Shown: piece by piece, positions 1-64,000 of the stretch | Numbering within the stretch: position 1 is the stretch's first letter | How the letters are laid out: each line of letters begins with the position of its first letter | Assembly: GCA_965216755.1 (NCBI GenBank) | Contig: CBDCGL010000011.1 | Coordinates: 3,317,536 to 3,381,535 of the forward strand | Length of the DNA: 64,000 bases | Reading direction: 5' to 3' | DNA from: Alphaproteobacteria bacterium | Lineage (GTDB): Bacteria; Pseudomonadota; Alphaproteobacteria; UBA7887 | Notes under the pieces: model-generated | Told to the model about the DNA's origin: nothing | Database searches by the model: none | Seen by the model: the letters and a program-made list of their open reading frames with translations, nothing else | Made by a program: the position numbers and the translations under genes

Positions 1-3000
1 CCACGACGAACATCTTGCGGCGGTCCTGGAACGGCGCTATGGCGACGCATTTCCGGCCGGTTATCGGGAACGATTTGGCGTCCGCCACGCGGTCTTCGAC
101 ACCGAACGCGTCGAAGCCGCGATCGCCGCCGACAAGCCTGAGCTGAACTTGTATCGGCCGCCCGAGTCGCCGGACAATGAAGCCCGTTTCAAGATCTATC
201 AGCCAAACATCGCTTTGCCGCTGTCAGACGTGCTGCCGGTGCTGGAGAATATGGGGCTCAAGGTCATCAACGAGTTCCCCTATCGCCTCGCGCCGAGCGA
301 CGGCACGGCCGAAGTTTGGATCCACGACTTCGGTGTCAAGGATCGCTCGGACACGACCATAGATATCGCCGCGGTTAAGGCCGCGTTCCAGGACGCGTTC
401 GGCCAGGTATGGCATGGCCGGGTGGAGAATGACGGCTTTAACCGTTTGATCGTCCGCGCCGGTTTGTCGTGGCGCCAGATCGTGATCCTGCGCGCCTACT
501 GCAAATATTTGCGCCAGGCGAAGATCCCATTCAGCCAAGACTACATGGAGCAGACGCTGACATCGCAACCGCGTGTGGCGCGTTTGTTGGTCGAATTCTT
601 TGATTGCCGATTCAACCCGAAGACGGGATCGGAAGAGCGTGCCGGCGCGATCGAGACGGAGATCATCGCGGCGCTCGACGACATCAGCAACCTGGATGAC
701 GACCGCATCATCCGACGATACCTCAACATCATCAAGGCGACGCTGCGCACCAACTACTACCAGAGTGATGCCGATGGCACGCCGAAACCCTACCTGTCGT
801 TCAAAATCGACAGTGCGGCGGTCACCGATTTGCCGCTGCCGCGGCCCATGGCCGAGATATGGGTTTACGCGGTTGGCACCGAGGGCGTGCATTTGCGTGG
901 CGGCCCGGTGGCGCGCGGTGGCTTGCGCTGGTCCGATCGCCCGGAAGATTTCAGGACCGAAGTTCTCGGTTTGATGAAAGCGCAGATGGTCAAGAATTCG
1001 GTGATCGTGCCGGTGGGCGCCAAGGGCGGCTTTGTCGTCAAGCGGCCGCCCGTGGGCGCCGATCGCGAGACGTTGATGGCCGAGGTCGTGTCGTGCTACC
1101 GGACTTTCATTAGTGGGCTATTGGATATCACCGACAATCTGGTCGAAGGCCAGGTTGTGCCGCCGCAAGACCTGTTGCGCTATGACGGCGACGACCCGTA
1201 TTTGGTGGTCGCCGCGGACAAGGGCACAGCAACCTTTTCCGATATCGCCAATGAAACAGCATTGGCGTATGGCTTTTGGCTCGGCGATGCGTTCGCCAGC
1301 GGCGGCTCCGCGGGTTATGACCACAAGAAGATGGGCATCACGGCGCGCGGCGCTTGGGAATCGGTCAAACGCCATTTCCGGGAGTTCGGTCACGATACGC
1401 AGAACGCGCCTTTCACGGTGATCGGCGTCGGTGATATGTCGGGCGACGTGTTCGGCAATGGCATGTTGCTTTCGCCGCACATCAAATTACAGGCTGCGTT
1501 CAACCATCTTCACATATTTGTCGACCCTGATCCCGAACCGGCTGGGAGTTTTGCCGAGCGCAAACGGTTGTTCGAACTGACGCGTTCGTCGTGGAGTGAC
1601 TACGATACCGCACTCATTTCGACGGGTGGCGGTGTATTCGACCGCAAGGCGAAGGCGATATCCCTGAGCGCAGAAATGCAAAAGCTGGTTGGCGCCACGA
1701 AAGAGTCGATGACACCAAACGAGTTCATTTCCGCTTTGCTCAGGGCGCCGGTGGATCTGTTGTGGAACGGCGGCATCGGCACCTATGTCAAGGCGCACGA
1801 CGAAAGCGATGCACAGGTTGGCGACCGCGCCAATGATGCGTTGCGCGTCGACGCGCGTGACCTGCGCTGTCGTGTCATTGGCGAAGGCGGCAATTTGGGG
1901 CTGACCCAACGCGCCCGAATCGAAGCAGCCAGCCGGGGCGTCAAGGTCAATACCGATGCGATCGACAATTCGGCCGGTGTCGATTGCTCCGACCATGAAG
2001 TCAACATCAAGATCTTGCTGGGTGAAATTGTCACCGCCGGCGATATGACCATGAAGCAGCGCGACCAACTGTTGGTCGATATGACCGATGACGTGGCGGC
2101 TTCTTGTTTGCGCGACAATTATTTGCAAAGCCAAGGTATATCGGTGATTGAAAGCCAAGGCGCGGAACGGTTGGCTTATCAGGCGCGCCTGATGCAATCG
2201 ATGGAACGTGCGGGGTTACTTGATCGCGCGATCGAGTTCCTGCCCGACTCGGAAGAAATCGAAGAACGTCGGGTGGCCAAACGCGGATTGACCCGTCCGG
2301 AGATCTCGGTGTTGTTCGCCTATGTCAAGAACGCGTTGTACGATGAGTTGCTGGCCTCGGATTTGCCGGACGATGCGTATTTGGAAGGCGATTTGATCGA
2401 TTATTTCCCCAAGGCGTTGCGCAAGAAATACGCGCGCCGGATCAAGAGCCATCGCTTGCGGCGCGAGATCATTGCGACCCACGTTGCCAATAGCTTGATC
2501 AACCGGTCGAGCATGGTGTTCCCGCTGATGGCCGCCGAGCAAACCGGGCAAGCGGCGGCCAACGTGGCGCGCGCTTATGTGGTGACCCGCGAGGCGTTCG
2601 ACCTGCGACGGTTCTGGGCCGACATCGACGGCCTGGACAATCATGTGCCCGCCGATGTGCAAACGCGCATGATCTTTGCCTTCCGCCGGTTGATGGAGCA
2701 TGCTTGCCTGTGGTTCCTGCGCGAGCAACCACAGCCGATGGACAGCGCCGCCGTGATTGCGCGTTTCAAGCCGGGCATCAGCGAATTGTTGGGCATGCTC
2801 GACGATGTGCTGCCGTTGACGGCGCAACGCGATGTCGAATCGCGTGCAACGGCGCTCGGCGCCGAAGGGGTCCCGGACTCGCTGGCGCGCGTGGTCAGCG
2901 CTGTCAACGCACTCTATGGTGCCGTCGATATCGTCGAAGTGGCCAACGCCGCCAATCAAGACGTGCGGCAAACGGCGATGACATATTACGGTTTGGGGGA

Positions 3001-3301
3001 TCGCTTAGGCTACGACTGGTTGCGTGCCGGCGCGCGCGACCTGAAGACCGAAAGCCATTGGCAGCGGCAAGCGGCGAACGCTCTGATCGACGATATCTAT
3101 GCGCAACAACGGGCTTTGACCGCGCAAGTCATTGCCGACGGCGGCACCGGCGATGGTGCCATCGAAGCCTGGTTCGACGCCAAGCATGAGTCGGTCGAGG
3201 CGACCGAGCATCTGATGAGTGAAATGCGTTCCGCACGGTCGGTCGAACTTGCCATGCTGACCGTCGCCAGCGGCCGCATGCGCGCTTTGCTGTCGCGGTA
3301 A
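1..3301 (+). CDS. NAD-specific glutamate dehydrogenase, large (about 1600 aa) form; 5'-partial, the gene starts upstream of the window
   Basis: The frame is open from base 2 (HDEHLAAVLERRYGDAFPAGYRERF...) and continuous with the 1050-aa ORF 149..3301. Long-form NAD-GDH C-terminal domain pattern, including the GGLRWSDRPEDFRTEVLGLMKAQMVKNSVIVPVGAKGGF segment. Confidence 0.85.
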   Translation, partial: HDEHLAAVLERRYGDAFPAGYRERFGVRHAVFDTERVEAAIAADKPELNLYRPPESPDNEARFKIYQPNIALPLSDVLPVLENMGLKVINEFPYRLAPSDGTAEVWIHDFGVKDRSDTTIDIAAVKAAFQDAFGQVWHGRVENDGFNRLIVRAGLSWRQIVILRAYCKYLRQAKIPFSQDYMEQTLTSQPRVARLLVEFFDCRFNPKTGSEERAGAIETEIIAALDDISNLDDDRIIRRYLNIIKATLRTNYYQSDADGTPKPYLSFKIDSAAVTDLPLPRPMAEIWVYAVGTEGVHLRGGPVARGGLRWSDRPEDFRTEVLGLMKAQMVKNSVIVPVGAKGGFVVKRPPVGADRETLMAEVVSCYRTFISGLLDITDNLVEGQVVPPQDLLRYDGDDPYLVVAADKGTATFSDIANETALAYGFWLGDAFASGGSAGYDHKKMGITARGAWESVKRHFREFGHDTQNAPFTVIGVGDMSGDVFGNGMLLSPHIKLQAAFNHLHIFVDPDPEPAGSFAERKRLFELTRSSWSDYDTALISTGGGVFDRKAKAISLSAEMQKLVGATKESMTPNEFISALLRAPVDLLWNGGIGTYVKAHDESDAQVGDRANDALRVDARDLRCRVIGEGGNLGLTQRARIEAASRGVKVNTDAIDNSAGVDCSDHEVNIKILLGEIVTAGDMTMKQRDQLLVDMTDDVAASCLRDNYLQSQGISVIESQGAERLAYQARLMQSMERAGLLDRAIEFLPDSEEIEERRVAKRGLTRPEISVLFAYVKNALYDELLASDLPDDAYLEGDLIDYFPKALRKKYARRIKSHRLRREIIATHVANSLINRSSMVFPLMAAEQTGQAAANVARAYVVTREAFDLRRFWADIDGLDNHVPADVQTRMIFAFRRLMEHACLWFLREQPQPMDSAAVIARFKPGISELLGMLDDVLPLTAQRDVESRATALGAEGVPDSLARVVSAVNALYGAVDIVEVANAANQDVRQTAMTYYGLGDRLGYDWLRAGARDLKTESHWQRQAANALIDDIYAQQRALTAQVIADGGTGDGAIEAWFDAKHESVEATEHLMSEMRSARSVELAMLTVASGRMRALLSR

Positions 3302-3426
3302 ACATCCCTTCACCCCTGGCGGGCGCCGGTGGCGCGCGCCCTGCGCGGCAGAATTGATTCAATATTGTTGGTCACTGCTCTAAGGTCACCGGTCTGAGTA
3401 TTGCGCCTATTGAAAGGGGGCGGCGG

Positions 3427-4755
3427 ATGCGGCAGGGGCGTGAACGGGCGGCGCATCCGCCCATGGGCGCGGGTTGGCGGGGTGCCGCGGCATGGTGCCT
3501 GTTCGACTGGGCCAACTCGCCGTTCCCGACAGTGATCGTCACTTTCGTTTTTGGGGTCTATTTTCAGCGCGGCATCGTTGGCGACGAAGTGCGGGCGACC
3601 GCGCTTTGGGGCAACGCGCTGGCGGTGAGTGCATTCGTGGTTGCCGTGCTGGCGCCGTTTTTTGGCGCAGCCGCCGACGCCGCCGGCCGGCGCAAGCCTT
3701 GGCTGTTGGCATGCGCGATGGTCACCATTGTGGCGACTGCGGGCCTATGGACCGCGACGCCGGTTCCGGAATCGATTTGGCGCACGCTGATATTGGTGGC
3801 GGTGGCCAACATAGGTTTCGAACTCGGCATGGTGTTTTACAATGCCATGTTGCCGGATCTGGCGCCGGCCGACCGCGTCGGCCGATTGTCAGGCTGGGCT
3901 TGGGGCCTTGGATATTTCGGCGGTCTGGCTTGTTTGGTCGTGACGCTGTTTGGCCTGGTCCAAACCGATACGCCGCCATTTGGTCTCGACCCGGCAGAGG
4001 CCGAGCCAGTGCGCGCGGCTGCCATTTTGGTCGCGGTGTGGTTTGTAGTTTTCGGCTGGCCGATGTTTGCGTTTACGCCGGACCGACCCGACCAGGGTCT
4101 CGGTTTGTCCAAGGCGTTGGCGCAAGGGTGGCGGCGGCTTGGCACCGGCATCGCCTATCTGCGGCAAGCCCCCAACATGCTGCGGTTCTTGATCGCGCGC
4201 ATGATTTATATCGATGGCTTGAACACCCTGTTCGCCTTTGGCGGCATTTATGCGGCGGGCAGTTTCGGCATGGAAATGATCGAAGTGCTGCAATTCGGAA
4301 TCGCATTAAATATCGCGGCCGGGATCGGCGCCGTCGGCTTCGCCTGGGTCGACGATTGGATCGGTGCCAAGCGAACCATCGTCATTTCATTGTTGTGTTT
4401 GATTGGCCTGGGCGTGGCGATCTTGTCGGTGGAAAGCAAGGTGCTGTTTTGGGGTCTTGGTCTGGCGATCGGAATTTTCATGGGCCCTGTGCAGTCGGCG
4501 AGTCGCTCGCTGATGGCGCGACTGGCGCCGGAAGAGTTGTGCACCGAAATGTTCGGCGTGTTTGCCTTGACCGGCAAGGCGACCGCGTTTGTCGGGCCGT
4601 GGTTGGTTGGCGCGTTGACCGTGTTGGGCGACAGCCAACGCGTCGGCATGGCCAGCATCGTGGTGTTTTTCGCGGTCGGTTTGGTGTTGCTTTTGTCGGT
4701 GGTCGAACCGGATGCCGGCCAGCGCGCTAGTGTCGGAAGTGGCGAACGCCCGTGA
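3427..4755 (+). CDS. MFS transporter, UMF1 (Atg22-like) family
   Basis: 442-aa polytopic protein with the [23 protein letters not shown]-terminal signature of UMF1 MFS permeases. ATG at 3427 is preceded by a strong SD (gaaagggggcggcgg). Confidence 0.75.
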
Positions 4756-6307
4756 ACACCATGGCGATGTCGCGCGCGTCGGCGGCGGCAATCACCTCGT
4801 CGTCGCGCACCGATCCGCCGGGTTGAATGATCGCCGTGGCGCCGGCGTCGGCGGCGGCGATCAAGCCGTCGGCAAATGGGAAGAACGCATCTGAGGCGAC
4901 CACGGAATCGCGCGTGCGCGCGCCTGTTTCACCAGCCGCGCTGGCCGCGTCTGCTGCTTTCAGCGCGGCAATTCGGGTGGAATCGACGCGACTCATTTGG
5001 CCCGCGCCGATGCCGACGGTGGCGCCGTCGCGGGCAAACACGATGGCGTTTGACTTGACATGTTTGCAGACAGTGAAGGCGAAGCGCATGGTTTCGATTT
5101 CCGCGTCGGTTGGGGCGCGTTTGCTGACCACACGCAGGTCGTCATGTGCCAGCCGGTGATGATCGCCGTCTTGCACCAATAGGCCGCCGGCGACGGCCTT
5201 GACGACAGTTGCCACCGCCGGATCAGGCATCGAGCCGGTCAACAACAGACGCAGGTTCTTCTTTTCGGCGAACACGGCACGCGCGTTGTCGTCGGCCGCC
5301 GGCGCGATGACGACTTCGGTGAATATTCCGGTGATGGCGGCGGCGGTGGCGCCATCCAATGGGCGATTGACCGCGACGATACCCCCAAATGCACTGACCG
5401 GATCGCAGGCGTGGGCACGGGCGTAGGCATCGGCAAGCGTCGCACCGATGGCGACGCCGCACGGATTGGCGTGTTTGACGATCACCGTTGCCGGCTGTTC
5501 GAATTCGGCGGCCAGCGCAAATGCCGCGTCGGTATCGTTGATATTGTTGTAGCTCAGCTCTTTGCCTTGCACTTGTTCGGCCGTGGCGACACTCGGCTGG
5601 GCGCGGTCGGACACATAAAACGCGGCGCGTTGATGGGGGTTTTCGCCATAACGCAAGTCTTGTCGGCGGCTGCCGCCGAACGCCACATGGCGCGGAAACG
5701 GTTCGCCGACTTGGGCACTGAACCAGCCACTGACCGCCGCATCATAAGCGGCCGTGCGCGCGTAGGCGGCCGCCGCCAGGAGACGGCGCAAATCCGCGCT
5801 GATGGCACCGCCGCGGGCGGTGAGTTCGTCAAGCACCGTTTGATAGTCCGCCGGGTCGGTGACCACGGTCACGAAGGCATGGTTCTTTGCGGCCGCGCGG
5901 ATCAATGCCGGGCCGCCAATGTCGATATTCTCGATACACGCAGCGAAATCGCCACCACCTGCGACGGTGTTCTCGAACGGGTACAAATTGACGACCACCA
6001 AATCGATCGTCGGCACGTCATGTGCCAGCAAAGCATCTTGGTGCGACGCCATGTCGCGGCGCGCCAGGATGCCGCCATGGATGGATGGGTGCAGCGTCTT
6101 CACGCGCCCGTCGAGAATCTCCGGGAATCCGGTGACGCGCGCAACGTCTTGCACCGCAACTCCGGCTTCGGCCAATTGTCGCGCCGAACCGCCGGTTGAG
6201 ATCAATTCAATGCCACGATCGGCAAGCGCGCGTGCAAAAGGAACCAGATCGCGCTTGTCGGACACGGACAATAGCGCGCGCCGAATGATGGGGTCGGATG
6301 CCGTCAT
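4727..6307 (-). CDS. purH: bifunctional AICAR transformylase / IMP cyclohydrolase
   Basis: 526-aa protein; N-terminal MGS-like IMP cyclohydrolase domain ([29 protein letters not shown]) and C-terminal AICARFT domain. ATG at 6307. Confidence 0.93.
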
Positions 6308-6344
6308 AAGCCAAACGCCTTGGTCATTCGTGAAGGTGGCGACT

Positions 6345-8249
6345 TTATTGGACCGCCGAAACAGGTTCGTCGTCGCCGCGATGGTATTCCGGCACCAACA
6401 GGGTCAATAGACCTAAGGCGGCATCGACTCGCCGGTGACGGGCATGCGCTTCCAGTTCCTCCAACCGTCGCTCCAGGAGTTCGGCATCGGCGGCCCTTGG
6501 CGTCGCGAACCGGATCGACTCGTGCGGCGTCGGTTGTAGCGTCTCGCTCTCGTGAAAAAGTTGCTCATGCAATTTCTCGCCGGGCCGCAAACCGACATAG
6601 CTGATGCCGACGTCGACACCCGGACGTAGTCCGGCGAGGCGTATCATCTGGCGCGCCAGGTCATCAATCCGCAGCGGCGCGCCCATCTCCAACACAAAGA
6701 TGCCGCGGCCATGACCCGCACCGCCTAGGCCCATGGCCGTTGCTTGCAAGACCAGCTCAACCGCCTCACGTGTGGTCATGAAATAGCGCGTCATCTCGGG
6801 ATGGGTCACGGTCAAGGGCCCACCGGCGGCAAGTTGCTTTTGGAACAGTGGCACGACCGAGCCGGTCGAGCCCAAGACATTGCCGAAGCGCACCGTGACA
6901 AAACGCGTCTCGGTGTCGGCGACACCATCCAGGGCTTGGCAATAGCTTTCGGCGAGGCGCTTGGTCGCGCCCATGACGCTGCTGGGATTGACGGCCTTGT
7001 CGGTTGAGATCAGCAACATCGCCGCCACGCCGGCGGCGCGGCTGGCGGCGGCGACGTTGCGCGTGCCGATCACGTTGGTCAGCACGCTTTCGCAGATATT
7101 GGTTTCGGCGATCGGGACATGTTTGATCGCCGCGGCGTGCAAGACCAAATCCGGTGATTCCTGGGCAAACAATTGCCGCAAACGGCCAGAATCGCGGACA
7201 TCACCCAACACGGCACGGCGCGATAGACCGGCGGCGCGGGCCGCGATCTCTTGGTCGATCTGGTATAGGTTGAATTCGGCGTTATCGAGCAGAACCACGC
7301 GTTTGGGACCGTAGCCAACCACTTGACGGGTCAACTCGCCGCCGATCGTGCCGCCAGCGCCGGTTACCAAAATACAACGACCGCCGATGAGGCGCGCCAT
7401 GGCGTCACGGTCCAGGCGCACCTGCGGGCGGCCAAGCAAGTCTTCGATGGCCACTGGCTTGATCTCAAGTTTGGCGCCGCCTTCGGCGCGGAAATCGGTA
7501 AGCCGTGGCAGCCGCGCCAGGGTCATGCCATGGGCATCGGCGGTTTCCAGCAGGCGGCCCACCGTGGCGCCGTCGGCATGGGGGTCCGATATCAACAACC
7601 GGCGCGGAGGATGGCCTTTGCGCCTGAGCTTGCGCAGCTGATCGTCGAGCGTGTCGGGCGTGCCGAGCACCGGGACGCCGTGAATATGTCGCCCGGTGGC
7701 GCGGGGGTCGTCATCGACCAAACCAACCACCCGATAGCGTTGACCAGGCCGCTGCATTTCGCGCAAGAACAGTTCCGCCATGTCGCCGGCGCCGATTAGC
7801 ACCACCGGTACGCGCTGGTCAAAGGTCGGATCGGCAATACCGGTCAAATTGCCATCCTTGAGCAACCGGTAGGCAAGCCGCGGCCCGCCCAGCAGCAAAA
7901 CCAAAACCAGCCAATTGATCGCCAGGGTCGAGCGCGGCATGGCGTCCAGTCGGGTCAACAAAAACATGCCGAGCAGGAACACCAACATGATGATCGTCGC
8001 CGCCTTGGCGATGGCCATCAAGTCGTTGATCGAGGCATAGCGCCACACGCCGCGATACAGATGCATGCCCGAAAAGACGGCGCCGCTGACCACGGTGAAA
8101 ATCACCGTGCCTTCCCACAAAAAGCCCTGGGTTTGGTTCCAGAACTCGTCGCCCAGGCGAAGATAAAGCGACAGCACAAAGGATGCCGCGGCCATGACCA
8201 AATCATGAACCGCGGCCGCCCGCCGTCTGTCGAAACGAATGGCCATCAT
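6345..8249 (-). CDS. membrane-associated UDP-N-acetylglucosamine 4,6-dehydratase (WbpM/PglF/CapD family)
   Basis: N-terminal TM helices, then two Rossmann regions (VVGLVDDDP...; [13 protein letters not shown]) and the SDR dehydratase core. Likely start is the MMAIRF Met at 8249; the ORF-track extension to 8729 starts on TTG and is Arg/Pro-rich. Confidence 0.85.
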
Positions 8250-8308
8250 GTGTTGTCGGGCGTCTTTTCGTGTCGTGTCAATATCTGGTGCGTCACGGCG
8301 GGAATCAC

Positions 8309-9325
8309 TCAAGGTGTTGGCGCCCGTGCGGCGCGCTGAAGGTACCATAACAATCCGGCGACCAACACCGCGCTGATGCATCCAGCCGCAACCATGACCG
8401 GCAAGGTGCCATGGGCGGTCGCCGCGGCGGCGCAGCCGATCAGTCCAAGATTGACCCACGCCACGCGGCGGCTGACCGCGGCATGGCTGAGGCCACCTTG
8501 AACCGCGCGCTGATAGAAATGTTCGCGGTGGGCACGCCAGACTGCCTGACCGCGGTGGGCGCGCGCGCCGAGCGTGAGGGTCGCGTCGGCCCAATAGTAG
8601 GCCGGCACGATCAGCGCCGGCAGCCAGTGGCCGCGCGCCGCCAAGTCGAGCACGATCCAACCCAAAACAAAGCCAAGCGGAATGCTGCCGACATCGCCCA
8701 AAAAAATGCGCGCCGGATGCCAATTCCAATGGACGAAACCGATCGCGGCGGCGGCGACCAACAGATGGAACAGGATATGATCGGACGAGGCACCAGCGAG
8801 CGCCAGAACCACGGCCGCGCCCAGGGCCACGGATGTGGTTTCAACGGCGGCGAGACCGTCGATGCCGTCCATGAAATTGAACAGATTTAGAAACCAAACC
8901 CACAATACGCCCGCCACAAGCGCATCGAGCGCCGCGGGCAACAGGCCTTGAAAAACCGGGCCAAGCGGCTGCAACCACAGCACAAGACCAATGATCACAA
9001 TGTGGCTGGCCAGGCGCAGCCAGGGCGGCAGCTCGCGCACGTCATCAAGCCATGACAGAATCGCCAGAATCGCCGCGCCAACCACCAAATAGGGGATCAT
9101 GGCCGGCGCGTGCCAGCCCAACGACAGACTCACCAGGGCACAGGCCAGAACCGCCATGACAACGGCCAGACCGGCTCCGCGCGGCGTTGGCCTGGTGTGA
9201 CTGGAGCGCGCGTTGGGATGGTCCAGCACCGCGCCGCGGATTAAAACGCGCGCCAAAAGTGCGGTGCCCGCCGCCGACAAGGCCGCGCACAACACGACAA
9301 TCGCGGTGAGGGCAAGGTCCGACAT
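8309..9325 (-). CDS. polyprenyl-phosphate N-acetylhexosamine-1-phosphate transferase (WecA/WbpL, MraY-like GT4 family); initiating glycosyltransferase
   Basis: About 338-aa polytopic protein with the NLFNFMDGIDGLAAVETT (NxxNxxDGxDGLA) motif. ATG at 9325 (MSDLALTAIVV...). Confidence 0.85.
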   Translation of the reverse strand: MSDLALTAIVVLCAALSAAGTALLARVLIRGAVLDHPNARSSHTRPTPRGAGLAVVMAVLACALVSLSLGWHAPAMIPYLVVGAAILAILSWLDDVRELPPWLRLASHIVIIGLVLWLQPLGPVFQGLLPAALDALVAGVLWVWFLNLFNFMDGIDGLAAVETTSVALGAAVVLALAGASSDHILFHLLVAAAAIGFVHWNWHPARIFLGDVGSIPLGFVLGWIVLDLAARGHWLPALIVPAYYWADATLTLGARAHRGQAVWRAHREHFYQRAVQGGLSHAAVSRRVAWVNLGLIGCAAAATAHGTLPVMVAAGCISAVLVAGLLWYLQRAARAPTP

Positions 9326-9332
9326 GTTGCGA

Positions 9333-10805
9333 CTACCCCTGCAAACGCGACGTGGTCGGTACGTCCGCTGTCGGGTCGGCGCGCCGCCCCGGCGCCGCCC
9401 ACGCCATGGCAAACAGCACAATCAGTGCCGGCTCGGCTGGATGACGGTATTTCGCCGATGCGATCGGCCCGTTGATCGCCAGCACATAGCCAATCCAGGC
9501 GACCAGAACGAACGCCGCTGCGCGAGCAAGGCGATCACCACGCAGCAATGTCCACAGGCCCCAAAGCTGAATGACACGGACGATGCCGACACCCAGCGCG
9601 CTGAGCAGCAATACCCATCCGTACAGTGGATTGTCATTGCGAAACAAAAACGCGAACACCTTCTCGCCTTTTGACGTGCCGGGCGTGTCATAGAAGCCGG
9701 TGCGTGGCAAACCGCGCACCGGTGGCGACAAGATAATTGCCGGAGCGCCGAGATTGATAGCGGCGCCAAACGCATAGGCCTTTGCGACCGCGCGCGCGCC
9801 ATAGTCGACCAGCGTGCGCAACGCGAGATCCGTTTTGGCACGACTCTCCCGCAACGGGTTGCGCGGCGCGTCCACCTGGTCCACCCGGGCGCGGGCTTCC
9901 AGCGTCGCATTCAGGGCGGCTGCGGAGACGTCATGGGGCGTGCCATCGATTGTTTCCCGCACCAAAGGCACGACCCAAAGCAGAAAGTGATCACCGCCCT
10001 GGCTGGATAGGCTGTAGCTGCCGAACATGTCGTGGTTGCGTTGCGCAATTGGGGTCACAGCAATTATCAGGGCGATGCCGATCGCGGCCAACGCGGGCCA
10101 AACGCGGCGACTGAATCGGCCCGCGATTATGACGGCTATCAGCATGACGATCGGCAAGGCGAGCGCCCACGGAAACGCCATCGCGCGCACCAATATCGCG
10201 CCGCCGATGGCGCCGCCCAAGGCCAAGGCGTGGTACAGGCGTGGCCGCGTCAGATAGCGCAGCGCGCACCACAACATCAACGCACAACAAAAGGTGAAAA
10301 GGGTTTCTGTCAGCAGCAGACCGCCAATAACGATCTGGGTCGGATTGAAGACCGCCGCCAGCCCGGCCACGAGTCCGGTGCGCGCCGACAGCAGCGCGGC
10401 GCTGCTGGCGATGATGACGCATGTCAAACTATCGATAATGCCTTGGCCAAGCACCGGCACAAGGTGGTTCGCGTCTCCAAATACCCGCATGAGGGCAACC
10501 AAGAACCAGAAATAGGCCGGCATGTAGCTGGTGTCGGGAAGGCTGGCGGTGCCCGCCATGATCGGATAAGCAGCCCCAGTTTCGCGCATCAACCGTGCGG
10601 CGGCGATATAAGCGCCCGAATCCTCGATCGACAAACCAGCATCACCCAGGCCGATGTAAAGGACCAAGCTATACGTCCATCGGACAGCCAGGGCACCGCA
10701 AAAAATCAACAACAAAGGATGTCGGGCCATCAGAGTCGCGGCCCATGGACTCACGCCGCGCGCGCATCTATTCGGTGTTGTTGGTTGTGAGGAAACGGAA
10801 GACAT
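9333..10805 (-). CDS. polytopic GT-C type membrane glycosyltransferase (ArnT/PMT GT39/83-like); start uncertain (10805 or 10730)
   Basis: More than 10 predicted TM helices, extracytoplasmic-loop acidic motif near the N-terminus, resembles ArnT/PMT-type lipid-linked-sugar transferases. An O-antigen polymerase/ligase cannot be excluded without an HMM search. Confidence 0.5.
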   Translation of the reverse strand: MSSVSSQPTTPNRCARGVSPWAATLMARHPLLLIFCGALAVRWTYSLVLYIGLGDAGLSIEDSGAYIAAARLMRETGAAYPIMAGTASLPDTSYMPAYFWFLVALMRVFGDANHLVPVLGQGIIDSLTCVIIASSAALLSARTGLVAGLAAVFNPTQIVIGGLLLTETLFTFCCALMLWCALRYLTRPRLYHALALGGAIGGAILVRAMAFPWALALPIVMLIAVIIAGRFSRRVWPALAAIGIALIIAVTPIAQRNHDMFGSYSLSSQGGDHFLLWVVPLVRETIDGTPHDVSAAALNATLEARARVDQVDAPRNPLRESRAKTDLALRTLVDYGARAVAKAYAFGAAINLGAPAIILSPPVRGLPRTGFYDTPGTSKGEKVFAFLFRNDNPLYGWVLLLSALGVGIVRVIQLWGLWTLLRGDRLARAAAFVLVAWIGYVLAINGPIASAKYRHPAEPALIVLFAMAWAAPGRRADPTADVPTTSRLQG

Positions 10806-11015
10806 GGGTTGGCTCTGATGTACCCGATCGCCAGCCATCCGAACAGGGGGGCCGCCACGTGGATTACATTGTGTCGGATGGCGCGTGCCGCGCGTGATTT
10901 ATGTTCTTCGTCATTTCCTGGTTACTCATGGCTCCGATTTATGCCTCTATGTCGATGCATAGAGTTTCTTCAGACATTTGACTGTTGCTATAGCCCCGCA
11001 TGACATTGCTTGCTG

Positions 11016-12506
11016 CTAGACGGTTTTCATTTTGCGCCAAGCTAAGAGGACCATGCGAATCAAGAGCCAGCCATCGCGAAACCTAGAGATTTGTGTTTCC
11101 CCATAGGAACGTGCCAAGTAACGAATAGGAACTTCTACGATTTTCAAATTCATTTTCGCTGCGCCAAGGATCAAATCGAAATCTCCGAAAGGATCTAGGG
11201 CACCGAAATAGGAACGCTGCGCGGAAAGACGATCATAGTGTTCTTTGGTCAGCGCTTTCGTGCCGCACAATGTATCTGTCAGCCTTTGATTCAACAGCCA
11301 TGAAAACAAACGAGAAAATGTTCGATTCGCAAGCAAATTAAGGAACCGCATGGCATAGGTATCCATCGGATAAACCAATCGCGTGCCATTGACAAAATTT
11401 CCTTTTCCCGAAACCAAGGCATCATAAAACTTCGGTAAATCTTCTGGTGGGACCGTCAGGTCCGCATCCAATATGATCAAGATATCTCCGTTTGCATTGG
11501 CGAAACCCTTGCGCACGGCGTCGCCTTTGCCATGCCCGTCCTGCCGCAAGACGCGAATGTTCCATTGCGGATAGGCATCGATGACGCGTTCGATTTCTTC
11601 GTATGTGCCGTCTGTCGAATTGCCCTCGACAAACAGGATTTCCAAGTCGCGGCAAAAGCGCGGCATGCGGTGTACGGCTTGTTCGATATTGCCGCGTTCG
11701 TTGCGGCACGGCACCAACACGGTCGCGGATGGTTGGCCCAAGGCGACGTCGCGCAGCGGACGCGCGACAATGTAGTTGCGCAACGAAAGGCGGCGCAACC
11801 CCGGCAGCGGCCCCAGAAAACGGTTGATTATCGCACCCAGTCCGAATAGCCGTTTCGGCACCAATTGCCGCCACTCGCGCTTGATGACTTCAAAGTCGGC
11901 CAGCCGAAGCAGCCCTTCCATATCGGCCGTCGACAGCCAATTCTGTGGCGCTTGTTGTTGCTTTGCGCCGACTCTCGCCGCAGCGATCAAAATCGGCTCC
12001 CAAAGCCGCGAGTAATAGGACACGATCAGCCGGGTTTCGCGTGTGCACAGGCCGTGCAGAGCCTCCAACGTCGATTCGATATCTTCCAAGCTGCCGATGG
12101 TGTCGGACAGAATTATGATGTCAAACGGGCCGCGCACCGCGGCCAACACCTGCGGATCCTCGATATCGCCGCAAATGAATTCGAACTCAGGATGATCGGC
12201 TTGCGCGCGCGCGATGGTCTTGCGGCTTAGGTCGACACCGACGCCGCGCATCGGCTTAACGGCGGCGAGCAAACCGCCGGTGCCACAGCCCAAATCCAAG
12301 ACACGCGCGCCCTCGGGCACCAAAAAACGCATATAGGCATAATGGTTGTCATAGTAAAAACGGTTGCGCGCGATCCATTGTGAGCGTACCGGCGCAATTT
12401 GATCGGCAAGCGCTTGGATTGTAGCCTTGCGTTGCGACAGCGGCCGCGACACGGCGATCGGCGAGGATGATGCGTGTGCCTGGGCTTGCGACCTTGCACT
12501 CCTCAT
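11016..12506 (-). CDS. bifunctional class-I SAM methyltransferase / family-2 glycosyltransferase (fusion protein)
   Basis: N-terminal half has the VLDLGCGTGG SAM motif I. C-terminal half has the GT2 signature (VLVPCRNERGNIEQAV ... ILDADL DxD). Start ATG at 12506 overlaps the upstream stop (ATGA). The C-terminal GT2 half and the downstream intergenic region are markedly AT-rich relative to the rest of the window. Confidence 0.8.
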   Translation of the reverse strand: MRSARSQAQAHASSSPIAVSRPLSQRKATIQALADQIAPVRSQWIARNRFYYDNHYAYMRFLVPEGARVLDLGCGTGGLLAAVKPMRGVGVDLSRKTIARAQADHPEFEFICGDIEDPQVLAAVRGPFDIIILSDTIGSLEDIESTLEALHGLCTRETRLIVSYYSRLWEPILIAAARVGAKQQQAPQNWLSTADMEGLLRLADFEVIKREWRQLVPKRLFGLGAIINRFLGPLPGLRRLSLRNYIVARPLRDVALGQPSATVLVPCRNERGNIEQAVHRMPRFCRDLEILFVEGNSTDGTYEEIERVIDAYPQWNIRVLRQDGHGKGDAVRKGFANANGDILIILDADLTVPPEDLPKFYDALVSGKGNFVNGTRLVYPMDTYAMRFLNLLANRTFSRLFSWLLNQRLTDTLCGTKALTKEHYDRLSAQRSYFGALDPFGDFDLILGAAKMNLKIVEVPIRYLARSYGETQISRFRDGWLLIRMVLLAWRKMKTV

Positions 12507-13666
12507 GCCGCCCACCCATCGACCGCGCCGGGCGACGCGGTGTGAACCACGGCATCGAAGGCCGGCCAGGCCACGGCCGGATCGAACCGATGGCCGCCCG
12601 CAATTTCGACCGCCTTGATCCGGTCCGGCGCGCCATAGGCGGCATAAGCGGATTGGGCGCCGGCAATCACCCGGCGTGCGCCCGCAAACGGAAAAATGTG
12701 GTCGTCGGTGCCCGACATGCCAACGAACGGTCGCGGCGCGCACATCGCCACCACATCATCCAAGTCGAGCCAATTGAGAATACCCGGGATCGTGTTTTGA
12801 CCGCCGCTGTCGCGCCGTGCGCCAAGGGTATCTGCAATCGGGCCCAAACAGCCGGACGCCATAACCGCCGCGATGCGTGGATCCAAGGCCGCGGCATGTA
12901 AAGCTGTGGTCCCGCCTGATGAATGTCCAACGATCGCAATCCGGCTGAGATCCAGATATTTGAGCTCGGTCACGGTGTCACGCGCACCGCCGGCCTGCAG
13001 CCAATCGATCACCGCCGAAACATCGCTGGCGCGATCGCCGACCAATGTACGTCCGACCAATAGGGCTTGGTGAAACGCATCCACGCACGGATCGGCCGAG
13101 CGCGGTGTCAAGACTTGCTCGCGCCGTTCCCCGAAACAGATTTGTTCGAGACACAGCGCGACATGGCCGCGCGCGACGGCCTGTCGGGCAAGGTCCAAGC
13201 CGGCCGCGATCTTGACCGGGTCCGGCGGCATGCGCAGCGCTCCCCAGCTTAGATGGGCGCCGGCATTGGTGCCCTGCAAACAAATCACGACCGGCGTCGG
13301 CCCGGCCAACGGCGATTGCCAAAGAACATCGATCGGGATATCGCCGTTCGGTTCGGCGCGCAGATAGGCCCGCCAATGGCGCAGGCCACGGCTGTCGACG
13401 TCGTCGGCGAACCAGGTCGCCAGGGTTTCGCAACGGGCCGCTGGTCGCCAACCGCTTAGCGTCGCCAGCTTGTCCCGTGCCCGCCTTTGCCAAGCCGCGA
13501 CATCGTCAGGGTGATGTGCCCAGGCCAGGGCTTTGGGCGCATCCACACACGCGCGACCGTAGGCTAAGCTCGGGCTCAGCCGCGCCCCGGCGGGTGGTTC
13601 CGGATAGGGGTCGTAGCCACCCTTGCGGCGGATCGCCAAGCGCCGCCTTATCGCCAGCGCGTACAT
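12503..13666 (-). CDS. alpha/beta-hydrolase fold protein (esterase / dienelactone-hydrolase-like)
   Basis: GHSSGG nucleophile elbow (GxSxG), about 390 aa. Start ambiguous: ATG 13666 or GTG 13702. Translationally coupled to the downstream MT-GT2 gene. Confidence 0.6.
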   Translation of the reverse strand: MYALAIRRRLAIRRKGGYDPYPEPPAGARLSPSLAYGRACVDAPKALAWAHHPDDVAAWQRRARDKLATLSGWRPAARCETLATWFADDVDSRGLRHWRAYLRAEPNGDIPIDVLWQSPLAGPTPVVICLQGTNAGAHLSWGALRMPPDPVKIAAGLDLARQAVARGHVALCLEQICFGERREQVLTPRSADPCVDAFHQALLVGRTLVGDRASDVSAVIDWLQAGGARDTVTELKYLDLSRIAIVGHSSGGTTALHAAALDPRIAAVMASGCLGPIADTLGARRDSGGQNTIPGILNWLDLDDVVAMCAPRPFVGMSGTDDHIFPFAGARRVIAGAQSAYAAYGAPDRIKAVEIAGGHRFDPAVAWPAFDAVVHTASPGAVDGWAA

Positions 13667-13884
13667 GGCCGCGCGCGGCCAGCGCGAAAGCGCAGATATC
13701 ACGTCTGTATTCGCCGGCCCACCATGGTCGACGCCCCGCCATCAATTCGTCGTCCGCATGCGGATGTCCACTAACATCGCACACGCATGCGCCATCTCGG
13801 TCTGCCTTACTCCTGGTCGCCGCCGCCGCATCGCGGGGCCGTCCGGGCCAGATAGAGTGACCGTTCGTGTGACTGTAGCACGAA

Positions 13885-14781
13885 TTACCAATGGGAAGGA
13901 TCTACGACCCCTTCAGGCAGATCGCGGCCGATGGTCAAGGCCGTGGCGATCAGGTTCGAGTCGAGCCGCGTGCCGGTGTCCGTCGATGCCGGCAACTGGT
14001 CTTTGCTATCGACTCCAACCACAATCGATGCCACCCCCGGCACCGCCCGCACAACGCCTATGGCCAATTGCCATGGCGACAAACCGGCGTCGCTGGCCAA
14101 GGCGTGCAAGCGCGCGACCGGTTCTTTAAGAGCGGCCAACCGTGCGGTGATCGCGTCCGGTTGTGCCAACAGCAGGCCCTGCAGAAACACGCTGCGCGCC
14201 CACACGAAGACCCCGGCCGTGGCCGCCTCTGCAATCACGTCGGAGCGGATAAAGGCCTGATTGAAAACATTGATGGGAATCTGCAGCAGACGCAGATTTG
14301 GCACGGCCAGCGCAGCACGGGCCTGCGCAACGGTATAGACCGAGGCGCCGAACGCCCCAACTTGACCTGTCTCGGCGGCGCGGCACAGCGTGTCGACGAT
14401 GTCGTTGCGCGCCAAATTGTCGGGCCGATGGGCAAGATAGCCGTCGATTCGCGCCGCTCCAAGCCGGCGTCGAGATTGGTCCAATTGGCGGTGGAGTTCC
14501 GCAGCGTCGCCGCAGTCGCCGAATTTACTGATCAACAAAGGCGTGTGGGCGCGCGTCCGGCGCCAGGCACCGATCCGCATTTCGGCATCGCCATAGGCGT
14601 GGGCGGTGTCAAAACAAGTCATTCCCGCCGCCCATGCGGCATCCAAGACCGCCAGGGCAGCCGCCTCTGTCGGTTTGCCTTCGCGGTTGGCAATACCATA
14701 GGCCATGCCGAGCTGGGCCGTCCCCAAGGTCAGCGTTGGGATCGATCGTTTGCCGGGGCCGGGGAATAGCTGATCTGCCAT
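13885..14781 (-). CDS. aldo/keto reductase family oxidoreductase
   Basis: 298 aa; AKR pattern (LGTAQLGMAYG ... FDTAHAYG). ATG at 14781. The antisense 292-aa ORF 13891..14769 is a shadow frame. Confidence 0.8.
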   Translation of the reverse strand: MADQLFPGPGKRSIPTLTLGTAQLGMAYGIANREGKPTEAAALAVLDAAWAAGMTCFDTAHAYGDAEMRIGAWRRTRAHTPLLISKFGDCGDAAELHRQLDQSRRRLGAARIDGYLAHRPDNLARNDIVDTLCRAAETGQVGAFGASVYTVAQARAALAVPNLRLLQIPINVFNQAFIRSDVIAEAATAGVFVWARSVFLQGLLLAQPDAITARLAALKEPVARLHALASDAGLSPWQLAIGVVRAVPGVASIVVGVDSKDQLPASTDTGTRLDSNLIATALTIGRDLPEGVVDPSHW

Positions 14782-14859
14782 GATCGTGATTTATGCGAAA
14801 GGTGTATCCTGCACCCGCGCCGCCGCAGGCGCGCACATAGAATAGGGTCGCCATCGTCG

Positions 14860-15621
14860 ATGATGCGCGCGATTTTTGAACAACTGCTGTTGGTGCCGAC
14901 GGTGCTGGTGTGGATTGCCGTGTTCGGTTTGCTGGTGTGGCGCTGGCGGCGTCTGAGCCTTGCGTGTCTAATCGCCGCCATTGGCGGCTTGTTTGTTTTG
15001 AGTTTGCCCATTGTCGCACGCGCGCTGCTGCTGCCGCTATTGGCGACGGTGACCTTGTATGACGGTGCCGATCTGGCCGGTGATATCATATTGGTTCCGA
15101 CCGCCGGCATATTTCGCGATGTCGAAGGGACGCCTTGGCCGTCGGCCGAAAGCATTCGCCGTGCCAGCCAAGGCCGGCGGATCCAAGTCCAGACCGGTTT
15201 GCCGTTGGCAATTATCGGCGGTGATCCGCAGGGAATCGGTGTCGCAGAGGCATTCGTCGTCGCCGACGCGCTCGGCGAAACGCCGGGGCCAGTCGTGATC
15301 GACGGTGCCGCCGACAACTCGATCGAAACGGCATTTGCACTGGCGCGCATCGTCCGCGAGATCGGCGGTCGCGAGGTCATACTTGCGACCACGCCGACCC
15401 ATGTCGCGCGCATGGCGGCCAGTTTACGCCGGGTCGGCGTGGTCGTTTTGGCCGATTTGTCCGCCCATCCGGCGCGGCAGCCCGTGGCGATCACGGACTT
15501 CCTCCCCAGCGCCGGTGGCCTCGCGCAAAGTCGCCATGTGATCCGCGAATATGCTGCGATTCTGTGGTATTTGTTCGACGGCTCCATTCGCGTTGGCGAT
15601 CTGCGGCCGGCAGCGGGCTAG
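14860..15621 (+). CDS. YdcF/ElyC-like DUF218 family protein (envelope biogenesis associated)
   Basis: 253 aa, N-terminal TM helices followed by a DUF218-like Rossmann-like domain (ILVPTAGIF... VIDGAADNSIETA). Confidence 0.6.
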   Translation: MMRAIFEQLLLVPTVLVWIAVFGLLVWRWRRLSLACLIAAIGGLFVLSLPIVARALLLPLLATVTLYDGADLAGDIILVPTAGIFRDVEGTPWPSAESIRRASQGRRIQVQTGLPLAIIGGDPQGIGVAEAFVVADALGETPGPVVIDGAADNSIETAFALARIVREIGGREVILATTPTHVARMAASLRRVGVVVLADLSAHPARQPVAITDFLPSAGGLAQSRHVIREYAAILWYLFDGSIRVGDLRPAAG

Positions 15622-15636
15622 TAAGGACGTGACACG

Positions 15637-16137
15637 GTGAAGCGCTGGTTTGTGGTTCATACGCGCGCCCATGGCGAACAGCGCGCCTACGAAAACCTCT
15701 GCCGCCAAGGTTTCGACGCTTGGTTGCCGCGCTACCGCAAGAAGCGCCGCCACGCAGGTCGCCTGGAAACTGTTTTGCGACCTCTCTTCCCCAGATATCT
15801 GTTTGTGTCCGTGGATTTGGCGGCCGAACGTTGGCGCGCCATCCTATCGACCTTTGGGGTCGCCGGGTTGGTGGGCGCCGTAGATGGCCCAGAGCCGGTG
15901 CCCGACGGCGTTGTCAACGCCTTGCGTGCGCGCGCCGACGCCGATGGCTGTTTCACGTTGCATCGGGCGGCGACGATGAAACCGGGCCAGCCGGTGCGTA
16001 TCGGCGCCGGCCCCTTTCAAGACATCGAAGGGATTTTTCAAGCCCCTAGCGACGCCGAGCGGGTGGTTATTCTGCTGCAACTGATGGGGCGCACGGTTTC
16101 GATCACCGTGCCGGCATCGGATATCGACGCGCTCTGA
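15637..16137 (+). CDS. NusG-paralog transcription antiterminator, RfaH-like (NGN + KOW domains)
   Basis: 166 aa; MKRWFVVHTRAHGEQRAYENL (NGN domain, compare RfaH WYLLYCKRGQ), PLFPRYLFVSVD (RfaH PLFPNYLFVEFD), C-terminal KOW-like GQPVRIGAGPFQDIEGIF. Encoded inside the glycan island, and an exact ops element occurs at 23100-23111. Confidence 0.8.
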   Translation: MKRWFVVHTRAHGEQRAYENLCRQGFDAWLPRYRKKRRHAGRLETVLRPLFPRYLFVSVDLAAERWRAILSTFGVAGLVGAVDGPEPVPDGVVNALRARADADGCFTLHRAATMKPGQPVRIGAGPFQDIEGIFQAPSDAERVVILLQLMGRTVSITVPASDIDAL

Positions 16138-16147
16138 TGTTTCGGTG

Positions 16148-16253
16148 TTTCGGCATTTCGGTGACAGTTTACTAAATACACCATATTCAGCGTATTCTCG
16201 GCAGGCACTACAGCTTGTGGTGTATTTAGTAAACTGTCACCGAAATGCCGAAA
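16148..16253. repeat. perfect 36-bp inverted repeat (arms 16148-16183 and 16218-16253, 34-nt loop) flanked by tttcggtg-type 8-mer repeats; fills the convergent gap between the rfaH-like gene and cysQ
   Basis: Read directly: TTTCGGCATTTCGGTGACAGTTTACTAAATACACCA ... TGGTGTATTTAGTAAACTGTCACCGAAATGCCGAAA, no mismatches. Three tandem 8-mers (tttcggtg tttcggca tttcggtg) on the left are mirrored on the right. No U-tract on either side. Confidence 0.9.
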
Positions 16254-16255
16254 TA

Positions 16256-17029
16256 TCAGGCGCCGCGGGCGATGAAAAAGCCGTTGCGGAAATCCGTCTT
16301 GCCGTAAAGAAACGGTTCGTCGTCTGGCGTACGTACGCTGCCGCCTGCGGCCAACAATACCGCATGACCGGCCGCGGTGTCCCATTCCATGGTTGGTCCG
16401 AAACGAGGATATAGATCGGCCTCGCCCAGGGCGACCACACAGAATTTGTAGGACGAGCCGGCCTGGTGCAGACCGGCGACACGAACGGATTTGAGCCAGG
16501 CTTCGGTTTCGGCGCTGAAATGGGAGCGACTGGCGACCACCGTCGCCCCATCCGCCGGGGCGGCCCGAACATGTATGGGTTCGATCGGGCCGTCGCCCTG
16601 CCGGCGAAATGCCTGACCGGGCGTATAGCCCCAGACCAAAACATCTTTGGCCGGCAGCTGCACGACCCCCAGAACCGGCAGGCTGTTTTCGATCAACGCG
16701 ATGTTCACCGTGAATTCGTCGCGGTTCTTGATGAACTCCTTGGTGCCGTCCAGCGGGTCGACCAGCCAAAACAAATCATTGTCCGGAATGCCGGCGGCCA
16801 CCGACTCGGTACTTTCCTCAGACACGATCGGGATATCCGGGGTCAAGGCCCGCAGGCCGTCGACGATGACCCGGTTAGCGGCCAGATCCGCCTCGGTCAC
16901 CGGCGAGCGGTCATCCTTGGTCTCGACGGTGATGCCACGCGCGCGCACGGCCAGGATTTCGCGTCCGGCGCGGCGCGCGATATCGCAAATGGGCGGCGCC
17001 AACGCCGCCAGATCAATGGTATCTGTCAT
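16256..17029 (-). CDS. cysQ: 3'(2'),5'-bisphosphate nucleotidase (PAP phosphatase)
   Basis: 257 aa, inositol-monophosphatase fold motifs ([17 protein letters not shown]). ATG at 17029 overlaps the cysNC stop. Confidence 0.85.
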
Positions 17030-18927
17030 ACCGTGTACTGAAACCGCTGGTCGATATACGTCAAGATTTCACGGGCGCAGTCATCGACCGACCGCGCGGC
17101 CGTGTCGACGACCAAATCCGGCGTCTCGGGCAATTCATAAGGTGCACTGACGCCGGTGAACTCGCTGATTTCGCCCTTGCGCGCGCGCTTGTACAGGCCT
17201 TTGGGGTCACGCGCCTCACAGGTTGCCAAATCAGCCTTGATATAGACTTCATGAAAACCACCCTCCAAAGACAGCCGGTCGGTGGCTTCGCGGGCACGGT
17301 GGCGGTCGGCGCGATAGGGCGAAATAAACGCCGTCAGAACGATCATGCCGGCATCCGCGAACAAGGCGGCAGCTTCGCCAACCCGGCGAATATTCTCGGC
17401 GCGATCTTCCGGCGAAAAGCCGAGATTGGCGTTCAGGCCCATCCGGACATTATCGCCGTCCAGCACATAGACATGGTAGCCGCGGGCGAACATCAAGCGC
17501 TCGACCGCGCGCGCCAGGGTCGATTTGCCGGCGCCGGACAGGCCGGTGAACCACACCACGCCGCCGCCATGGCCGTTCCGCTTGCTTCGCGCGTCCTCGT
17601 CGATCGTGCCGCGTTCTTCATAGACATTGGTCGACTTGACCGTGATCAACGAGCGCTGATCCGGATAGCCTTCCATGCTGACAATGCCGCCGCCGGCGAT
17701 CTCGTAACCGTCGACCAAGACAAAGCGTCCGGTGCGCGGATTGCGGGCATATTCATCCAAAGCGAGCATCGATCGCGCTCGCAGCACGACTTCGCCGACG
17801 GTGTTTTGCTCCATGCGGTCGGCGGCGACATGGTCGAGGGATTCGGAATCGATCGCATGTTCAATCGACTGCACGGTGACCGCCGTTTCGATGGTGTTGA
17901 GCTTGAGCTTGTATTGGTTGCCCGGCGCCAGCGCCCGCTCGCCCAGCCAAAACACACGCGCTCGAAACACGTTTGACTCAACCGGCGGGCGGTCGATATG
18001 GCTGGCAATTTCGCCACGCTCGACAAACAGCTGCTCGTCCAGCGTCACGCCGACCGATTGGCCGGCGCGCACTTCGATCGGTGGGTCGGCGTGCCAGGCC
18101 TCAATCGAGCGGACCCGCGCGGTCTTGTTCGACGGCGAAAACAACAAAGTATCGCCGACGCGCACAATGCCACTTTCGATACGGCCCGCGAAAATGCGCC
18201 GTTCGTCGAATTTGTAGACGTCTTGGACGGCAAATCGCAGCGGCAGATCGGTCGGTGGCGGCAGTGGCTCGAAGCCGTCCAACGCCTCGAGCAGGCCCGG
18301 GCCCTCGTACCACGGCGTGCGTTCGGAATTGACGACGATATTGTCGCCTTCCCGGGCCGACACCGGTAAAACATGTCGCGGTGTCACGCCCAGTTCGCTC
18401 AAATAAGCACAGAATTCCTTCTCGACTTGCGCGAAACGGCCGGCGTCATAATCGATCCGGTCGATCTTGTTGATCACCAGGATCACCTGCGTGATGCCCA
18501 AAAGGTGCAGCAGGTAACCATGTCGGCGCGACTGCTCGCGCACGCCTTCTTCGGCGTCGATCAACAACACCGCGGCGTCGGCGGCCGCGGCGCCGGTGAC
18601 CATGTTGCGCAGGAATTCTTTGTGGCCGGGCGCGTCGATGATGACATAGTCGCGCAAGGCACTGCGAAACCAGATGTGGGCGGTATCTATGGTCACGCCC
18701 TGATCGCGTTCACCCTGCAAGGCATCGGTCAGAAACGCCCATTCGAAAGGCATGCCGCGGCGTCGACACATCTCTTGTATGGCCTCGAACCGACCCTCGG
18801 GCAAACTGCCGGTGTCGTGAAATAACCGTCCAACCAAAGTCGATTTGCCGTGGTCGACATGGCCGACAATGACGATCCGCAATGGATCGCCCAACGGCGC
18901 CACGGGGTGTGTTTTGCGCGCTGCCAT
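17026..18927 (-). CDS. cysNC: bifunctional sulfate adenylyltransferase subunit 1 / adenylylsulfate (APS) kinase (CysN-CysC fusion, NodQ-like)
   Basis: 633 aa; N-terminal GTPase ([11 protein letters not shown]) of the CysN type and C-terminal APS kinase P-loop ([15 protein letters not shown]). Confidence 0.9.
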
Positions 18928-18933
18928 GGCGTT

Positions 18934-19731
18934 CTACATATAGCCATCGGCGCGCAAGCGCTCGAAGGCATCCTCTGCTTCGTGGTCCATTGCGCGCCCC
19001 GACCGTTCCGGGACCCGCGTTGTCTCGAGTTCCGCGATGATCTCCTCGACCGTGCTGGCGTCGCTGTCGATCGGCGACGTGATGTCCTCGTCGCCCAGCG
19101 AGCGATAGCGCTTGCCGTCTTTCGAGAAATACAGATCGACGATCGGGATGTGTTCGCGGGCGATATAGCGCCAGATATCGATTTCCGTCCAATGCAACAA
19201 GGGATGCACGCGGACATGCGTGCCCGGTGGGAAATCGACGTTGTATTGATCCCAGAATTCGGGCGGCTGCTTGCGCACATTCCAGGCGGCATCGATGCCG
19301 CGCGGACTGAACACGCGCTCTTTTGCGCGGGTGCCTTCCTCGTCGCGGCGAATGCCGGCGATAAGGCCCGTATAGCCTTGGCGTTCGATCATCGCCTTCA
19401 GGCCGCCGGTCTTGCGCGCCGCCGAACGGGCCGCGGGCGGTAGCGAGGGATCGATCTCTTCAATCGGCGGACAATCGCCGGTGACCAGATCCAATTCCCA
19501 TTCGCGCGCGTAGCGTTCGCGAAAGGCATACATTTCCGCAAATTTCTTACCGGTGTCGACGTGGACAACCGGGAACGGCACCCTGCCGAAAAACGCCTTT
19601 TTGGCGAGCCAGACCAGAACGTTGGAATCTTTTCCCAACGACCACAGCATCGCCAGATTGTCGATGCGGTTAAAGGCCTCGCGAAAAATATAGACGCTTT
19701 GGCTTTCCAGCCGGTCTAAATGTGATGTCAC
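18934..19731 (-). CDS. cysD: sulfate adenylyltransferase subunit 2 (CysD/NodP)
   Basis: 265 aa; LESQSVYIFREAF ... PAPS-reductase-like PP-loop (LWSLGKDS). GTG start at 19731. Confidence 0.88.
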   Translation of the reverse strand: MTSHLDRLESQSVYIFREAFNRIDNLAMLWSLGKDSNVLVWLAKKAFFGRVPFPVVHVDTGKKFAEMYAFRERYAREWELDLVTGDCPPIEEIDPSLPPAARSAARKTGGLKAMIERQGYTGLIAGIRRDEEGTRAKERVFSPRGIDAAWNVRKQPPEFWDQYNVDFPPGTHVRVHPLLHWTEIDIWRYIAREHIPIVDLYFSKDGKRYRSLGDEDITSPIDSDASTVEEIIAELETTRVPERSGRAMDHEAEDAFERLRADGYM

Positions 19732-19990
19732 GCCTTGCCACCGCCCTTTTTGGGGCGGCGCCCTTGGTTCAATTTATCGGAGGCCCCCGGCTAAGCCGGA
19801 CGGGCCTTATACGGCGATGTCACGCGCCGCGCAACCGCAATGGCGCGCAGACTAAGGGCGGCCGCTTAAGTCTTTCCTAATGGGTCGCCGGCGAGCACCG
19901 AATTTGATGACATCGGCGGGCGATGCCTGGCGCCGTGGTGACCGCGCTGGCGTCCTCAGCGTACGCAAAAAATGATCCGCGTTCAAAACG

Positions 19991-21010
19991 TTACAGAACG
20001 TAGTCCGAACTGGCCCGGACATCCCCGCGCTGCAAGCGCCGTCGCCACCAGTCGATGGTTCGCGCCAAGCCATCGCGCAAGCTGGTCTCAGGTTGCCATC
20101 CTGTATGAGATGAAAAACGCTGCCAATCGGCGAGCAGAGCGCGCACTTCCGATCCCGGCGGTCGCTGTCGTCGCGGGTCCTCTCGAATCGGCTTGGTGGT
20201 GCCGGTCAGTTCGCGCACCATTTCGACCATTGCGCCGATGGTCACCGCGACGCCGGTGCCGGCATTGTAGGGCATGCCATGGTCCAATCCCGTGGTGGCG
20301 CCGGCAGCGAGAAAGGCGGCGGCGGTGTCGCCGACAAAGGTGAAGTCACGGGACGGGCTTAAATCACCCAATGCGATGCTGTCGCAATCGGGATCCAAGG
20401 CCTGGCGGATCGTGCTGGCGATGACGGCGCGCTCGCTTTGACGCGGACCGTAAGTGTTGAACGGGCGCAGCACGACGGCCGGTACTTCAAAGCTCAGGGC
20501 GTAAGCCTGGGCCATCATATCGGCCGCGATCTTACTCGCCGCATAGGGCGATTGGCCGGTCAACGGATGGTCTTCATCAATCGGCGTGCGCCGCGCCGTG
20601 CCATAGACCTCGCTGGTCGAGGTCATCACGACCCGTTCGGGACGGTGATTCCGTGCCGCTTCCAGCAAGTTGACGGCGCCGCCGACATTGACGTCAAGGT
20701 AGCTCTGGGCCGCCCGATAGGAATACGGGATCGCGATCAACGCCGCCAAATGAAAGATGATCTCCTGATCGGCGCACAGACGTCGCACGAAGTGGGCGTC
20801 GCGCATATCGCCGCGCACCAGCGTTAATTGGGCGCGGATGCCAGAGTCGAGACTGTCCAGCCAGCCATGGCTATCGCCGGCATTGTAAAGCGCCAACGCC
20901 GTCACCCGCGCCCCTTGTCCGACCAATGCCTCGGCCACATGAGAGCCAATGAAGCCGTCGGCGCCGGTCACCAAAATGCGGCGACCTTGATAGCTGCTTG
21001 TCTGGGTCAT
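19991..21010 (-). CDS. NAD-dependent sugar-nucleotide epimerase/dehydratase (extended SDR family; UDP-glucuronate decarboxylase / 4-epimerase-like)
   Basis: 339 aa; ILVTGADGFIGSHV Rossmann motif and YxxxK (YAASK). First gene of the minus-strand operon that continues into cysD-cysNC-cysQ. Confidence 0.75.
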   Translation of the reverse strand: MTQTSSYQGRRILVTGADGFIGSHVAEALVGQGARVTALALYNAGDSHGWLDSLDSGIRAQLTLVRGDMRDAHFVRRLCADQEIIFHLAALIAIPYSYRAAQSYLDVNVGGAVNLLEAARNHRPERVVMTSTSEVYGTARRTPIDEDHPLTGQSPYAASKIAADMMAQAYALSFEVPAVVLRPFNTYGPRQSERAVIASTIRQALDPDCDSIALGDLSPSRDFTFVGDTAAAFLAAGATTGLDHGMPYNAGTGVAVTIGAMVEMVRELTGTTKPIREDPRRQRPPGSEVRALLADWQRFSSHTGWQPETSLRDGLARTIDWWRRRLQRGDVRASSDYVL

Positions 21011-21105
21011 GTGCGCCTGACTTGCTGAACCAAAACTGCGCCCGGCACCTTAACCGAAAATCGACACCGGTCCAGACGTGCGGCTTAGGCTTTCCTTAAA
21101 CCCGT

Positions 21106-21117
21106 GTTGGTAGGGTG
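21106..21117 (+). promoter_or_regulatory. ops-like element (GTTGGTAGGGTG) in the 5' leader of the glycosyltransferase gene
   Basis: Matches the ops consensus GGCGGTAGnnTG at 8 of 10 specified positions; shares the 8-mer GTAGGGTG with the leader at 56958-56965. Confidence 0.35.
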
Positions 21118-21172
21118 GTCATCGCGATATCCACGCCCGGCGCAGAGGCGCCCAAGTCCAACGGTGACTGTC

Positions 21173-21886
21173 ATGACTGTCGAACCCATCCGCGTTTTTG
21201 TCGGCTACGACCCCCGCGAAGCGGTGACCTTCAGCGTCCTTGCGCACAGCATCCATCGTCATGCCAGCGTACCGGTTTCAATTACGCCGCTGATGCTGTC
21301 GCAGCTGGGCGGTGTGATGACCCGGCCGCGCGATCCCTTGCAGTCCACCGACTTCTCGTTTTCGCGCTTTCTGACGCCCTATCTGTGCGGCTTTCAGGGT
21401 TGGTCGTTGTTTACCGACTGCGACATGATCGTGTGCGACGATATCGCCAAGCTATGGGCGTTACGCGATGATCGTTATGCCGTGATGTGCGTTCAGCACG
21501 ACCACAAGCCGACCGAGTCGGTGAAGTTCTTGGGCGCGGTCCAAACCAAATATGACAAAAAGAACTGGTCCAGCGTGATGCTATTCAACAATGCCAAATG
21601 CGCCGCGTTGACGCCTGAGTATGTCAATTCGGCCAGTGGCTTGGAACTGCACCAGTTCAAGTGGCTCGACGACGACTCCTTGATCGGCGCGGTGCCGCAA
21701 GACTGGAACCACCTGGTCGACGTGAATCCCGCAAACGCCGATGCGAAGTTGGTCCACTACACGCTCGGCGGGCCGTATTTTAACGAATATATGAACTGCG
21801 AATTCGCTGCCGAATGGTTCGATGAATATAGCCAAACCGTGCGGTGCGACCAACGGGTTGCCGAAAAACCAGCCAAGACCGGCTGA
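21173..21886 (+). CDS. GT-A fold DxD glycosyltransferase (GT8-like nucleotide-diphospho-sugar transferase)
   Basis: About 237 aa from ATG 21173 (MTVEPIRVFVGYDPRE...), DxD-type motif TDCDMIVCDD. The ORF-track N-terminal extension from 21104 is unlikely. Confidence 0.55.
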   Translation: MTVEPIRVFVGYDPREAVTFSVLAHSIHRHASVPVSITPLMLSQLGGVMTRPRDPLQSTDFSFSRFLTPYLCGFQGWSLFTDCDMIVCDDIAKLWALRDDRYAVMCVQHDHKPTESVKFLGAVQTKYDKKNWSSVMLFNNAKCAALTPEYVNSASGLELHQFKWLDDDSLIGAVPQDWNHLVDVNPANADAKLVHYTLGGPYFNEYMNCEFAAEWFDEYSQTVRCDQRVAEKPAKTG

Positions 21887-21904
21887 TTCGGCCACCGCGG
21901 CGCA

Positions 21905-22843
21905 CTATTCCGTGGCGATCATGTCGCGATAGGTTTGGTCGAGCCGTTCAAATAGCTCGTCGCACATTTGTTGAATGCGTGGATCGCGTGCCGCGAACGG
22001 GCTTTTGCGCACCGATGTGGCGAAGATCGACGACAGGAATCGTGGTGACAGCTTGCAACCGATCGCTTCAAAAATGCGCGCGAAACTGGTTTCTGGTTGG
22101 GCGACCAGATCCTCGTATTTGACCAGTAACACGCGCGGATTGCTGTCCAGCGCTTGGGCGAAATAGAACTGATTGCGCAAATACCAAAACACCGCCGCGG
22201 CGTCTTCGGCGGGCATATCGTCGGCATATAATTCCGAGACGCGCGCGATCAGCGCCGGTGTCAACCGTTCCGCGCGCCAGCCGAGCTTGGGCCACGCGCC
22301 GTCGCGGATCCATCGCAGAACGTCTTTTTGATGTTCGCCCCAATAGCGCACCGCCGAATTCGCCACATCGCCGTAATGGCGAAAAATCCAGATAGCGACG
22401 GCGCGCGAATCCAGTTCCAAGATCCGATCCGCCGCTTGGGAATTCATGATCGGCTTAAACGCGATGGTCGGCGCATGGCTGTGCGCGATCAGACCCTTAA
22501 TGGTGTCCGCATCGCGCAGCAGTCCGTATTTCAAGGCCGCGTTGGTGCCTTCCGGATAAACCCAAATCTCCGGCGATTGATCCAAGATCTCGCCCAGCAT
22601 TGTGGTGCCTGATCGTTGGCAACCCAGAATGAAGACGGGTGTTTTCGGTTGGTTGGCCCGATAGCGCAGGCGTTGCCACAGATATTTGCGCGCCAATTTC
22701 AGGCGCGTGGCGGCCGCGCGCCAAGCCCGCCCCATGGTCATCGGGTCAGGTTCCGGGCCCTGAATGCGCAAATCATAGTTGCCGAATTCAGATTGCGGGC
22801 GCGTCTCGTGTCTGTCGTCCGAATCCGAGACCTTGATGTTCAT
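21905..22843 (-). CDS. PAPS-dependent sulfotransferase
   Basis: 5'-PSB motif FILGCQRSGTTMLGEIL and downstream 3'-PB-like region. ATG at 22843. Divergent from the mega-operon promoter region. Confidence 0.7.
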   Translation of the reverse strand: MNIKVSDSDDRHETRPQSEFGNYDLRIQGPEPDPMTMGRAWRAAATRLKLARKYLWQRLRYRANQPKTPVFILGCQRSGTTMLGEILDQSPEIWVYPEGTNAALKYGLLRDADTIKGLIAHSHAPTIAFKPIMNSQAADRILELDSRAVAIWIFRHYGDVANSAVRYWGEHQKDVLRWIRDGAWPKLGWRAERLTPALIARVSELYADDMPAEDAAAVFWYLRNQFYFAQALDSNPRVLLVKYEDLVAQPETSFARIFEAIGCKLSPRFLSSIFATSVRKSPFAARDPRIQQMCDELFERLDQTYRDMIATE

Positions 22844-22988
22844 GGTCGGGACGTTTTTTGGGATCCGCTGTTTGGTGCGGCGAAGGGCGAAGTTGGTCCA
22901 GAATATAGAGGCCACACCGGTGAAGACAACGCCGCTTTGCGGGCGCCGAGTCGGACGCGCGCGAGCTTTTGTTTGAAGCTTGACCTGG

Positions 22989-23027
22989 CGTTCAAATTAT
23001 GAACACCTTTCGCGTTCATAATGTGAA
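22989..23027. promoter_or_regulatory. pair of 15-bp palindromic operator-like sites, GTTCAAATTATGAAC (22989-23003) and GTTCATAATGTGAAC (23013-23027); a -35-like TTGACC lies at 22979-22984
   Basis: Read directly. Both sites have perfect GTTCA/TGAAC outer half-sites with AT-rich 5-bp centres, centres 24 bp apart. Located in the divergent promoter region between the sulfotransferase (-) and the mega-operon (+), about 75-120 bp upstream of the ops element. Confidence 0.45.
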
Positions 23028-23099
23028 CGCATTGCCGCGCCCCGGCGCGGCAGGGTTTGCCTCAGACGCTCTAACCTGGTGAAGCCTTTCACCCGGAAT

Positions 23100-23111
23100 G
23101 GCGGTAGCGTG
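23100..23111 (+). promoter_or_regulatory. exact ops (operon polarity suppressor) element GGCGGTAGCGTG, the RfaH recruitment site, 21 nt upstream of the first ATG of the mega-operon
   Basis: Perfect 12/12 match to the canonical ops sequence on the coding strand of the leader. The first gene lacks a recognisable SD, as expected if RfaH couples the ribosome. An RfaH-like gene is present at 15637-16137. Chance expectation of an exact 12-mer in 2 x 64 kb is about 0.008. Confidence 0.75.
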
Positions 23112-23132
23112 CCCCGCGGCCGTCAATTGTTC

Positions 23133-24272
23133 ATGATACCCAGCTCGCAAACAACCTATGTTCGGCAAACGCCATTGCCGGCAACGGGTGCGCCGTGGCC
23201 GCGTCGCGCGGCGACCGACTTGTGGCGGCATTTCGTCCGGCGCCTCTATCGGAGCCCGCGTTTGGCGGTGACCGAGGCCGACGTGGTGCAGGCCGCGCGG
23301 CCGCGCGATGTCGGGGCGGAAAGCATCAATATTTGCAATGCCCGGTGCACGTTTTGCGGCTATGGCAAGGGGCCTGACGGCAAGGCCGCGGACGCGCGGC
23401 GCAAGGGCAAGTTATCCGCGGACGTGTTTCGTCACACTTTGCGGCTTTACTCTGCCGCGGGCGGCGGTGTCTTCGCCCTGTCGCCGATCTTGGGTGAAGT
23501 GTCGGCGGACCCGCGCTGGCTCGACATGGTGCGCGAGGCGCGCAGCTTCGACAACATCACCGGTGTCAGCTGTTTCACCAATGCCATCCTCCTGCATCGC
23601 TTCGGCGCCGATGCCATCGTCACCGCGGGCATCACCCATATGGCGTTGTCAACCTCGCTTGGCTCGGCGGAACAGTACCGGCGGCTCTATGGGGTCGACA
23701 AATATGATCAGGTGGTGGCCAACATTCTGGACCTGTTGCGTGCCAACCAGCGCCATGGCGCGCCGGTCGATATCAGCATTCATTTGCGCATCGACAAGCC
23801 GTTTTCGAGATTCTTTCGCTCGGACATTTATGCCGAACTGCTGAAATATGTGCCGGCGTCGCGTATTCAAATCTTGGATGATGGCTGGGACGATTTCAAA
23901 GGCCTGATTGGTTCGGACGGCCTGCCCGGTGGTCAACAGTTCAAGGTTCAATATCCAGACAAATCTGTGCCGTGCTATGCGATTTATAGAAAGTTGCAGG
24001 TGCTGAAGGACGGCACGATCCAAGGCTGTTCGTGCCGGATCGAACCCGATCTGTGGGTCGGCAACATCATGGACTTTGACAGCATGGAAGCGGCGTGGCG
24101 CAACCCGGCCTTTGAAGCGCTGCGGGCAAACTGGCATGCGGGCACGATCCCAAACAGCTGCAAGAATTGTAGCCATTACGAGCCCTACACCAATTTGCTG
24201 CGCGCGGCACGACCCGTCACCGTGGCACGGGCGATTGTCGGCAAGCTCAAACGCGTGCTGGGACGGGCCTGA
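23133..24272 (+). CDS. radical SAM protein with C-terminal SPASM-like Cys cluster
   Basis: CNARCTFC (Cx3Cx2C) radical-SAM motif followed by additional Cys motifs (CSCRIEPD ... CKNCSHY). About 379 aa from ATG 23133. Function in glycan modification unknown. Confidence 0.7.
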   Translation: MIPSSQTTYVRQTPLPATGAPWPRRAATDLWRHFVRRLYRSPRLAVTEADVVQAARPRDVGAESINICNARCTFCGYGKGPDGKAADARRKGKLSADVFRHTLRLYSAAGGGVFALSPILGEVSADPRWLDMVREARSFDNITGVSCFTNAILLHRFGADAIVTAGITHMALSTSLGSAEQYRRLYGVDKYDQVVANILDLLRANQRHGAPVDISIHLRIDKPFSRFFRSDIYAELLKYVPASRIQILDDGWDDFKGLIGSDGLPGGQQFKVQYPDKSVPCYAIYRKLQVLKDGTIQGCSCRIEPDLWVGNIMDFDSMEAAWRNPAFEALRANWHAGTIPNSCKNCSHYEPYTNLLRAARPVTVARAIVGKLKRVLGRA

Positions 24273-24899
24273 ATGGCGCGCGAACCGACCGCGCGCGACG
24301 GTCGCGAACAAGCGATTGTTCGCGAAGTTCTTGAACGGATCGACGAATCGCAAGAGATCAGTCAGCGGCAATTGGCCTCGGATTTGGGGATCGCCTTGGG
24401 CATGGCCAACGCCTATATCAAGCGCTGCATTCGCAAGGGCTGGATCAAGGTCAACGAGGCGCCGGCCCGCCGCTATCGCTATTACCTGACGCCAAAAGGG
24501 TTCGCCGAAAAAAGCCGACTGACGGCGCAATACTTTTCTGATTCCCTGCGTTTTTTCGGCCGCGCCCGGCAAAGTTACGATGCCTTGTTCGCGCAATTGG
24601 TGCGGCGCGGCGCGCGCCGCGTGGTGCTGTGCGGTGCCGATGAGCTGACTGAAATCGCGGCACTGTGCGCCCTGAAACACGATGTTAAGGTGGTCGGCGT
24701 GCTGCGCGGCGATGGGCGCGATGATCCGCTTGCCGGGCTACCGGCGATCGGCGAAGCATCTGCGGGCAATGTCGACTATTGGGTGATCGCCAGCTCCAGC
24801 GACGCCGCGCCGCTCTATACGCGAATTGGCGCCGCCAAAGGGCTTGATCATGTTGCCTATCCAGAGCTGTTGCGCCGGGTGGTGGGCGCGGCGCAATGA
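24273..24899 (+). CDS. winged-helix (MarR/ArsR-like wHTH) regulator with C-terminal Rossmann-like domain
   Basis: N-terminal wHTH (REVLERIDESQEISQRQLASDLGIALGMANAYIKRCIRKGWIKV). ATG overlaps the upstream stop (TGAATG region). Confidence 0.55.
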   Translation: MAREPTARDGREQAIVREVLERIDESQEISQRQLASDLGIALGMANAYIKRCIRKGWIKVNEAPARRYRYYLTPKGFAEKSRLTAQYFSDSLRFFGRARQSYDALFAQLVRRGARRVVLCGADELTEIAALCALKHDVKVVGVLRGDGRDDPLAGLPAIGEASAGNVDYWVIASSSDAAPLYTRIGAAKGLDHVAYPELLRRVVGAAQ

Positions 24900-26029
24900 G
24901 CGTGCCATCTGCGCGGCGGCCCTTGCACATGTTTGAACCCGATTTGGGTGATGCCGAAGAGCAGGCGGTCGTGGCGGTTTTGCGGTCTGGCTGGGTTGCC
25001 ATGGGGCCCAAGGTCGAGGCCTTTGAAGAACGATTTGCTGCGTTGACCGGGTCCGGCCACGCGGTTGCAGTGGGGTCGTGTACCGCCGCCCTACATTTGA
25101 CCAATCTGGCCCTGGACATCGGACCAGGCGACGACGTGATCGTGCCGTCGCTGACCTTCGCGGCGACCGCCAACGCCGTCCACATGACCGGCGCGACCCC
25201 GGTGTTCGCCGATGTTGTCGGGCCTGACGATTGGACGATCTCCGCCGATGACGTGGCGCGAAAATTGACCGACCGGACGCGGGCGGTCATCGCCATGCAT
25301 TATGCTGGCCACGCGGCTGACATGGATCGCCTGGCGGCGGTGTGCCAAAAGGCTGATGTCGACTTGATCGAAGACGCCTGCCACGGTCTGGGTGGGCAGC
25401 TTGGTGATCGCGCGCTCGGCGCCATCGGTCGAGCCGGATGTTTTAGTTTCTATAGTAATAAATTGATCACCACCGGCGAGGGCGGCATGGTGACCACCGA
25501 TGACCAAGCGCTGGCGGAACGGATCAAACGCTTGCGTTCGCACGGCATGACCGCGACGGCGATCGATCGCGTGCGCGGTGCCATGATCTATGACGTGACC
25601 GAACCTGGCCTCAACTATCGTCTGGATGACCTGCGCGCGGCCCTGGGCCTGGCACAGTTGGATCGGATCAATGACAAATTGGCCCGTCGGCACGAATTGG
25701 TCGCCCGATACGAGTCGCGCTTGGCGGTTATGGACGGCGTCGCAACGCCCGATTGCGGCCGGCGCGGTCGCTCGGCCCACTATCTGATGCCGGTGCGGCT
25801 GACGCAAGCCGATCGTGATGCGGTGCGTCGCCGATTGCAGGCCGATGGCATTCAAACGTCGGTGCATTACCGCCCGGTCCATCAATTTGCACACTATCGT
25901 GATCAGGCCACACCTTTGCCGCTGACCGAGGACATCGGCGCCAAGACTCTCAGTTTGCCACTCTATCCAAGCATGACTTTGGACCAAGTCGACCGCGTCT
26001 GTGACGCCCTGGCCGAGGCCGCGGGATAA
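24896..26029 (+). CDS. DegT/DnrJ/EryC1/StrS family PLP-dependent sugar aminotransferase (LegC/PglE-like)
   Basis: 377 aa; aspartate-aminotransferase fold type I sugar aminotransferase pattern with conserved Lys region (FSFYSNKLITTGEGG). Confidence 0.85.
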   Translation: MSVPSARRPLHMFEPDLGDAEEQAVVAVLRSGWVAMGPKVEAFEERFAALTGSGHAVAVGSCTAALHLTNLALDIGPGDDVIVPSLTFAATANAVHMTGATPVFADVVGPDDWTISADDVARKLTDRTRAVIAMHYAGHAADMDRLAAVCQKADVDLIEDACHGLGGQLGDRALGAIGRAGCFSFYSNKLITTGEGGMVTTDDQALAERIKRLRSHGMTATAIDRVRGAMIYDVTEPGLNYRLDDLRAALGLAQLDRINDKLARRHELVARYESRLAVMDGVATPDCGRRGRSAHYLMPVRLTQADRDAVRRRLQADGIQTSVHYRPVHQFAHYRDQATPLPLTEDIGAKTLSLPLYPSMTLDQVDRVCDALAEAAG

Positions 26030-26053
26030 ATCGTCGAGGCACCCGTAAATCGC

Positions 26054-26650
26054 GTGTTGGTATTTGGCTATAGCGTCGAAGCGATGGTCCTGTTGCGCGG
26101 CTTGGGTCATCATGTGGTTGCCGTCGCCGATCCGATACCGCGAGCGGCGCACGCGCGCCCGGCGGCCGATGACGCGCTTGTTTGGCATGACGATGACGAC
26201 GCCGCGCTGGCCGCGGGCGGCTTTGATCGGGTTGCCGTGATGATCGACGATCCGACGGCGCGCGCGCGGGTGCATGGCAGGCTTGCTGCCCGTGATTTGG
26301 CACCGCTGGACGTCGTCGCCGGCATCGTCGACGCGGGCGTTGACCACGGGCCCGGGTTGTGTGTGCAACGCTTGGCCAATGTTTCGGCCGGCACAAGCTT
26401 TGGCGCCGGCGGCCGGCTCAATATCGGCGCGAATGTCATGCATGATTGCCGGATCGGTGATTTCGTCACCGTCGCCCCGGGGGCCGTTGTGCTGGGCCAT
26501 GTGACGATCGGCGCACAAAGCTATATCGGTGCCAATGCAACCATATTGCCGACGCGCACAATCGGTGACGGTTGCGTGGTCGGTGCCGGCGCGGTGGTCA
26601 CCCGTGACGTGCCCGACGGCGCCGTTGTCAAAGGCAACCCGGCGCAATGA
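26054..26650 (+). CDS. left-handed beta-helix sugar N-acetyltransferase (PglD/NeuD/LegH-like)
   Basis: 198 aa; N-terminal Rossmann-like half plus hexapeptide repeats (IGANATILPTRTIGDGCVVGAGAVV). Confidence 0.8.
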   Translation: MLVFGYSVEAMVLLRGLGHHVVAVADPIPRAAHARPAADDALVWHDDDDAALAAGGFDRVAVMIDDPTARARVHGRLAARDLAPLDVVAGIVDAGVDHGPGLCVQRLANVSAGTSFGAGGRLNIGANVMHDCRIGDFVTVAPGAVVLGHVTIGAQSYIGANATILPTRTIGDGCVVGAGAVVTRDVPDGAVVKGNPAQ

Positions 26651-27639
26651 CGCACCTGATCCAGGCGTGCGACGTTTTGTTTGTCGTCGATGCGTCGGCG
26701 GATGTTGGGTTCGGCCACGCCGCGCGGTGCTTGCACCTGGCAGATCTGGTGCGGCAGCGCCGGCCGCGCGCAGGTATCGCGTTTCAGGGGTCATTCACCG
26801 ATGCGGCGCAGGTGCGCATCGCCAGGGCCAAGATTGACATTGTCGCGACAGACCATCGCGTTAACGCGCCGATTTGTTTCGTCGATCGATTGGCCACGCC
26901 GGACAACGCGGACATTTGTGATCCGGCGCAAATTCGTGACCTGCAACAACGCTGTGGCCGGGTGGTCTACATGGCGTCTGGTGTCCGGGCACCAGAGCTT
27001 CCTGACGGCGTGATCTGTATCGGTTATCAACCAGGCGGGCCACCTGAGCGGCCGCCGTGGCTTTTGTGGGGGTGGCGCTTTGCGCCAGTGCCCGAGGGGT
27101 TTTCGCGGTTGGCTGAAACCCCGCCTGAGCACGGGTCGGTGCTGATCGCGCTCGGCGGTGGCGCGGACGCGGCCACGCTGCGCCGCGTTGTCGACGCTGT
27201 GCGCGCGACGGACCAGGCTGCAAAGATCGATATTCTGGGGTCGCCGGTATGGCGGAGCGATCTTGTGGACGCGATCGGCGCAGACCGGATTTTGTGGCAC
27301 AAAGATGTGCCCGACGTGCGCCCCTTGTTGGCGGGCGCAGCGTTGGTCGTTGCCAGCCAGGGCAACTTTGCCTATGAAGCGATGGCCGCCGCGCGACCGT
27401 TGGTAATTCTGGGGCTCAAGGCATTTCAAGCCAATATCGGGCATCGTCTGGCTGAGGCCGGCCTTGCGGTCTATGGCGGCACCGGTACGGCACAAGACAG
27501 TGCGCGTTTGGCGTCGGCGTTGGCGCGGGGTCGTGCAGACGCGGCGGCGTTGCGCGCGACCATGCGCGAGACGATTGATGATCGGGGCTTTGTGCGCATC
27601 GCCGATCAACTTCTGGAAGATCGTAGGGTGACCGTGTGA
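26647..27639 (+). CDS. PseG-like UDP-sugar hydrolase (GT28/MurG-like C-terminal domain)
   Basis: 330 aa; N-terminal VDASADVGFGHAARCLHLA (GxGHxxR-type motif of PseG-family nucleotidases), GT-B like. Confidence 0.6.
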   Translation: MTHLIQACDVLFVVDASADVGFGHAARCLHLADLVRQRRPRAGIAFQGSFTDAAQVRIARAKIDIVATDHRVNAPICFVDRLATPDNADICDPAQIRDLQQRCGRVVYMASGVRAPELPDGVICIGYQPGGPPERPPWLLWGWRFAPVPEGFSRLAETPPEHGSVLIALGGGADAATLRRVVDAVRATDQAAKIDILGSPVWRSDLVDAIGADRILWHKDVPDVRPLLAGAALVVASQGNFAYEAMAAARPLVILGLKAFQANIGHRLAEAGLAVYGGTGTAQDSARLASALARGRADAAALRATMRETIDDRGFVRIADQLLEDRRVTV

Positions 27640-28340
27640 CGGCGTCGGTGGTCGCGGTTATTCAGGCGCGCATGGGATCGAAACGATTACCTGGCAAAGT
27701 GCTGGCGCCGCTGGCTGGCGCGCCTCTGCTGCAGCACTTGGTCGCGCGGGTGCGGCGTTCCCGGCGCCTTGACGACGTGGTTGTCGCGACCAGCGATCAG
27801 GCCGCGGACGATGCCATCACCGCGCTGTGCGCGACACTTGGCGTCGCGTGTTTTCGCGGCAGTGAATGGGATGTCTTGGATCGGGTGTTGGCGGCGGCGG
27901 GCAACGCCGAGATCGTTGTGCGGTTGACGGCCGACAATCCGTTCGTTGATGGCGCCTTGATTGATTATGTGTTGGCCGCGGCGCTGCCGACCATGCCGCC
28001 GGCGGTCTATGCCAGCAATATTGCGTGCGGCGACTTCCCGGTGGGACTCTATGTGGAGGTCGCCGCCAAAGCGGCGTTGCTGGTGGCCGCTGAGAGTAGC
28101 GATCCCGCCGATCGTGAACATGTCACCTGGTATTTGCGCCGCCAACCTGAACGATTTCCGGCGACCGATGTTGGCGCGCCAGGCCGGTTTCCCGATATGC
28201 CGCTGACCATCGACACGGCGGCGGATCTCACAAGGGTCGGCGGGTTGTTCGCCGCGTTCCATGGCCGCGATCCGAACTTCAATTATCGCGATCTTATGGC
28301 CCTGGCCATACCCAAACAGGAAAGGCAAGCGGCGCCATGA
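27636..28340 (+). CDS. acylneuraminate (nonulosonate) cytidylyltransferase (PseF/LegF/SpsF family)
   Basis: VIQARMGSKRLPGKVL N-terminal CMP-transferase motif; 234 aa. Confidence 0.85.
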   Translation: MTASVVAVIQARMGSKRLPGKVLAPLAGAPLLQHLVARVRRSRRLDDVVVATSDQAADDAITALCATLGVACFRGSEWDVLDRVLAAAGNAEIVVRLTADNPFVDGALIDYVLAAALPTMPPAVYASNIACGDFPVGLYVEVAAKAALLVAAESSDPADREHVTWYLRRQPERFPATDVGAPGRFPDMPLTIDTAADLTRVGGLFAAFHGRDPNFNYRDLMALAIPKQERQAAP

Positions 28341-29344
28341 CCGATGCGCTGATGATTAGCCAAACAAAGATTGGTGACGGTGCGCCACCCTATTTGATCG
28401 CCGAAATCGGCATCAATCACGGTGGCGACGTTGGTTTGGCGGCGCGCATGATCAAAGAGGCGCGGGCTGCTGGCGCCCAGGCCGCCAAGTTGCAAGCGTT
28501 CCGCACCGCTGCTTTGGTGGCGCGCACCAGCCCCTATTTTCAGGTGCTTGACGATGCCGCGCTCAGCAAATCGGCGTTGGCGCAACTGGTGGGAGTCGCG
28601 CGCGACGCGGGCGTTGCCATGTTCGCCTCTGTCTTCGATGAAGACAGTGCAGACACCATGGCGGATCTGGATGCGCCGGCGTTCAAGATCGCGTCCGGCG
28701 ACATCAACCATTTGCCCCTGTTGCGCCATGTCGCGGCGTTCGGACGGCCAATGATCATCTCGACCGGCGGCGCGACCATGGGTGATATCGAACGCGCGCT
28801 GTCGGCCGTGTCCCAAGGCGGCGCTGCGCCCGTGGCGTTGCTGCATTGTGTGTCGCACTATCCGACTCCGGCGGCGCAAGCCAATTTGGCTTGCTTGCCG
28901 ACCATCAAGGCGCAGTTCGGTGTCCCGGTTGGCTTTTCCGATCACACAATGGGCGAAGCGGTGGCCCTGGCGGCCGCCGCGTTGGGCGCCGACATCATCG
29001 AGAAACACTTCACCTTCGATCGCGACGCGCCGGGCCCGGACCATGCCTTGTCGTCGGATCCGGCCGGTTTGACGCGCTTGGCTGAAGGGCTGCAGACGGT
29101 TTGGCAAGCGGTCGGCCACAGTCAAAAAATGCCGGTCGAGACCACAGATCACGTCACTCAAATTCGCCGCTGTGTCACGGCGGACGTGGCCATCCCGGCA
29201 GGCACCGAGGTTCGCGCCGACATGCTGGCGGTGAAACGGCCGGGCACGGGTCTCGCGCCGGACGCCCGCGACCTGGTGGTCGGCCGCCGCGCGCGCCAAG
29301 ACATCCCGGCCGAAACCGCCATCGACTGGTCTATGATCGATTGA
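28337..29344 (+). CDS. NeuB-family nonulosonic acid synthase (N-acetylneuraminate / legionaminate / pseudaminate synthase), copy 1
   Basis: YLIAEIGINHGGDVGLAARMIKEARAAGAQAAKLQAF TIM-barrel NeuB signature and C-terminal SAF/antifreeze-like domain. Confidence 0.88.
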   Translation: MTDALMISQTKIGDGAPPYLIAEIGINHGGDVGLAARMIKEARAAGAQAAKLQAFRTAALVARTSPYFQVLDDAALSKSALAQLVGVARDAGVAMFASVFDEDSADTMADLDAPAFKIASGDINHLPLLRHVAAFGRPMIISTGGATMGDIERALSAVSQGGAAPVALLHCVSHYPTPAAQANLACLPTIKAQFGVPVGFSDHTMGEAVALAAAALGADIIEKHFTFDRDAPGPDHALSSDPAGLTRLAEGLQTVWQAVGHSQKMPVETTDHVTQIRRCVTADVAIPAGTEVRADMLAVKRPGTGLAPDARDLVVGRRARQDIPAETAIDWSMID

Positions 29345-29973
29345 TGACGACGGCGGCGGTCAGTGTCGTTGATTACGGAATTGGCAATATCGGCTCGGTG
29401 GTCAACGCGTGTCGGCGTGTTGGCGCCGCGGCGGCCGTGGCCGAAACTGGTGCGGACCTTCGCGGCCAAGCGCCGGCGGCAATCGTGCTGCCTGGCGTCG
29501 GCGCGATCAAATCAGCGCTCCAGGCGTTGCGCGCACGCGGTTTCGAATCGGCCCTGCAGCATCTTGTCCGCGAAAATGGCACACCCTTTCTGGGTATTTG
29601 TGTGGGTATGCAGATCCTGGCAGAACGTTGTCATGAGTTTGGCGTGCATCAGGGTTTCGGCTGGATCGCCGGCCAGGTCGAACGGATCGTGCCACCGTCG
29701 GACAATGTACGCGTGCCGCATGTCGGTTGGAACGACGTGGCGGTGAGGGGGGCTGATCCGGTGCTTGATGGTCTCGACGGTGCCCACTTCTATTTCGTCC
29801 ACTCTTGCGCGTTGCGTTGCAATGGGTCGGTTACCACGGCGAGCGCGGACTATGGCGGCCCGTTTGCGGCGGCGGTGCGCGACGGGGTCGTACGCGGGGT
29901 CCAGTTTCATCCGGAGAAAAGTTCGGGCGCCGGCGAACAATTGCTGGCACAGTTTTTTGCGACCTGTCATTGA
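29344..29973 (+). CDS. HisH-like class-I glutamine amidotransferase (WbuY paralog of imidazole glycerol phosphate synthase)
   Basis: VVDYGIGNIGSV ... LPGVGA ... GICVGMQ (catalytic Cys) ... HVGWN ... QFHPEKS. Real start ATG 29344 (1-nt overlap with the NeuB stop); the ORF-track start at 29101 is a shadow extension. Confidence 0.85.
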   Translation: MTTAAVSVVDYGIGNIGSVVNACRRVGAAAAVAETGADLRGQAPAAIVLPGVGAIKSALQALRARGFESALQHLVRENGTPFLGICVGMQILAERCHEFGVHQGFGWIAGQVERIVPPSDNVRVPHVGWNDVAVRGADPVLDGLDGAHFYFVHSCALRCNGSVTTASADYGGPFAAAVRDGVVRGVQFHPEKSSGAGEQLLAQFFATCH

Positions 29974-29979
29974 GAACCT

Positions 29980-30771
29980 ATGCTCAAACGACGATTGATT
30001 CCGGTGTTGCTTTTGCAGCATGGTTGGATGGTGCGCAGCGAACTGTTTCGAACCCATCAGGTGATCGGCAATCCCGTGGTGCATGTCGAACGGATGGTGC
30101 AATGGGATGTCGACGAACTGATCGTGTTGGATATCAGCGCTGGCGCCGCCACGGATTTCGGTCACAATCGCGACGACTATCGCGAACCGGGGGCGACCGA
30201 CTTGCTGGCGTTCATTCGCAAGATCGCCGCCGAATGTCGTATTCCGCTGACCTTTGGCGGTCGTATTCGGTCGCTTGACGATATGGGCCTGCGGATCCAG
30301 AACGGTGCGGACAAGGTCACCCTGAATACCGCGGCGCTCGACGACCCGGAATTAATCCGTCGGGGCGCGGAAACCTTCGGCGCCCAGGCCGTGGTGGTGA
30401 GTATCGATTATCGCCACGGCTCTGACGGCGCCGTCGTCTTTCGCGACAATGGTCGGGTCAATACCGGGCGTGCGCTCGCCGATTGGGCGCGGTCGGCCGA
30501 AGACCATGGTGCCGGCGAAATCCTGGTTAACGCCATTGACCGAGATGGGGTTGCGAACGGTTATGATTTGGAAACCATTGCCGCGATCGCAGACACAGTC
30601 CGCATTCCGGTGATCGCCTGTGGCGGTGCTGGCCATATGCGCCACTTTGCCAAATGCTTTGAAAGCACCGATGCGAGCGCGGTTGCCGCAGCCAACATTT
30701 TCCATTTTACGGAAAACGCCTATCCGCGCGCGAAAAGATATTTGCGAGGCGAACGTGACGATATCCGCTGA
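29980..30771 (+). CDS. HisF-like cyclase subunit (WbuZ paralog)
   Basis: 263 aa (beta/alpha)8 HisF/HisA family pattern (RLIPVLLLQHGWMV ... IPLTFGGRIRS ... ACGGAG). Confidence 0.85.
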   Translation: MLKRRLIPVLLLQHGWMVRSELFRTHQVIGNPVVHVERMVQWDVDELIVLDISAGAATDFGHNRDDYREPGATDLLAFIRKIAAECRIPLTFGGRIRSLDDMGLRIQNGADKVTLNTAALDDPELIRRGAETFGAQAVVVSIDYRHGSDGAVVFRDNGRVNTGRALADWARSAEDHGAGEILVNAIDRDGVANGYDLETIAAIADTVRIPVIACGGAGHMRHFAKCFESTDASAVAAANIFHFTENAYPRAKRYLRGERDDIR

Positions 30772-31930
30772 AGTAAGGGCGTCGACGGGAATAGCGGACT
30801 TGCCGCCCCTTCGCTGGTGTACGCGCTGCGTCTATCCATCCAGTTCGGCGGTTGCGCTGGTGTTTGACGATAATGGCGTGTGCAGCGGCTGCCGGGTCCA
30901 CGACCAGAAAAAGACCATCGACTGGGATGAACGGCTGGCGTGGCTTTTGGAAGAGATCGAACCCTATCGGCGCCCGTCGGGTTATGAATGTGTGATCGGC
31001 GTCTCCGGCGGCAAGGACAGCTACTATCAGGTGCATTTCGTCAAGGAAAAGCTCGGTCTCAATCCGTTGCTCGTTACATATAACGGCAACAATTATTTGG
31101 ATATCGGCTGGCAAAACCTGATGCGGATGAAGGCCGTTTTCGGCGTCGATCACATGATCATATCGCCTTCGGAAGAACTATTAATTCGCATGAATCGCTT
31201 AGCGTTTCGCATGATGGGCGACATGAATTGGCAAAACCATGCCGGAATCGCCACGGTGCCCATGCAGATGGCCGTGCGCATGGGCATTCCCCTGGTGTTT
31301 TGGGGCGAACATGGTTGGACCGATCTGGGCGGCATGCATTCGATGCATGATCTGGTCGAATATACCGCGCGCTATCGAAAGGATCAGCTGCTGCGTGGTT
31401 ACGATTGGCACGACATGATGGGCGATGAAGAGGACCCGATCGCCGCGCACGAACTCGAGTGTTTCAAATATCCGCGCGATGCCGAAATCGAGTCGGTCGG
31501 CCTGCGCGGGATATTCATTGGCAATTACGATCCCTGGGACGCCAATGCCCACGCCCAATTGGTGATGGAACGCTATGGGTGGCTACCATCGCCGGTGCCG
31601 TTTGAACGCACCTATCGGCGCATGTCGAATTTGGACGACCGCTATGAAAACGGTGCCCACGACTATTTGAAGTATATCAAGTTCGGTTATGGCCGGGCGA
31701 CCGATCACGCCTGCAAAGACATCCGCAGCGGCTATATGAGTCGCGACGAAGGCATCGCCATGGTGAAACGGTACGATCATGTGCGGTCGTCGGATTTGAC
31801 CTATTGGCTCGACTATGTCGATCGCGGCGAACAATGGTTTGACCAAATCGCCGACGGGTTTCGTAGCCCGAAGGTGTGGCGGCGGGACAGCGCCGGGCAG
31901 TGGCACAAACGAAATTTGTGGGACCAATGA
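30755..31930 (+). CDS. N-acetyl sugar amidotransferase (WbuX/PseA-like, PP-loop ATP pyrophosphatase)
   Basis: CTRCVYPSS...GVCSGC zinc-ribbon, SGGKDS PP-loop. Start assigned to GTG 30755, preceded by GAGG SD; alternative TTG 30800. Confidence 0.8.
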   Translation: MTISAEVRASTGIADLPPLRWCTRCVYPSSSAVALVFDDNGVCSGCRVHDQKKTIDWDERLAWLLEEIEPYRRPSGYECVIGVSGGKDSYYQVHFVKEKLGLNPLLVTYNGNNYLDIGWQNLMRMKAVFGVDHMIISPSEELLIRMNRLAFRMMGDMNWQNHAGIATVPMQMAVRMGIPLVFWGEHGWTDLGGMHSMHDLVEYTARYRKDQLLRGYDWHDMMGDEEDPIAAHELECFKYPRDAEIESVGLRGIFIGNYDPWDANAHAQLVMERYGWLPSPVPFERTYRRMSNLDDRYENGAHDYLKYIKFGYGRATDHACKDIRSGYMSRDEGIAMVKRYDHVRSSDLTYWLDYVDRGEQWFDQIADGFRSPKVWRRDSAGQWHKRNLWDQ

Positions 31931-32949
31931 CGGTCGCCGCCGACCGCCCGGGTTTTTCAGTCGATGATATCCGCCCCGCCGCGGTCATGGCCGATCAGCA
32001 GGCGGCCATGCAGCACGATATTGATTGGCTGGCGCAGCATCGCAACCAATTCGAAGCCGTGTCATGCCCGGCCTGTGGGCAAGCGGATGCGGTGGCGCTC
32101 TACGAAAAATATGGCATGCATCATGTGCGTTGCGGCGCATGTGTGACCCAATATGTATCGCCGCGGCCCAGCCAACCCCTGTTGGCGCGCTTTTATGCGC
32201 AGTCCGCGAACTATGCCTATTGGGCGCAGCATATCTTTCCGGCCAGCGCGGACGCCCGGCGCGTAAACCTGTTCCGCCCGCGCGCGCGGCACGCCGCGGC
32301 GCTAATGCGAGCGGCGAACGTCGATGGTGGCACATTGGTCGAAGTTGGCGCGGCATTCGGCTTGTTTTGCGACGAAGCGCGCGCGACCGGCGCCTTCGAT
32401 CGGGTGGTGGCGATTGAGCCGACACCGGACTTGGCTGCGATCTGCCGCGACCTGGGCCTGGAAACCCACCAATGCCCCTATGAAAAGGTGACCATCGACC
32501 ACGGCGCGCACATGGTTGCGGCGTTCGAAGTGATCGAGCACCTGCATACACCTGTCGATTTTCTACATTGGTGCCACGGGATATTGCGCCCCGGCGGGCT
32601 GGTGATGCTGACCTGTCCGAACAGTCGCGGTTTGGAAACCTTGGCGCTCGGCAAGGCCGCCGGCGCCGTCGACCATGAGCACCTCAATCTGTTCCATCCG
32701 GACTCATTGCGCGCCTTGGCGGCGCGCTGCGGCTTTGTTGATGTCGCCATCACGACCCCGGGCGAACTCGACGTGGAGTTGGTGGCGGCTGCGCTTGATG
32801 ACGGTGCTATCGACGAAAAAGCGTTGGGGCCGTTCATTGGCGCAGTCATGGCGGATCGCGACCCGATTGTGTTGGCCAAGCTGCAGGCGTTCGTTCGCGA
32901 CGCCGGCTACTCGTCGCACATGATGATGGTGGCGCGGCGCGTGCCATGA
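31927..32949 (+). CDS. class-I SAM-dependent methyltransferase with N-terminal Cys4 zinc ribbon
   Basis: CPACG...CGAC ribbon, then methyltransferase fold (LVEVGAAFG ... AFEVIEHL). ATG 31927 overlaps the upstream stop (ATGA). Confidence 0.7.
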   Translation: MTVAADRPGFSVDDIRPAAVMADQQAAMQHDIDWLAQHRNQFEAVSCPACGQADAVALYEKYGMHHVRCGACVTQYVSPRPSQPLLARFYAQSANYAYWAQHIFPASADARRVNLFRPRARHAAALMRAANVDGGTLVEVGAAFGLFCDEARATGAFDRVVAIEPTPDLAAICRDLGLETHQCPYEKVTIDHGAHMVAAFEVIEHLHTPVDFLHWCHGILRPGGLVMLTCPNSRGLETLALGKAAGAVDHEHLNLFHPDSLRALAARCGFVDVAITTPGELDVELVAAALDDGAIDEKALGPFIGAVMADRDPIVLAKLQAFVRDAGYSSHMMMVARRVP

Positions 32950-34148
32950 TCGCGGTTTTTCTGGGTAACAAGCTGGTCAGTTGCGACACGGTGCTGCCGA
33001 TCATGATGACGGTCAAGCGCCGCCATCCGGGCGAAGCTATCAATATCTATTGCATCGGCCGGGCGACATTCGATGTTATCCACCGCAATCAAGTGTTGTG
33101 GGATGGTATTCACAAGATTGGACGCCTCTACAATCTGGGCCGCGTGGGCCACGGCCGCGGGTCGTGGCTCGTGCACCGCGCCAAAGCATTTGCGTTTTTG
33201 TTGCGTTTGTCTTGGTTGGGGCTGATCGGCCGCGCGACATTTGTTCATTTCGGCCGCTTGAATGCCTGGCCGTTTCGCCTACTGTTTTTCAGCAATCCTC
33301 GCAACACGGTCTTGATGCAGCAGGTCTCCGCCGGGCACGGACCACTGGAAGCGGGGATCGATGCCTTGAAGCGTGCGCGCCGCGATCGCACGTCCGACCA
33401 AGCGGCGGGAAGACTGATGGGGTTTGGGCCAAACTGGCCAGCATTCGCGCAAGCCGGGGTGCCGCAAAGTCGTTGCCACGTCTTGGGCGTGCCCCACTTG
33501 GCGCCGGCGTGGCGCGACTATATCGATGGACGCGCGGCGCGGGATTTCGACGGCGCCGGCCATGGCGAGAGCGCCGAGATTTTGGCCTTCATGCTGGGTT
33601 TTTTTGGACCGCTCGATTTCTTACCGAGCGCAGACACCGTGCAACAACTGTTCGAGGAATCCCTGGATATATTGGTTGCCGCCGGGGGCGGCCGGCCGGT
33701 GTTTATCAAGCCCCATGCCATTACCGACTTGAAGATTGTCGACACCGCGCTGAAGGCACGCGCCGGTGCGCCGTTGGTGGTCAGCCATTTGCATCCCAAC
33801 GTGCTCGCGACGCGGGCGCGGCTGTGCATCGCGAATTATTACAGCGCGACACTGTATACAATGCGTGCCTTGGGTGTGCCGACGATCGAATACACGGATT
33901 ATACCGAACAGGCTTTGGTCGCGACCGATGACGGCTCGATGCGTCCGGACGCCGTGAGCCACTTTGTCCAACGGGACCGTGCGGGGCTCGATCGTCTTGT
34001 TCGCGACCTCGTGCAACGGCCGCGCAACCATATCGCGCCACGTGACTTGGACCCAAGCGCCATCGACGCATTGGCGCGTCGCCCTTATCCTCGTGGGACG
34101 GGTTCCGTTCGTGGCGCCGACCTTGAACACATGGTGACCAAGCCATGA
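32946..34148 (+). CDS. uncharacterised 400-aa protein; candidate Capsule_synth (KpsC/KpsS)-like ulosonic-acid transferase
   Basis: No confident family hit by eye. C-terminal half carries PVFIKPHAITD ... NYYSATLYTMRALGVPTIEY, a pattern also seen in 46097..47677 and 49780..51672 and reminiscent of the KpsS/KpsC HP and NST...GkPv motifs. Confidence 0.35.
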   Translation: MIAVFLGNKLVSCDTVLPIMMTVKRRHPGEAINIYCIGRATFDVIHRNQVLWDGIHKIGRLYNLGRVGHGRGSWLVHRAKAFAFLLRLSWLGLIGRATFVHFGRLNAWPFRLLFFSNPRNTVLMQQVSAGHGPLEAGIDALKRARRDRTSDQAAGRLMGFGPNWPAFAQAGVPQSRCHVLGVPHLAPAWRDYIDGRAARDFDGAGHGESAEILAFMLGFFGPLDFLPSADTVQQLFEESLDILVAAGGGRPVFIKPHAITDLKIVDTALKARAGAPLVVSHLHPNVLATRARLCIANYYSATLYTMRALGVPTIEYTDYTEQALVATDDGSMRPDAVSHFVQRDRAGLDRLVRDLVQRPRNHIAPRDLDPSAIDALARRPYPRGTGSVRGADLEHMVTKP

Positions 34149-35212
34149 GCGTACAAAGGATCGATCGATTCGAAACCATGGTGTGCCCGCCGAACATGTC
34201 GTTGCGGGGCGTCATGGGCCGGATGACTGCAACCGGGCATTTATTCCAGGTCGTGTTGGATGGCGGGGGGCGGGTTCTGGGCACGGTGACCGACGGCGAT
34301 CTGCGCCGGGCGATTCTCAACGGTGTCGGCGTCGAATCGGATATCGCGGTGTGCATGCAAAAGAATGCCGTAATCGGCAAGCTGGGCGCCCAGGATCACA
34401 ATCGACGGCTGCTAGAAAATCTTCAACAAATCAGTCCGAACGCGGCGTTGTTGCCGGTCACCGACGACGATGGTGTCCTCAATGAGATTCTTTTGTTGGC
34501 CGGCGATGTGGTCGAGGCCCCGGCGGCGCTGGTGATGGCGGGCGGCATGGGCCGCAGACTTGGCGCGCGCACGCGCAATACACCAAAACCGCTGTTGCCA
34601 GTTGGTGGCAAAGCGATTTTGGAACACATTCTTGGCCGCCTGGAGACCGCGTCGATAACCCGCATTCTGATTTCGGTGCACTATCTGGCGGAACAAATCG
34701 AAGCATTTGTCACCGCACGGAGCAATACGGCGCATGTCGATTTGGTCCGTGAAGAGCAACCGTTGGGGACGGCGGGCGCGATTGGGGAAATCGACGATGT
34801 GCCGGGCGGTGGCCTGATGGTCTTGAACGGCGATGTGCTGACACAAGTCGATTTCGACGCTCTGATCAGTTTTCATCGGCGCAGCGGCCACGACGCCACC
34901 CTTGCCGTTGCGCAGTATGAAGTGGCCGTGCCTTATGGCGTGGTCAAGCACAGCGATGACGGCTTGTTCCAGGGGATCGAGGAAAAACCGCGCATGCGCC
35001 AATTTGTCGCCGCGGGGATCTATTTGTTGTCACGCGAATTTTGTGCTTTGCCGCAAGCCGGCCAGCGTATCGACATGCCGGAATTGATCAATATGGGGCG
35101 GAGCATAGGTCTTAAAGTCGGCTTGTTTCCGATCCACGAATATTGGAAGGATGTCGGACAGGTCGCCGATTTGGAATCGGCAGAACGCGACCACAATGGT
35201 GGGCCGGCTTAA
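34145..35212 (+). CDS. CBS-domain sugar-1-phosphate nucleotidyltransferase (PtmE-like; GlcNAc-1-P guanylyltransferase-type)
   Basis: N-terminal CBS pair region followed by nucleotidyltransferase domain (LVMAGGMGRRLG ... KPLLPVGGKAILEH). The architecture matches the PtmE enzyme of the GDP-dependent legionaminic acid pathway. Confidence 0.7.
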   Translation: MSVQRIDRFETMVCPPNMSLRGVMGRMTATGHLFQVVLDGGGRVLGTVTDGDLRRAILNGVGVESDIAVCMQKNAVIGKLGAQDHNRRLLENLQQISPNAALLPVTDDDGVLNEILLLAGDVVEAPAALVMAGGMGRRLGARTRNTPKPLLPVGGKAILEHILGRLETASITRILISVHYLAEQIEAFVTARSNTAHVDLVREEQPLGTAGAIGEIDDVPGGGLMVLNGDVLTQVDFDALISFHRRSGHDATLAVAQYEVAVPYGVVKHSDDGLFQGIEEKPRMRQFVAAGIYLLSREFCALPQAGQRIDMPELINMGRSIGLKVGLFPIHEYWKDVGQVADLESAERDHNGGPA

Positions 35213-36368
35213 GGTGGAGCGGCGCTACGATATCCCTTTGAGCGTGCCGGATTTGCGCGGCCGCGAACGCGAGTATCTGACTCGTTGTGTCGACGAGAAT
35301 TGGGTGTCGACCGCCGGGCCATTCGTCGATCAGGTCGAAGATGGTTTGGCGGCCATAAGTGACCAAGACCACGCCGTGGCGACTTGTACGGGGACCGCGG
35401 CGCTGCATTTGGCGTTATTGGCGGTGGGGGTCAAGGCCGGCGACCTGGTCATCGTGCCGGATTGGACATTCGGGGCAACAGCGAACGCGGTGTATCATGC
35501 CGGGGCGACGCCGCTTTTGGTCGATGTGCAATCAACCTGTTGGACCTTGGATCCGGCGCGGGTCGAAGATGTGCTCAACACGCGCGCAGTGGCGGCGGTC
35601 ATCGCCGTTGACGCGCTCGGGCATCCGGCTGACATGGACGCGCTTGGCGCCGTGTGCCGCGACCACAATGTGCCGTTGATTGAAGATGCCGCTGGTGCCA
35701 TTGGCGCGCGCTACAAGGGGCGCCCGGCCGGCGGCTTGGCCGATGTCGGCATCTATTCGTTCAACGGCAACAAGACCATTACCGCGGGTGGCGGCGGCGC
35801 GGCGGTGACCAATCGCGACGACTATGCAACGCTTATGGCTCAACTGGCGGTGCATCGGGTCAGCGACGCCAGCCGTGCGCCCGGCGGGTTCTATCGCTAT
35901 GACGTGATCGGCTTCAACTATCGCATGACCAATATCAGCGCCGCGCTGGCGTTGGCGCAATTGGAGCGGTTGGATCAGATGTTGGCGCGCAAAAGGGCGA
36001 TTGCAGCCTGTTACGACCAGGGCCTGGCCGGACGCGACGACCTGCGGCCCATGCCGCGGGCGGCGTGGGCGGACCCGAACTGCTGGATGTATTCGGTCAT
36101 GTGCGGGTCGGCGGATGATGCGGACCGCCTGGTCCGCCATTTGGAACAGCAGCGCGTGCAGGCACGGATATTTTGGCAGGCCCTGTCCTCACAAACGGCG
36201 TACGATTCGGCGCCGCGCGACATTGGCGGGGTGGCACAAGCGATCGGTGCCCGAACGGTCGCCTTGCCATGCAGCAGCAATCTTACCGAAGATCAACAGC
36301 ACTATGTGCTCGGGTTGCTCCGCGAATGGCAGGGCAACCCGGTGGCGGAGCTGGCGCAGGCTTCATGA
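35196..36368 (+). CDS. DegT-family PLP-dependent sugar aminotransferase (LegC-like)
   Basis: IPLSVPDLRGREREYLTRCVDENWVS N-terminal DegT signature, FNGNKTITAGGGG Lys region. Start ATG 35196 (alternative GTG 35214). Confidence 0.85.
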   Translation: MVGRLKVERRYDIPLSVPDLRGREREYLTRCVDENWVSTAGPFVDQVEDGLAAISDQDHAVATCTGTAALHLALLAVGVKAGDLVIVPDWTFGATANAVYHAGATPLLVDVQSTCWTLDPARVEDVLNTRAVAAVIAVDALGHPADMDALGAVCRDHNVPLIEDAAGAIGARYKGRPAGGLADVGIYSFNGNKTITAGGGGAAVTNRDDYATLMAQLAVHRVSDASRAPGGFYRYDVIGFNYRMTNISAALALAQLERLDQMLARKRAIAACYDQGLAGRDDLRPMPRAAWADPNCWMYSVMCGSADDADRLVRHLEQQRVQARIFWQALSSQTAYDSAPRDIGGVAQAIGARTVALPCSSNLTEDQQHYVLGLLREWQGNPVAELAQAS

Positions 36369-37387
36369 CGTCGACGCCGCCAACGGTGATCGCCGAAGCC
36401 GGAGTCAATCACAATGGCGATTTGGCACGCGCCCGCGAAATGGTGGCCGCGGTCGCCGCGACTGGGGCCGACATTGTTAAGTTCCAGGCCTTCCAGGCTG
36501 ATCGCCTGGTCACCAAGACCGCCGCAACCGCTGCCTATCAACACTCCAACACCGGCTTGCGCAACCAGGTCGATATGTTGCAAGCCTTGGAATTGACTCT
36601 GTATGACTTCGCCGTCTTGGCGGATGATTGCCGTAACAACAAAATTGAATTTCTGTGCACGCCATTCGATATCGATTCTCTGAACGGCCTGATGGCGATT
36701 GGCATGGCGCGTGTCAAGGTGGCATCGGGCGAACTGACCAATTTGCCATTGTTGCGCGCGATTGGCGGCTACGGCGTGCCAGTGATCCTGTCCACCGGCA
36801 TGGCGAATGTGGATGAGGTCGCGGTGGCGCTGGCTGCCTTGCGCGACAACGGCGCCGGCCCGGTGACTTTGTTGCATTGCACGTCGCAATATCCGGCGCC
36901 GATAGACTCGCTCAATTTGCGCGCGATCGTCAGCCTGCGTGACCGGTTTGGCGTTTCGGTTGGCTATTCCGATCATAGTGTGGGGAACATGGCGGCGATC
37001 GCGGCGGTCGCGCTCGGCGCGACAGTGATCGAGAAGCACTTTACTTTGGATCGGTCGTTGCCGGGCCCGGATCACGCGGCATCGCTGTTGCCGAATGAAG
37101 TCGCTGACTTGGTAGCGGCCGTGCGTGACGCGGCGCGTGCATTGGGCAACGGCCGTAAACAACCGACAGCCGCGGAACTGGAAACCGCGCGCTTGGTGCG
37201 ACAAAGCTGGCATGCCGCGCGCAATTTGGCGAGAGGACACGTGATTGGCGATGGCGATGCGGTGCTAAAAAGACCAGACACCGGCTTAGCGCCGGCTATG
37301 TCGCCGGTCGGGCGCAGTTTGCGCGTTGATGTGATGGCAGACATGCCCCTGCGGGCCGACGATTTGGTCGAGGACGTGCGCCCATGA
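36365..37387 (+). CDS. NeuB-family nonulosonic acid synthase, copy 2 (LegI-like)
   Basis: VIAEAGVNHNGDLARAREMV ... KFQAF NeuB signature. ATG 36365 overlaps the upstream stop (ATGA); the upstream 64 codons of the ORF-track entry are a shadow extension. Confidence 0.88.
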   Translation: MTSTPPTVIAEAGVNHNGDLARAREMVAAVAATGADIVKFQAFQADRLVTKTAATAAYQHSNTGLRNQVDMLQALELTLYDFAVLADDCRNNKIEFLCTPFDIDSLNGLMAIGMARVKVASGELTNLPLLRAIGGYGVPVILSTGMANVDEVAVALAALRDNGAGPVTLLHCTSQYPAPIDSLNLRAIVSLRDRFGVSVGYSDHSVGNMAAIAAVALGATVIEKHFTLDRSLPGPDHAASLLPNEVADLVAAVRDAARALGNGRKQPTAAELETARLVRQSWHAARNLARGHVIGDGDAVLKRPDTGLAPAMSPVGRSLRVDVMADMPLRADDLVEDVRP

Positions 37388-38550
37388 CACGAGTCATGAG
37401 CGTCACGTCTGGCCGCGCCGATGTGGGAATCTTGGCGTCGGTCTGGCACGCCTTGGCCGCGCGTGACGGCGTCGATCTCGAGATTTTCGTGACCGGCATG
37501 CATTGCCGCCACGGCGCCGCGTGTGAATTGCCGTTGCCACATGGCGCGACTGTCCATGCCGGGGGCGCGGATTTGGCCGGCACTAGATCGGGCGCGGCGT
37601 CTGCCATGGCAAGGATTTTGGACGACGCGGCGCGGGCTTTCGAACGGGCGGCGCCGGATATCGTCTTGGTCGTCGGCGACCGGCTCGACATGATGCCGGC
37701 GGCCATGGCAACGCTGGCCGGCAACATCCCGCTTGCCCATGTGCATGGTGGTGAATTGACCTTGGGGGCCGTCGACGACCGGATCCGCCATGCCGTCACC
37801 AAGATGGCGCATCTGCACATGGTGTCGTGCCACAGTGCCGCCGACCGGGTCGTGCAAATGGGTGAAGAACCGTGGCGCGTGCACGTCACCGGCGCACCGG
37901 GCCTGGATACCTTGCGTGCCCAACCGTCGATGACGGCCGCTGCGGTGGCGGCGGCGCTTGGGCTGGTGAACATTGACGGTCTGCGCGTCGTCACCGTTCA
38001 CCCCGAAACCAATGCGCCGAATCCGTCGGCGCCACTTCAGGCGGTGCTCGGCGCTTTGGCGGCCCAGCCGGCGCCGACCGTGATCACCGCGCCCAACACC
38101 GACCCCGGTAGCACGGCCATGGCCGCGCCAATCGCCGCATTTGTTGCGGCACATCCGTGGGCCCAGTTTCACGACACGTTGGGCACGCGCCTTTATGCCA
38201 ATGTTTTGCGCCAGGCCAGCATGATGGTTGGCAATTCCTCGAGCGGATTGATCGAAGCACCGCTGGTCGGCTTGCCCGTCGTCAATGTGGGCGGCCGACA
38301 GGACGGACGCGAGCGCGCGCCGACGGTGATTGACTGTGCGCCAACAGCCGCGGCCGTTACGACGGCAATGACCCGTGCCGCCGCCTTGGCGCCGCCAACC
38401 GATCCGGCCAGTCCTTATGGTGATGGTCAGGCCGCCGAGCGGATTGCCGATATCCTGGCTGACTTACCATCCCGCGAATCTTTGCTGTACAAACCATTCT
38501 ATGCCACCGGCACCGATCAGGCCAATGTGGCTGTGCGGGCGCGCGCGTGA
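37384..38550 (+). CDS. hydrolysing UDP-N-acetylglucosamine 2-epimerase (NeuC/LegG family)
   Basis: 388 aa; GT-B-like epimerase pattern (HVHGGELTLGAVDD ... HLHMVS ... HVTGAPGLD). Confidence 0.82.
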   Translation: MTRVMSVTSGRADVGILASVWHALAARDGVDLEIFVTGMHCRHGAACELPLPHGATVHAGGADLAGTRSGAASAMARILDDAARAFERAAPDIVLVVGDRLDMMPAAMATLAGNIPLAHVHGGELTLGAVDDRIRHAVTKMAHLHMVSCHSAADRVVQMGEEPWRVHVTGAPGLDTLRAQPSMTAAAVAAALGLVNIDGLRVVTVHPETNAPNPSAPLQAVLGALAAQPAPTVITAPNTDPGSTAMAAPIAAFVAAHPWAQFHDTLGTRLYANVLRQASMMVGNSSSGLIEAPLVGLPVVNVGGRQDGRERAPTVIDCAPTAAAVTTAMTRAAALAPPTDPASPYGDGQAAERIADILADLPSRESLLYKPFYATGTDQANVAVRARA

Positions 38551-39926
38551 CCGGCACCGTTTATATCGTGCATGCTGTCGATGCCGAGGGCCCGCTCTAC
38601 GAATCCCTTACTGCCAAGTTCGAACGGCTGCACGACCTGTTCGGCGTGACCGATATCGCGCCAACCGCCGATAATCTTGCTCGGTTGCAGCGCCAAGAGC
38701 TTGACTTGGGCGGCCAAGAAGTGGCGGTGGCCCGGGCGCTGTCTGCCCACCGCAATCGCTACATGGAAAGTTGGGATCAGGTCGACGGCATGCTCGATCG
38801 TGTCACCACGCCCGACTTTCGCGATCGAATGATTGACAGTGACGGACAGGGCTGGGTCTTCAACTGGTTTTGTCTAGACCATGTCGACTTTGCCTACAAT
38901 CCGCGCCGGCGCGATATGGGCTACCATAATGTGTCCGATCACTATGCGGCGCGGCGTGCACAGACGCCATCGCCCGACGAATTGCATTGGCATTTCCATC
39001 CCATGTCGACCTATGGCGATGCCCATCGGTGCGCGACACACTATTTTCGCACGGACCATGTCTTTCAGATCTTGTGCCGCAAGATCATCGAACGGGGCTG
39101 GTTTCCAAGCGTCTTTCGGGCCGGTTTTCAAACCGAGCGCCCGGATAGCCATTGGTTTCTGGAGCAATGGATTCCCTTCGACATTTCGAACATGGCGCTT
39201 GATGATAATCATGAGCTCGACAATAGTATAGATTTTCGTTATGGTCGCTCGGGTGACTGGCGGCGCGCACCGGCGGATTGGTCGGTATATCACCCGAGCC
39301 ATGACGACTATCAGGTCCCGGGTCGTTGCCGGCGCTGGATCGGCCGGGCGCTGAACGTGTTGAACCGATTGGCGGATATCGACCAGCGTGAAATGGACAA
39401 GGCGTTCGCGCGCGCGGCAGATGGCGCCGACGCCCTTGTTGGTTTGGCAAGCCACGATTTTCGTGATCTTGGGCCAGAGGTCGACCATGTCCGCGCTTTG
39501 GTCGCCGCGGCCAGCACCAAACATCCGGGGGTTCGGTTTCGGTTTTGTGGTGCCCTGGACGCCTTCCAGAACGTTACCATGGCAACCGATACCGCCGCCT
39601 TGGATTTGGATGTGATTTTCCATCCGGCGGCCGATGGCGATGTCGCGCGTATCGAAGTGGTGACCCGCGCCGGCCGGGTGTTCGGTCCGCAGCCATTTCT
39701 TGCCATCGAAACACGGTCGCGGCGATTTCTGCATGACAATTTCGATTTCGCGCCGTGTGGCACGCGTTGGCACTACGCGTTTCACGGCGATACGTTGCCG
39801 ATCGAAGACGTTGCCGGTATCGGCATCGCCGCCAATGATGTCCAGGGGCGCAGCTGCGTGCGCCGGTTGGCGTTCCCGGCGGTGGCACCACTTAGTGCGG
39901 CACCGGTTCCCGTCGCCGCACCGTGA
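38547..39926 (+). CDS. hypothetical protein (459 aa), no recognisable family
   Basis: His/Trp-rich central region (HWHFHPMSTYGDAHRCATHY). Conserved position between the NeuC-like gene and the second HisF/HisH/WbuX triad. GTG start overlapping the upstream stop. Confidence 0.35.
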   Translation: MTGTVYIVHAVDAEGPLYESLTAKFERLHDLFGVTDIAPTADNLARLQRQELDLGGQEVAVARALSAHRNRYMESWDQVDGMLDRVTTPDFRDRMIDSDGQGWVFNWFCLDHVDFAYNPRRRDMGYHNVSDHYAARRAQTPSPDELHWHFHPMSTYGDAHRCATHYFRTDHVFQILCRKIIERGWFPSVFRAGFQTERPDSHWFLEQWIPFDISNMALDDNHELDNSIDFRYGRSGDWRRAPADWSVYHPSHDDYQVPGRCRRWIGRALNVLNRLADIDQREMDKAFARAADGADALVGLASHDFRDLGPEVDHVRALVAAASTKHPGVRFRFCGALDAFQNVTMATDTAALDLDVIFHPAADGDVARIEVVTRAGRVFGPQPFLAIETRSRRFLHDNFDFAPCGTRWHYAFHGDTLPIEDVAGIGIAANDVQGRSCVRRLAFPAVAPLSAAPVPVAAP

Positions 39927-40681
39927 CGCCAGCCCGAATTGTCGCGCGCCTGGACATCAAGGGCGAAAACGTCATCAAAGGCGTGCATCTGGAAGGCTTG
40001 AAACTGGTCGGCAAGCCGGGCGATCTGGCGCGCCGCTATTATGCCGAGGGCGCCGACGAACTGATCTATATGGATGTCGTCGCTTCGCTCTATGGGCGCA
40101 ACAACATATTGGCGGTGGTCGAAGAGGCCGCCCGCGATGTGTTCATCCCACTCACCGTTGGTGGTGGCCTGCGCGGCCTTGATGACATTGTTGCCGCGCT
40201 CAGAAGTGGCGCGGACAAGGTGGCGATCAATACGGCGGCGATCGCGCGACCGGCGTTTCTGGACGAGGCGGCCAAAGCATTTGGCAGCCAGTGCATCATG
40301 TTGTCGGTTGAGGCCAAACAGCGCGCTCCGGGCCGGTGGGAGGCATTGACCGACAATGGCCGCGAACGCACCGATATCGATGTTCTGGCTTGGGTGGCCG
40401 AGGCCGAGCGGCGGGGTGCGGGCGAGATCTTGCTGACCTCGGTGGATCAGGAAGGCACGCAAAAGGGATTTGATGTCGAACTGATACGGGCCGTGCGCGA
40501 GCGCGTGCGCATTCCGGTGATTGCCTGCGGGGGCGCTGGATGCGGCGATCATGTCGGCGCCATGTTGGCGGAAACCGCGTGCGACGCGGTCGGTTGCGCG
40601 TCACTGTTTCATTACGATCTGTGCGCGATCCCTGATTTGAAAAACACGCTTTCGGCCAGAGGGCAGCGCGTGCGCCGATGA
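39923..40681 (+). CDS. HisF-like cyclase subunit, copy 2
   Basis: RIVARLDIKGENVIKGVHLEGLKLVGKP ... IPLTVGGGLR ... ACGGAG; GTG start overlapping the upstream stop. Confidence 0.85.
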   Translation: MTPARIVARLDIKGENVIKGVHLEGLKLVGKPGDLARRYYAEGADELIYMDVVASLYGRNNILAVVEEAARDVFIPLTVGGGLRGLDDIVAALRSGADKVAINTAAIARPAFLDEAAKAFGSQCIMLSVEAKQRAPGRWEALTDNGRERTDIDVLAWVAEAERRGAGEILLTSVDQEGTQKGFDVELIRAVRERVRIPVIACGGAGCGDHVGAMLAETACDAVGCASLFHYDLCAIPDLKNTLSARGQRVRR

Positions 40682-41292
40682 TCGCCATTGTCGATTATGG
40701 CCGTGGCAACTTGCTCAGCATCGCCCAAGCCGTGCGCCACGTTGGCGGCACATGCGAAGTGACATCGGACAGTGATCGGCTGTGCGCGGCACGGCACGTT
40801 ATCCTGCCGGGGGTCGGTGCTTTTGGCGATGCCATGCGCGGCTTGGTGGACCGCCGGTTGGCGGCGCCCTTGCGCGACATCGTTGGCCGCGGCACGCCGC
40901 TGTTGGGTATTTGCTTAGGGATGCAAGTGTTAACCGATTCGAGCACCGAATTTGGCCGCCATGATGGTCTCGGCTTTATGTCGGGCCATGTTGAGCGGCT
41001 GCCCGAAGGCGCTATGCGCATCCCCAACGTTGGCTGGCGGCCGTTGCACTGCAACCGCGCGGACGACTTCACGGCCGGCCTGCCGGACGGGGCGATGATG
41101 TATTTCGTTCACTCCTATACCCCGGTTATGGCGAATGTCGCCGACGTCACGGCCACGATTGCGATCAATGGTCGCGACATAGCCGCGATCATCCGCAAAG
41201 AGCGTGTCATCGGCTGTCAGTTTCACCCGGAAAAAAGCGGGCCGGAGGGACTCAACCTGATCCGCAATTTCGTCAATCTCCCGGCTGATTGA
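40678..41292 (+). CDS. HisH-like glutamine amidotransferase, copy 2
   Basis: IAIVDYGRGNLLSIAQA ... LPGVGAFGDAM ... GICLGMQ ... QFHPEKSG. Confidence 0.85.
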   Translation: MIAIVDYGRGNLLSIAQAVRHVGGTCEVTSDSDRLCAARHVILPGVGAFGDAMRGLVDRRLAAPLRDIVGRGTPLLGICLGMQVLTDSSTEFGRHDGLGFMSGHVERLPEGAMRIPNVGWRPLHCNRADDFTAGLPDGAMMYFVHSYTPVMANVADVTATIAINGRDIAAIIRKERVIGCQFHPEKSGPEGLNLIRNFVNLPAD

Positions 41293-41314
41293 CGGCCGGC
41301 CTGTTAGGAAATCC

Positions 41315-42562
41315 ATGGCAAACAAAGTAACGACGACGGTTGACGACAACGGGGAAACGCTAGAGGTCAAATATGGCCTGCCGGCGGAGGTGCGGTTTTG
41401 TAAGAAATGTGTCATCTCCAATCAACGGCCGGCGTCAGCTGTCGAGTTTGCCCACCGCCGCGATTCGAAAAAGACCACCATTCGATTTGATGCCGACGGC
41501 ATTTGCGACGCCTGCCGCTATGCGGAACAGAAAGACGCCGGCATCGATTGGCAGGACCGTGAACGGGAACTGATGGCGCTGTGCGACAAATTCCGCTCGC
41601 GCAACGGGTCTTACGACTGCTTGGTCCCTGGATCGGGCGGTAAGGATTCGGTCTACGCCTCGCATATTCTCAAGGCCAAATATGGCATGACGCCGCTGAC
41701 CGTGACATGGGCGCCGCATCTTTACACCGACGTCGGCTGGCAGAATTTCCAGAACTGGTTGCATGTCGGCGGTTTTGACAACTACCTGTTTACGCCCGAC
41801 GGCCGCGTGCATCGCATATTGACTCAACTGGCGTTCCGAAATTTGCTGCATCCGTTTCAGCCGTTCATTTTTGGGCAGAAGAATTTTGCCCCCAAAATGG
41901 CCATGCGGTTTGGCTTGCCGTTGGTGTTTTACGGCGAGAACGAGGCTGAGTATGGCAATCCCATCGACGAGAATGTCAGCGCACGTCGCGATGCCGACTA
42001 TTTCGCCCGCCATGAGGGCGACAACAAAGCGCTGTTTTTTGGTGGGGTCGCCATGGAAGATTTGCCCGCGCACGGTATCGCGCGCGGCCAGATCGAGCCC
42101 TATTTGCCGGCCGATATCAGCGCCATGCGCGACGCGCAAATCGAGGTCCATTACCTTGGCTACTATCTCAAATGGACACCCCAACAGAACTACTACTATT
42201 CGGTCGAACATGCCGGCTTTCGAGCCAATGATGAACGGACGGAAGGCACCTATTCCAAATACAACAGCATCGATGACAAGACCGATCCCTATCACTATTG
42301 GACGACGTTGGTGAAGTTCGGTATCGGTCGGGCCACTTACGACGCGTCTCAGGAAATTCGCAACCACCACATTACGCGCGACGAAGGCGTCGCCTTGGTA
42401 CGGCGTTACGATCAGGAGTTTCCGCGCAAATATTTCGCCGCGTTCTTGGATTATCTGGCGATGGACGAGGCCGAGTTTTTTGCCATAGCCGATTCGTTTC
42501 GCTCGCCACATTTGTGGCGGCTGACGCCCGATGGATGGCAATTGCGCCATGTGGTGACGTGA
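41315..42562 (+). CDS. N-acetyl sugar amidotransferase (WbuX/PseA-like), copy 2
   Basis: FCKKCVISNQRP ... ICDACRY zinc ribbon, SGGKDS PP-loop. ATG 41315 with AGGAA SD. Confidence 0.82.
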   Translation: MANKVTTTVDDNGETLEVKYGLPAEVRFCKKCVISNQRPASAVEFAHRRDSKKTTIRFDADGICDACRYAEQKDAGIDWQDRERELMALCDKFRSRNGSYDCLVPGSGGKDSVYASHILKAKYGMTPLTVTWAPHLYTDVGWQNFQNWLHVGGFDNYLFTPDGRVHRILTQLAFRNLLHPFQPFIFGQKNFAPKMAMRFGLPLVFYGENEAEYGNPIDENVSARRDADYFARHEGDNKALFFGGVAMEDLPAHGIARGQIEPYLPADISAMRDAQIEVHYLGYYLKWTPQQNYYYSVEHAGFRANDERTEGTYSKYNSIDDKTDPYHYWTTLVKFGIGRATYDASQEIRNHHITRDEGVALVRRYDQEFPRKYFAAFLDYLAMDEAEFFAIADSFRSPHLWRLTPDGWQLRHVVT

Positions 42563-43269
42563 CCGCGGCGGGTGGACTTCTCATTGTGGTACCCGCCCGT
42601 GGCGGTTCCAAGCGCTTGCCTGGCAAGAATCTGGCGCGGATCGCCGGACATAGTTTGCTGGCCCATACGGCGGCGGTCATACGGGTCGCCGGCCTGTCGG
42701 CGCCGGTCGTGTTGAGCACCGATGACGACGACATCGCGGCAGAAGGAGCACGGCTCGGTTGGCACGTGCCTTTTCGCCGGCCGGCGCGTTTGTCGGACGA
42801 TCAGGCGACCACTGTGGATACGGTGCGTCACGCGGTCGATTCCTATCGTGCGGCAACAGACTATAACCCTGACACCGTCATGGTGTTACAAGCAACATCG
42901 CCGTTTCGCCCGCCAAACTTGCTGTCCGAAGCGGTCGACATCCTGCGGTTGCGGCCCGCCGTGGATGCGGTCGTCGCCATCAGTCCGTTGGCGCGCAGCC
43001 CGCGCACTGTGTTCCGGTGCCAAGACGGCGATTCCCTGGTGCCGGTTGGCGACGACACTGCGCCGCTGTATACGCCCAACGGCGCTTTGTACCTGATTCG
43101 TTCAACTGTTCTCTCTGTGTACCAAGATTTTTTTCCGCCGCGCACCGTTGGGGTGCCGGTGACGCGCGATCGGGCGCTCGATATCGATACGGTCGACGAC
43201 CTTGCTTTGGCGGCGCTGATGGCCGCTGACCGACCGAACTTGGTCGCCGCTGCGGGGCTGACGCCGTGA
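42559..43269 (+). CDS. acylneuraminate cytidylyltransferase family protein, copy 2
   Basis: LLIVVPARGGSKRLPGKNL motif. Probable GTG start 42559 overlapping the upstream stop (GTGA); the ORF-track upstream extension to 42298 is in a different context (shadow). Confidence 0.78.
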   Translation: MTAAGGLLIVVPARGGSKRLPGKNLARIAGHSLLAHTAAVIRVAGLSAPVVLSTDDDDIAAEGARLGWHVPFRRPARLSDDQATTVDTVRHAVDSYRAATDYNPDTVMVLQATSPFRPPNLLSEAVDILRLRPAVDAVVAISPLARSPRTVFRCQDGDSLVPVGDDTAPLYTPNGALYLIRSTVLSVYQDFFPPRTVGVPVTRDRALDIDTVDDLALAALMAADRPNLVAAAGLTP

Positions 43270-45110
43270 AGCGCGTGCTGCCCTACTTGTTGCCGCCGGA
43301 ATGGCGCAATCAGCTGCGCACATTGCGGCACCTGAATCTGATCTTTTGGCCCGACGCGCTGATTATTGGTGCCAGCGGCGTAGCGGCGTTGGCGTTCGAA
43401 GTGTTCAGCGTCGCGATGATCTTGCCATTGCTGGACTATATCGAAGCGGGCCGCGACATAGCGGTGTTGACCGCGCGATCGCAGTTATGGCGCATGATCG
43501 CCGACGTTGCCGGCGTGCTAAACGTGCCGATATCTTTGGCATCGCTGTCGGCGACCATCGTTGTTCTGGTGGTGCTGCGCCAAATCGCCAATTACATCCA
43601 TATGCTGCAGGTCATTCGGATCAAGCAACGCGTTGGCCGCGATTTGTCGGCGACGTGTTTTCGCGCGGTTCTCGAGAGCAGCGCGGCATTCATGAAAGAT
43701 GTTAATTCGGGCAAATTCGTCAATTTGCTTAACAATCAGTGCCAGCATGTGGCGTCACTGATCCGCAGCTATGCGGCGATCGTGCAGACATTGTTGTCGT
43801 TCTTGGCCTATGGCACGGTCATGGTGGTGACCGCGCCCGGCGCCAGTTTGTTGGCACTGGCCGTGGCGGTATTGGTGGTGTTGAGCTTGAGCCGCTATAT
43901 CCGCATGTCGCGGCGAATCAGCCAGCGTACCATGCAGGTGCGCCGTGAATTCTGTGGCTTTATGGCCGAACGCCATCAAGCGTGGCCGGTCATCAAATTG
44001 TCCGACACGCTGCCCACCGAGACCGAGAAATTCATCGCGTGGGCACAGCGGTTCTTTCATCTCAGCGTCGATTTGCAACGGGTCGCCGGGCGCATCCAAT
44101 TGATTGTGGCGCCGCTGATGACGGCATGCGCGTTGGCCGCGCTCTATGGCGGTGTCGAATATTTCGCTCTCAGCCTATCGGTTGTCACGCTTTTTGTTCT
44201 GATGATCTTGCGTTTGGTGCCGGTCGCCCAAGGCTTGGCCAACCAACGGCAGGCCTTGGCGACCCATGGCGCTGCGCTTGACGAGGTGGTCGAAACACTC
44301 GCGGCGGCGCGCCAACATCGCGAGCGGGATACCGGAACCGCGCAGTTCGAAGGTGTGGCTAAAGCCATTACCTTCCGCAATGTCCATTTTCGCTATGCAA
44401 CCAGTGACCGCGCTGCGATCAATGGCGTCGATGTCACCATCCCGGCGGCGGCGATGACCGCGGTGATGGGCCCATCGGGGGCCGGCAAGTCGACCCTGGT
44501 TGATATGATCCCGCGTCTGGTGGGGCCCGACAGCGGCACGATCTTACTCGACGGCCAGCCGCTTGAGTCTTTCACATTGTCCAGTTTGCGCCGCGGTATT
44601 TCCTATGCCCCGCAACAGCACTTTGTATTCAACGCTTCGGTGACCGAGAACGTGCGCTATGGCCGACCGGACGCCGCCGAAGCCGACGTTAGGGCGGCGT
44701 GCGAGGCCGCGCACGCGGCGTCGTTTATCGAACGATTGCCGCAAGGCTACGATACCCTGTTGGGCGAAAGTGGCGGGCGGCTGTCCGGAGGGCAACGCCA
44801 GCGGATCGCGCTGGCGCGGGCGTTTGTATCGCGCGCGCGCATTTTGATTTTGGACGAGCCGACCAGCGAGTTGGACTATGAGTCGGAGCGGGAGATCCGC
44901 GCGGCACTGGAAACCATGGTGCGCGCCGCGGGCATGACCGTGATCGTCGTCGCCCATCGCATGAGTACGGTGCGCAGCGCCGACCACGTCGTCGTTTTGA
45001 CCGACGGACGCGTGCTGGAACAAGGACCGCCGGCGGCGCTTGGTCATGACGATCAGTGGTACGGCGCCATGTTGGCGCTGGACCGCGGCGCGTCGGCAGC
45101 GGCTGAATGA
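43266..45110 (+). CDS. ABC transporter, fused permease/ATPase (type I exporter, MsbA-like)
   Basis: Six N-terminal TM helices, Walker A GPSGAGKST, signature LSGGQRQRIALARA, Walker B ILILDEPTS. Confidence 0.88.
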   Translation: MKRVLPYLLPPEWRNQLRTLRHLNLIFWPDALIIGASGVAALAFEVFSVAMILPLLDYIEAGRDIAVLTARSQLWRMIADVAGVLNVPISLASLSATIVVLVVLRQIANYIHMLQVIRIKQRVGRDLSATCFRAVLESSAAFMKDVNSGKFVNLLNNQCQHVASLIRSYAAIVQTLLSFLAYGTVMVVTAPGASLLALAVAVLVVLSLSRYIRMSRRISQRTMQVRREFCGFMAERHQAWPVIKLSDTLPTETEKFIAWAQRFFHLSVDLQRVAGRIQLIVAPLMTACALAALYGGVEYFALSLSVVTLFVLMILRLVPVAQGLANQRQALATHGAALDEVVETLAAARQHRERDTGTAQFEGVAKAITFRNVHFRYATSDRAAINGVDVTIPAAAMTAVMGPSGAGKSTLVDMIPRLVGPDSGTILLDGQPLESFTLSSLRRGISYAPQQHFVFNASVTENVRYGRPDAAEADVRAACEAAHAASFIERLPQGYDTLLGESGGRLSGGQRQRIALARAFVSRARILILDEPTSELDYESEREIRAALETMVRAAGMTVIVVAHRMSTVRSADHVVVLTDGRVLEQGPPAALGHDDQWYGAMLALDRGASAAAE

Positions 45111-46078
45111 ACACCGGCACGGGTTCTGAAGACCTGGCCCAGTGGGGTGAGACCGACACCGCGTTTCATCCTTTGGTTGTCAGTGGGCCGCCGCGTTCGG
45201 GCACGACTCTGCTCTATAGTTTGTTTGATCATCATCCCGATGTGTTCTGGTTGGTGACGGAAGGTTATCTGTTCGAATATCTCTATGACATGCCGCAGCA
45301 GGCGACGGCACAGTTTGTCGATGCTCTATCCCTCTCCGTGCCGGCGATCATCGATGGCTTGCGCGCCAAGCATGTCATGCCGCCTTTGCATCAAAACGTT
45401 CGCTTAGGGACCACCAATCCCGTCATCGCCCAGGAAACGGTTGCCCCGGCGTGGTCGGATACGGCGTTCGAAGCTGCGTTCGCCGGCGCGCCGGTCCGCG
45501 ATGTCGCCGAGCTGTGGTATCGGTTGGCGCGTGCCTACGCCGCCGCGCTCGACAGCCCGCCGAAAAGGTTTTGTTGCATCAAAGCGCCGGACTATGGCCG
45601 ATCCGCCGTGGTTGCCACGACACATATCGCGGCGGCCAAGGCGATCATTATTGTGCGCCATCCGTTGCGGGCGTTGGACAGTCTCAAGCGCGTCCGCGAA
45701 CTGCGCGACGACGAGGCAAAGCGCTTGACCTGGCCGGTCTTGGCCCGTTGTGTCGCCGACATGAACGCCATGGCCGCGCGTCTGGCGGCGTGCGACCCGG
45801 ACCGCGTGACATGGTTACGCTACGAGGGTTTGACCGCCGATCCGCAGTCGACCATGCGCGGCTTGGCACAGTGGGCGGGATTGCAGTATTGCGAGACGCT
45901 GGCACGGCCGAGCGCGTTCGGCCGCGACACGCCAAGCAATTCAAGTTTCGCGGCTGTTCACGGCATCCGCAACGACGGCGAGGACCGGGCATTACAACGG
46001 CTCACCGATGAAGAGGTGGATTATATTTTGCGTAACACCGAAACGTTTCGCCGTTTTTTCGCCTATCCAGACACTTAG
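45107..46078 (+). CDS. PAPS-dependent sulfotransferase
   Basis: 5'-PSB motif VVSGPPRSGTTLLYSL and 3'-PB-like IIVRHPLRALDS. ATG overlaps the upstream stop. Confidence 0.75.
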   Translation: MNTGTGSEDLAQWGETDTAFHPLVVSGPPRSGTTLLYSLFDHHPDVFWLVTEGYLFEYLYDMPQQATAQFVDALSLSVPAIIDGLRAKHVMPPLHQNVRLGTTNPVIAQETVAPAWSDTAFEAAFAGAPVRDVAELWYRLARAYAAALDSPPKRFCCIKAPDYGRSAVVATTHIAAAKAIIIVRHPLRALDSLKRVRELRDDEAKRLTWPVLARCVADMNAMAARLAACDPDRVTWLRYEGLTADPQSTMRGLAQWAGLQYCETLARPSAFGRDTPSNSSFAAVHGIRNDGEDRALQRLTDEEVDYILRNTETFRRFFAYPDT

Positions 46079-46096
46079 CCGCATGGAGCCTTAGGC

Positions 46097-47677
46097 GTGG
46101 AACAAGATATTAAAGAGCCGGCGACGGATACGCGCACGGCCATCGAAGACCAGCCGCCGCCGCCGCGATGCGTCATGATTTCCGCCTTGACGCTTTACGA
46201 ATGGCTGAATACAGCGATCAGCGACGTGATGCGGCGCCGTTATGGTACGCGCTTCGTGGTGTTGGTGGGCAGTCCGCGTCAGGCACAGACCGTGGCGCGC
46301 TGGTGCCGCGAGGACGATCGGATCATCCAAATGGATGACATCGCGGCCGACAGCCGCGCGTTGTCGGGGACGCTCTCAGACGACGATGTCTTCGCGCAAG
46401 CGCGCGCCATCGAGGCGCGCTATGAAATCGCTTACTTTCGCGACGTGGTGCAACAGGATCGCACCATCTATGGCGGGTACTTGGCGTATGCCGATGGGCC
46501 TTTGGCGGACGTGAAACCGCCGGCCGCGGTCGATCTGTGCCGCCAAATCAACGGCTACTTTGCCATGTTCGAAAAGCTGTTCGCGGCGCACGGCGTCGAT
46601 TTGGTATTGAGCCGCCCGGGCAGTCTTATGGACACCAGCGCTCTATACGTGGCCATGGGCCAAGGACTACCGGTGACCATGGCCCGCCATGCCCGGATCG
46701 GTTCAAAGGTCACCTGGACGTTTGGGCCCTACAGCAACGGATATTTGGCGCAGCAACGTTACGAACAGACGCCGGAGACCGCGGCCGTGCCATTGGATCA
46801 GGTGCGACCGCCCAGCAGCGCAGCCAAGGTTTTCGCCGCATTTACGACGCGCTATGGCTGGCGGGGCGTGGCCAAGGAACTGTTGGTGATGAGCCACACC
46901 TATTTGGTGAAGTATTTTATTCCGTTTTTGAAGACAGGGCGTTTTAATGCCATGCGGCCCTATCGCAAGGCGATCTTCGGCATTCTGAAAACCGCCCGCG
47001 CGGCCCGCTGGATGAAGGGTGTTGCGATCGCGGATTTGGATCGGATCGCGGAACAACCATTTGTTTTCTTTCCTTTGCCCAAGGAACCGGAATATACCGT
47101 GCAGTCGTTGGCACGGAATTTCAGTAACGTCCAAGCCATGATCGAACAACTGTCGCTGTCATTGCCGGCCGGCTTTCGTCTGGTCGTCAAGGAGCATTCG
47201 CGGCTCGGCGACCGGCGGCGGACGTTTTATCGTGACCTTTTGAAGTTGCCCAACGTCGTATTTGCAGACCCGACTCTGCCGGGCGTTGACGTCAGCGCGC
47301 GCGCATGTGCCGTCGCCACGGTCGCTGGCACCGCGGCCTTTGAGGCCTTATCGCTGGGCAAACCGGCGATTGTTTTCGCCAGCGACGTCGAATACGGTTT
47401 TCTCCCAGATATTTATTTGGTGAGGCAATTTGCCGACCTGCCGATGATCGTACGCCACGCGGTTGCCGAACGTAGCGCGGCCAAGGCGTTGGCCACGCGC
47501 CAGGCCGCGGCGCGCTTTCGCGCCGCCTATGGTCAGTTGTCTTTCGACGCTGACGGCACCAAGGCTTTTGGTGGCACGGCGGCGTTGCCCATGGACCAAG
47601 CCGAACGCGCGGTCGATTTATTGCTGGAGACGGCCAGCGCCGCGCGCGCTTATCTCGCCGCCGGCAACAAGCTGTAA
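46097..47677 (+). CDS. Capsule_synth (KpsC/KpsS)-like protein; candidate CMP-ulosonic/nonulosonic acid glycosyltransferase
   Basis: 526 aa; FVFFPLPKEPEYTVQS ... LVVKEHSR ... VATVAGTAAFEALSLGKPAIVFAS resembles the FFPLQ..DSQ, KxHP and NStvg.EAl.lgkPvi motifs of KpsS/KpsC. Confidence 0.5.
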   Translation: MEQDIKEPATDTRTAIEDQPPPPRCVMISALTLYEWLNTAISDVMRRRYGTRFVVLVGSPRQAQTVARWCREDDRIIQMDDIAADSRALSGTLSDDDVFAQARAIEARYEIAYFRDVVQQDRTIYGGYLAYADGPLADVKPPAAVDLCRQINGYFAMFEKLFAAHGVDLVLSRPGSLMDTSALYVAMGQGLPVTMARHARIGSKVTWTFGPYSNGYLAQQRYEQTPETAAVPLDQVRPPSSAAKVFAAFTTRYGWRGVAKELLVMSHTYLVKYFIPFLKTGRFNAMRPYRKAIFGILKTARAARWMKGVAIADLDRIAEQPFVFFPLPKEPEYTVQSLARNFSNVQAMIEQLSLSLPAGFRLVVKEHSRLGDRRRTFYRDLLKLPNVVFADPTLPGVDVSARACAVATVAGTAAFEALSLGKPAIVFASDVEYGFLPDIYLVRQFADLPMIVRHAVAERSAAKALATRQAAARFRAAYGQLSFDADGTKAFGGTAALPMDQAERAVDLLLETASAARAYLAAGNKL

Positions 47678-47712
47678 CGTTAGTCCCCGATGCGATCCCT
47701 GGAGCATAAACT

Positions 47713-48726
47713 GTGACCACATCCACCCGCCCGTCGCTTGACGACAAATCGATCCTTGTCACCGGCGGGACGGGGTCGTTCGGCCAGCGTTTTGTCGATA
47801 CAATTGTGTCACAGCATCGGCCACGCCGCTTGATCGTGTTCTCGCGGGATGAAGCCAAGCAATATGAAATGGCGCAGCGTTTTGATATGGTGCGCTATCC
47901 GTTTCTTCGCTATTTTATTGGCGATGTGCGCGATGCCGATCGGCTGGAGATGGCGATGCGTGACATCGATATCGTTATCCATGCGGCGGCGCTGAAGCAT
48001 GTCCCGGTGGCTGAATACAATCCGTTCGAATGCATCCACACCAATGTGCTGGGGGCAGAGAATGTGGTGCGGGCGGCGATCCGCAGCGGCGTCAAACAGA
48101 CCTTGGCCCTGTCGACCGACAAAGCCTGCAGTCCGATCAATCTTTATGGCGCGAGCAAATTGGCGGCCGACAAGATATTTGTCGCCGCGAACAATCTTAG
48201 TCCGAAGGACGGCACGCAATTTTCGGTCGTGCGCTATGGCAACGTTCTCGGCTCGCGCGGCAGCGTCGCGCCTTTGTTCCAGCGCCTGGTGCGCGAGGGC
48301 GCCGATCACTTGCCGATTACCGATGCGCGCATGACCAGGTTTTGGATCACGCTGCAAAACGGTGTCGATTTCGTGCTCAGTTGCATTGACCAAATGGTTG
48401 GCGGCGAGATTTTCGTGCCTAAGATCCCGAGTATGCGCGTGGTCGACTTGGCGCGCGCGATCGGGCCGAGCCTGCCCCACAAGATGGTCGGGATTCGGCC
48501 CGGCGAGAAGCTGCATGAAGTCTTAATCACCGAAGACGACGCGCGCAATACGTTGGAGTTAGAGGACCGCTATATCATCCAGCCGGTGTTTCAGTATTGG
48601 ACACGCCAACGTTTGGCGAGCGATGCTGCCAGAGCCGTTGACGAATCGTTTCGTTATGCCAGCGACACGAATGAAAATTGGCTCGATCCGGCGCAATTGG
48701 CGCGCCTGATGGCGCAACCACAATGA
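47713..48726 (+). CDS. UDP-N-acetylglucosamine 4,6-dehydratase (inverting), PseB/FlaA1-type short CapD
   Basis: ILVTGGTGSFG ... YGASK, 337 aa, typical PseB length and motifs. Confidence 0.85.
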   Translation: MTTSTRPSLDDKSILVTGGTGSFGQRFVDTIVSQHRPRRLIVFSRDEAKQYEMAQRFDMVRYPFLRYFIGDVRDADRLEMAMRDIDIVIHAAALKHVPVAEYNPFECIHTNVLGAENVVRAAIRSGVKQTLALSTDKACSPINLYGASKLAADKIFVAANNLSPKDGTQFSVVRYGNVLGSRGSVAPLFQRLVREGADHLPITDARMTRFWITLQNGVDFVLSCIDQMVGGEIFVPKIPSMRVVDLARAIGPSLPHKMVGIRPGEKLHEVLITEDDARNTLELEDRYIIQPVFQYWTRQRLASDAARAVDESFRYASDTNENWLDPAQLARLMAQPQ

Positions 48727-49766
48727 TGCACGCAATTGGCGCACAACCCGCGGCACCCAACGTGACACCACGCTGGGGATTTCGCGTCGCCTCCAGCCCA
48801 ACAGTCGGTGCTGGCCACATGGTCCGCAGTCTGGCTGTGGCGCAGGCGATCGGGGCGCCGGTCCATTTTTTTGTCGATCCCGATAGTCAGTGGGACACCG
48901 CCTTGGCCGCTGGCGATTTCGCGTCGACCAAGGAAAACGCGACGCATAGCGTTGCCGCGTTATTCGAAGCGGTCGTGGCCGGCCAAGTGAATGCGGTTTT
49001 GTTTGATGGCTATGGATTTCGCGAACGCGTGATCGAAACCGTCAGCCGCAAGGCTTTTACGGCGGCCTTCTCCGATGATGGTGTCGGCCGGCCAGCGACA
49101 TTGCTGATCAATCCATGCCCGGACGGACGCCGCGACGATCGAACCCTGACCGGTTTGGAATACGCACCCCTGGCCGCCGCCTATGCTGACATGCACAGCC
49201 GCGCCTATCGGCGCAGCGACGCCGAAGCACCACATGTGCTGATCGCATTCGGCAGCCGCGACAGCAGCAACTGTACGGGCCTCGCTTTGGATGCCCTGAC
49301 CGCGGTCGATGCTCCGCTTCCCGTGACCGTTGTGCTCGGCGCGCGGGCGCCGCACCAGGCTGAGGTTCGGCGCCAAATCGCCGCCCTGCCGCAGGCGCAG
49401 TTGTTGATCGATTGCGACGATATGGCAAGCCTCTACATGTCGGCGACGTTGGCCATCGGTGCGCCCGGCGTGTCATTTTTCGAACGCATGTGTTGTGGTC
49501 TGCCGTCGATCTTGGTGTTGCAGAACGCCACCCAGCGACCGGTGGCGCGCTGGGCGCGCGACCGGGATGTCGCGGCCGTGGCGGAAACGGATAGCGCCGC
49601 AGTTGCAACTGTTCTGCGTCGGGTGATGGACGATGCAACATGGCGCCGGGCGGTACGGCGGCGGGGCCTTGAGTGGGTCGATGGACGGGGCGCCGATCGG
49701 CTCGCCGCGGCGTTGAATGCGCGCGCGGCAGGGGCGGCGCGGAGTGCGTCGTCGTCAACGGGATAA
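48723..49766 (+). CDS. PseG-like UDP-sugar hydrolase, copy 2
   Basis: TVGAGHMVRSLAVA GxGHxxR motif, GT-B-like C-terminal half. ATG 48723 overlaps the PseB stop (ATGA). Confidence 0.6.
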   Translation: MMHAIGAQPAAPNVTPRWGFRVASSPTVGAGHMVRSLAVAQAIGAPVHFFVDPDSQWDTALAAGDFASTKENATHSVAALFEAVVAGQVNAVLFDGYGFRERVIETVSRKAFTAAFSDDGVGRPATLLINPCPDGRRDDRTLTGLEYAPLAAAYADMHSRAYRRSDAEAPHVLIAFGSRDSSNCTGLALDALTAVDAPLPVTVVLGARAPHQAEVRRQIAALPQAQLLIDCDDMASLYMSATLAIGAPGVSFFERMCCGLPSILVLQNATQRPVARWARDRDVAAVAETDSAAVATVLRRVMDDATWRRAVRRRGLEWVDGRGADRLAAALNARAAGAARSASSSTG

Positions 49767-49779
49767 TCTCGTCATCGCC

Positions 49780-51672
49780 ATGATGACCCTGTGTTTCGTC
49801 GATAGTCTGGACGGTGTGCATCGGGCCCAGGCCATCGCCAAGGACTGCGTGCTTGCCAGCGATAATCCACTTCTGGCGCATGATCCCGCCGTGGCTGGGC
49901 GCATCGACGATACCAGCCGATATCTGGATCAGCGTGCCGCGACGCGGCTGGGCCATCGCGCCATAGATATTTTGTTGGCTATCGATGAGGCGTTAGAGAA
50001 GCATGATGCGGCGGCTCGGTATGGCGGACGAACCAGCCCCGTCAATGTCACAATCGTCATGCGCGCATTGTTGGCCACGTTGATGCAGCGGGGCACCATG
50101 GCCGCGGCGGCGGCGCGCGCCAACGGCGATGGCATGCTCCACATCATGGGTCTTGACGCGCCGCGCTGGATGGTGCGCCATCCGTGGACTCTACCGCGCT
50201 TTGCCTCGCCCTTGCGGCCGTTGGCCGAACACGGCTTCTTCGGCAATCGCCGATGGCGGTTCGACCCGGTGGCCACGACCGTGCCGGCGGCGGTCAATGA
50301 CACCGCCGTCGACGATCCCTTGTTGCGCGCGCGCGTATTGCCCATGTCGGTGTTGGCCTATGAAGCCGCGCATCGTATCGGGTTGACTCGCATCGGTTGG
50401 CGGCGCGGCGTGGCGGTCGGCAAATCCAGCGAAGCGTTGCGCGAGACGTTGCCGTGGCTTGCCCTGCGCGGCCACCGGTTGGCCCGTTTCAACGTGCCGG
50501 ATTACGCAGGTGCCGCGCCCCCCAGTTACGATGTCGAACCGACGATCGACCCATGGTTGAACAGACTTGTCGCCCCCATCGTGGCGCGTGGTGCCACGGT
50601 TGACGGTTTGCTGTCAGCGGCCGAAGGTCATGCGATCGGCCGCACTTTTATGGTCTATTTGAGTGCCGGTATGGCGTCATTGGCGCAGACGGTCGCGCGC
50701 TTGGACCAAGCCCTGGAAAACAGTTTCAACGGTTACGATCGTCGTCGGGCTTTGGTGACCAGCGGCATCTATGGTCCCATGGGCACGCAGCTTCACGCGC
50801 TTTGTCGATCGCGTCGCGTGCCTGTGATCGATTTCGAGCATGGCGCCACGACGGGCTTGGCCCATACATCTGAACGTCGCCTGCGAGTTTCGGAAGCCAG
50901 CAGTTGTGACTTGTTGGCGGTGTCTTCGGATCGCGCGGCGGGCTCGTTTCGCAAAGCGCGCCGCGATGATAGGCCGCGCATCCAGGTGATCGGTTTGGCC
51001 GATCAGACCAGGCGGGTTTTGGGGCGTGGTCTACAGCGCCAGCGCGCGCGCCGGCGCCTGGGACTTGGACCCCGTGATGTTGCGGTCATGCATATCTCGA
51101 CATTGCTGTATGGCGGCAACATGCGGCCGGGCGATGACAGTCCCACGGAAAGTTATGTGTTTGAAACGGAAAAAACGCTGTTAACCGAGGTCTATGGCGA
51201 TAACGGCAAATCGGTTCTATTCAAACCCTATCCGACCCAACGATTCGTTCACCAACCATCATATGACATGCTGTTCGATTTGCCGCCTGGTGTGCGATTG
51301 ATCGATTGGGCGGACTTCCGTTATGTGCGCGCCGCCGCCGATATCATTGTCACCGGGGCCAACAGCAGCACCATCGGGTGGTGCGTTGGCGCGGACGTCC
51401 CGTTGGTGCATCTCGGTTCACGGATCGTCCACCGCCTGGTCGATGATGCCTTGGCAGATGCATTCCGCGCGGCGTTTTTTTGTGTCGATATGGATGCGGC
51501 CGACTGGCCGACACGGCTGCGCGACCTGTTAGGGCACGAGCTGTCGTGGTTTCAGGATGGCTGGCGGGAAATGCGCGCGGCGCGGCGGGCGCTGTTAACC
51601 GAAGGGATCGTTGGTCCGCAAGGGTCGGTGGGGCGCCGCGCGGCGCGGTTAGTCGAGGCAAGTCTTGCCTGA
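49780..51672 (+). CDS. uncharacterised 630-aa protein; third member of the KpsC/S-like paralog set (candidate nonulosonate transferase)
   Basis: C-terminal VLFKPYPTQ ... DIIVTGANSSTIGWCVGADVPLVHLG, the same pattern as 32946..34148 and 46097..47677. No other recognisable domain by eye. Confidence 0.35.
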   Translation: MMTLCFVDSLDGVHRAQAIAKDCVLASDNPLLAHDPAVAGRIDDTSRYLDQRAATRLGHRAIDILLAIDEALEKHDAAARYGGRTSPVNVTIVMRALLATLMQRGTMAAAAARANGDGMLHIMGLDAPRWMVRHPWTLPRFASPLRPLAEHGFFGNRRWRFDPVATTVPAAVNDTAVDDPLLRARVLPMSVLAYEAAHRIGLTRIGWRRGVAVGKSSEALRETLPWLALRGHRLARFNVPDYAGAAPPSYDVEPTIDPWLNRLVAPIVARGATVDGLLSAAEGHAIGRTFMVYLSAGMASLAQTVARLDQALENSFNGYDRRRALVTSGIYGPMGTQLHALCRSRRVPVIDFEHGATTGLAHTSERRLRVSEASSCDLLAVSSDRAAGSFRKARRDDRPRIQVIGLADQTRRVLGRGLQRQRARRRLGLGPRDVAVMHISTLLYGGNMRPGDDSPTESYVFETEKTLLTEVYGDNGKSVLFKPYPTQRFVHQPSYDMLFDLPPGVRLIDWADFRYVRAAADIIVTGANSSTIGWCVGADVPLVHLGSRIVHRLVDDALADAFRAAFFCVDMDAADWPTRLRDLLGHELSWFQDGWREMRAARRALLTEGIVGPQGSVGRRAARLVEASLA

Positions 51673-52702
51673 AACCCGCGCCATCCGGATCGGCGACCGG
51701 GTGATCGGGCCAGGACGTCCCTGCTTCGTCATTGCCGAGATCGGCATCAATCATGGCGGGGATGAACATGTCGCGGCGGCGCTGATCGAGGCGGCGGCCG
51801 GGGCCGGCGCCGATGCGGTGAAGTTTCAAACCGTGTTGCCCGACGAAAGTTATCAGCCTGGCACCGACTCGTACGCCGCCTTTCAAGGATCTGTGCTGAG
51901 CGTAGCGGCGATGCAGCGGCTGAATGCGCGCGCCGAGTCACTGGGTATTGTGCCGTTTTCGACACCCGGCGGATTTGGCGCCTTGGATTTGATGGTCGAA
52001 TCGGGCATGGCGGCGATCAAGATTTCGTCGGGTCTGTTGACCAATGGTCCATTGATCGAACGTGCCGCCGCCACGGGGTTGCCGCTGGTCCTGTCGACGG
52101 GTATGGCCGCCTGGGACGAAGTTGAGGCTGCGATCCGCACCGCGGAACAGGCCGGCGCCCACGAATTGGCCGTTCTGCAATGTACGTCGCTTTATCCGGC
52201 AGCGGCCGAAACACTCAACCTCCTTGCTATGACAACAATGGCGCAATCAATCGAATATCCGGTTGGCTATTCGGACCATCATCCCGGTCACCTGGCTGTC
52301 GTGGCGGCGGCCGCGCTGGGCGCCAACGTGATCGAAAAGCATTTTACCTTGGATGCCGCGCGATCCGGGGCGGACCATGCGATTTCCGCTGAACCCGACG
52401 CATTCGCTAATATGGTCGCGGCGTTGCGTCAAGTGGAGGTGATGCGCGGCGATGGCGTGAAGGAACCGCGCGCCGCAGAGCGGGCATTGCGCGATGCGCG
52501 CCATCGCTACTTGGTGGCCGCGCGTGGAATCGTTGCTGGCGCGGAGTTTGCCGCAGAGGACATCGCCTTGTTGCGTTGCCGGCCCGGAGTCGGCCGGCTT
52601 CCGGCCAATGCCTATCACACGGTCATCGGTGCGCGTGCACGCGCCGCGATCGCCGCCGGCACGGCCCTGGACGCGACGATGATCGAACGGCGCGGCGGCT
52701 GA
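51665..52702 (+). CDS. NeuB-family nonulosonic acid synthase, copy 3 (PseI-like)
   Basis: FVIAEIGINHGGDEHVAAALIEAAAGAGADAVKFQ NeuB signature. Start uncertain: TTG 51665 overlapping the upstream stop, or an internal GTG. Confidence 0.85.
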   Translation: MPETRAIRIGDRVIGPGRPCFVIAEIGINHGGDEHVAAALIEAAAGAGADAVKFQTVLPDESYQPGTDSYAAFQGSVLSVAAMQRLNARAESLGIVPFSTPGGFGALDLMVESGMAAIKISSGLLTNGPLIERAAATGLPLVLSTGMAAWDEVEAAIRTAEQAGAHELAVLQCTSLYPAAAETLNLLAMTTMAQSIEYPVGYSDHHPGHLAVVAAAALGANVIEKHFTLDAARSGADHAISAEPDAFANMVAALRQVEVMRGDGVKEPRAAERALRDARHRYLVAARGIVAGAEFAAEDIALLRCRPGVGRLPANAYHTVIGARARAAIAAGTALDATMIERRGG

Positions 52703-52713
52703 CCGTGCGCGTG

Positions 52714-53739
52714 ATGATCACCGCCGCCGGCGGCGCATTGGCAACCCAGACGATTGCGTGCGCCAAGACCAGTCAGCGTTATGCGATCGATGTGGTTGCG
52801 GTGGATTTGGATGACATGGCCCTTGGTCGTTACGCGGCGGATATTTTCGCCACGGTGCCGCGCGGCGATGCGCCTGGCTATGTTGACCGGGTCTGCGCGT
52901 TGGTCGCGGCGCACGACGTCGAATTGGTGCTGCCCTGCTCGGATGAAGAAGCCCTGGCCTTGGCGGCCGAACGCGCGCGCCTGACCGCATTGGGATGTGC
53001 GCTCGCCTGCGCCGATATCGAGACCTTGCGCCTGATGGCCGACAAAGGGCGCGCCTATCAGCAATTGCGCGCCGCGGGCCTGCCGGCACCGGACGGCCGC
53101 TTGGTCAAAACCGCAGCTGCGCTTGATGATGCGATTGATGTCTTTTTCCGCCGCGAAGGTGCGTTTGTTGTCAAACCGCCGTCCGGCTCGCGCGGCGGCC
53201 GCGACACGTTTATCATCCACCAAGACGTGCGCGGCGCGCGGCCGTTTTTCGGCGCGCGCGAATTGGAGATGGATTTCGATACATTTCGAAGCGATTTTCG
53301 ATCCCGGGCGTTGGAACGCTTGCCGGTCTTGGTCTGCGAACGCTTGGTGCCGCCGGCTTACGATGTCGATGTGCTGGCACGCGACGGGGTTGCTTTGCGC
53401 GCCGTGCCGCGACGGCGCCTAAATCCGGCCGGCGTCCCCTATCGCGGTTATGTGGTCGAAGCGCGGGACGATCTGGTCGATTTGGGCCGGCGCACGGCGG
53501 CGGCGCTCAACCTGTCATGGTTGTATGATTTCGATGTCATGCTCAGGACCGACGGCACGCCGGCCATTCTGGAACTCAATCCGCGCCCAAGCGGCAGCTT
53601 CGCGACCGCGATCGTCGCCGGACAACCGTTGATCGACGATTTGGTGGCTTTGGTCAAAGGCGACGAGATTGGCGCCGCGCCACCGCTGCCACACAGCCTG
53701 ACCATTGTTCCCGAGACGCTGTTGAAGGTGGTCAACTGA
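52714..53739 (+). CDS. ATP-grasp domain protein
   Basis: Three-domain ATP-grasp pattern (pre-ATP-grasp Rossmann; central GAFVVKPPSGSRG; C-terminal LELNPRPSGS). Start ATG 52714 or GTG 52705. Confidence 0.65.
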   Translation: MITAAGGALATQTIACAKTSQRYAIDVVAVDLDDMALGRYAADIFATVPRGDAPGYVDRVCALVAAHDVELVLPCSDEEALALAAERARLTALGCALACADIETLRLMADKGRAYQQLRAAGLPAPDGRLVKTAAALDDAIDVFFRREGAFVVKPPSGSRGGRDTFIIHQDVRGARPFFGARELEMDFDTFRSDFRSRALERLPVLVCERLVPPAYDVDVLARDGVALRAVPRRRLNPAGVPYRGYVVEARDDLVDLGRRTAAALNLSWLYDFDVMLRTDGTPAILELNPRPSGSFATAIVAGQPLIDDLVALVKGDEIGAAPPLPHSLTIVPETLLKVVN

Positions 53740-53768
53740 CCCACACTGTTGGCATCGTTCAAGCTCGC

Positions 53769-55760
53769 ATGGGATCGACCCGACTCCCCGGCAAGGTGTT
53801 GGCCGATATCGGCGGCATGCCGGCGATCGGGCACCTGCTGCGCCGCGCCGGGCGGGCCCGGCAGGTTGACGCTTTGTGGCTGGCCTGTAGCACGGCCGCG
53901 GCCGATGATCCGTTGGCGGATTATGTGCGTGGCCTGGGTGTCTCGGTTTTTCGCGGCGACGAACACGACGTGTTGAGCCGCTACGCCGCGGTCGCGGCGG
54001 AGACTCGTGCCGATGTCATTGTGCGGCTGACCGGCGATTGCCCCTTGATTGATCCGGCCGTGATCGATGCTGTGGTGGCACGTTTTCACAGTGCCGATGT
54101 CGATTTCGCTTCGAATACACTCCAGCGCAGCTATCCCGACGGTCTCGATGTCGAGGTGTTTGGCCGTGACGCTTTGGCGCGCGCCGATCGCGAAGCGCGT
54201 GATCCGTTCTTGCGCGAGCATGTCACGCCCTATATTCATGGTCGCCATAAAGAACGCCTGCCGTGGGGCTATTTCAGCCATGACCAGGTTGTTTTCGAAG
54301 CCGACTTCAGTCACCTGCGGTGGACGCTGGATACGGCCGCCGACTTGTATTTTTTGCGCCGTTTGGTCGAACGCGCCGGTGCCAAGGCCAGCTGGCTGAC
54401 ATTGCTCGCCGCGTCGAGCCAGTCGCCGCCGCTCTATCACAGTGTGCCGGCCGTGCCGACCGCAGTCCGCCAACCACGCACATTCGAACAGTCCAACCGA
54501 ATGTTCGAACAGGCCTCGCGGGTCATTCCACTTGCCAGCCAAACTTTTAGCAAGAGTCACCAGCAATGGGTGCGCGGCGCCGCGCCGCTGTTTCTGACCC
54601 GTGGCGACGGCTGCCGCGTGTGGGACATCGACGACAATAGCTATATCGATTTCGTCCTCGGCTTGCTGCCCGTGGTGCTTGGCTATCGCGACCCAGACGT
54701 TGACGCTGCGATCCGCGATCAGCTCAACCAGGGCATCACGTTTTCGTTGCCCCATCCGCTCGAAGCCGAGGTTGCCGCGCGTTTGGTTGATCTCATCCCG
54801 TGTGCGGACATGGTGCGCTTCGGCAAGAACGGCTCGGACGCGACGACGGCGGCCGTGCGCCTGGCGCGTGCCCATACCGGCCGCGACAAAGTCGCCTTAT
54901 GTGGCTATCACGGCTGGCATGACTGGTATATCGGCACGACCACGCGCGGCGATGGCGTGCCCGCCCCGGTGCGGGCGCTCTCGCATGTCTTTCCCTACAA
55001 CGATCCGCAGGCCCTCGACGACGCTCTGGCGGCGGACCCGGACGGTTTCGCGGCGGTGATATTGGAACCCGTTGGTGTGCAGACGCCGGCGCCGGGATTT
55101 CTTGATCATCTTCGCGCCGTGACCGCTCGCTATGGCGTCGTGCTCATTTTCGACGAGATCATCGCCGGATGTCGTGCCCACATGGGTGGCGCCCAGGCTG
55201 TTTATGGGGTGACGCCGGATCTGGCCGCGTTTGGCAAAGCCATGGCCAACGGCATGCCGCTGTCGGCCGTTGTCGGCCGTCGCGATATCATGATGGGCAT
55301 GGAAGAAATATTTTTCTCGGCAACGTTTGGTGGCGAAACTTTATCCCTGGCCGCCGCGCGCGCGACACTGGACAAACTCGTGCGGCTGGACGGTCCCGAT
55401 CGGCTGGCGCGCTTGGGCACCGACTTGGCCGACCGCGCCAATGCCCATTTCGCTGCGCACGGTCTAAATGAATGGCTCGGCATTGCCGGCGCCGCGTGGT
55501 GGCCGCGTTTGGCCATCACGGCGCCACCGGTGCCCATGAATGTGATGGTCAGCCTGCTGCGTCAGGCGTTCGTCGCCAATGGTCTGTTGCTCGGCGCCAG
55601 CCTTAATCTGTCGCTGGCGCACGACGACACAGTCGTGATCACGCATGTGGACCAGGCGTTCAACAGTGCGTGCGCGCAAGTGCGGGCCGCGCTCGACAGT
55701 CGCGACCCGGCCACGCAGGTACACGGCGCGTTGGTGCAACCGACCTTTGCCGTGCGATGA
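53769..55760 (+). CDS. fusion protein: N-terminal acylneuraminate cytidylyltransferase (PseF/SpsF-like) plus C-terminal class-III (glutamate-1-semialdehyde aminomutase-like) PLP aminotransferase
   Basis: N-terminal (IVQAR)MGSTRLPGKVL CTase motif. C-terminal class-III aminotransferase pattern (GITFSLPHPLEAEVAARL ... FDEIIAGCR ... ). The reading frame is open upstream of ATG 53769, so the true start may be an unusual codon. Confidence 0.75.
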   Translation: MGSTRLPGKVLADIGGMPAIGHLLRRAGRARQVDALWLACSTAAADDPLADYVRGLGVSVFRGDEHDVLSRYAAVAAETRADVIVRLTGDCPLIDPAVIDAVVARFHSADVDFASNTLQRSYPDGLDVEVFGRDALARADREARDPFLREHVTPYIHGRHKERLPWGYFSHDQVVFEADFSHLRWTLDTAADLYFLRRLVERAGAKASWLTLLAASSQSPPLYHSVPAVPTAVRQPRTFEQSNRMFEQASRVIPLASQTFSKSHQQWVRGAAPLFLTRGDGCRVWDIDDNSYIDFVLGLLPVVLGYRDPDVDAAIRDQLNQGITFSLPHPLEAEVAARLVDLIPCADMVRFGKNGSDATTAAVRLARAHTGRDKVALCGYHGWHDWYIGTTTRGDGVPAPVRALSHVFPYNDPQALDDALAADPDGFAAVILEPVGVQTPAPGFLDHLRAVTARYGVVLIFDEIIAGCRAHMGGAQAVYGVTPDLAAFGKAMANGMPLSAVVGRRDIMMGMEEIFFSATFGGETLSLAAARATLDKLVRLDGPDRLARLGTDLADRANAHFAAHGLNEWLGIAGAAWWPRLAITAPPVPMNVMVSLLRQAFVANGLLLGASLNLSLAHDDTVVITHVDQAFNSACAQVRAALDSRDPATQVHGALVQPTFAVR

Positions 55761-56233
55761 CCGTGACCCTACGCCGCGCCCTGGCCACGGATCGCGATCA
55801 GCTCTTGGCTTGGGTCAACAGTCCGGATTCCTTGGCTGGCAAGCTACGAACCATGGGCCCCATCGCGGCAGCCGACCACGCACAATGGTTCGCGGCGCGC
55901 CTCGCGGATGACGACTGCATGATTTGGATTATCGAGCGAAACGATACCGCCGTTGGCCAAATCCGCCTGGAAAAAGATGACGTGGGCCATGCCGTTGACA
56001 TCTATGTCGTAGCGGCCGCACGGCGCCATGGCTGTGCGGTGTCGGCACTGCGCCAAGCGCTCGACATGCATTTCGCGGGTCGGCCGGACAGTCGTGTGGT
56101 TGCGCGGATCAAACCGGACAACATCGCGTCACGACGCCTGTTTGAACGCGCCGGGTTTCAGCTGACGGCGGATGGCGACGATCATCTGATTTACGCGCTA
56201 CGGCCGCCCAAGATCGCGGGGGATGTCCCATGA
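55757..56233 (+). CDS. GNAT family N-acetyltransferase (PseH-like)
   Basis: 158 aa; GNAT core (IWIIERNDTAVGQIRLE ... AARRHGCAVSALRQAL ... RLFERAGF). ATG 55757 overlaps the upstream stop (ATGA). Confidence 0.75.
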   Translation: MTVTLRRALATDRDQLLAWVNSPDSLAGKLRTMGPIAAADHAQWFAARLADDDCMIWIIERNDTAVGQIRLEKDDVGHAVDIYVVAAARRHGCAVSALRQALDMHFAGRPDSRVVARIKPDNIASRRLFERAGFQLTADGDDHLIYALRPPKIAGDVP

Positions 56234-56904
56234 CCGCGGCCGTGATTGTCGCCCATCCCGACGACGAGGTTCTGGGCTTCGGTGGAGTCATGGCTCGCCA
56301 TGCCGATGCGGGTGAGGCGGTGCATGTGATGTTTTTGGCGACCGGCCTCGCGGCCCGTCATGAGACCAACACGGTTGACGCTGGCGCCCTGGCGGCGCTG
56401 CGCGATCAGGCTCGTGCGGCCGCAACAGTATTGGGCGCACACCCACCTGACTTCGCTGATTTTCCGGACAATCGCATGGACAGCGTCCCATTGCTCGACA
56501 TTGTCCGCGCCGTCGAAGGTTTTCTCACCGCGCATACGCCAACCACCGTCTACACCCATCACGGCGGTGACCTGAACATCGACCACGCTGTTGTTGCGCG
56601 CGCGGTACTGACCGCCTGTCGGCCGCTGCCCGGTGGGTCGGTTCGTGCGCTCTACGCGGGTGAAGTGCTGTCTTCAAGCGAGTACGGTCACCCTGACGCC
56701 CGGTTTGTGCCCCAGCGTTATGTCGACATTGATGCGCAATTGACGCGCAAATGTCAGGCCCTGCAATGCTACCATGACGAGCTGCGGTCATGGCCGCATC
56801 CGCGATCCGTCGCGGCCGTGACCCATTGCGCGCGGCTGCGTGGCAGCGAATGCGGTGTGCCGGCAGCCGAAGCATTTCAACTTATCCGTGCGGTCGAGAT
56901 TTGA
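56230..56904 (+). CDS. PIG-L/LmbE family N-acetylglucosaminyl deacetylase
   Basis: AHPDDEVLGFGG N-terminal zinc-binding motif, HHGGDLNIDH. Confidence 0.85.
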   Translation: MTAAVIVAHPDDEVLGFGGVMARHADAGEAVHVMFLATGLAARHETNTVDAGALAALRDQARAAATVLGAHPPDFADFPDNRMDSVPLLDIVRAVEGFLTAHTPTTVYTHHGGDLNIDHAVVARAVLTACRPLPGGSVRALYAGEVLSSSEYGHPDARFVPQRYVDIDAQLTRKCQALQCYHDELRSWPHPRSVAAVTHCARLRGSECGVPAAEAFQLIRAVEI

Positions 56905-56953
56905 ACCTTTGCATGTTGCGCTGCCGCAAATCCTCTGGGCAATTTGGTCGGGA

Positions 56954-56965
56954 CCGAGTAGGGTG
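56954..56965 (+). promoter_or_regulatory. ops-like element (CCGAGTAGGGTG) in the 117-bp leader upstream of the FabH-like gene
   Basis: Shares GTAGGGTG with 21110-21117 and the GTAG..TG core with the exact ops at 23100. Confidence 0.3.
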
Positions 56966-57021
56966 CGCGGCTGTCCGATGACTTATTTGTCTAGTCAGAG
57001 CCGTCGAAGAGGATTGTCAGC

Positions 57022-57942
57022 GTGATTGGTTTGGGGCCAATCGCGTATGAAATCCCGCGCCGGCGTATCGCGAATATCGATCGCCTAACGGCGTTGAACG
57101 CGTCGGAGCAGCTGCTGCATGACAAGATCGGCGTTATGGAAGTAGCGCTTAAAGAGCCCGATGACGAGTCGTCCGATCTGTGTGTCAAAGTCGCGGACAA
57201 GCTATTCGCCAGCGGCGTGATCGAACCAGCAGACGTCGAATGCGCGATCGTTGTCACCCAAAATCCGGATGACCACGGCTTGCCACACACCTCGGCGGTG
57301 GTTCACGACAAGGTCGGTTTGCCGGACCGTTGCGCCGCCTTCGACATTTCACTGGGATGCTCCGGGTTTGTTTATGCGTTGTCGGTGATGCGGGCGTTCA
57401 TGGTCGAGAATGACCTGCGCCGCGGTCTGCTGTTTACCGCCGATCCCTATTCCAAGGTGATCGACCCGACGGATCGCAATACGGCGATGCTGTTTGGCGA
57501 TGGCGCGGCGGTGACGCTGATTACGGACGAACCGACATGGATTCCCGGCAAGTTTGATTTCGGCACGCGCGGCGCGGCGCGCGACACTTTGCGGGTGCAG
57601 CCGGATGGCAAGCTTTTTATGAACGGCCGGGCGGTGGCGCAGTTCAGTGCCACCGAAGTCCCCCGCAGCATCGAACGGGCGATTACCGCCAACGGTCTGA
57701 CATTTGACGATATCGACCGGTTCGTGTTGCACCAGGGGAGCCGTTACATCGTTAACGCCATTTCCAAGCGCCTGGGGATCGAAGACCGCACGGATTTCAC
57801 CGCGCAGGAATTTGGCAACACGGTGTCGTCGTCGATTCCGATCGCCCTGGCGCGGGATTTGAAAGCCGAAGACCGGCGCGTTCTCATTTCCGGTTTCGGT
57901 GTCGGCTTGTCGTGGGCGACAACTGTTCTTGAGCGGGTCTAG
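57022..57942 (+). CDS. 3-oxoacyl-ACP synthase III (FabH-like KAS III)
   Basis: 306 aa; FDISLGCSGFVYAL active-site Cys, HQGS and NTVSSSIP His/Asn regions. GTG 57022 preceded by GAAGAGGA SD. Confidence 0.8.
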   Translation: MIGLGPIAYEIPRRRIANIDRLTALNASEQLLHDKIGVMEVALKEPDDESSDLCVKVADKLFASGVIEPADVECAIVVTQNPDDHGLPHTSAVVHDKVGLPDRCAAFDISLGCSGFVYALSVMRAFMVENDLRRGLLFTADPYSKVIDPTDRNTAMLFGDGAAVTLITDEPTWIPGKFDFGTRGAARDTLRVQPDGKLFMNGRAVAQFSATEVPRSIERAITANGLTFDDIDRFVLHQGSRYIVNAISKRLGIEDRTDFTAQEFGNTVSSSIPIALARDLKAEDRRVLISGFGVGLSWATTVLERV

Positions 57943-57966
57943 GCGCGATCCGTCAATCAACCTGAA

Positions 57967-59811
57967 ATGTCCGGTTTGTGTCTTGTGGCGGGTGCGGCCG
58001 ATGCGGCGACACGCATTCGTGGCCCGTTGGCGCGCTTGGGGGCGGATGGGACACCGTCGACCCACGTCGGCGCGCAAATCGCGATCGGCGTCGTCAACCG
58101 GAACCGCCTGGGCGTTGGCGCGACACTCGAAACATTCGCGGATGGCTTGGTCGTCGCGCTCGACGGTGAGATTCTGGATGATGGGCTGGACGGTCAAAGT
58201 CCGTCGGCGCATGTGGCAGAACTCTATGCGGCCCAGGAGCTGGACAAGTTGGCGTGGCTCAACGGTTCTTTCGCGGTGGCGATCTATGATCCCGCCCGCG
58301 CGACCGTGGTGGCCGCGAGCGATCGATTCGGGTCCCGGAGTTTGTTCATTTGGCATGACGGCGTCCGACTATCGATCGCCAGCCGTCTGGCCGTTTTGCT
58401 GGCCGACGACCGCGTGCCACGGCGGCTGAGCGGCCAGGGGATCACGGAACTGCTGCGCTTTCAACGCACGGTCGGCGACCATACCCAATATGCCGATATT
58501 CGCGCTTTGCCGGCGGCCGCCGTGTGGTTGTTCGCCGACGGACGTGTAACCCGGCGGCAATCTCGACGTTTGGCTTGGCGGCGGCCCGACTTTGATCAAC
58601 GCGAAGGCGCCCAGCTCTTGGCAGCGGCCATGCGTCGGGCAACCGCGCGCGCGGCAACGGCGGCCATGCCGGGGCTGCTGCTGTCGGGGGGCCTCGACGC
58701 CCGTTGGGTGATGGTCTGTGCACGCGCCGAGGGGCGCACTTTGTCATGTCTCACCACGGCCACCCACGACAACGACGAAGTCGCGATCGCGCGCGCCAGC
58801 GCGGCGCGCGCGCGCATGTCGTTTCGGTTTGTGCGCACGCCGCCGGATTCGCTACCGACGGTTTTCGACGCGGCAACGGTCGCGTCCGACGGTCTGTTTC
58901 AGGCGCCGATCAACCTTTACGGATTGCTGCCGGCGGCGGCGGCCGAACATGATGTCTTGTTGTCCGGTCACGGGCTCGATTATACGTTCCGTGGCTATTA
59001 TTTGCCATGCAAGTCGATTCGTTTGGGTCGTTCGACGACACGTTTGCCAATGTTGCAGCCGGTGCCGGATGGCAGGCCGGCGACCGTGCTGGCGTCGTTG
59101 CGCGTGTCGCCGGCGGCGGCGGTGGCGGGGCGCCTGTTGCGCGGCGCCATGGCCGAGGCCTGGGACGACCGCGCCGAAAGTGCAATGGCAACGGCGTTGG
59201 CCTATGCCGACATCGAGGATCCGTACAACGCCTGGGATGCTTTTATCCTTCATTGCCTAGGCCGGCACTATGCGTACTCGGATTTCGTTGCGATGCAATC
59301 GGTGGTCGGCCATCGCGCAGTGTGTTTTGATCATGCGGTGTTCGATCTCTATTTGGCGATGCCGCCGGCCTGGCGCGCATCGGGGCGCATGGCCCATGCC
59401 GCGATGATGGCGGTCGGCGCGGATTTGATGGGGTTGCCGGATGCCAACAGCGGCGTCGCCGCGCGCCACCCCTTCGGCACCCAGTTGGCACTGGCTTATG
59501 GCCGCGCGGCGTTGCGTCGCCTGGGTCTGCTGCGCACGGGGCCGCTGGGCGCGGCGGCGGAGACGCGGGGCTCGTGGGCGGACTATGGGGTCTTGCTCAG
59601 GGCTAACGCGGACATACGCGCGCGGGCGGAAAACCTGGCAACCAACGCCGCCCTGTTGGACAGCGGCATGTTCGACGCCGCCGGTGTGCGGTCGGTTGTC
59701 GCCGACCACATGGCTGGGCGGGCCAATCATAAACGGGTGCTGTTTCAACTGATGACGCTGGCGTCATGGCTGGGGACCCACGGTTATGACCGCGCCGATC
59801 TCGCCGCCTGA
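57967..59811 (+). CDS. asparagine synthetase (glutamine-hydrolysing)-like amidotransferase (AsnB/WbpS family)
   Basis: N-terminal Ntn glutaminase domain, central LLSGGLDARWV PP-loop-like region. Probable true start is TTG 57976, giving Met-Cys-Leu-Val-Ala-Gly with the catalytic Cys at position 2. Confidence 0.75.
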   Translation: MSGLCLVAGAADAATRIRGPLARLGADGTPSTHVGAQIAIGVVNRNRLGVGATLETFADGLVVALDGEILDDGLDGQSPSAHVAELYAAQELDKLAWLNGSFAVAIYDPARATVVAASDRFGSRSLFIWHDGVRLSIASRLAVLLADDRVPRRLSGQGITELLRFQRTVGDHTQYADIRALPAAAVWLFADGRVTRRQSRRLAWRRPDFDQREGAQLLAAAMRRATARAATAAMPGLLLSGGLDARWVMVCARAEGRTLSCLTTATHDNDEVAIARASAARARMSFRFVRTPPDSLPTVFDAATVASDGLFQAPINLYGLLPAAAAEHDVLLSGHGLDYTFRGYYLPCKSIRLGRSTTRLPMLQPVPDGRPATVLASLRVSPAAAVAGRLLRGAMAEAWDDRAESAMATALAYADIEDPYNAWDAFILHCLGRHYAYSDFVAMQSVVGHRAVCFDHAVFDLYLAMPPAWRASGRMAHAAMMAVGADLMGLPDANSGVAARHPFGTQLALAYGRAALRRLGLLRTGPLGAAAETRGSWADYGVLLRANADIRARAENLATNAALLDSGMFDAAGVRSVVADHMAGRANHKRVLFQLMTLASWLGTHGYDRADLAA

Positions 59812-60976
59812 TAACCGCAGCGCGCGTGTGCTGCACGTCGACATCGAAGGCGGCTGGGGCGGCTCGTCGCGCAGTTTGTACGAACTAATTCGCTGCCTCG
59901 ATCGGCGGCGGATCGTACCGCTGGTCGCACACCGTCAGCGCGGACCGATCGAGGCACGGTACCGGGCCTTGGGCGTCCCGACCGCGCATGTTCCGACGAT
60001 CGGCTCGTTTGTGCCCCGGGCCGAGAAATGCGCGCGCAATTTTGTCGCGTCGCTGCCGCGTTTGGCCAAACTGCCGACGGCCGCTGCGCAACTGACGGCG
60101 CTGGCCCGGTCGCACCGGGCGGACCTGATACATCTCAACTATGAAGGTTTGTTCTTGTTGGCACCGAAGCTCAAACGCCGCCTTAACCTGCCGATCGTTT
60201 GTCATTGCCGCGCCTTGTTGCCGACCAATCCCTGGGGCCGTTGGCTTGCTAACAAATTGCGCCAATGCGCGGATCATCTGTTTTTTATATCGCCGCAAGA
60301 GGCTGAGCGTTTCGCCGAATTGGTCGATCATCAACCGCATCGCGGCACGGTGGTCTGGAACATCGCCGGCGGCGTCGATACGCCGCAAACCATGGCGACG
60401 CCGCCGGAAGCGGTTTATCTGGGCAGTATCGATCCGTTCAAAGGCACCGACCGCTTGATCGATATTGCGGTCGCTTTGGCGCGCGCCAAGTCGCCCCCAT
60501 TGATCATTGCGGTCTATGGTGAAAATCGCGCGCGGCCCGGCTATCGCGCCGCCCTGGAACGTCAAGCGCGCGATGTTGGCGTCGCCGACCGGATCGTGTT
60601 TCGTGGGCATACCGCCGAACCGGAACGCGCGATTGCCGGTGCCTTGGCAGTGATCCGGCCGTCGCGCGGCAATGACCCCTGGGGGCGCGACGTGATTGAG
60701 GCGACGGCGTTGGGTGTGCCGGTTCTGGCCACCGGCAGTTATGACGGCGTCGTCGCACCAGGTCGCACGGGTTATTTATATGATCCGTTTGATGCCGACG
60801 CCATGGCTGCGCAGTTAGTGCGCATGGCCACGAATCCGACACATCGCGCGCAGCTATCGCAGGCCGCGCGCGCCAAAGGGGCGGCACGGTTCGGCGGCGG
60901 CGCCCAGGCCCGGACGGTCACGGATATATTTCTTGAACTCGCCGCCTTGCGCGACACGGATAAGGCTGCGGCATGA
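59786..60976 (+). CDS. glycosyltransferase family 4 (GT-B, group 1)
   Basis: C-terminal EAxxxGxPV-type region (DVIEATALGVPVLATGSYDG). Start uncertain (ATG 59786 overlapping AsnB by 26 nt, or GTG 59828). Confidence 0.75.
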   Translation: MTAPISPPDNRSARVLHVDIEGGWGGSSRSLYELIRCLDRRRIVPLVAHRQRGPIEARYRALGVPTAHVPTIGSFVPRAEKCARNFVASLPRLAKLPTAAAQLTALARSHRADLIHLNYEGLFLLAPKLKRRLNLPIVCHCRALLPTNPWGRWLANKLRQCADHLFFISPQEAERFAELVDHQPHRGTVVWNIAGGVDTPQTMATPPEAVYLGSIDPFKGTDRLIDIAVALARAKSPPLIIAVYGENRARPGYRAALERQARDVGVADRIVFRGHTAEPERAIAGALAVIRPSRGNDPWGRDVIEATALGVPVLATGSYDGVVAPGRTGYLYDPFDADAMAAQLVRMATNPTHRAQLSQAARAKGAARFGGGAQARTVTDIFLELAALRDTDKAAA

Positions 60977-61980
60977 GTGAGGAGGTGGCGCGCGTCGGCG
61001 TGATTGGGGTTGGGCATTGGGGCCGCAACTTGGTGCGCAACTATGCCCAGCTGCAGGCGCTGGCCGGTTTTGCGGAAGCCGATCCGGAGAGGCAGGCGTG
61101 GACACGGCAGAACTATCCACGTGCGACGTGCTATGAGTCGGTGGACGCGCTGCTCGGCGATGAAGACCTCGACGCCGTGGCGATCGCGACGCCGGCGGCA
61201 AGCCACGGTGCTTTGGTTTCGCGGGCACTGGACACGAACAAGCACGTGTTTGTTGAAAAACCGTTTTGTTTGGATGTTGCCGAAGGTCGGCAATTGGCGG
61301 ACCGGGCCGTCGCGCAAGGCCGGGTTTTGATGGTTGGCCATTTGTTGCTCTACCATCCAGCTTTTTGCGCCTTGCAAAGCACCGTGACCAACGGGCATTT
61401 GGGACGCTTGCGTTATATCTATTCGAACCGTTTGAGTTTGGGCAAAATCCGTCGCGAGGAAAACGCGTTGTGGTCTTTTGCGCCACATGACATCTCGATG
61501 ATTTTGGCGCTGACCGGTCGCATGCCGACGCGCGTCGTCGCCAACGGCGGCGCCTATTTGTCCCCATCGGTTGCCGACACGACATTGTCGCACCTGACGT
61601 TTCCTGACGATGTGCAAGCGCATATTTTTGTCTCGTGGTTGCACCCCTACAAGGATCACCGTCTGATTGTGGTCGGCACCGACGCGATGGCCGTATTTGA
61701 TGACGTGTTGTCCGGCGCCGACAAATTGCGGCTTTATCGTCATGACGTCGGTTGGAACGGCAACCTGCCGACGGTCGATCGCGCCGCTGCCGAACCCATT
61801 GATTATGACGCGGGCGAACCGCTACGCGCCGAATGCGCGCATTTCTTGGATTGTGTTGGCAGCGGTGCCACGCCGCGATCCGATGCCAACGAAGGGCTGC
61901 GTGTGCTCGCCGTTCTAACCGCGTGCCAGCGGGCGCTGGCGCAAAACATGCCGGTCGCCCTTGGACCCGAGGTAACATGA
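60973..61980 (+). CDS. Gfo/Idh/MocA family NAD-dependent oxidoreductase (WbpB-like UDP-sugar 3-dehydrogenase)
   Basis: VGVIGVGHWGRNLVRNY Rossmann motif, EKP motif (VFVEKPF). Confidence 0.8.
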   Translation: MSEEVARVGVIGVGHWGRNLVRNYAQLQALAGFAEADPERQAWTRQNYPRATCYESVDALLGDEDLDAVAIATPAASHGALVSRALDTNKHVFVEKPFCLDVAEGRQLADRAVAQGRVLMVGHLLLYHPAFCALQSTVTNGHLGRLRYIYSNRLSLGKIRREENALWSFAPHDISMILALTGRMPTRVVANGGAYLSPSVADTTLSHLTFPDDVQAHIFVSWLHPYKDHRLIVVGTDAMAVFDDVLSGADKLRLYRHDVGWNGNLPTVDRAAAEPIDYDAGEPLRAECAHFLDCVGSGATPRSDANEGLRVLAVLTACQRALAQNMPVALGPEVT

Positions 61981-62546
61981 ACGCCGCACGGATTCATCCG
62001 ACCGCCGTGGTTGCCGATGAGGCCGTTATCGGCGACGGGACGCGGGTTTGGCATTTTAGCCATATCATGGCCGGCGCCCGCATCGGCGCGCGCTGCGTCA
62101 TTGGCCAAAACGTGATGGTCGCGGCCGGTGTCAGGGTTGGCGATGGATGCAAACTACAGAACAATGTTGCGCTTTATGCAGGCGTTGAACTGGAAGACGA
62201 CGTGTTCTGCGGTCCCAGCATGGTGTTCACCAATGTGTTGACGCCACGCGCGTTCGTCGACCGCAAACAGGAATTTGCCACCACGCGCGTCTGCCAAGGC
62301 GCCACGATAGGTGCCAATGCAACCGTTATCTGTGGCGTGACCATCGGCCGCTTCGCGATGATTGGCGCCGGTGCGGTGGTCACCAAGGATGTGTCCGCCT
62401 ATCAACTGGTTGTCGGCAACCCGGCCCACCCGGCCGGCTGGGTGAGCCGTACCGGCGATCGTCTCGGCGACGATCTGGTCTGTCCACGCACGGGCGCGCG
62501 TTATCGTCTCGACGATGGCGTTCTCTCGCCTCTATCCACCGACTGA
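61977..62546 (+). CDS. left-handed beta-helix N-acetyltransferase (WbpD-like)
   Basis: Hexapeptide repeats throughout (IGDGTRVWHFSHIMAGARIGARCVIGQNVMV...). ATG 61977 with GAGGT SD, overlaps the upstream stop. Confidence 0.82.
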   Translation: MNAARIHPTAVVADEAVIGDGTRVWHFSHIMAGARIGARCVIGQNVMVAAGVRVGDGCKLQNNVALYAGVELEDDVFCGPSMVFTNVLTPRAFVDRKQEFATTRVCQGATIGANATVICGVTIGRFAMIGAGAVVTKDVSAYQLVVGNPAHPAGWVSRTGDRLGDDLVCPRTGARYRLDDGVLSPLSTD

Positions 62547-62547
62547 A

Positions 62548-63693
62548 ATGGGACCGCATATGGTGGCCGACCCGATTCCCTTTGTTGATCTGAAAGCCCA
62601 ATATGCGGCTTTGAAACCGACGATCGATCAGGCCATTCAAACGGTGCTCGATCACGGCCGCTTCATCTTGGGGCCGGAAGTTGCCACCTTGGAACGTGCG
62701 TTGGCCGAATTCAGTGGTTGCGATCATGTCGTCACCGTCGCCAACGGCACCGATGCGCTGATCATTGCTTTGCTGGCCGAGGGCGTCGGGCCGGGCGACG
62801 CGGTCTTTCTACCCGCCTTTACATTTCCGGCGACCGCCGAGGCCCCGCTTCTGCTGGGCGCGACACCTGTGTTTGTCGATGTGTGCGCGGATAGCTTCAA
62901 TATCGACCCGGTCGATTTGACGCAAAAAGTGGGCGCCGTGGCCGCCGGCGGCCGTTTCAAGCCGCGCGCCGTCATCGCGGTCGATTTGTTTGGACACCCG
63001 GCCGATTATGCGGCGATCAACCAAGTGGCTGTTGAGCATGGTTTGTTTGTGCTGGCCGATGCCGCGCAAAGCTTTGGCGCCCGGTGCGGTCACACACAGG
63101 TCGGCCGTTTGGCGTCCGCCACGGCCACCAGTTTTTTTCCCGCCAAACCGTTGGGTTGCTATGGCGATGGCGGCGCGCTGTTGACCGAAGACCCAGATCG
63201 CGCCGCGGCATATCGCGCGATCCGCGTTCATGGGGCTGGCCGTGAAAAGTATGAAATCGCACGGCTCGGTATGAATAGCCGCTTGGATAGTCTGCAAGCC
63301 GCGATTTTGTTGGCCAAACTCAAGGTCTATGACGCGGAATTGCGACGTCGTGATGAAATTGCCAAGCGCTATGACGCGGCGCTTGGCGATGTGGTCAAAT
63401 TGCCGCCCCGCGCCACTGGAGTCGCGGGCGCGTGGGCGCAATACACGATCCGCGTTGACGACCGTGACGACCTGGCCACGCGTTTGCGCGATGTGGGCAT
63501 CCCGACGGCGATCTATTACCCGGCTCCCCTGCACATGCAAAAGGCGTATGCTAGTTTTGGCGGCGGCCCTGGCAGTTTACCGGTCAGCGAACATTTGGCA
63601 CGGCATGTGCTGAGCTTGCCGATGCATGCCTATTTGAAAGCCGCGACGCAACAACGCATTATCGATGGCATTCGTGACGCGGCGCATCGGTAG
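62548..63693 (+). CDS. DegT-family PLP-dependent aminotransferase (WbpE-like)
   Basis: IPFVDLKAQYAALKPTIDQAI ... DHGRFILGPEV classic DegT N-terminus. Start ATG 62548 or 62560. Confidence 0.85.
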   Translation: MGPHMVADPIPFVDLKAQYAALKPTIDQAIQTVLDHGRFILGPEVATLERALAEFSGCDHVVTVANGTDALIIALLAEGVGPGDAVFLPAFTFPATAEAPLLLGATPVFVDVCADSFNIDPVDLTQKVGAVAAGGRFKPRAVIAVDLFGHPADYAAINQVAVEHGLFVLADAAQSFGARCGHTQVGRLASATATSFFPAKPLGCYGDGGALLTEDPDRAAAYRAIRVHGAGREKYEIARLGMNSRLDSLQAAILLAKLKVYDAELRRRDEIAKRYDAALGDVVKLPPRATGVAGAWAQYTIRVDDRDDLATRLRDVGIPTAIYYPAPLHMQKAYASFGGGPGSLPVSEHLARHVLSLPMHAYLKAATQQRIIDGIRDAAHR

Positions 63694-63837
63694 CGACATT
63701 GCGTTACGTGTACCGCGCGTCACGGCCAAGTTCCGATCTGCACGTTGGGCGTAAAGGGTTGTCGGCCTTGGCTATTTCGGGGTGACACAGCGGCTTGCAT
63801 TCGATGTGCTCAACTTTGCCGGCGGCGGCGCGGCGGG

Positions 63838-64000
63838 TCAGGAGTTTGGCTTGGTGGCGACCAAGACGCAGCCGCTGACGGCCAGGTCTTCGTCGCGCAA
63901 TGGTCGCAGCGACGCCGCCAATCGCGGCCGAATCGTGCGCACCGCCGCCAACGCGAGGGCGCGCTTATCGGCATCGATGTCGCCCCATCGCGCCGGTGGC
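63838..64000 (-). CDS. 3'-terminal fragment of an unidentified minus-strand CDS that continues beyond the window
   Basis: Open frame on the minus strand (...DIDADKRALALAAVRTIRPRLAASLRPLRDEDLAVSGCVLVATKPNS*) ending at TGA 63840..63838. Too short to assign. Confidence 0.3.
   Translation of the reverse strand, partial: PPARWGDIDADKRALALAAVRTIRPRLAASLRPLRDEDLAVSGCVLVATKPNS

Follow-up and report, generated by a model that had tools for sequence, protein, structure and literature searches.

The 64,000-nt stretch of DNA that we analysed (the window) probably contains the head of a very long surface-glycan operon of the RfaH/ops type, at which a conserved control module is combined with an inserted gene for a radical SAM enzyme. 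The two genes at the centre of this reading, ORF A and ORF B, encode the radical SAM enzyme and a winged-helix (wHTH) regulator, respectively. The evidence comprises sequence features, family membership at the level of HMMs and folds, the conservation of predicted operators and of the ops element, and genomic associations. Pfam and NCBIfam annotation places a co-directional operon for nonulosonic acids and glycans downstream of the two genes (24896-63693, plus strand). This operon includes PseC-like, NeuD-like and PseG-like genes, three NeuB genes, cytidylyltransferase genes and two WbuX/HisH/HisF sets, together with an ABC exporter, a sulfotransferase, a PseB-like gene, and ATP-grasp, KAS III, AsnB-like and GT4 genes.

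As originally predicted, both genes are present on the plus strand. ORF A (379 aa, 23133-24272) runs from an ATG at 23133 to a TGA at 24270-24272, and ORF B (208 aa, 24273-24899) runs from an ATG at 24273 to a TGA at 24897-24899; both were characterized with Pfam, NCBIfam, alignments of homologs, AF2 models and Foldseek. The stop codon of ORF A abuts the start codon of ORF B (tgaATG), and the stop codon of ORF B and the start codon of the following gene overlap in an ATGA at 24896. In the public annotation, ORF A begins at a TTG at 23262 and encodes a protein of 336 aa (P0001). We rejected this start because it truncates a conserved helix that is confidently modelled, which makes the ATG at 23133 the better choice. 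An in-frame GTG further upstream, at 23079, was rejected because the ops element would then fall within the ORF and because residues 1-29 would be unconserved and are modelled as disordered. (Note that an antisense ORF at 23649-24680 on the minus strand was dismissed as a shadow of the radical SAM frame.) The original prediction had raised the prospect that ORF A might prove to be a degraded pseudogene. It aligns with its homologs over its full length without a frameshift and has an AF2 model with a pLDDT of 89.7; ORF A is an intact gene.

The leader upstream of ORF A consists of two palindromes followed by a block, CACCCGGAATGGCGGTAGCGTG (23090-23111, plus strand), and this layout is conserved in relatives in which the regulator gene is the first gene. 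The block itself is conserved in 9 relatives (including loci L083, L084, L088, L090, L091, L099, L110 and L113) and includes an exact ops 12-mer, GGCGGTAGCGTG, at 23100-23111 on the plus strand, which is the sole match in the window and for which 0.07 matches would be expected by chance. The 12-mer agrees with the ops definition GGCGGTAGnnTG on the non-template strand of the leader and is presumably transcribed. A promoter and terminator scan of 22600-25100 found no full sigma-70 consensus on the plus strand and no terminator. There is a -35-like hexamer, TTGACC, at 22980-22985 (plus strand), just 5' of the first palindrome. In the relatives, the leader alignment (A3) shows that the equivalent CTTGAC sits between the two palindromes, within 10 nt that the window lacks.

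Comparison of gene order suggests how the radical SAM gene came to occupy its position. In loci L083, L084 and L085 the order is cysD, leader, wHTH gene and glycan genes. In the window, LegB-like, GT8-like and sulfotransferase genes lie between cysD and the leader, and the radical SAM gene lies between the leader and the wHTH gene; in L091 a PtmE-like gene occupies the equivalent slot between ops and the wHTH gene. As judged from these comparisons, the radical SAM gene was inserted between ops and the gene for the regulator in this lineage specifically, which would make ORF A the first gene of the transcription unit. The original description of the enzyme and the regulator as the first two genes of an ops-controlled operon is supported by the exact ops ahead of them and by the lack of a terminator-like site between them. 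The description of the regulator as embedded behind the enzyme has to be reversed, since in relatives the regulator gene comes first in the operon and it is the radical SAM gene that is the inserted element.

The two palindromes are very likely to be operators bound by ORF B. Operator 1, GTTCAAATTATGAAC, lies at 22990-23004 and operator 2, GTTCATAATGTGAAC, at 23014-23028, 24 bp away from centre to centre; both are exact copies of GTTCA-N5-TGAAC, operator 1 fits the extended palindromic family consensus YGTTCAYNNNRTGAACR, and they are located 105-143 nt upstream of ORF A, with which the unit begins. The window contains no further match, even when one mismatch is allowed. The pair alone is not significant, as two or more matches occurred in 44 of 100 shuffles, and the significance of the palindromes therefore comes from comparison with other loci rather than from the window by itself. 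In 81 of 85 loci there is at least one palindrome within 500 nt upstream of the regulator homolog, and in 66 of the 85 there are at least two. The sequence upstream of the homologs contains 145 exact palindromes in 27 kb (5.37 per kb), compared to 4 in 590 kb (0.007 per kb) in the rest of the same loci, an enrichment of approximately 800-fold. Among 84 adjacent pairs of palindromes the spacings fall into classes of 22-24, 27-28 and 30-34 bp, with the 22-24 bp class being the commonest, and the same layout of palindromes and regulator gene is found in plasmids of cultured Chelatococcus. These findings, by way of comparative genomics, lend strong support to the binding of GTTCA-N5-TGAAC that was originally proposed for the regulator. 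We also considered that the palindromes might be bound by another factor, or be mere promoter architecture, with ORF B acting elsewhere and the co-occurrence reflecting shared ancestry of the leader; the closest relatives do share the whole leader by descent. However, the motif persists upstream of homologs whose identity falls to 38-45%, in loci of diverse phylogeny and context that conserve neither ops nor the rest of the leader, and it is depleted to the same roughly 800-fold extent elsewhere in those loci. Moreover, a dimer of a MarR-type wHTH protein is expected to occupy a palindrome of 15-17 bp, with the centres of the GTTCA and TGAAC half-sites 10 bp apart across a 5-nt spacer, and the geometry of the palindromes matches that of such a site. 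We consider it improbable that a factor other than ORF B accounts for the palindromes.

ORF B belongs to a family of two-domain proteins of about 205 aa (2126 matches) that combine a MarR_EPS-like wHTH domain with a Rossmann-like domain. In ORF B the N-terminal wHTH domain spans approximately aa 15-102; residues 74-111 form a long helix, and residues 116-205 make up the C-terminal domain, which is small and of a Rossmann-like alpha/beta type. The protein matches HTH_24 (35.1 bits, cut-off 21.9) and contains the invariant core of the family, QR..LG.ALG..N.Y..R...G..K....P..RY.YYLTP.GF.EK.RL; in the AF2 model the wHTH part has low confidence, with a pLDDT of about 45-55. Its score with the MarR_EPS model TIGR04176 is 63.8 bits (E 1.3e-17), against a cut-off of 88. 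Like ORF B, members of TIGR04176 (approximately 105 aa) have a homologous N-terminal wHTH domain and are encoded at the head of EPS or nonulosonate loci, whereas ORF B has an additional Rossmann-like domain of approximately 100 aa; the two families are thus related but distinct. In the one short member that we examined, from Sulfitobacter (L172), the gene precedes legB/legC/neuC and has GTTCA and TGAAC half-sites together with an ops-like sequence, GCGGTAGC, upstream; the half-sites are separated by N4, compared to N5 for the ORF B family. In RefSeq, the long form carries only the name 'winged helix-turn-helix transcriptional regulator', and our literature searches on TIGR04176, and on NusG paralogs together with MarR, returned nothing relevant.

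The Rossmann-like C-terminal domain may be the signal-sensing part of ORF B. A fold search with the model gave no significant match in the PDB, the best E value for the C-terminal domain being 0.011, and scanning 26 members of the family with Pfam at E values up to 5 gave no consistent match for the C-terminal domain. Because of the lack of a significant structural match and because only one Gly is invariant in this domain, ligand sensing by ORF B is speculative. The combination of a wHTH domain with a Rossmann domain recalls the two-domain logic of the Rex-family redox repressors, and Foldseek gave a weak match to RSP (3wg9, E 0.03). Unlike Rex, however, ORF B has no GxGxxG motif and no significant match to that family in sequence or fold, so that the likeness is one of analogy only.

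RfaH/ops (JUMPStart) control governs long operons for LPS, capsules and other surface glycans, and NusG paralogs of the UpxY type are encoded in capsule loci. The window resembles such operons in that the 5' leader of its glycan operon, which is approximately 40 kb long, contains an exact ops of 12 nt, and in having an RfaH-like gene nearby. The latter (15637-16137, plus strand) encodes a NusG paralog of 166 aa, the presumed reader of ops, whose best model is TIGR01955 RfaH, ahead of UpxY, NusG and LoaP (E 3.7e-35; 121 bits, under the cut-off of 144.5). Unlike in the classic RfaH/ops systems, the relatives are alphaproteobacterial, the paralog falls below the RfaH cut-off, and the leader has no match to JUMPstart or to any other family in an Rfam scan at E values up to 1. 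A further difference is that a dedicated wHTH regulator, together with its predicted operators, systematically accompanies the RfaH-like paralog: homologs of the two proteins are linked in 70 of 88 loci. In a study of RfaH clusters, 18% of rfaH genes were alphaproteobacterial, and one cluster (CL4) was associated with an HTH regulator, a pairing that is mentioned only in passing (Wang et al. 2020, PMC7593976).

From these comparisons we infer how the module might work, in terms of DNA binding by ORF B, the direction of regulation and the action of the RfaH-like protein. ORF B, as a dimer, would most likely bind both YGTTCAYNNNRTGAACR palindromes of the promoter region and so control its own unit and the whole operon. 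The mode of control is most likely autorepression, given that the spacer after the TTGAC -35-like hexamer is taken up by the second palindrome in relatives. Note that the geometry of repression is uncertain in the window, which lacks the 10 nt with CTTGAC. After initiation, the RfaH-like NusG paralog, whose gene lies 7 kb upstream, would be recruited by the exact ops of the leader and would allow RNA polymerase to read through approximately 40 kb.

ORF A matches the Pfam model Radical_SAM (PF04055) with 35.6 bits (cut-off 29.5) and, over residues 281-346, the Pfam model SPASM (PF13186) with 28.0 bits (cut-off 21.5); its score with TIGR04085 (20 bits) is under the cut-off of 27. The AF2 model has the partial (beta/alpha)6 TIM-barrel core of the radical SAM superfamily, ahead of which the N-terminus comprises approximately 60 aa with one helix. 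The sequence CNARCTFC (codons 23334-23357, plus strand) provides the CX3CX2C motif of the radical-SAM cluster, and C68, C72 and C75 (numbered from the ATG at 23133) are conserved without exception in 27 homologs, with identities as low as 25% (alignment A1). Thus, the concern that this motif might not belong to the radical-SAM core is not borne out. The original prediction of a radical-SAM/SPASM enzyme is correct with regard to a radical SAM protein with an auxiliary cysteine cluster, but not with regard to a full SPASM domain. The auxiliary-cluster region (23973-24170, plus strand) has five invariant cysteines in the pattern C281-X12-G-X4-C299-X-C301 ... C343-X2-C346, and the seven-cysteine SPASM motif CX9-15GX4C-gap-CX2CX5CX3C-gap-C is incomplete, there being no CX5CX3C and no trailing Cys. 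In a profile alignment with the twitch domain of BtrN, C299, C343 and C346 lie opposite the cysteines of the BtrN motifs LPCFEDF and CKNC. (This alignment came from a profile search; a sequence search of the PDB with the single ORF A protein gave no match.) Four cysteines of ORF A are equivalent to the ligands of the BtrN auxiliary cluster and are located on a beta-hairpin and a helix. On the evidence of these alignments, the C-terminal cysteines suffice for one auxiliary cluster of the BtrN-like twitch (half-SPASM) type, and a second cluster is precluded by the missing CX2CX5CX3C...C half. The HMM-based assignment to a subfamily, which had been proposed as a check, therefore yields Radical_SAM and SPASM matches that are better read as twitch than as SPASM, with no anSME model among the NCBIfam matches and no B12-binding domain among the Pfam and NCBIfam matches.

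The top matches in a Foldseek search with the ORF A model were BlsE, DesII, SuiB and BtrN. BtrN, the 2-deoxy-scyllo-inosamine dehydrogenase of butirosin biosynthesis, is the archetypal twitch radical SAM enzyme and is the closest known relative of ORF A, together with SpeY, DesII and BlsE. The identity to this group is only approximately 15%, and ORF A differs from it in having an extra N-terminal helix, a long insertion that separates barrel and hairpin, a fifth invariant Cys two residues past ligand two and, at the C-terminus, a long tail of helical structure (aa 352-379). Moreover, the BtrN group is encoded in antibiotic clusters, whereas ORF A is encoded in primary cell-surface glycan clusters. 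With SPASM enzymes such as anSME, SuiB, ChlB and PqqE, ORF A shares a Pfam SPASM score above cut-off, the initial CX12GX4C and similar fold scores, but it lacks their CX2CX5CX3C...C half, the RRE domain and a peptide or sulfatase partner.

The family of ORF A is small (85 clusters), with its best relatives in alphaproteobacterial MAGs and Ferrovibrio, and it is encoded in glycan loci that often include genes for NeuB, a cytidylyltransferase and an ABC exporter. Of 11 loci of the close family, 5 have NeuB and 5 an ABC exporter; de novo clustering of the neighbours in these 11 loci gave no universal partner gene, and annotating further neighbours in L011 and L003 with Pfam yielded no decisive evidence. 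A clade of radical SAM paralogs is encoded directly upstream of an ABC exporter and Leg genes in L016, L017, L018 and L022. In L016, L018 and L022 a wHTH homolog lies approximately 5-7 kb upstream of the paralog, and in L017 there is a palindrome inside a promoter-like site 216 nt upstream of it. The literature that we searched contained no paper linking a radical SAM enzyme to nonulosonic, pseudaminic or legionaminic acid, which agrees with the original remark that the enzyme has no obvious role in known nonulosonate pathways.

From its domains and setting, we infer that ORF A probably tailors a glycan or sugar. The enzyme would contain one SAM-binding [4Fe-4S] cluster (CX3CX2C) and one auxiliary cluster of the BtrN type (C281/C299/C343/C346), with C301 as the fifth invariant Cys, and would most likely act on a sugar by abstracting a hydrogen atom, the substrate being a nucleotide-sugar or an intermediate of nonulosonate synthesis. 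Such a reaction may result in oxidation (a dehydrogenation like that of BtrN or SpeY) or in inversion (an epimerisation, possibly with C301 as the hydrogen donor), although the narrowing to these two chemistries is tentative. Of the four chemistries originally suggested, namely radical C-methylation, epimerisation or deoxygenation of a sugar and anSME-like maturation, C-methylation of the B12-dependent type is disfavoured by the lack of a B12-binding domain, and an anSME-type maturase is disfavoured as well. The maturase would install formylglycine in a sulfatase, whose substrate would be the sulfated glycan implied by two sulfotransferases and PAPS genes. Its second auxiliary cluster is precluded by the cysteine pattern described above, the NCBIfam matches argue against it, there is no sulfatase domain among the annotated genes of the window or of the homolog loci, and tblastn with the sulfotransferases of the window gave no match in other radical SAM loci, so that we regard this role as highly improbable. 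ORF A might instead mature a peptide (of the RiPP type) in partnership with the fused ABC exporter that is often encoded beside family members. However, ORF A has no RRE or PqqD-like domain, only the short one-helix segment before the barrel; no conserved small ORF adjoins the family members; the ABC proteins consist of ABC_membrane and ABC_tran with no C39 peptidase; and the family genes are always found among sugar-nucleotide enzymes, all of which makes a peptide substrate improbable. Slightly less so, but still unlikely, is a radical C-methyltransferase or an AprD4-like deoxygenase that acts on a nonulosonate: enzymes of this kind exist for aminoglycosides, several SAM methyltransferases are encoded in the cluster, and it is plausible that sugars are modified in rare ways.

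Flagella, LPS and capsules are decorated with nonulosonic acids, which influence the recognition of bacteria by hosts and phages. To our knowledge, the known pathways for these sugars involve no radical chemistry, and a conserved radical SAM family at nonulosonate loci thus points to an undescribed sugar modification. It is possible, albeit somewhat doubtful as a combined claim, that the enzyme carries out a radical tailoring new for nine-carbon sugars and that the wHTH-Rossmann regulator, the YGTTCAYNNNRTGAACR operators and the RfaH-like antiterminator together make up a widespread and undescribed two-tier switch for surface glycans. The enzyme might, for example, epimerise or oxidise an unactivated carbon of an intermediate of the pseudaminic or legionaminic type in one step, which would give a new nonulosonate isomer or derivative. 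The two tiers of the switch would be a gate at initiation and then the licensing of processivity, in a module found in more than 2000 protein clusters in the Alphaproteobacteria and beyond. These findings would extend ops/RfaH-type control, with an exact ops of the E. coli type, to alphaproteobacterial glycan clusters. Moreover, they turn an anonymous 'wHTH transcriptional regulator' annotated in thousands of genomes into a testable regulon, now with a predicted operator, a target (its own glycan operon) and a partner (the RfaH-like antiterminator).

The original prediction placed a radical SAM gene and a winged-helix (wHTH) regulator gene as the first two genes of an operon, and we found both open reading frames there on the + strand, tightly packed: ORF A, the radical SAM gene, runs from the ATG at 23133 to a TGA ending at 24272, and ORF B, the regulator gene, from the ATG at 24273 to a TGA ending at 24899. 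At their junction (tgaATG) the stop codon of ORF A lies directly against the start codon of ORF B, and the stop codon of ORF B in turn shares bases (ATGA at 24896) with the start codon of the next gene, which encodes a PseC-like aminotransferase. A promoter and terminator scan detected no terminator-like hairpin in 22600-25100, and + strand genes run on one after another from 24896 to at least 63693. In addition to the PseC-like gene, these comprise NeuD-like and PseG-like genes, three NeuB-family synthases in the single operon (28337-29344, 36173-37387 and 51665-52702), cytidylyltransferase domains at 27636-28340, 42298-43269 and 53769-55760 (the last fused to a class-III aminotransferase), two WbuX/HisH/HisF amidotransferase sets (29101-31930 and 39923-42562), methyltransferases, PtmE-like and LegC-like genes, a 2-epimerase, a fused ABC exporter, a sulfotransferase, a PseB-like gene, GNAT, PIG-L, an AsnB-like gene and a GT4, together with, in the distal part, an ATP-grasp gene (52576-53739) and a KAS III-like gene (57022-57942), all on the + strand. 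Because this series of nonulosonate and glycan genes continues from 24896, ORF A and ORF B are the head of a ~40 kb multi-nonulosonate glycan operon, and one transcription unit apparently houses three nonulosonate pathways. The ATP-grasp and KAS III-like genes hint at unusual N-acyl or amino-acid sugar substituents. Two sulfotransferase-family genes (21905-22915, − strand, and 45107-46078, + strand), alongside genes for PAPS supply, suggest that the glycan is sulfated. (Note that the first of these is divergent from the operon, with which it shares the operator-bearing intergenic region.) A 343-aa antisense ORF overlapping both head genes (23649-24680, − strand) was rejected as a shadow ORF: where it recurs opposite radical SAM homologs elsewhere, it does so solely because the sense frame is mirrored in GC-rich DNA.

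Control by ops, the leader element that recruits RfaH, was also predicted, and the exact 12-mer GGCGGTAGCGTG is present at 23100-23111, where 0.07 chance matches were expected. Upstream of ORF A are two exact GTTCA-N5-TGAAC palindromes, operator 1 (22990-23004) and operator 2 (23014-23028), which are the only matches to this pattern in the 64 kb window even with one mismatch permitted. The gene at 15637-16137 (+ strand) codes for an RfaH-like NusG paralog; the model that fits it best is TIGR01955 RfaH (E 3.7e-35), with a score of 121 bits that falls below the cut-off of 144.5. This gene adjoins a DUF218 gene (14860-15621, + strand) and is followed by the PAPS-supply genes cysQ, cysNC and cysD (16256-19731, − strand), and the same NusG/DUF218/cysQ-cysNC-cysD block is found upstream of the regulator in three comparison loci, L083, L084 and L085.

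The proposal that the wHTH protein recognizes the palindromes was examined in 80 metagenomic loci with ORF B homologs and eight loci from other searches. Among the 85 loci in which 150 nt or more of sequence precedes the homolog, 81 carried at least one palindrome (with up to one mismatch) within 500 nt and 66 carried at least two. Exact palindromes numbered 145 in the 27.0 kb of −300 to +30 intervals (5.37 per kb) as against 4 in the remaining 590 kb of the loci (0.007 per kb). The extended operator consensus, YGTTCAYNNNRTGAACR, is palindromic in itself, and adjacent palindromes are spaced in three classes (22-24, 27-28 and 30-34 bp), the 24 bp of the window belonging to the commonest. Such a distribution is classically seen with dimeric transcription factors that regulate their own genes, and it strongly suggests that ORF B binds these sites. 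Recognition by some other factor is unlikely, given that the motif is kept in diverse contexts where the remaining leader is not conserved. On two Chelatococcus plasmids, inspected separately, the order is manC, operator 1, TTGAC, operator 2, wHTH, gmd, fcl, wzm, wzt. Because the second palindrome occupies the spacer after TTGAC in the relatives, repression is the more likely mode of action. No published work on a GTTCA-N5-TGAAC operator was found in the literature searched. A short, true MarR_EPS regulator precedes legB/legC/neuC on a Sulfitobacter sp. W027 plasmid (L172, 2930-3015); upstream of this single-domain protein are GTTCA-N4-TGAAC and the ops-like TGCGGTAGCCGTG. The half-sites and the ops theme are thus shared by the single-domain regulators, with N4 in place of the N5 spacer of the ORF B family.

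The N-terminal half of ORF B is a MarR_EPS-like winged helix (HTH_24, 35.1 bits), and the protein matches TIGR04176 with an E of 1.3e-17, yet below the cut-off. Its family (2126 matches at E up to 1e-5) consists almost entirely of proteins of 200-225 aa with a common two-domain layout and a highly conserved recognition region, the cultured homologs being named in RefSeq just 'winged helix-turn-helix transcriptional regulator'. In the AF2 model a long helix spans aa 74-111 and a small alpha/beta domain, modeled at pLDDT > 90, covers aa 116-205; confidence is low in the wHTH part. No significant PDB fold match to the model was obtained, a Rex-family repressor matching weakly (E 0.03), and the C-terminal domain had no consistent Pfam match among family members.

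Of 88 loci with an ORF B homolog, 70 also have a linked gene for an RfaH-like NusG paralog, in most cases as a tandem with the wHTH gene first. (Wang et al. 2020, PMC7593976, gave the alphaproteobacterial share of rfaH genes as 18% and associated RfaH cluster CL4 with an HTH regulator, with no further analysis.) In the nearest relatives (L083, L084, L085, L088, L090, L099, L110 and L113) the NusG paralog lies a few kb upstream beside the DUF218 gene, as in the window; the leader reads operator 1, CTTGAC, operator 2, a variable stretch and CACCCGGAATGGCGGTAGCGTG; and the first gene after ops is the regulator. In the window, unlike these relatives, the radical SAM gene sits between ops and the regulator, and LegB-like, GT8-like and sulfotransferase genes lie between cysD and the leader. 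The window leader is also without the 10 nt bearing CTTGAC between the palindromes and has CTTGACC immediately 5' of operator 1, which shifts this −35-like element; the operator gap (9 nt, 23005-23013, versus 18-19 nt in the closest relatives; L083, 7834-7851) is about one helical turn shorter. Since the relatives have the regulator first after ops, and L091 has an analogous insertion (there a PtmE-like gene separates ops from the wHTH gene), the regulator, originally described as embedded, is the ancestral head gene and the radical SAM gene the newcomer.

ORF A exceeds the Pfam cut-offs for Radical_SAM and SPASM; curated NCBIfam radical SAM models (Geo_metal maturase, N_Twi_rSAM, MoaA and others) match only fragments, far below their cut-offs. 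Only 85 homolog clusters were found at E <= 1e-5 in a database of 5.8 billion proteins, mostly metagenomic at 45-62% identity, with names that stop at 'radical SAM/SPASM'. In an alignment of 27 family members with identities down to 25% (numbered from ATG 23133), the CX3CX2C motif (C68, C72, C75) is invariant; G121 of the GE motif is likewise invariant, as are exactly five C-terminal cysteines, C281-X12-G-X4-C299-X-C301 and C343-X2-C346. ORF A thus has the starting half of the SPASM motif (CX9-15GX4C) without the CX5CX3C...C half, and can therefore ligate no more than a single auxiliary [4Fe-4S] cluster. In a profile search of PDB sequences, the BtrN twitch domain aligned with this region, C299 falling opposite the Cys of LPCFEDF and C343/C346 opposite CKNC. 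The AF2 model is confident (pLDDT 89.7, pTM 0.86), and its top Foldseek structures are BlsE, DesII, SuiB and BtrN, with B12-dependent methylases and AprD4 scoring far lower. Alignment and model together place ORF A in the SPASM/twitch clade with an extra invariant Cys: of the predicted auxiliary center, one twitch-type cluster stands and a full SPASM domain does not. That ORF A is a degraded pseudogene was ruled out. ATG 23133 is its best start and fits the homologs better than TTG 23262 (public call P0001, 336 aa), which cuts away a conserved 'WR..VR' helix modeled at pLDDT ~90; the in-frame GTG at 23079 would put ops within the ORF and add residues 1-29, which are unconserved and disordered.

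To describe its surroundings we probed 82 radical SAM loci (80 from a representative-genome scan and two for the Ferrovibrio homolog P0011) by tblastn with the window proteins. Close relatives (at least 43% identity) occur in Rhizobium-labelled, Rhodospirillaceae, Pelagibacteraceae, Magnetocorallium and other alphaproteobacterial MAGs, in Ferrovibrio and in a Sulfurimonas SAG, usually with a gene for NeuB, a cytidylyltransferase, a PseB-type dehydratase or a fused ABC exporter no more than 10 kb away, and Pfam labels agree (glycosyltransferases, aminotransferases, AsnB-like amidotransferases, NeuB). De novo neighbor clustering of 11 close-family loci revealed no universal partner gene; NeuB and the ABC exporter each occurred in 5 and a LegB-like SDR in 4. 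The radical SAM gene frequently opens a run of genes behind an intergenic gap (L168-L170), likewise in the window. In a paralog clade at 32-35% (L016, L017, L018, L022) the radical SAM gene is directly followed by an ABC exporter and a set of legionaminic-type genes, and three of the four loci (all except L017) have an ORF B homolog ~5-7 kb upstream of the radical SAM gene. In L017, within which no wHTH homolog was detected, TTGACGTTCATCATCTGAACGATATAAG (9770-9800) is a palindrome within a promoter-like site, 216 nt upstream of the radical SAM gene heading that operon. A distant homolog, 22.5% identical across 79% of the query, is on NC_012226.1 (10921-11808), the 36-kb plasmid of Brachyspira hyodysenteriae WA1, which presumably carries rfb and glycosyltransferase genes.

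The enzyme had been said to have no evident place in known nonulosonate pathways, and the literature searched contained no paper linking radical SAM with nonulosonic, pseudaminic or legionaminic acid. Genomic context points to a sugar substrate, and the closest solved folds, BtrN, SpeY, DesII and BlsE, catalyze reactions that begin with H-atom abstraction from a sugar; by analogy, ORF A would most likely carry out a dehydrogenation, or an epimerization in which the fifth Cys may donate the H atom. Two of the four chemistries proposed earlier fare worse. An anSME-like maturase is rejected, as the Cys count is too low and no sulfatase gene appeared among the annotated genes of the window and the homolog loci, and neither B12-type C-methylation nor an AprD4-like dehydration is supported by the domains or the fold ranking. 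The fold neighbors and adjacent ABC exporters would suit a RiPP maturase, but ORF A has no RRE domain, a precursor ORF and C39 peptidase are lacking and the sugar surroundings are constant, which leaves that reading quite improbable.

The original observation is therefore confirmed and its interpretation largely right, with three corrections: the twitch type of the enzyme in place of full SPASM, the radical SAM gene and not the regulator as the inserted element, and the disfavoring of two of the four chemistries. ORF A is a member of an uncharacterized family inside a known superfamily, and the regulator, operator and RfaH-like gene form a widespread module, a variation on known regulatory themes that is essentially undescribed. 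No paradigm is broken by these findings; the enzyme and regulator parts both lend themselves to direct tests, and would supply annotations for thousands of genes.

Follow-up and report, generated by a model that had tools for sequence, protein, structure and literature searches.

Conversion of a sugar acetamido group to an acetamidino group has been proposed (PMC10607449) for several systems built from the same three proteins, WbuX/WbuY/WbuZ of Escherichia coli O145, WbpG with HisH2/HisF2 and O12 LfnA of Pseudomonas aeruginosa, and AglX/Y/Z of Methanococcus maripaludis, all of which modify hexosamines or diamino-hexuronates (FucNAm, ManNAc3NAmA). In the Legionella pneumophila LPS locus, by contrast, an N-acetyl sugar amidotransferase (NASAT; ORF28, PDB 8WEX) with adjacent HisF and HisH serves the Leg5Am7Ac O-antigen; ORF28 has been described as homologous to ptmG and as turning CMP-Leg5Ac7Ac into CMP-Leg5Am7Ac, and ORF8 is an N-methyltransferase acting on the amidine (PMC3766260). 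[quoted passage not shown] The flagellin glycosylation island of Campylobacter jejuni/coli encodes two NASAT paralogs, PseA (Cj1316c) and PtmG (Cj1324), one pseudaminic and one legionaminic (Pse5Ac7Am, Leg5Am7Ac), together with HisH (Cj1315c), HisF (Cj1314c) and PtmH, with a methyltransferase yielding the N-methylacetimidoyl form. An alphaproteobacterial triad of WbuX, AglZ/HisF2 and HisH, in the order X-F-H, belongs to a Sphingomonas sp. cell-associated polysaccharide cluster, and a single transposon screen on the polysaccharide recovered all three genes; the accessible part of that paper describes a single triad and lists no nonulosonic-acid (NulO) genes (PMC11340318).

The stretch analysed here (the window) comprises 64,000 nt of an alphaproteobacterial contig. 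A preliminary description had placed two complete triads in it, with opposite inner gene order, and all six genes were found there on the + strand, triad 1 as H-F-X and triad 2 as F-H-X (Table 1). The triads belong to different biosynthetic modules, as had also been proposed, and both modules have a NeuB-family synthase, a C4 aminotransferase and a CMP-transferase of their own.

Table 1. Features of the two triads, their modules and other sugar genes of the window.
Feature	Coordinates	Strand	Basis or remark
WbpM/PglF-like dehydratase	6345-8729	-	
WecA-like initiating transferase	8309-9421	-	
LegB-like NAD-dependent 4,6-dehydratase	19991-21010	-	TIGR04180 366.2 bits (cutoff 475), best by a wide margin
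PseC-like aminotransferase, module 1	24896-26029	+	upstream of triad 1
NeuD-type acetyltransferase, module 1	26054-26650	+	upstream of triad 1
Weak PseG-like GT-B protein, module 1	26647-27639	+	upstream of triad 1
CMP-transferase, module 1	27636-28340	+	upstream of triad 1
NeuB1 synthase, module 1	28337-29344	+	upstream of triad 1
HisH1, glutaminase subunit of triad 1	29344-29973	+	TIGR01855 190.1 bits; motifs
HisF1, WbuZ-like (beta/alpha)8 barrel of triad 1, presumed ammonia channel	29980-30771	+	PF00977, TIGR03572
NASAT-1 (WbuX1), PP-loop N-acetyl sugar amidotransferase	30755-31930	+	TIGR03573 318.9 bits
SAM-dependent methyltransferase	31927-32949 (start 31876 or 31927)	+	PF13489 Methyltransf_23, E 8e-17
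Conserved unknown, predicted GT-B fold	32946-34148	+	AlphaFold2 model, pLDDT 90.6
CBS + nucleotidyltransferase, legionaminic module	34145-35212	+	PF00571, PF00483
LegC-like C4 aminotransferase	35151-36368	+	TIGR04181 LegC 342.7 bits (cutoff 420) vs PseC 241
NeuB2, LegI-like nonulosonic acid synthase	36365-37387 (ORF opens 36173; likely ATG 36365)	+	PF03102 289 bits
Hydrolysing 2-epimerase, NeuC/LegG type	37384-38550	+	TIGR03568 319.7 bits (cutoff 235.9)
Unknown 459-aa protein, directly upstream of triad 2	38547-39926	+	no family match
HisF2, HisF-like barrel of triad 2, presumed ammonia channel	39923-40681	+	PF00977 206.6 bits
HisH2, glutaminase subunit of triad 2	40678-41292	+	TIGR01855 193.7 bits; motifs
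NASAT-2 (WbuX2), closely related to the LPS amidotransferase of L. pneumophila	41315-42562	+	TIGR03573 364.7 bits
CMP-nonulosonate synthetase, legionaminic module	42559-43269 (start uncertain; ORF opens 42298)	+	PF02348
PseB, inverting UDP-GlcNAc 4,6-dehydratase	47713-48726	+	TIGR03589 513.7 bits (cutoff 407.75)

Both NASATs exceed the TIGR03573 (WbuX) cutoff of 203.2 bits, both HisH proteins exceed the TIGR01855 cutoff of 105.4 bits, and the two barrels match PF00977 over their full length (173.7 bits for HisF1). Together with the motifs, the NCBIfam and Pfam matches support the assignment of both triads as predicted WbuX/Y/Z-type acetamidino-forming systems. The PP-loop SGGKDS stands at residue 84 of NASAT-1 and 107 of NASAT-2, and the zinc-motif CxxC pairs are CTRC (22) and CSGC (43) in the former and CKKC (29) and CDAC (64) in the latter; HisH1 has GICVGMQ (residue 84), HPE (189) and PGVG (50), and HisH2 has GICLGMQ (77), HPE (183) and PGVG (44). 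Neither copy has thus lost a catalytic motif, and neither contains frameshifts or internal stops. In an alignment of 240 clade members with 8WEX, conservation reaches at least 97% in 57 columns, those of the PP-loop included. Between the triads protein identity is 31% for the NASATs, 42% for HisH and 34% for HisF, nucleotide identity is 49-53% and the longest blastn match does not exceed 101 nt, which indicates old paralogs rather than a recent or tandem duplication. The opposite H/F order, which had been put forward against tandem duplication, carries little weight, since order varies inside each NASAT clade (X-F-H in 28 and F-H-X in 13 loci of the triad 2 clade; H-F-X, X-H-F and X-MT-H-F in that of triad 1). 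That one of the triads is redundant or in decay, with no function of its own, is very improbable, given that motifs and reading frames are intact in both and that Hwanghaeella (L001) and the L011/L015 lineage of metagenome contigs keep the doubled layout, with proteins 47-82% identical. Nothing specific speaks for such decay; horizontal acquisition would be compatible with the GC values of the two NASAT genes (0.554-0.557), which are lower than the 0.618 averaged over the locus.

The HisF-like barrels bear on whether the HisH/HisF pairs encode imidazole glycerol phosphate synthase, as regular or surplus genes of histidine biosynthesis that happen to be in the cluster. WbuZ (TIGR03572) is the best NCBIfam match of HisF1 at 239.9 bits and scores 263 bits with HisF2, in both cases below the cutoff of 299.7, and the AglZ model (NF038364) likewise stays below its equivalog cutoff; in the hexosamine systems, as here, TIGR03573 applies and TIGR03572 and NF038364 (AglZ/HisF2) are the best or near-best matches. 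With HisF itself (TIGR00735, cutoff 294.55) HisF1 scores 209 bits and HisF2 280.7 bits, the latter little below the cutoff, which, like the scores of both HisH proteins above the HisH equivalog cutoff, would suit a histidine role; one comparative-genomics paper has also interpreted the Campylobacter pair Cj1314c/Cj1315c as histidine biosynthesis (PMC12102941). The cyclase acid and base of HisF are D11 and D130 (PMC11350729). HisF1, which carries a 13-residue insertion after strand beta2, has Leu at position 11 and keeps D130, whereas HisF2 keeps D11 and has Glu at 130, a change that might leave some cyclase activity. Both keep the gate residues R5/E46/K99/E167, which are invariant in the 72 HisF-like sequences surveyed; position 11 is L, Y or F in 9/9 HisF1-type sequences and position 130 is E or Q in 63/63 of the HisF2 type, so that every one of the 72 lacks one catalytic aspartate, a different one in each lineage. 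Moreover, HisF and HisH adjoin the NASAT in 41 of the 42 WbuX2-type metagenome loci (each at least 9 kb) that we surveyed, no hisA, hisB or hisI lies nearby, and the three Sphingomonas genes share one polysaccharide phenotype (PMC11340318). We therefore give a histidine-biosynthesis role hardly any credence.

For triad 2, the nearest described enzyme is that of L. pneumophila, to which NASAT-2 is 61% identical over 420 columns of 8WEX (E 4e-177), with the PP-loop, the tetracysteine motif and a legionaminic-acid context in common; the F-H-X order is also that of Legionella serogroup 6 (HisF4, HisH2, LPS biosynthesis protein). NeuB2 favours TIGR03569 (381.9 bits) over PseI (246 bits), and the best NCBIfam match of the CMP-nonulosonate synthetase is PseF at 116.5 bits, below its cutoff; L007 and L010 carry a homolog of this synthetase after their WbuX2-type triad. 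The CBS-nucleotidyltransferase presumably recalls Campylobacter PtmE in its domain architecture, and the LegB-like dehydratase is the probable first step of the module. The 459-aa protein, which had no match in Pfam or NCBIfam searches, has homologs of 60-63% identity near WbuX2-type triads in L007, L015, L016 and L027, and 4-nt overlaps join its gene to HisF2 and HisF2 to HisH2. Relatives of triad 2 lie in legionaminic-type modules in most of the 42 loci, with a NeuC-like epimerase in 34, NeuB in 32, a CMP-transferase in 30, a DegT aminotransferase in 29 and a CBS-nucleotidyltransferase in 28. Sequence and gene context together suggest a Leg5Am7Ac-type sugar as the most likely product of triad 2, which probably acts on the CMP-sugar. 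The locus differs from that of Legionella in its host, by its best database matches apparently an alphaproteobacterium, its second, unrelated-looking triad, its three NeuB-type synthases and its methyltransferase, which adjoins triad 1 instead of triad 2.

The target of triad 1 is less certain. Its genes, like those of triad 2, are closely packed; the HisH1 start codon and the NeuB1 stop codon share 1 nt, and HisF1 runs 17 nt into WbuX1. The gene order of module 1 recurs in L011. NeuB1 scores higher with the NeuB/LegI model (296 bits) than with PseI (255 bits), but both values are below cutoff, which leaves more than one stereochemistry plausible for the sugar of module 1. The only PseB in the window lies 16 kb downstream beside a third NulO module and not in module 1; it is a probable source for module 1, module 3 or both. 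NASAT-1 is 30% identical to 8WEX, the sole characterised NulO-linked structure, and its homologs of 70-82% identity are mainly alphaproteobacterial. This low identity, the breadth of the TIGR03573 subfamily, which includes hexosamine enzymes, and the WbpM/PglF-like dehydratase and WecA-like transferase in the window would accommodate a triad, likeliest triad 1, that amidinates a hexosamine or diamino-hexuronate (FucNAm, ManNAc3NAmA; cf. WbuX, LfnA, WbpG) rather than a NulO. However, the hexosamine genes are on the opposite strand, at a distance of over 20 kb, and triad 1 abuts a NeuB-family synthase; a NeuB-type synthase is also found within 10 kb of the WbuX1-type gene in all seven loci long enough to judge (L001, L002, L005, L006, L011, L012 and L013), four of which contain PseB (L002, L005, L006 and L011). 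We consider a hexosamine target unlikely, and the gene context points to a pseudaminic-type pathway as the most likely one for triad 1.

A methyltransferase homolog stands immediately 3' of the WbuX1-type gene in 5/10 related loci, which suggests an N-methylated amidine; L003, L007/L011/L015, L012 and L013 show this arrangement. By analogy with PtmH and Legionella ORF8 the enzyme here may be an amidine N-methyltransferase. The gene after it encodes a protein without a match in Pfam and NCBIfam searches, with 29 homologs that are all unnamed or hypothetical; among PDB folds its model comes closest to those of UDP-sugar 2-epimerases and GT-B transferases (TM about 0.5-0.57), and homologs are co-located with WbuX1-type genes in L001, L007/L011, L012 and L015. 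Its predicted fold makes a glycosyltransferase for the modified sugar possible.

The preliminary description had suggested that two different sugars are amidinated, for example a nonulosonic acid and a hexosamine. Gene context supports the first part, in that each triad has its own module and surroundings, and does not support the hexosamine example, since both triads sit inside nonulosonic-acid modules. Both NASATs could instead act on one nonulosonic acid and modify this one sugar twice, at N5 and N7 or at separate stages. Two NASAT paralogs flank a single HisF-HisH pair in L008 and L017, and a second paralog lies nearby in L082, which shows that paralogous NASATs are able to operate in the neighbourhood of a single pathway. 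Here, however, the two NASATs have separate HisH/HisF pairs, modules, synthases, aminotransferases and CMP-transferases, and each clade occurs alone in most loci, a second NASAT being present in only 5/42 of the WbuX2 type; double modification of one sugar is accordingly improbable. By description, the locus resembles Campylobacter in its two NASAT paralogs with pseudaminic and legionaminic contexts and in the proposed methylation. We know of no HisH/HisF pair belonging to Campylobacter ptmG itself. PMC12102941 names HisH and HisF only beside pseA, whereas here there is one pair per NASAT. The Campylobacter glycan is moreover O-linked to flagellin via Maf proteins, whereas no flagellin gene and no Maf (PF01973) match was seen in the window, and the WecA-like transferase and an ABC exporter give it the look of an LPS, capsule or other lipid-linked glycan locus.

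Taken together, these data favour, with a probability of roughly 0.7, two independent and intact acetamidino systems, each in its own NulO module of one co-oriented glycan cluster. HisH would hydrolyse glutamine, and the ammonia would pass through the HisF-like barrel, with its gate residues kept and one cyclase aspartate lost, to the NASAT, which would activate the acetamido carbonyl with ATP (giving AMP and PPi) and exchange the carbonyl oxygen for NH to yield -NH-C(=NH)CH3. We infer the channelling of ammonia via HisF into the NASAT, as well as the complex formation, substrates and stage of action. Triad 2, as close kin of the Legionella enzyme, would supply the Leg5Am7Ac-type sugar, and triad 1 would amidinate what the neighbouring NeuB1 module makes, a 5,7-diamino NulO of pseudaminic type formed via PseB and PseC, whose amidine the methyltransferase may then N-methylate. 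The sugar-amidine triad itself is well known, and its doubled layout recurs in related bacteria.

All six genes that the preliminary description had assembled into two complete amidotransferase triads were found where it had placed them, on one long + strand chain, its genes overlapping or set close together, that runs from about 23079 to at least 61980, and they represent two members of the known system of HisH, HisF and NASAT/WbuX, the PP-loop N-acetyl sugar amidotransferase. NASAT-1 (WbuX1) and NASAT-2 (WbuX2) scored 318.9 and 364.7 bits against the NCBIfam model TIGR03573 (WbuX), covering profile positions 2-343 of 344 and passing the curated cutoff of 203.2 bits; in Pfam, which holds no family for NASATs, neither gave a match even at an E value of 5. 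The glutaminases carry PF00117 and the HisF barrels PF00977, and HisH1 and HisH2 scored 190.1 and 193.7 bits against TIGR01855, both above its cutoff of 105.4.

Features of the glycan locus, in window positions; NulO, nonulosonic acid
Feature	Position	Strand	Remarks
WbpM/PglF-like membrane dehydratase, WecA/WbpL-like initiating phosphotransferase, ArnT/PMT-like (PMT_2) protein	6345-10838	-	upstream
NusG-family paralog	15637-16137	+	166 aa, PF02357; edge of polysaccharide region
PAPS-supply genes (CysQ-like, CysNC fusion, CysD) and two sulfotransferases	16256-19731; 21905-22915; 45107-46078	-; -; +	in or beside the glycan locus
LegB-like dehydratase	19991-21010	-	upstream of module 2
Radical SAM/SPASM enzyme and winged-helix (MarR-like) protein	23079-24899	+	open the long operon
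Module 1	24896-34148	+	order: PseC-like aminotransferase, NeuD-type acetyltransferase, weak PseG-like protein, CMP-transferase, NeuB1 synthase, triad 1, methyltransferase, protein without family match
HisH1	29344-29973	+	triad 1
HisF1	29980-30771	+	triad 1
NASAT-1 (WbuX1)	30755-31930	+	triad 1
400-aa protein	32946-34148	+	no family assignment
Module 2	34145-43269	+	order: CBS and nucleotidyltransferase, LegC-family aminotransferase, NeuB/LegI-like synthase, hydrolysing 2-epimerase (NeuC), protein without family match, triad 2, CMP-transferase
459-aa protein	38547-39926	+	no family match
HisF2	39923-40681	+	triad 2
HisH2	40678-41292	+	triad 2
NASAT-2 (WbuX2)	41315-42562	+	triad 2
526-aa protein	46097-47677	+	no family match
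Module 3	47713-59811	+	third NulO module
PseB	47713-48726	+	module 3
PseG-like	48678-49766	+	module 3
651-aa protein	49717-51672	+	module 3; no family match
NeuB3	51665-52702	+	module 3
ATP-grasp enzyme		+	module 3
CMP-transferase/class-III aminotransferase fusion	53769-55760	+	module 3
GNAT-like ORF		+	module 3
PIG-L/LmbE-like ORF		+	module 3
FabH-like KAS III		+	module 3
AsnB-like amidotransferase		+	module 3

NASATs are defined by the PP-loop SGGxDS and a zinc-binding tetracysteine, CxxC...[GN]xCxxC, as laid out for the Legionella pneumophila enzyme (8WEX) in the sole structural paper on the family (PMC10607449). In an alignment of 241 NASAT sequences the SGGxDS loop was at least 97% conserved, and it is present as SGGKDS at residue 84 of WbuX1 and residue 107 of WbuX2, together with the tetracysteine, C22-x2-C25 and G-V-C43-x2-C46 in WbuX1 and C29-x2-C32 and G-I-C64-x2-C67 in WbuX2. 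Both HisH1 and HisH2 contain GxCxGxQ, HPE and PGVG, which match the Cys-His-Glu triad and the oxyanion strand, the catalytic triad of HisH being C84/H178/E180 (PMC8115485). On score and motifs, both NASATs and both HisH proteins belong to their families.

The two copies have diverged widely, with protein and nucleotide identities of 31% and 51.6% between the NASATs, 42% and 53.3% between the HisH proteins and 34% and 48.8% between the HisF proteins, and blastn of triad 1 against triad 2 returned no match longer than 101 nt. Two observations had been named beforehand as speaking against the proposal that two different sugars are amidinated, namely very high nucleotide identity between them and loss of the SGGKDS loop or the HisH catalytic Cys/His in one copy. 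Neither was seen, since nucleotide identity is 49-53% and the motifs are kept in both copies, so that the proposal withstands both. The two triads are, judged by sequence, intact and anciently diverged paralogs; a recent duplication is ruled out by protein identities of 31-42% at 49-53% nucleotide identity. The GC content of the NASAT genes is 0.557 (NASAT-1) and 0.554 (NASAT-2), lower than the 0.618 of the surrounding gene chain, and that of the adjacent HisH genes and HisF2 is about the locus mean.

For both HisF-like proteins the top three NCBIfam matches were TIGR03572 (WbuZ), NF038364 (AglZ/HisF2) and TIGR00735 (canonical HisF), all below cutoff: HisF1 scored 239.9, 210 and 209.4 bits and HisF2 263, 188.3 and 280.7 bits, against the equivalog cutoffs of 299.7 and 310 bits and the TIGR00735 cutoff of 294.55 bits, respectively. 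They are thus classed as HisF-superfamily barrels in a WbuZ/AglZ functional context that fall, by score, outside the WbuZ and AglZ equivalog models, and their context and residue pattern suggest that they work like WbuZ/AglZ. This pattern was obtained by aligning 72 NASAT-linked HisF-like sequences in the numbering of HisF-LUCA (PDB 4EVZ). R5, E46, K99 and E167, which form the ammonia gate of T. maritima HisF, are unchanged in all 72, save for a single sequence that has a gap at position 5. In the cyclase, D11 and D130 serve as catalytic acid and base (PMC11350729), and the two types have lost different members of the pair. D11 is replaced by Leu, Tyr or Phe in all nine HisF1-type sequences (Leu in HisF1 itself), in which D130 is retained and strand beta2 is followed by a 13-aa insertion, whereas the HisF2 type keeps an acid at position 11 (61 Asp, 2 Glu) and has D130 in none of 63 sequences (55 Glu, 8 Gln; Glu in HisF2 itself). 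The pattern fits barrels that were retained to partner a glutaminase and conduct ammonia rather than to act as cyclases, and it also argues against reading these genes as spare histidine genes. HisF and HisH adjoin the NASAT gene in the window, in 41 of 42 WbuX2-type loci and in every WbuX1-type locus of sufficient length, and in the compared loci the HisF and HisH beside a NASAT invariably belong to the clade specific to that NASAT clade; a housekeeping HisHF is ruled out by this strict linkage and by the missing catalytic aspartates.

Triad 2 lies within a set of legionaminic-type genes, module 2, whose CBS and nucleotidyltransferase protein presumably resembles Campylobacter PtmE in its domain architecture. 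The NeuC-type epimerase scored above its cutoff (319.7 bits), and the best matches of the LegC-family, LegB-like and NeuB/LegI-like proteins stayed below theirs (342.7 against 420, 366.2 against 475 and 381.9 against 399.65 bits, respectively); no dedicated LegH acetyltransferase could be assigned for the putative legionaminic pathway of this module. NASAT-2 is 61% identical (E 4e-177) to the L. pneumophila NASAT, the reference sequence of which was rebuilt from a PDB alignment; the Legionella gene, ORF28, a ptmG homolog, is reported to convert CMP-Leg5Ac7Ac to CMP-Leg5Am7Ac (PMC3766260). A metagenome scan yielded 80 loci with NASAT-2 relatives of 56-76% identity, and in the 42 of at least 9 kb that were used for counts we found a NeuC-like epimerase in 34, a NeuB-family synthase in 32, a CMP-transferase in 30 and a CBS-nucleotidyltransferase in 28. 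The genes of module 2, the identity to the Legionella enzyme and the context in these 42 loci therefore argue, with good confidence, for triad 2 as a legionaminic-acid amidotransferase set. The 459-aa protein of the window, which had no Pfam or NCBIfam match at permissive thresholds, has homologs of 60-63% identity near triad-2-type genes in four related loci (L007, L015, L016 and L027).

In module 1, which surrounds triad 1, the PseC-like aminotransferase scored 344.7 bits against a cutoff of 423.5, the PseG-like protein gave a weak N-terminal match of 53 bits, and the acetyltransferase is of NeuD rather than PseH (GNAT) type. NeuB1 stayed below cutoff for both PseI (254.6 bits) and NeuB/LegI (295.8 bits), being slightly better on the latter. 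Homologs of NASAT-1 are 70-82% identical and come mainly from Alphaproteobacteria; its identity to 8WEX is only 30%. A NeuB-type synthase lies less than 10 kb from the NASAT-1-type gene in every related locus that could be judged (L001, L002, L005, L006, L011, L012 and L013), and a PseB homolog occurs in L002, L005, L006 and L011. The sole PseB of the window, which scored above cutoff, adjoins the third NulO module. On this evidence the product of module 1 is probably, stereochemistry aside, a PseB/PseC-derived sugar of pseudaminic type. A Methyltransf_23 gene (31927-32949 in the window) directly follows the NASAT-1-type gene in 5 of 10 loci (the window, L003, the L007/L011/L015 lineage, L012 and L013). 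PtmH and Legionella ORF8 offer an analogy (PMC3766260), on which the enzyme may N-methylate the amidine. The 400-aa protein of the window is conserved downstream of NASAT-1-type genes; its 29 homologs found are all unnamed or "hypothetical". Its AlphaFold2 model (pLDDT 90.6) has a GT-B fold that comes closest to UDP-sugar 2-epimerases, with polysialyltransferase and TagF further off. The protein may be the transferase for the amidinated sugar.

Gene context thus supports the proposal that the two triads would act on two different sugars, but the hexosamine offered as an example for one of them found no support, being at most an unlikely reading for triad 1. The opposite internal order of the triads is as first described, H-F-X in triad 1 and F-H-X in triad 2 (X, NASAT gene), but it is ruled out as a meaningful signal: order is labile within each clade, the NASAT-2 clade having X-F-H in 28 loci and F-H-X in 13, so that the inversion carries little information.

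Nor is the doubled layout unique, since it recurs in Hwanghaeella and in metagenome contigs. The fetched stretch of Hwanghaeella sp. 1Z406 (L001) has a CMP-transferase, NeuB1, X1-H1-F1, the unassigned protein of the window and legionaminic-type genes, and ends in HisF2. A 486-kb metagenome contig (L011/L007) has H1-F1-X1, the methyltransferase and the unassigned protein and, further along, F2-H2-X2, a CMP-transferase and an ABC transporter, which is the order of the window; L015 is probably of the same lineage, its numbers being near-identical. In L034 and L048 a NASAT-2-type triad stands beside a third, very distant triad, whose NASAT shares about 24% identity with NASAT-1. L008 (at 7417-11260 of that locus) and L017 each have one HisF-HisH pair with a NASAT on either side, and in L082 a second paralog lies near the pair; these second NASATs are 42-48% identical to NASAT-2. 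At least two NASATs were present in 5 of the 42 metagenome loci, L008 coming from a separate look-up. A precedent is the glycosylation island of Campylobacter, which encodes both PseA, with HisH (Cj1315c) and HisF (Cj1314c) alongside, and a second NASAT paralog, PtmG (PMC3766260, PMC12102941).

In the mechanism that we propose, the Cys-His-Glu site of HisH would hydrolyse glutamine and the ammonia would pass through the HisF-like barrel. Such an ammonia tunnel was reportedly proposed by Jones et al. in 2012 for AglXYZ. The NASAT would use ATP to activate the acetamido carbonyl, the PP-loop pointing to release of AMP and PPi as proposed in PMC10607449, and attack by ammonia would give the amidine, so that the sugar N-acetyl group would be converted to acetamidino in an ATP-dependent manner. 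The literature summarised in PMC3766260 places amidination at the CMP-sugar stage. A Sphingomonas transposon screen hit WbuX, AglZ/HisF2 and HisH, all in one polysaccharide cluster (PMC11340318), and lends genetic support to all three proteins serving one pathway.

The third NulO module carries unusual tailoring genes, and Legionella serogroup 6 has a similar neighbouring set (PseG, class-III aminotransferase and cytidylyltransferase). An apparent gene-free gap of 1.2 kb within it (55760-57022) is occupied by two ordinary ORFs, the GNAT-like and the PIG-L-like ones. The 526-aa and 651-aa proteins had no Pfam or NCBIfam match, permissive thresholds included; a homolog of the former occurs in L001. 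The PAPS-supply genes and sulfotransferases suggest a sulfated polysaccharide, and APS kinase and ATP sulfurylase genes are also found in the syntenic L007. At the edge of the region, the NusG paralog may serve the very long + strand chain as an operon-specific antiterminator of the RfaH or LoaP kind. A radical SAM/SPASM gene, like the one that opens the long operon, also lies between the two triads of L011. The genes furthest upstream point to glycan assembly on a lipid carrier rather than to flagellin glycosylation.

Taken together, the locus is a complex glycan cluster with three NulO modules; it does not add a system of a new kind. A tentative joint reading, to which we give a probability of roughly 0.3, is that each NulO pathway co-evolved with its own HisH/HisF pair in a specific three-protein ammonia-tunnelling complex. 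The HisF lineages would have lost cyclase activity by different routes, D11 to a hydrophobic residue with the 13-aa insertion versus D130 to Glu or Gln, in two separate recruitments of imidazole-glycerol-phosphate synthase, and the glycan would contain two differently amidinated NulOs, one of them N-methylated, a third NulO and sulfate. Acetamidino groups place positive charge on acidic surface sugars. In Legionella, Campylobacter and Pseudomonas they shape serotype, recognition by antibodies and interactions with host or phage. To our knowledge, the enzymology of NASAT, HisH and HisF consists of one apo crystal structure, with no reconstituted reaction. Two divergent and complete sets side by side are a natural experiment that could show if a NASAT depends on a HisH/HisF pair of its own and which residues of the pocket determine the sugar. 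Together with the complementary loss of cyclase residues, the paired sets offer enzymologists a handle on the ammonia-transfer complex.

Follow-up and report, generated by a model that had tools for sequence, protein, structure and literature searches.

Does a class III aminotransferase that is fused to a cytidylyltransferase (CTase) stand in for PseC in a pseudaminic acid (Pse)-type gene module, or does it perform some other reaction? Nonulosonic acids are displayed on flagella, capsules, and O-antigens, where they influence recognition by the immune system and susceptibility to phages, and the six-enzyme Pse pathway is regarded as complete. In hundreds of species, Aeromonas and Legionella among them, the activating enzyme is accompanied by a class III aminotransferase with no assigned reaction, usually together with an aldo/keto or GFO reductase. 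The literature we found on class III or glutamate-1-semialdehyde (GSA) aminomutase-like aminotransferases in nonulosonic, pseudaminic, or flagellar glycosylation is descriptive, with no biochemistry. Here we examined a fused form of this enzyme in module 3 of a 64,000-nucleotide stretch of an alphaproteobacterial genome, referred to below as the window. A sequence-only reading had proposed that the fusion either supplies the C4 (PseC) transamination or carries out a different amination on the nonulosonate. We find that the class III domain is most likely an accessory tailoring enzyme and not a PseC substitute.

The fusion is a single bifunctional open reading frame (53736–55760, +), delimited by Pfam matches, homologues, and alignment. 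It encodes 674 aa counted from a CTG codon at 53736, from which all residue numbers are given here, or 663 aa counted from the first ATG (53769–55760, +). Both Pfam domains lie above their cut-offs in this one frame, CTP_transf_3 (PF02348) at aa 5–174 (2.8e-29; 102.9 bits against a cut-off of 22.6) and Aminotran_3 (PF00202) at aa 283–567 (2e-46; 158.9 bits against 30.5), so the proposed joining of a CTase to a GSA aminomutase-like class III PLP domain is real. Its end had been misplaced at 56233, which closes a separate GNAT gene; the fusion stops at 55760. The top NCBIfam model for the whole protein, NF004856 (“GSA aminomutase PRK06209”), reaches 345 bits and falls below its 486-bit cut-off.

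The CTase domain spans approximately aa 1–235 (53736–54440, +), as judged by the invariant columns of family alignment A1 and by structural relatives. The nearest of these is 6oew, an uncharacterized cytidylyltransferase (2.3e-36), and KdsB/KpsU (1gq9) matches at 1e-11. Its motifs comprise the QARxxSxRLPGK loop (R11, R16, K20), DCP (D101), and PDGLD (D135, D138), and in the alignment R11 and K20 of the CTP-binding loop match R10 and K19 of KpsU. The PseF equivalog TIGR03584 (cut-off 205.7 bits) has no match to this domain at E ≤ 0.001, and it scores 116.5 bits against another CTase of the window (42298–43269). By profile and alignment, the domain is classed as SpsF-type and not as a PseF equivalog.

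The class III, GSA aminomutase-like PLP domain (54468–55757, +) was assigned from Pfam, NCBIfam, and PDB matches and from alignments. Loss of the PLP-binding lysine had been named beforehand as grounds for abandoning the proposal, but alignment to solved GSA aminomutases places K501 (codon 55236–55238, in FGKAMANGMP) on the Lys of their FGKIIGGGMP motif. D473 (55152–55154) likewise aligns with the Asp of FDEVMTGFR, and both residues are invariant across alignments A1 and A2. Sequence matches to solved structures settle the fold of each domain, and the predicted catalytic residues are retained in both. The family also has an SQTFSKS motif whose invariant K273 takes the place of the Arg in the NSPVRAF loop of GSA aminomutase, an Arg that we take to bind the substrate carboxylate. 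True HemL identity was rejected, since the HemL equivalog TIGR00713 gives 234 bits against a cut-off of 527. Neither PF01041 nor TIGR03588 matched the fusion in the Pfam and NCBIfam searches for DegT/DnrJ/EryC1 membership.

The beginning of the protein is unusual, as the sequence-only reading had recognized. Between the stop at 53526 and the first ATG at 53769 the frame contains no ATG, GTG, or TTG, and the non-canonical start could now be located. A CTG (53736–53738, +) overlaps the TGA of the upstream ATP-grasp gene (53737–53739) as CTGA, and in alignments of N-termini and DNA it falls codon for codon on the ATG of homologues, which carry an ATGA stop/start overlap at this site. Homologous proteins begin MT(R/K)VV..IVQARM, compared with LTHTVGIVQARM in the window. 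A Shine-Dalgarno-like AAGGTGG motif precedes the CTG at 53725–53731, and ATGA overlaps occur between genes neighboring the fusion. The publicly annotated start is the first ATG (53769–53771, +), giving a 663-aa product (P0001) that is 100% identical to the window product. This ATG probably encodes internal Met12 and lies downstream of Arg11, a family-invariant residue that aligns with the CTP-binding Arg10 of KpsU/KdsB. The CTP-binding loop is complete only when translation begins at the CTG. Because the homologues' ATG aligns there, the open frame offers no canonical alternative, and the annotated ATG loses Arg11, translation probably begins at CTG 53736. The public annotation would then start the protein 11 residues late and remove a catalytic arginine, and the CTG within a CTGA overlap would be a rare case of non-canonical coupled initiation.

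Around the fusion, module 3 begins with PseB, the inverting UDP-GlcNAc 4,6-dehydratase (47713–48726, +), for which TIGR03589 gives 514 bits against a cut-off of 408. The earlier assignment of PseB, PseG, PseI, PseF, and PseH functions holds for PseB, whereas the other four score below their cut-offs or have no match. The PseG-like UDP-sugar hydrolase (48723–49766, +) reaches 123 bits against an equivalog cut-off of 153. The NeuB-family synthase (51665–52702, +), two genes upstream of the fusion, scores 292 bits to NeuB and 222 to PseI, both under cut-off. Directly 5' of the fusion is a PylC-like ATP-grasp ligase (52705–53739, +; start probably 52705–52714; Pfam ATPgrasp_Ter and PylC-like_N), which is syntenic with the fusion in related loci L001–L006 and L008. 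The separate GNAT acetyltransferase gene (55757–56233, +; Pfam Acetyltransf_3) overlaps the fusion stop as ATGA. It is PseH-related but scores 26 bits with the PseH model (cut-off 93), and its homologues include the GNAT portion of PseG-GNAT fusions at related loci. A GTG at 55670 was rejected as its start, as ATG 55757 with the ATGA overlap agrees with homologue lengths. A PIG-L/LmbE-family deacetylase follows (56230–56904, +) and is syntenic with the fusion in alphaproteobacterial relatives, as is an AsnB-like amidotransferase gene in the window's subgroup. Another conserved neighbor of 620–650 aa has no PDB relative or Pfam family, as judged with a profile built from its gene family. A promoter and terminator scan returned nothing exceeding chance, which is consistent with a single tightly packed operon.

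Module 3 does lack a DegT gene, as had been noted. A profile search found none between 47.7 and 60 kb of the window, and inspection of the junctions showed that the PseB, PseG-like, and 651-aa genes abut, with no space for one. In related loci L005 and L008 the order is PseB-PseG-DegT-unk651, and the window has lost this local DegT. It is conceivable, but very unlikely, that this loss is part of a general decay of module 3 and that the fusion is poorly expressed or inactive, with two other nonulosonate modules in the genome. The change of the homologues' ATG to CTG is in keeping with such decay, as is the inter-domain linker (54441–54470, +), which is approximately 19 residues shorter than in homologues (a gap at A1 columns ~246–266), and the window does contain two further NeuB/CTase modules. 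However, every gene of the module is full-length and free of frameshifts and internal stops, the fusion keeps all invariant residues, and conservation across the family is lowest in the linker. The CTGA overlap with its preceding Shine-Dalgarno-like motif can also support coupled re-initiation.

Three DegT genes are present elsewhere in the window: DegT1 (24896–26029, +; PseC-like), a LegC-like gene (35151–36368), and DegT3 (62515–63693; WbpE-like). DegT1 belongs to module 1, which lacks its own 4,6-dehydratase, and lies about 22 kb upstream of the PseB module. It scores 345 bits with TIGR03588, matches PseC (2fn6, 3.8e-47) better than PglE (1o61, 1.8e-32), and is the best match to the DegT genes that flank PseB at related loci (30–40% identity). 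DegT1 is probably the best candidate in the window to serve PseB, though it could instead act in a UDP-based legionaminic pathway fed by a PglF-like dehydratase at 6345–8729. DegT3 was rejected as the missing PseC, as it is WbpE-type and stands beside WbpB- and WbpD-like genes.

The fusion itself is not the rarity that had been implied, with more than 120 full-length fused homologues (46–65% identity) and the class III aminotransferase family present in at least 597 species genomes. Fused and standalone aminotransferases are equally close to the window's domain. We surveyed the context of 62 well-flanked loci that carry the family in many phyla. NeuB was present in 60 of the 62 and a CTase in 61, directly upstream of the aminotransferase or fused to it in 52. 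PseB and an oxidoreductase were each found in 53, DegT in 54, PIG-L in 16, and ATP-grasp in 7. The genes usually run in the order PseB–DegT–(aldo/keto or GFO reductase)–CTase–aminotransferase–PseG/H–NeuB. The aldo/keto reductase (AKR) and GFO share one slot and are mutually exclusive. Besides the CTase fusion, GFO-AT, GFO-CTase-AT, AT-SDR, and GNAT-CTase-AT forms occur (AT, aminotransferase). The window has the conserved pair, an aminotransferase fused to its CTase with NeuB in the locus, and the open reading frame represents, in fused form, a gene pair that is widely conserved in pseudaminic acid-type nonulosonate clusters.

A PseC substitute would be expected to exclude DegT from its loci, which is not what the survey shows. 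Since DegT co-occurs with the aminotransferase in 54 of the 62 loci, and the five closest relatives all carry PseB, DegT, and the fusion together, the class III domain appears to be an accessory enzyme and not a replacement. These counts, with the PseC-like DegT at 24896–26029, leave the proposed C4 transamination by the fusion unsupported, and the window does not represent a new way to perform the PseC step. It is highly improbable, and the least favored of the alternatives, that the class III domain took over this step in the window alone by aminating the UDP-4-keto sugar made by PseB. Module 3 does pair PseB with the fusion in abutting genes with no DegT, DegT3 is clearly committed elsewhere, and L049, L072, and L076 also combine PseB with CTase-AT with DegT absent within 10 kb. 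But every family-invariant residue is kept in the window's domain, so that no re-specialization is seen, and PseC-like DegT1 sits in a module without its own dehydratase. We know of no class III enzyme that uses NDP-4-keto sugars.

The comparative data agree with the other proposal, that of a different amination of the nonulosonate. NeuB, a CTase, and an oxidoreductase accompany the family even at loci that have neither PseB nor DegT, such as compact CTase-AT-SDR-HAD-NeuB loci. We consider the chances about even that the class III domain of the fused pair adds an extra transamination on an oxidized nonulosonate, with the PseC step supplied in trans. The C4 amination after PseB would probably be carried out by DegT1. 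Once NeuB condensation has taken place, the aminotransferase would act on the nonulosonate, either free or CMP-activated, and transaminate a keto group that a partner oxidoreductase makes or handles. The product would bear one more amino substituent or a re-set amino-bearing center, and the GNAT, PIG-L deacetylase, ATP-grasp ligase, and AsnB-like amidotransferase may then re-acylate the sugar. By analogy with B. subtilis spsF genetics, the CTase domain may convert CTP and nonulosonate to CMP-nonulosonate, providing the activated donor. What the aminotransferase acts on, which position it aminates, and which way the reaction runs are all inferred here. The fusion does not prove use of a CMP-sugar by the aminotransferase, since fusions such as GNAT-CTase-AT also join non-consecutive steps.

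The partner oxidoreductase in most loci is an aldo/keto reductase, a GFO/IDH/MocA protein, or an SDR. No AKR, GFO, or SDR gene adjoins the fusion in the window, nor in its closest relatives L001, L005, L006, and L008, which counts against a keto substrate being supplied in the window. A possible displaced partner is an aldo/keto reductase at 13885–14781 (−; Pfam Aldo_ket_red), with 25–37% identity by tblastn to family F6, which normally stands between DegT and CTase in related clusters. The window also has a WbpB-like GFO at 60973–61980.

Aldo/keto reductases usually reduce carbonyls, so deamination followed by reduction fits as well as oxidation followed by amination. It is possible, though rather unlikely, that the class III domain removes or inverts an amine instead of adding one, by deaminating or epimerizing the amino-bearing C5 or C7 after N-deacetylation by PIG-L. 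The AKR or GFO would then reduce the keto intermediate, or the same enzyme would re-aminate it from the other face, and GNAT or ATP-grasp would re-acylate; the outcome would be a different stereoisomer or a hydroxy-for-amino variant and not a triamino sugar. The mutual exclusion of AKR and GFO favors this view and has a parallel in deoxysugar pathways, with their alternative NDP-hexose ketoreductases. Both in the window and in its relatives the fusion is flanked by PIG-L and GNAT, and a 6'-epimerase/aminotransferase (9aue) and amino acid racemases (9wrf, 9wqz) are among the class III relatives. Acinetobacter accessory genes have also been proposed to epimerize legionaminic acid after CMP activation (PMC5595891). 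However, PIG-L is found in just 16 loci, a keto-nonulosonate intermediate is undocumented, and removal of an amine installed by PseC seems uneconomical.

The aminotransferase might also leave the sugar untouched and make an unusual amino acid, such as a D- or omega-amino acid, although we consider this quite unlikely. The PylC-like ATP-grasp would link this amino acid to the sugar amine freed by PIG-L, GNAT would N-acetylate it, and the AsnB-like enzyme would amidate. This sequence follows the deacetylase, ligase, and GNAT logic of mycothiol synthesis, and N-(N-acetyl-aminoacyl) nonulosonates occur in nature. Within the window's subgroup all four genes keep their synteny with the fusion, and D-phenylglycine aminotransferase and beta-transaminases are among the close solved relatives. 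But most aminotransferase loci have no ATP-grasp (7 of 62 do), the constant partners are NeuB, CTase, and the oxidoreductase, and the aminotransferase is fused to sugar-pathway domains (GFO, CTase, GNAT).

Extending the preferred reading of a tailoring transamination, we suggest tentatively, and with somewhat less than even confidence, that CTase, class III aminotransferase, and oxidoreductase form an uncharacterized post-synthase nonulosonate branch in at least about 600 species, which installs a third amino group or re-sets a stereocenter. If so, the ATP-grasp, PIG-L, GNAT, and AsnB-like genes may build an N-(acyl-aminoacyl) derivative in the alphaproteobacterial version seen in the window, and the fusion would reflect channeling between activation and amination.

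Among known systems, HemL is the closest solved relative of the aminotransferase domain in fold and sequence (5i92, 6.3e-57) and shares its PLP-Lys, Asp, and phosphate-binding motifs, but HemL serves haem, whereas the window's domain sits in a sugar biosynthesis context. PseC performs a PLP-dependent amination in the same pathway, yet it belongs to a different family and co-occurs with the class III enzyme. KdnA (5k8b) was rejected as a precedent for class III nonulosonate amination, as it is DegT-type. The logic of converting a hydroxyl to a carbonyl and then to an amine is shared with WbpB/WbpE (GFO and DegT) and with the GenB/NeoN-type pairing of a C-6' dehydrogenase and a class III enzyme. 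GenB (7lld), a relative at 1e-39, is a class III aminotransferase acting on sugars, and in the window's family fusions to GFO or SDR domains are frequent. These enzymes act at C3 of a UDP-hexuronate or at a primary C6' alcohol, whereas the presumed 9-deoxy nonulosonate of the window offers secondary hydroxyls only, and the window, unlike both pairs, has no adjacent partner dehydrogenase. The Acinetobacter aciABCD accessory genes are said to act on CMP-Leg, and AciB and AciE are SDRs. An aminotransferase may also be among these accessory genes.

B. subtilis SpsF, which genetics assign to the CMP-Leg step, where the finished nonulosonate is activated and transferred (Dubois et al. 2020, PMC7439481), is of the same CTase subfamily as the domain in the window (CTP_transf_3, SpsF-type). 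Unlike the fusion it is single-domain, and no class III aminotransferase is encoded in the sps operon. The L. pneumophila Sg6/12 O-antigen cluster Lp6_762-772, which is annotated only (PMC3694923), holds GNAT, PseG, a “GSA aminomutase”, an SpsF-type CTase, AKR, DegT, and a CapD/PseB-like gene in one block with NeuB nearby, but as separate genes and with the acetamidino genes HisH/HisF/WbuX inserted. The group I polar-flagellin glycosylation island of Aeromonas runs pseB-pseC-aldo/keto reductase-pseF-class III aminotransferase-pseG-pseI (Forn-Cuni et al. 2021, PMC7874193), and the A. cavernicola locus (L026) in our survey has this order. The A. hydrophila AH-1 flagellin glycan is 403 Da; we found no link in the literature between it and a genotype or an extra nitrogen. 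The CTase–aminotransferase order had already been described, without a function, in these Aeromonas and Legionella loci; the window contributes a clear case of the fused form, together with a comparison of constant, variable, and fusion partners that can guide enzymologists in their choice of substrate. Like the window, the Aeromonas island places both enzyme families side by side with PseB, PseG/H, and NeuB. Its genes are separate with the AKR between pseC and pseF, whereas the window has the two fused, no adjacent DegT or AKR, and additional genes for ATP-grasp, PIG-L, and AsnB-like proteins.

The stretch at 53769-56233, taken in the sequence-only reading as one gene, was resolved into two by ORF inspection. 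The first is a + strand ORF that spans 53769..55760 from its first ATG (663 aa) and 53736-55760 when begun at a CTG, from which residues are numbered here. The second, at 55757-56233 (+), encodes a separate GNAT acetyltransferase, so the end proposed for the fusion does not hold. The fusion itself was borne out by Pfam and NCBIfam domain parsing. Pfam CTP_transf_3, representing the SpsF-type cytidylyltransferase (CTase), covers residues 5-174 (2.8e-29) and Aminotran_3, the class III aminotransferase, covers residues 283-567 (2e-46); since both lie in one ORF, the fusion is real. Between the domains, the linker (54441-54470; columns ~246-266 of family alignment A1) is missing ~19 residues found in all eight aligned homologs.

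The best NCBIfam model for the aminotransferase domain is NF004856, "glutamate-1-semialdehyde aminomutase PRK06209", at 345 bits, below its 486-bit cut-off, and against the HemL equivalog TIGR00713 the domain reaches 234 bits where the cut-off is 527. Four solved glutamate-1-semialdehyde (GSA) aminomutases carry FGKIIGGGMP at the position of FGKAMANGMP, which identifies K501 (codon 55236-55238) as the Schiff-base lysine. Similarly, FDEIIAGCR aligns to FDEVMTGFR, making D473 the conserved aspartate that we take to bind the pyridine nitrogen of PLP. K501 and D473 are both invariant in fused and standalone relatives. The PLP lysine on which the sequence-only reading hinged is present, and judged by sequence both domains of the fusion are intact. 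A true HemL was considered and ruled out, with scores far under the equivalog cut-offs. GSA aminomutases carry the N-terminal loop NSPVRAF, whereas in this family it is replaced by an invariant SQTFSKS, with Lys273 where the arginine stood.

The N-terminus of the fusion is mis-annotated. As had been noticed, an open frame extends 80 codons 5' of ATG 53769, with no ATG, GTG, or TTG. The last 11 upstream codons read L-T-H-T-V-G-I-V-Q-A-R and match homolog N-termini position by position (MTRVVTIVQARM, MTKVVAVIQARM, MTTVAIVQARM). Gln9, Ala10, and Arg11 are invariant across the family (A1). Alignment with the CMP-Kdo synthetase KpsU pairs Arg11 with its Arg10 and Lys20 with its Lys19, the two residues that bind the CTP phosphates in the KdsB/NeuA family. 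Because the 11 residues, including the invariant Gln9-Ala10-Arg11, precede the first ATG, the public 663-aa product (P0001) truncates the enzyme; these residues are predicted to be indispensable. In a DNA alignment, CTG 53736 coincides with the ATG of the closest homologs, where the start overlaps the upstream gene's stop as ATGA; the window junction reads CTGA. The CTG is preceded, at a distance of a few bases, by an AAGGTGG motif, and within the same operon the fusion/GNAT and GNAT/PIG-L gene pairs likewise overlap as ATGA. CTG 53736 is the probable start, most likely read by coupled re-initiation. Alternatively, the ATG-to-CTG change may reduce expression.

Module 3, the Pse-like cluster around the fusion, is a single tightly packed + strand operon, in which a promoter and terminator scan returned nothing above chance. 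It begins with PseB (47713-48726), which scores 514 bits and passes its cut-off, followed by a PseG-like hydrolase ending at 49766 and under its cut-off, a conserved 651-aa protein of no family (49717-51672), a NeuB-family synthase under the NeuB and PseI cut-offs alike (51665-52702), and a PylC-like ATP-grasp ligase from Pfam ending at 53739. Beyond the fusion lie the GNAT, weakly PseH-like at 26 bits, a PIG-L deacetylase (56230-56904; Pfam), a FabH-like enzyme (57022-57942; NCBIfam, Pfam), an AsnB-like amidotransferase (57967-59811; NCBIfam, Pfam), and a GT4 glycosyltransferase (59786-60976; Pfam). Of the Pse names first applied here, that of PseB stands, and several others call for correction. 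The ORF listing begins the GNAT at GTG 55670, and its real start is almost certainly ATG 55757, overlapping the fusion's TGA as ATGA.

The operon continues with a trio at 60973-63693 (+; Pfam, NCBIfam, PDB), comprised of a GFO/IDH/MocA oxidoreductase (GFO) resembling UDP-GlcNAc 3-dehydrogenase, a hexapeptide acetyltransferase, and a DegT. This DegT is WbpE-type (PDB 3nyu, 5.5e-95) and is therefore assigned to a 3-amino-sugar pathway; the trio is WbpB/WbpD/WbpE-like, serves a 2,3-diacetamido sugar, and is distinct from the Pse-like module. The absence of a PseC from the module was locally correct, as PseB is followed by the PseG-like and 651-aa genes with junctions that abut or overlap, leaving no room for a DegT remnant between them. 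The 651-aa protein belongs to a 610–650-aa family for which Pfam, NCBIfam, and PDB searches gave no sequence relative; it could be a transferase or a missing redox partner. The family is syntenic with NeuB in alphaproteobacterial relatives (L001, L002, L004, L005, L006, and L008).

Compared with 50%-identity representatives, the aminotransferase domain matches standalone proteins (~430 aa, up to 57% identity) interspersed with fusions. A one-genome-per-species scan placed relatives in at least 597 species, and the matches listed include Proteobacteria, Acidobacteriota, Actinomycetota, Chloroflexota, Firmicutes, Planctomycetota, Bacteroidota, candidate phyla, and one archaeon. We annotated 86 loci by tblastn and all-against-all clustering and took counts from the 62 with at least 6 kb on each side. 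NeuB is present in 60 and a CTase in 61, in 52 of them fused to the aminotransferase or directly upstream of it. DegT occurs in 54 (a 55th, truncated by the edge of locus L004, is outside this count) and PseB in 53. Any recognized oxidoreductase is found in 53, an aldo/keto reductase (AKR) in 30, and a GFO in 20; these last two share one slot between DegT and CTase and never co-occur. The arrangement seen most often is PseB-DegT-(AKR or GFO)-CTase-aminotransferase-PseG(/GNAT)-NeuB, and the family also includes GFO-aminotransferase, GFO-CTase-aminotransferase, aminotransferase-SDR, and GNAT-CTase-aminotransferase fusions. What the aminotransferase constantly travels with is the synthase, the activating enzyme, and an oxidoreductase rather than PseB or PseC. 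In three loci (L054, L067, and L071) a gene of ~500 aa encoding a B12-binding radical-SAM protein lies between DegT and GFO, and may perform C-methylation or other radical tailoring.

A compact variant without PseB and DegT (L078, L082, L085, and L086) runs TagF-like glycerophosphotransferase, CTase, aminotransferase, SDR, KdsC-like HAD phosphatase, and NeuB, which may point to a Kdn/Kdo-type ulosonate as the sugar aminated. These loci also have a fatty-acid-hydroxylase-family protein, and L078 and L086 add a transketolase N-terminal subunit.

The class III domain had been proposed to supply a non-canonical C4 transamination in place of PseC. Full-length fusion homologs number more than 120 (~685 aa, 46-65% identity) and are mostly alphaproteobacterial. 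In five related contigs (Agaricicola taiwanensis, a Pelagibacteraceae MAG, Kiloniella, and two metagenomic contigs) the order is PseB, DegT, (formyl-/acetyltransferase), PseG-like, a ~620-aa protein, NeuB, ATP-grasp, fusion, GNAT, PIG-L, AsnB-like, and GT4s, so DegT sits beside PseB in clusters that also carry the fusion. A takeover of the PseC step is favored only by the window and three other loci (L049, L072, and L076) with PseB but without DegT inside 10 kb; against it stand the five contigs and the DegT of 54 well-flanked loci. The comparative data do not support a PseC substitute, and the aminotransferase is instead an accessory enzyme in a Pse-type pathway that is complete or nearly so.

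The DegT genes of those contigs are closer to DegT1, a PseC-like gene at 24896-26029 (+), than to the other two DegT genes of the window (30-40% identity), and among solved structures DegT1 matches PseC (2fn6, 3.8e-47) better than PglE (1o61, 1.8e-32). The simplest reading is that the local DegT was lost in the window lineage and that DegT1 would serve PseB in trans. DegT1 might instead partner a PglF/WbpM/CapD-type ORF at 6345-8729 (-), with a membrane-bound 4,6-dehydratase domain at residues 450-733, in a B. subtilis-type UDP-linked legionaminic pathway (PMC7439481). It is possible that this ORF feeds module 1, whose own genes do not include a 4,6-dehydratase. The region before its dehydratase domain resembles polyprenyl-phosphate sugar transferases.

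Module 1 (~23-32 kb) is one of two further nonulosonate modules (19991-43269) and contains radical-SAM, MarR_EPS, the PseC-like DegT, a NeuD-like acetyltransferase, PseG-like, an SpsF-like CTase, NeuB, and HisH/WbuZ/WbuX acetamidino genes. Module 2 (~32-43 kb) contains a PtmE-like nucleotidyltransferase, a LegC-like DegT, a NeuB/LegI-like synthase, a NeuC/LegG-like epimerase, a second HisF/HisH/WbuX set, and a PseF/NeuA-type CTase, with a LegB-like dehydratase on the opposite strand (19991-21010). Together with module 3, these modules predict that the organism makes up to three nonulosonates. A bifunctional CysN/CysC for PAPS synthesis (17026-18927, -), a Sulfotransfer_3 protein (45107-46078, +), a weak NoeE-like match (21905-22915, -), and an ABC exporter (43266-45110), set among the sugar genes, suggest a sulfated, ABC-exported surface polysaccharide. 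Two ORFs within the sugar gene region, at 46097-47677 (526 aa) and 38547-39926 (459 aa), matched no Pfam or NCBIfam family.

As for function, the aminotransferase may work downstream of NeuB on a free or CMP-linked nonulosonate. The partner oxidoreductase would turn a secondary hydroxyl into a carbonyl, which the aminotransferase would transaminate, and the product, with a further amino group, would be decorated by neighboring acyltransferases. Candidate free hydroxyls are those at C4 and C8, and an 8-amino nonulosonate has reportedly been found in Tenacibaculum. This oxidize-then-aminate mechanism is the leading reading, put forward at somewhat less than even odds. No oxidoreductase adjoins the fusion in the window or in the four nearest relatives whose flanks are complete (L001, L005, L006, and L008). 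The GFO of the trio (60973-61980) is one candidate partner, and the window does encode an AKR belonging to the expected family (13885-14781, -), beside an alpha/beta hydrolase and a methyltransferase-GT2 gene. It is 25-37% identical (tblastn) to the AKRs found between DegT and CTase elsewhere, and sits 40 kb from the fusion on the other strand. AKRs generally act reductively, so PLP-dependent deamination or epimerization coupled to a ketoreductase is a serious rival. In the subgroup of the window, PIG-L, ATP-grasp, GNAT, and the AsnB-like enzyme could replace an N-acetyl with an N-acylated, possibly amidated, amino acid; the first three parallel the MshB/MshC/MshD logic of mycothiol synthesis. 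As further rivals, the aminotransferase could supply the ATP-grasp ligase with an amino-acid side chain, or the module could be decaying. We are quite confident that the two domains are a conserved accessory pair, that the fusion does not replace PseC, and that it starts at CTG.

Here joined, the two genes form an unremarkable example of a pair that is very common and had been noticed before. The arrangement of CTase and class III aminotransferase is already described in the literature, without explanation, for instance in flagellin glycosylation islands of Aeromonas (PMC7874193); a search there for biochemical work on the aminotransferase returned none. Our survey recovered the locus of Aeromonas cavernicola (L026). 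In the L. pneumophila serogroup 6/12 O-antigen block, GNAT, PseG, a "glutamate-1-semialdehyde aminomutase", and an acylneuraminate cytidylyltransferase are found along with an aldo/keto reductase, DegT, and CapD (PMC3694923), and in a Moritella Pse cluster an aldo/keto reductase is joined to an SpsF-like CTase (PMC7371886). Genetic work in B. subtilis assigns SpsF to the step at which finished legionaminic acid is activated and transferred (PMC7439481), which by analogy supports the N-terminal domain of the fusion as a likely CMP-nonulosonate synthetase.
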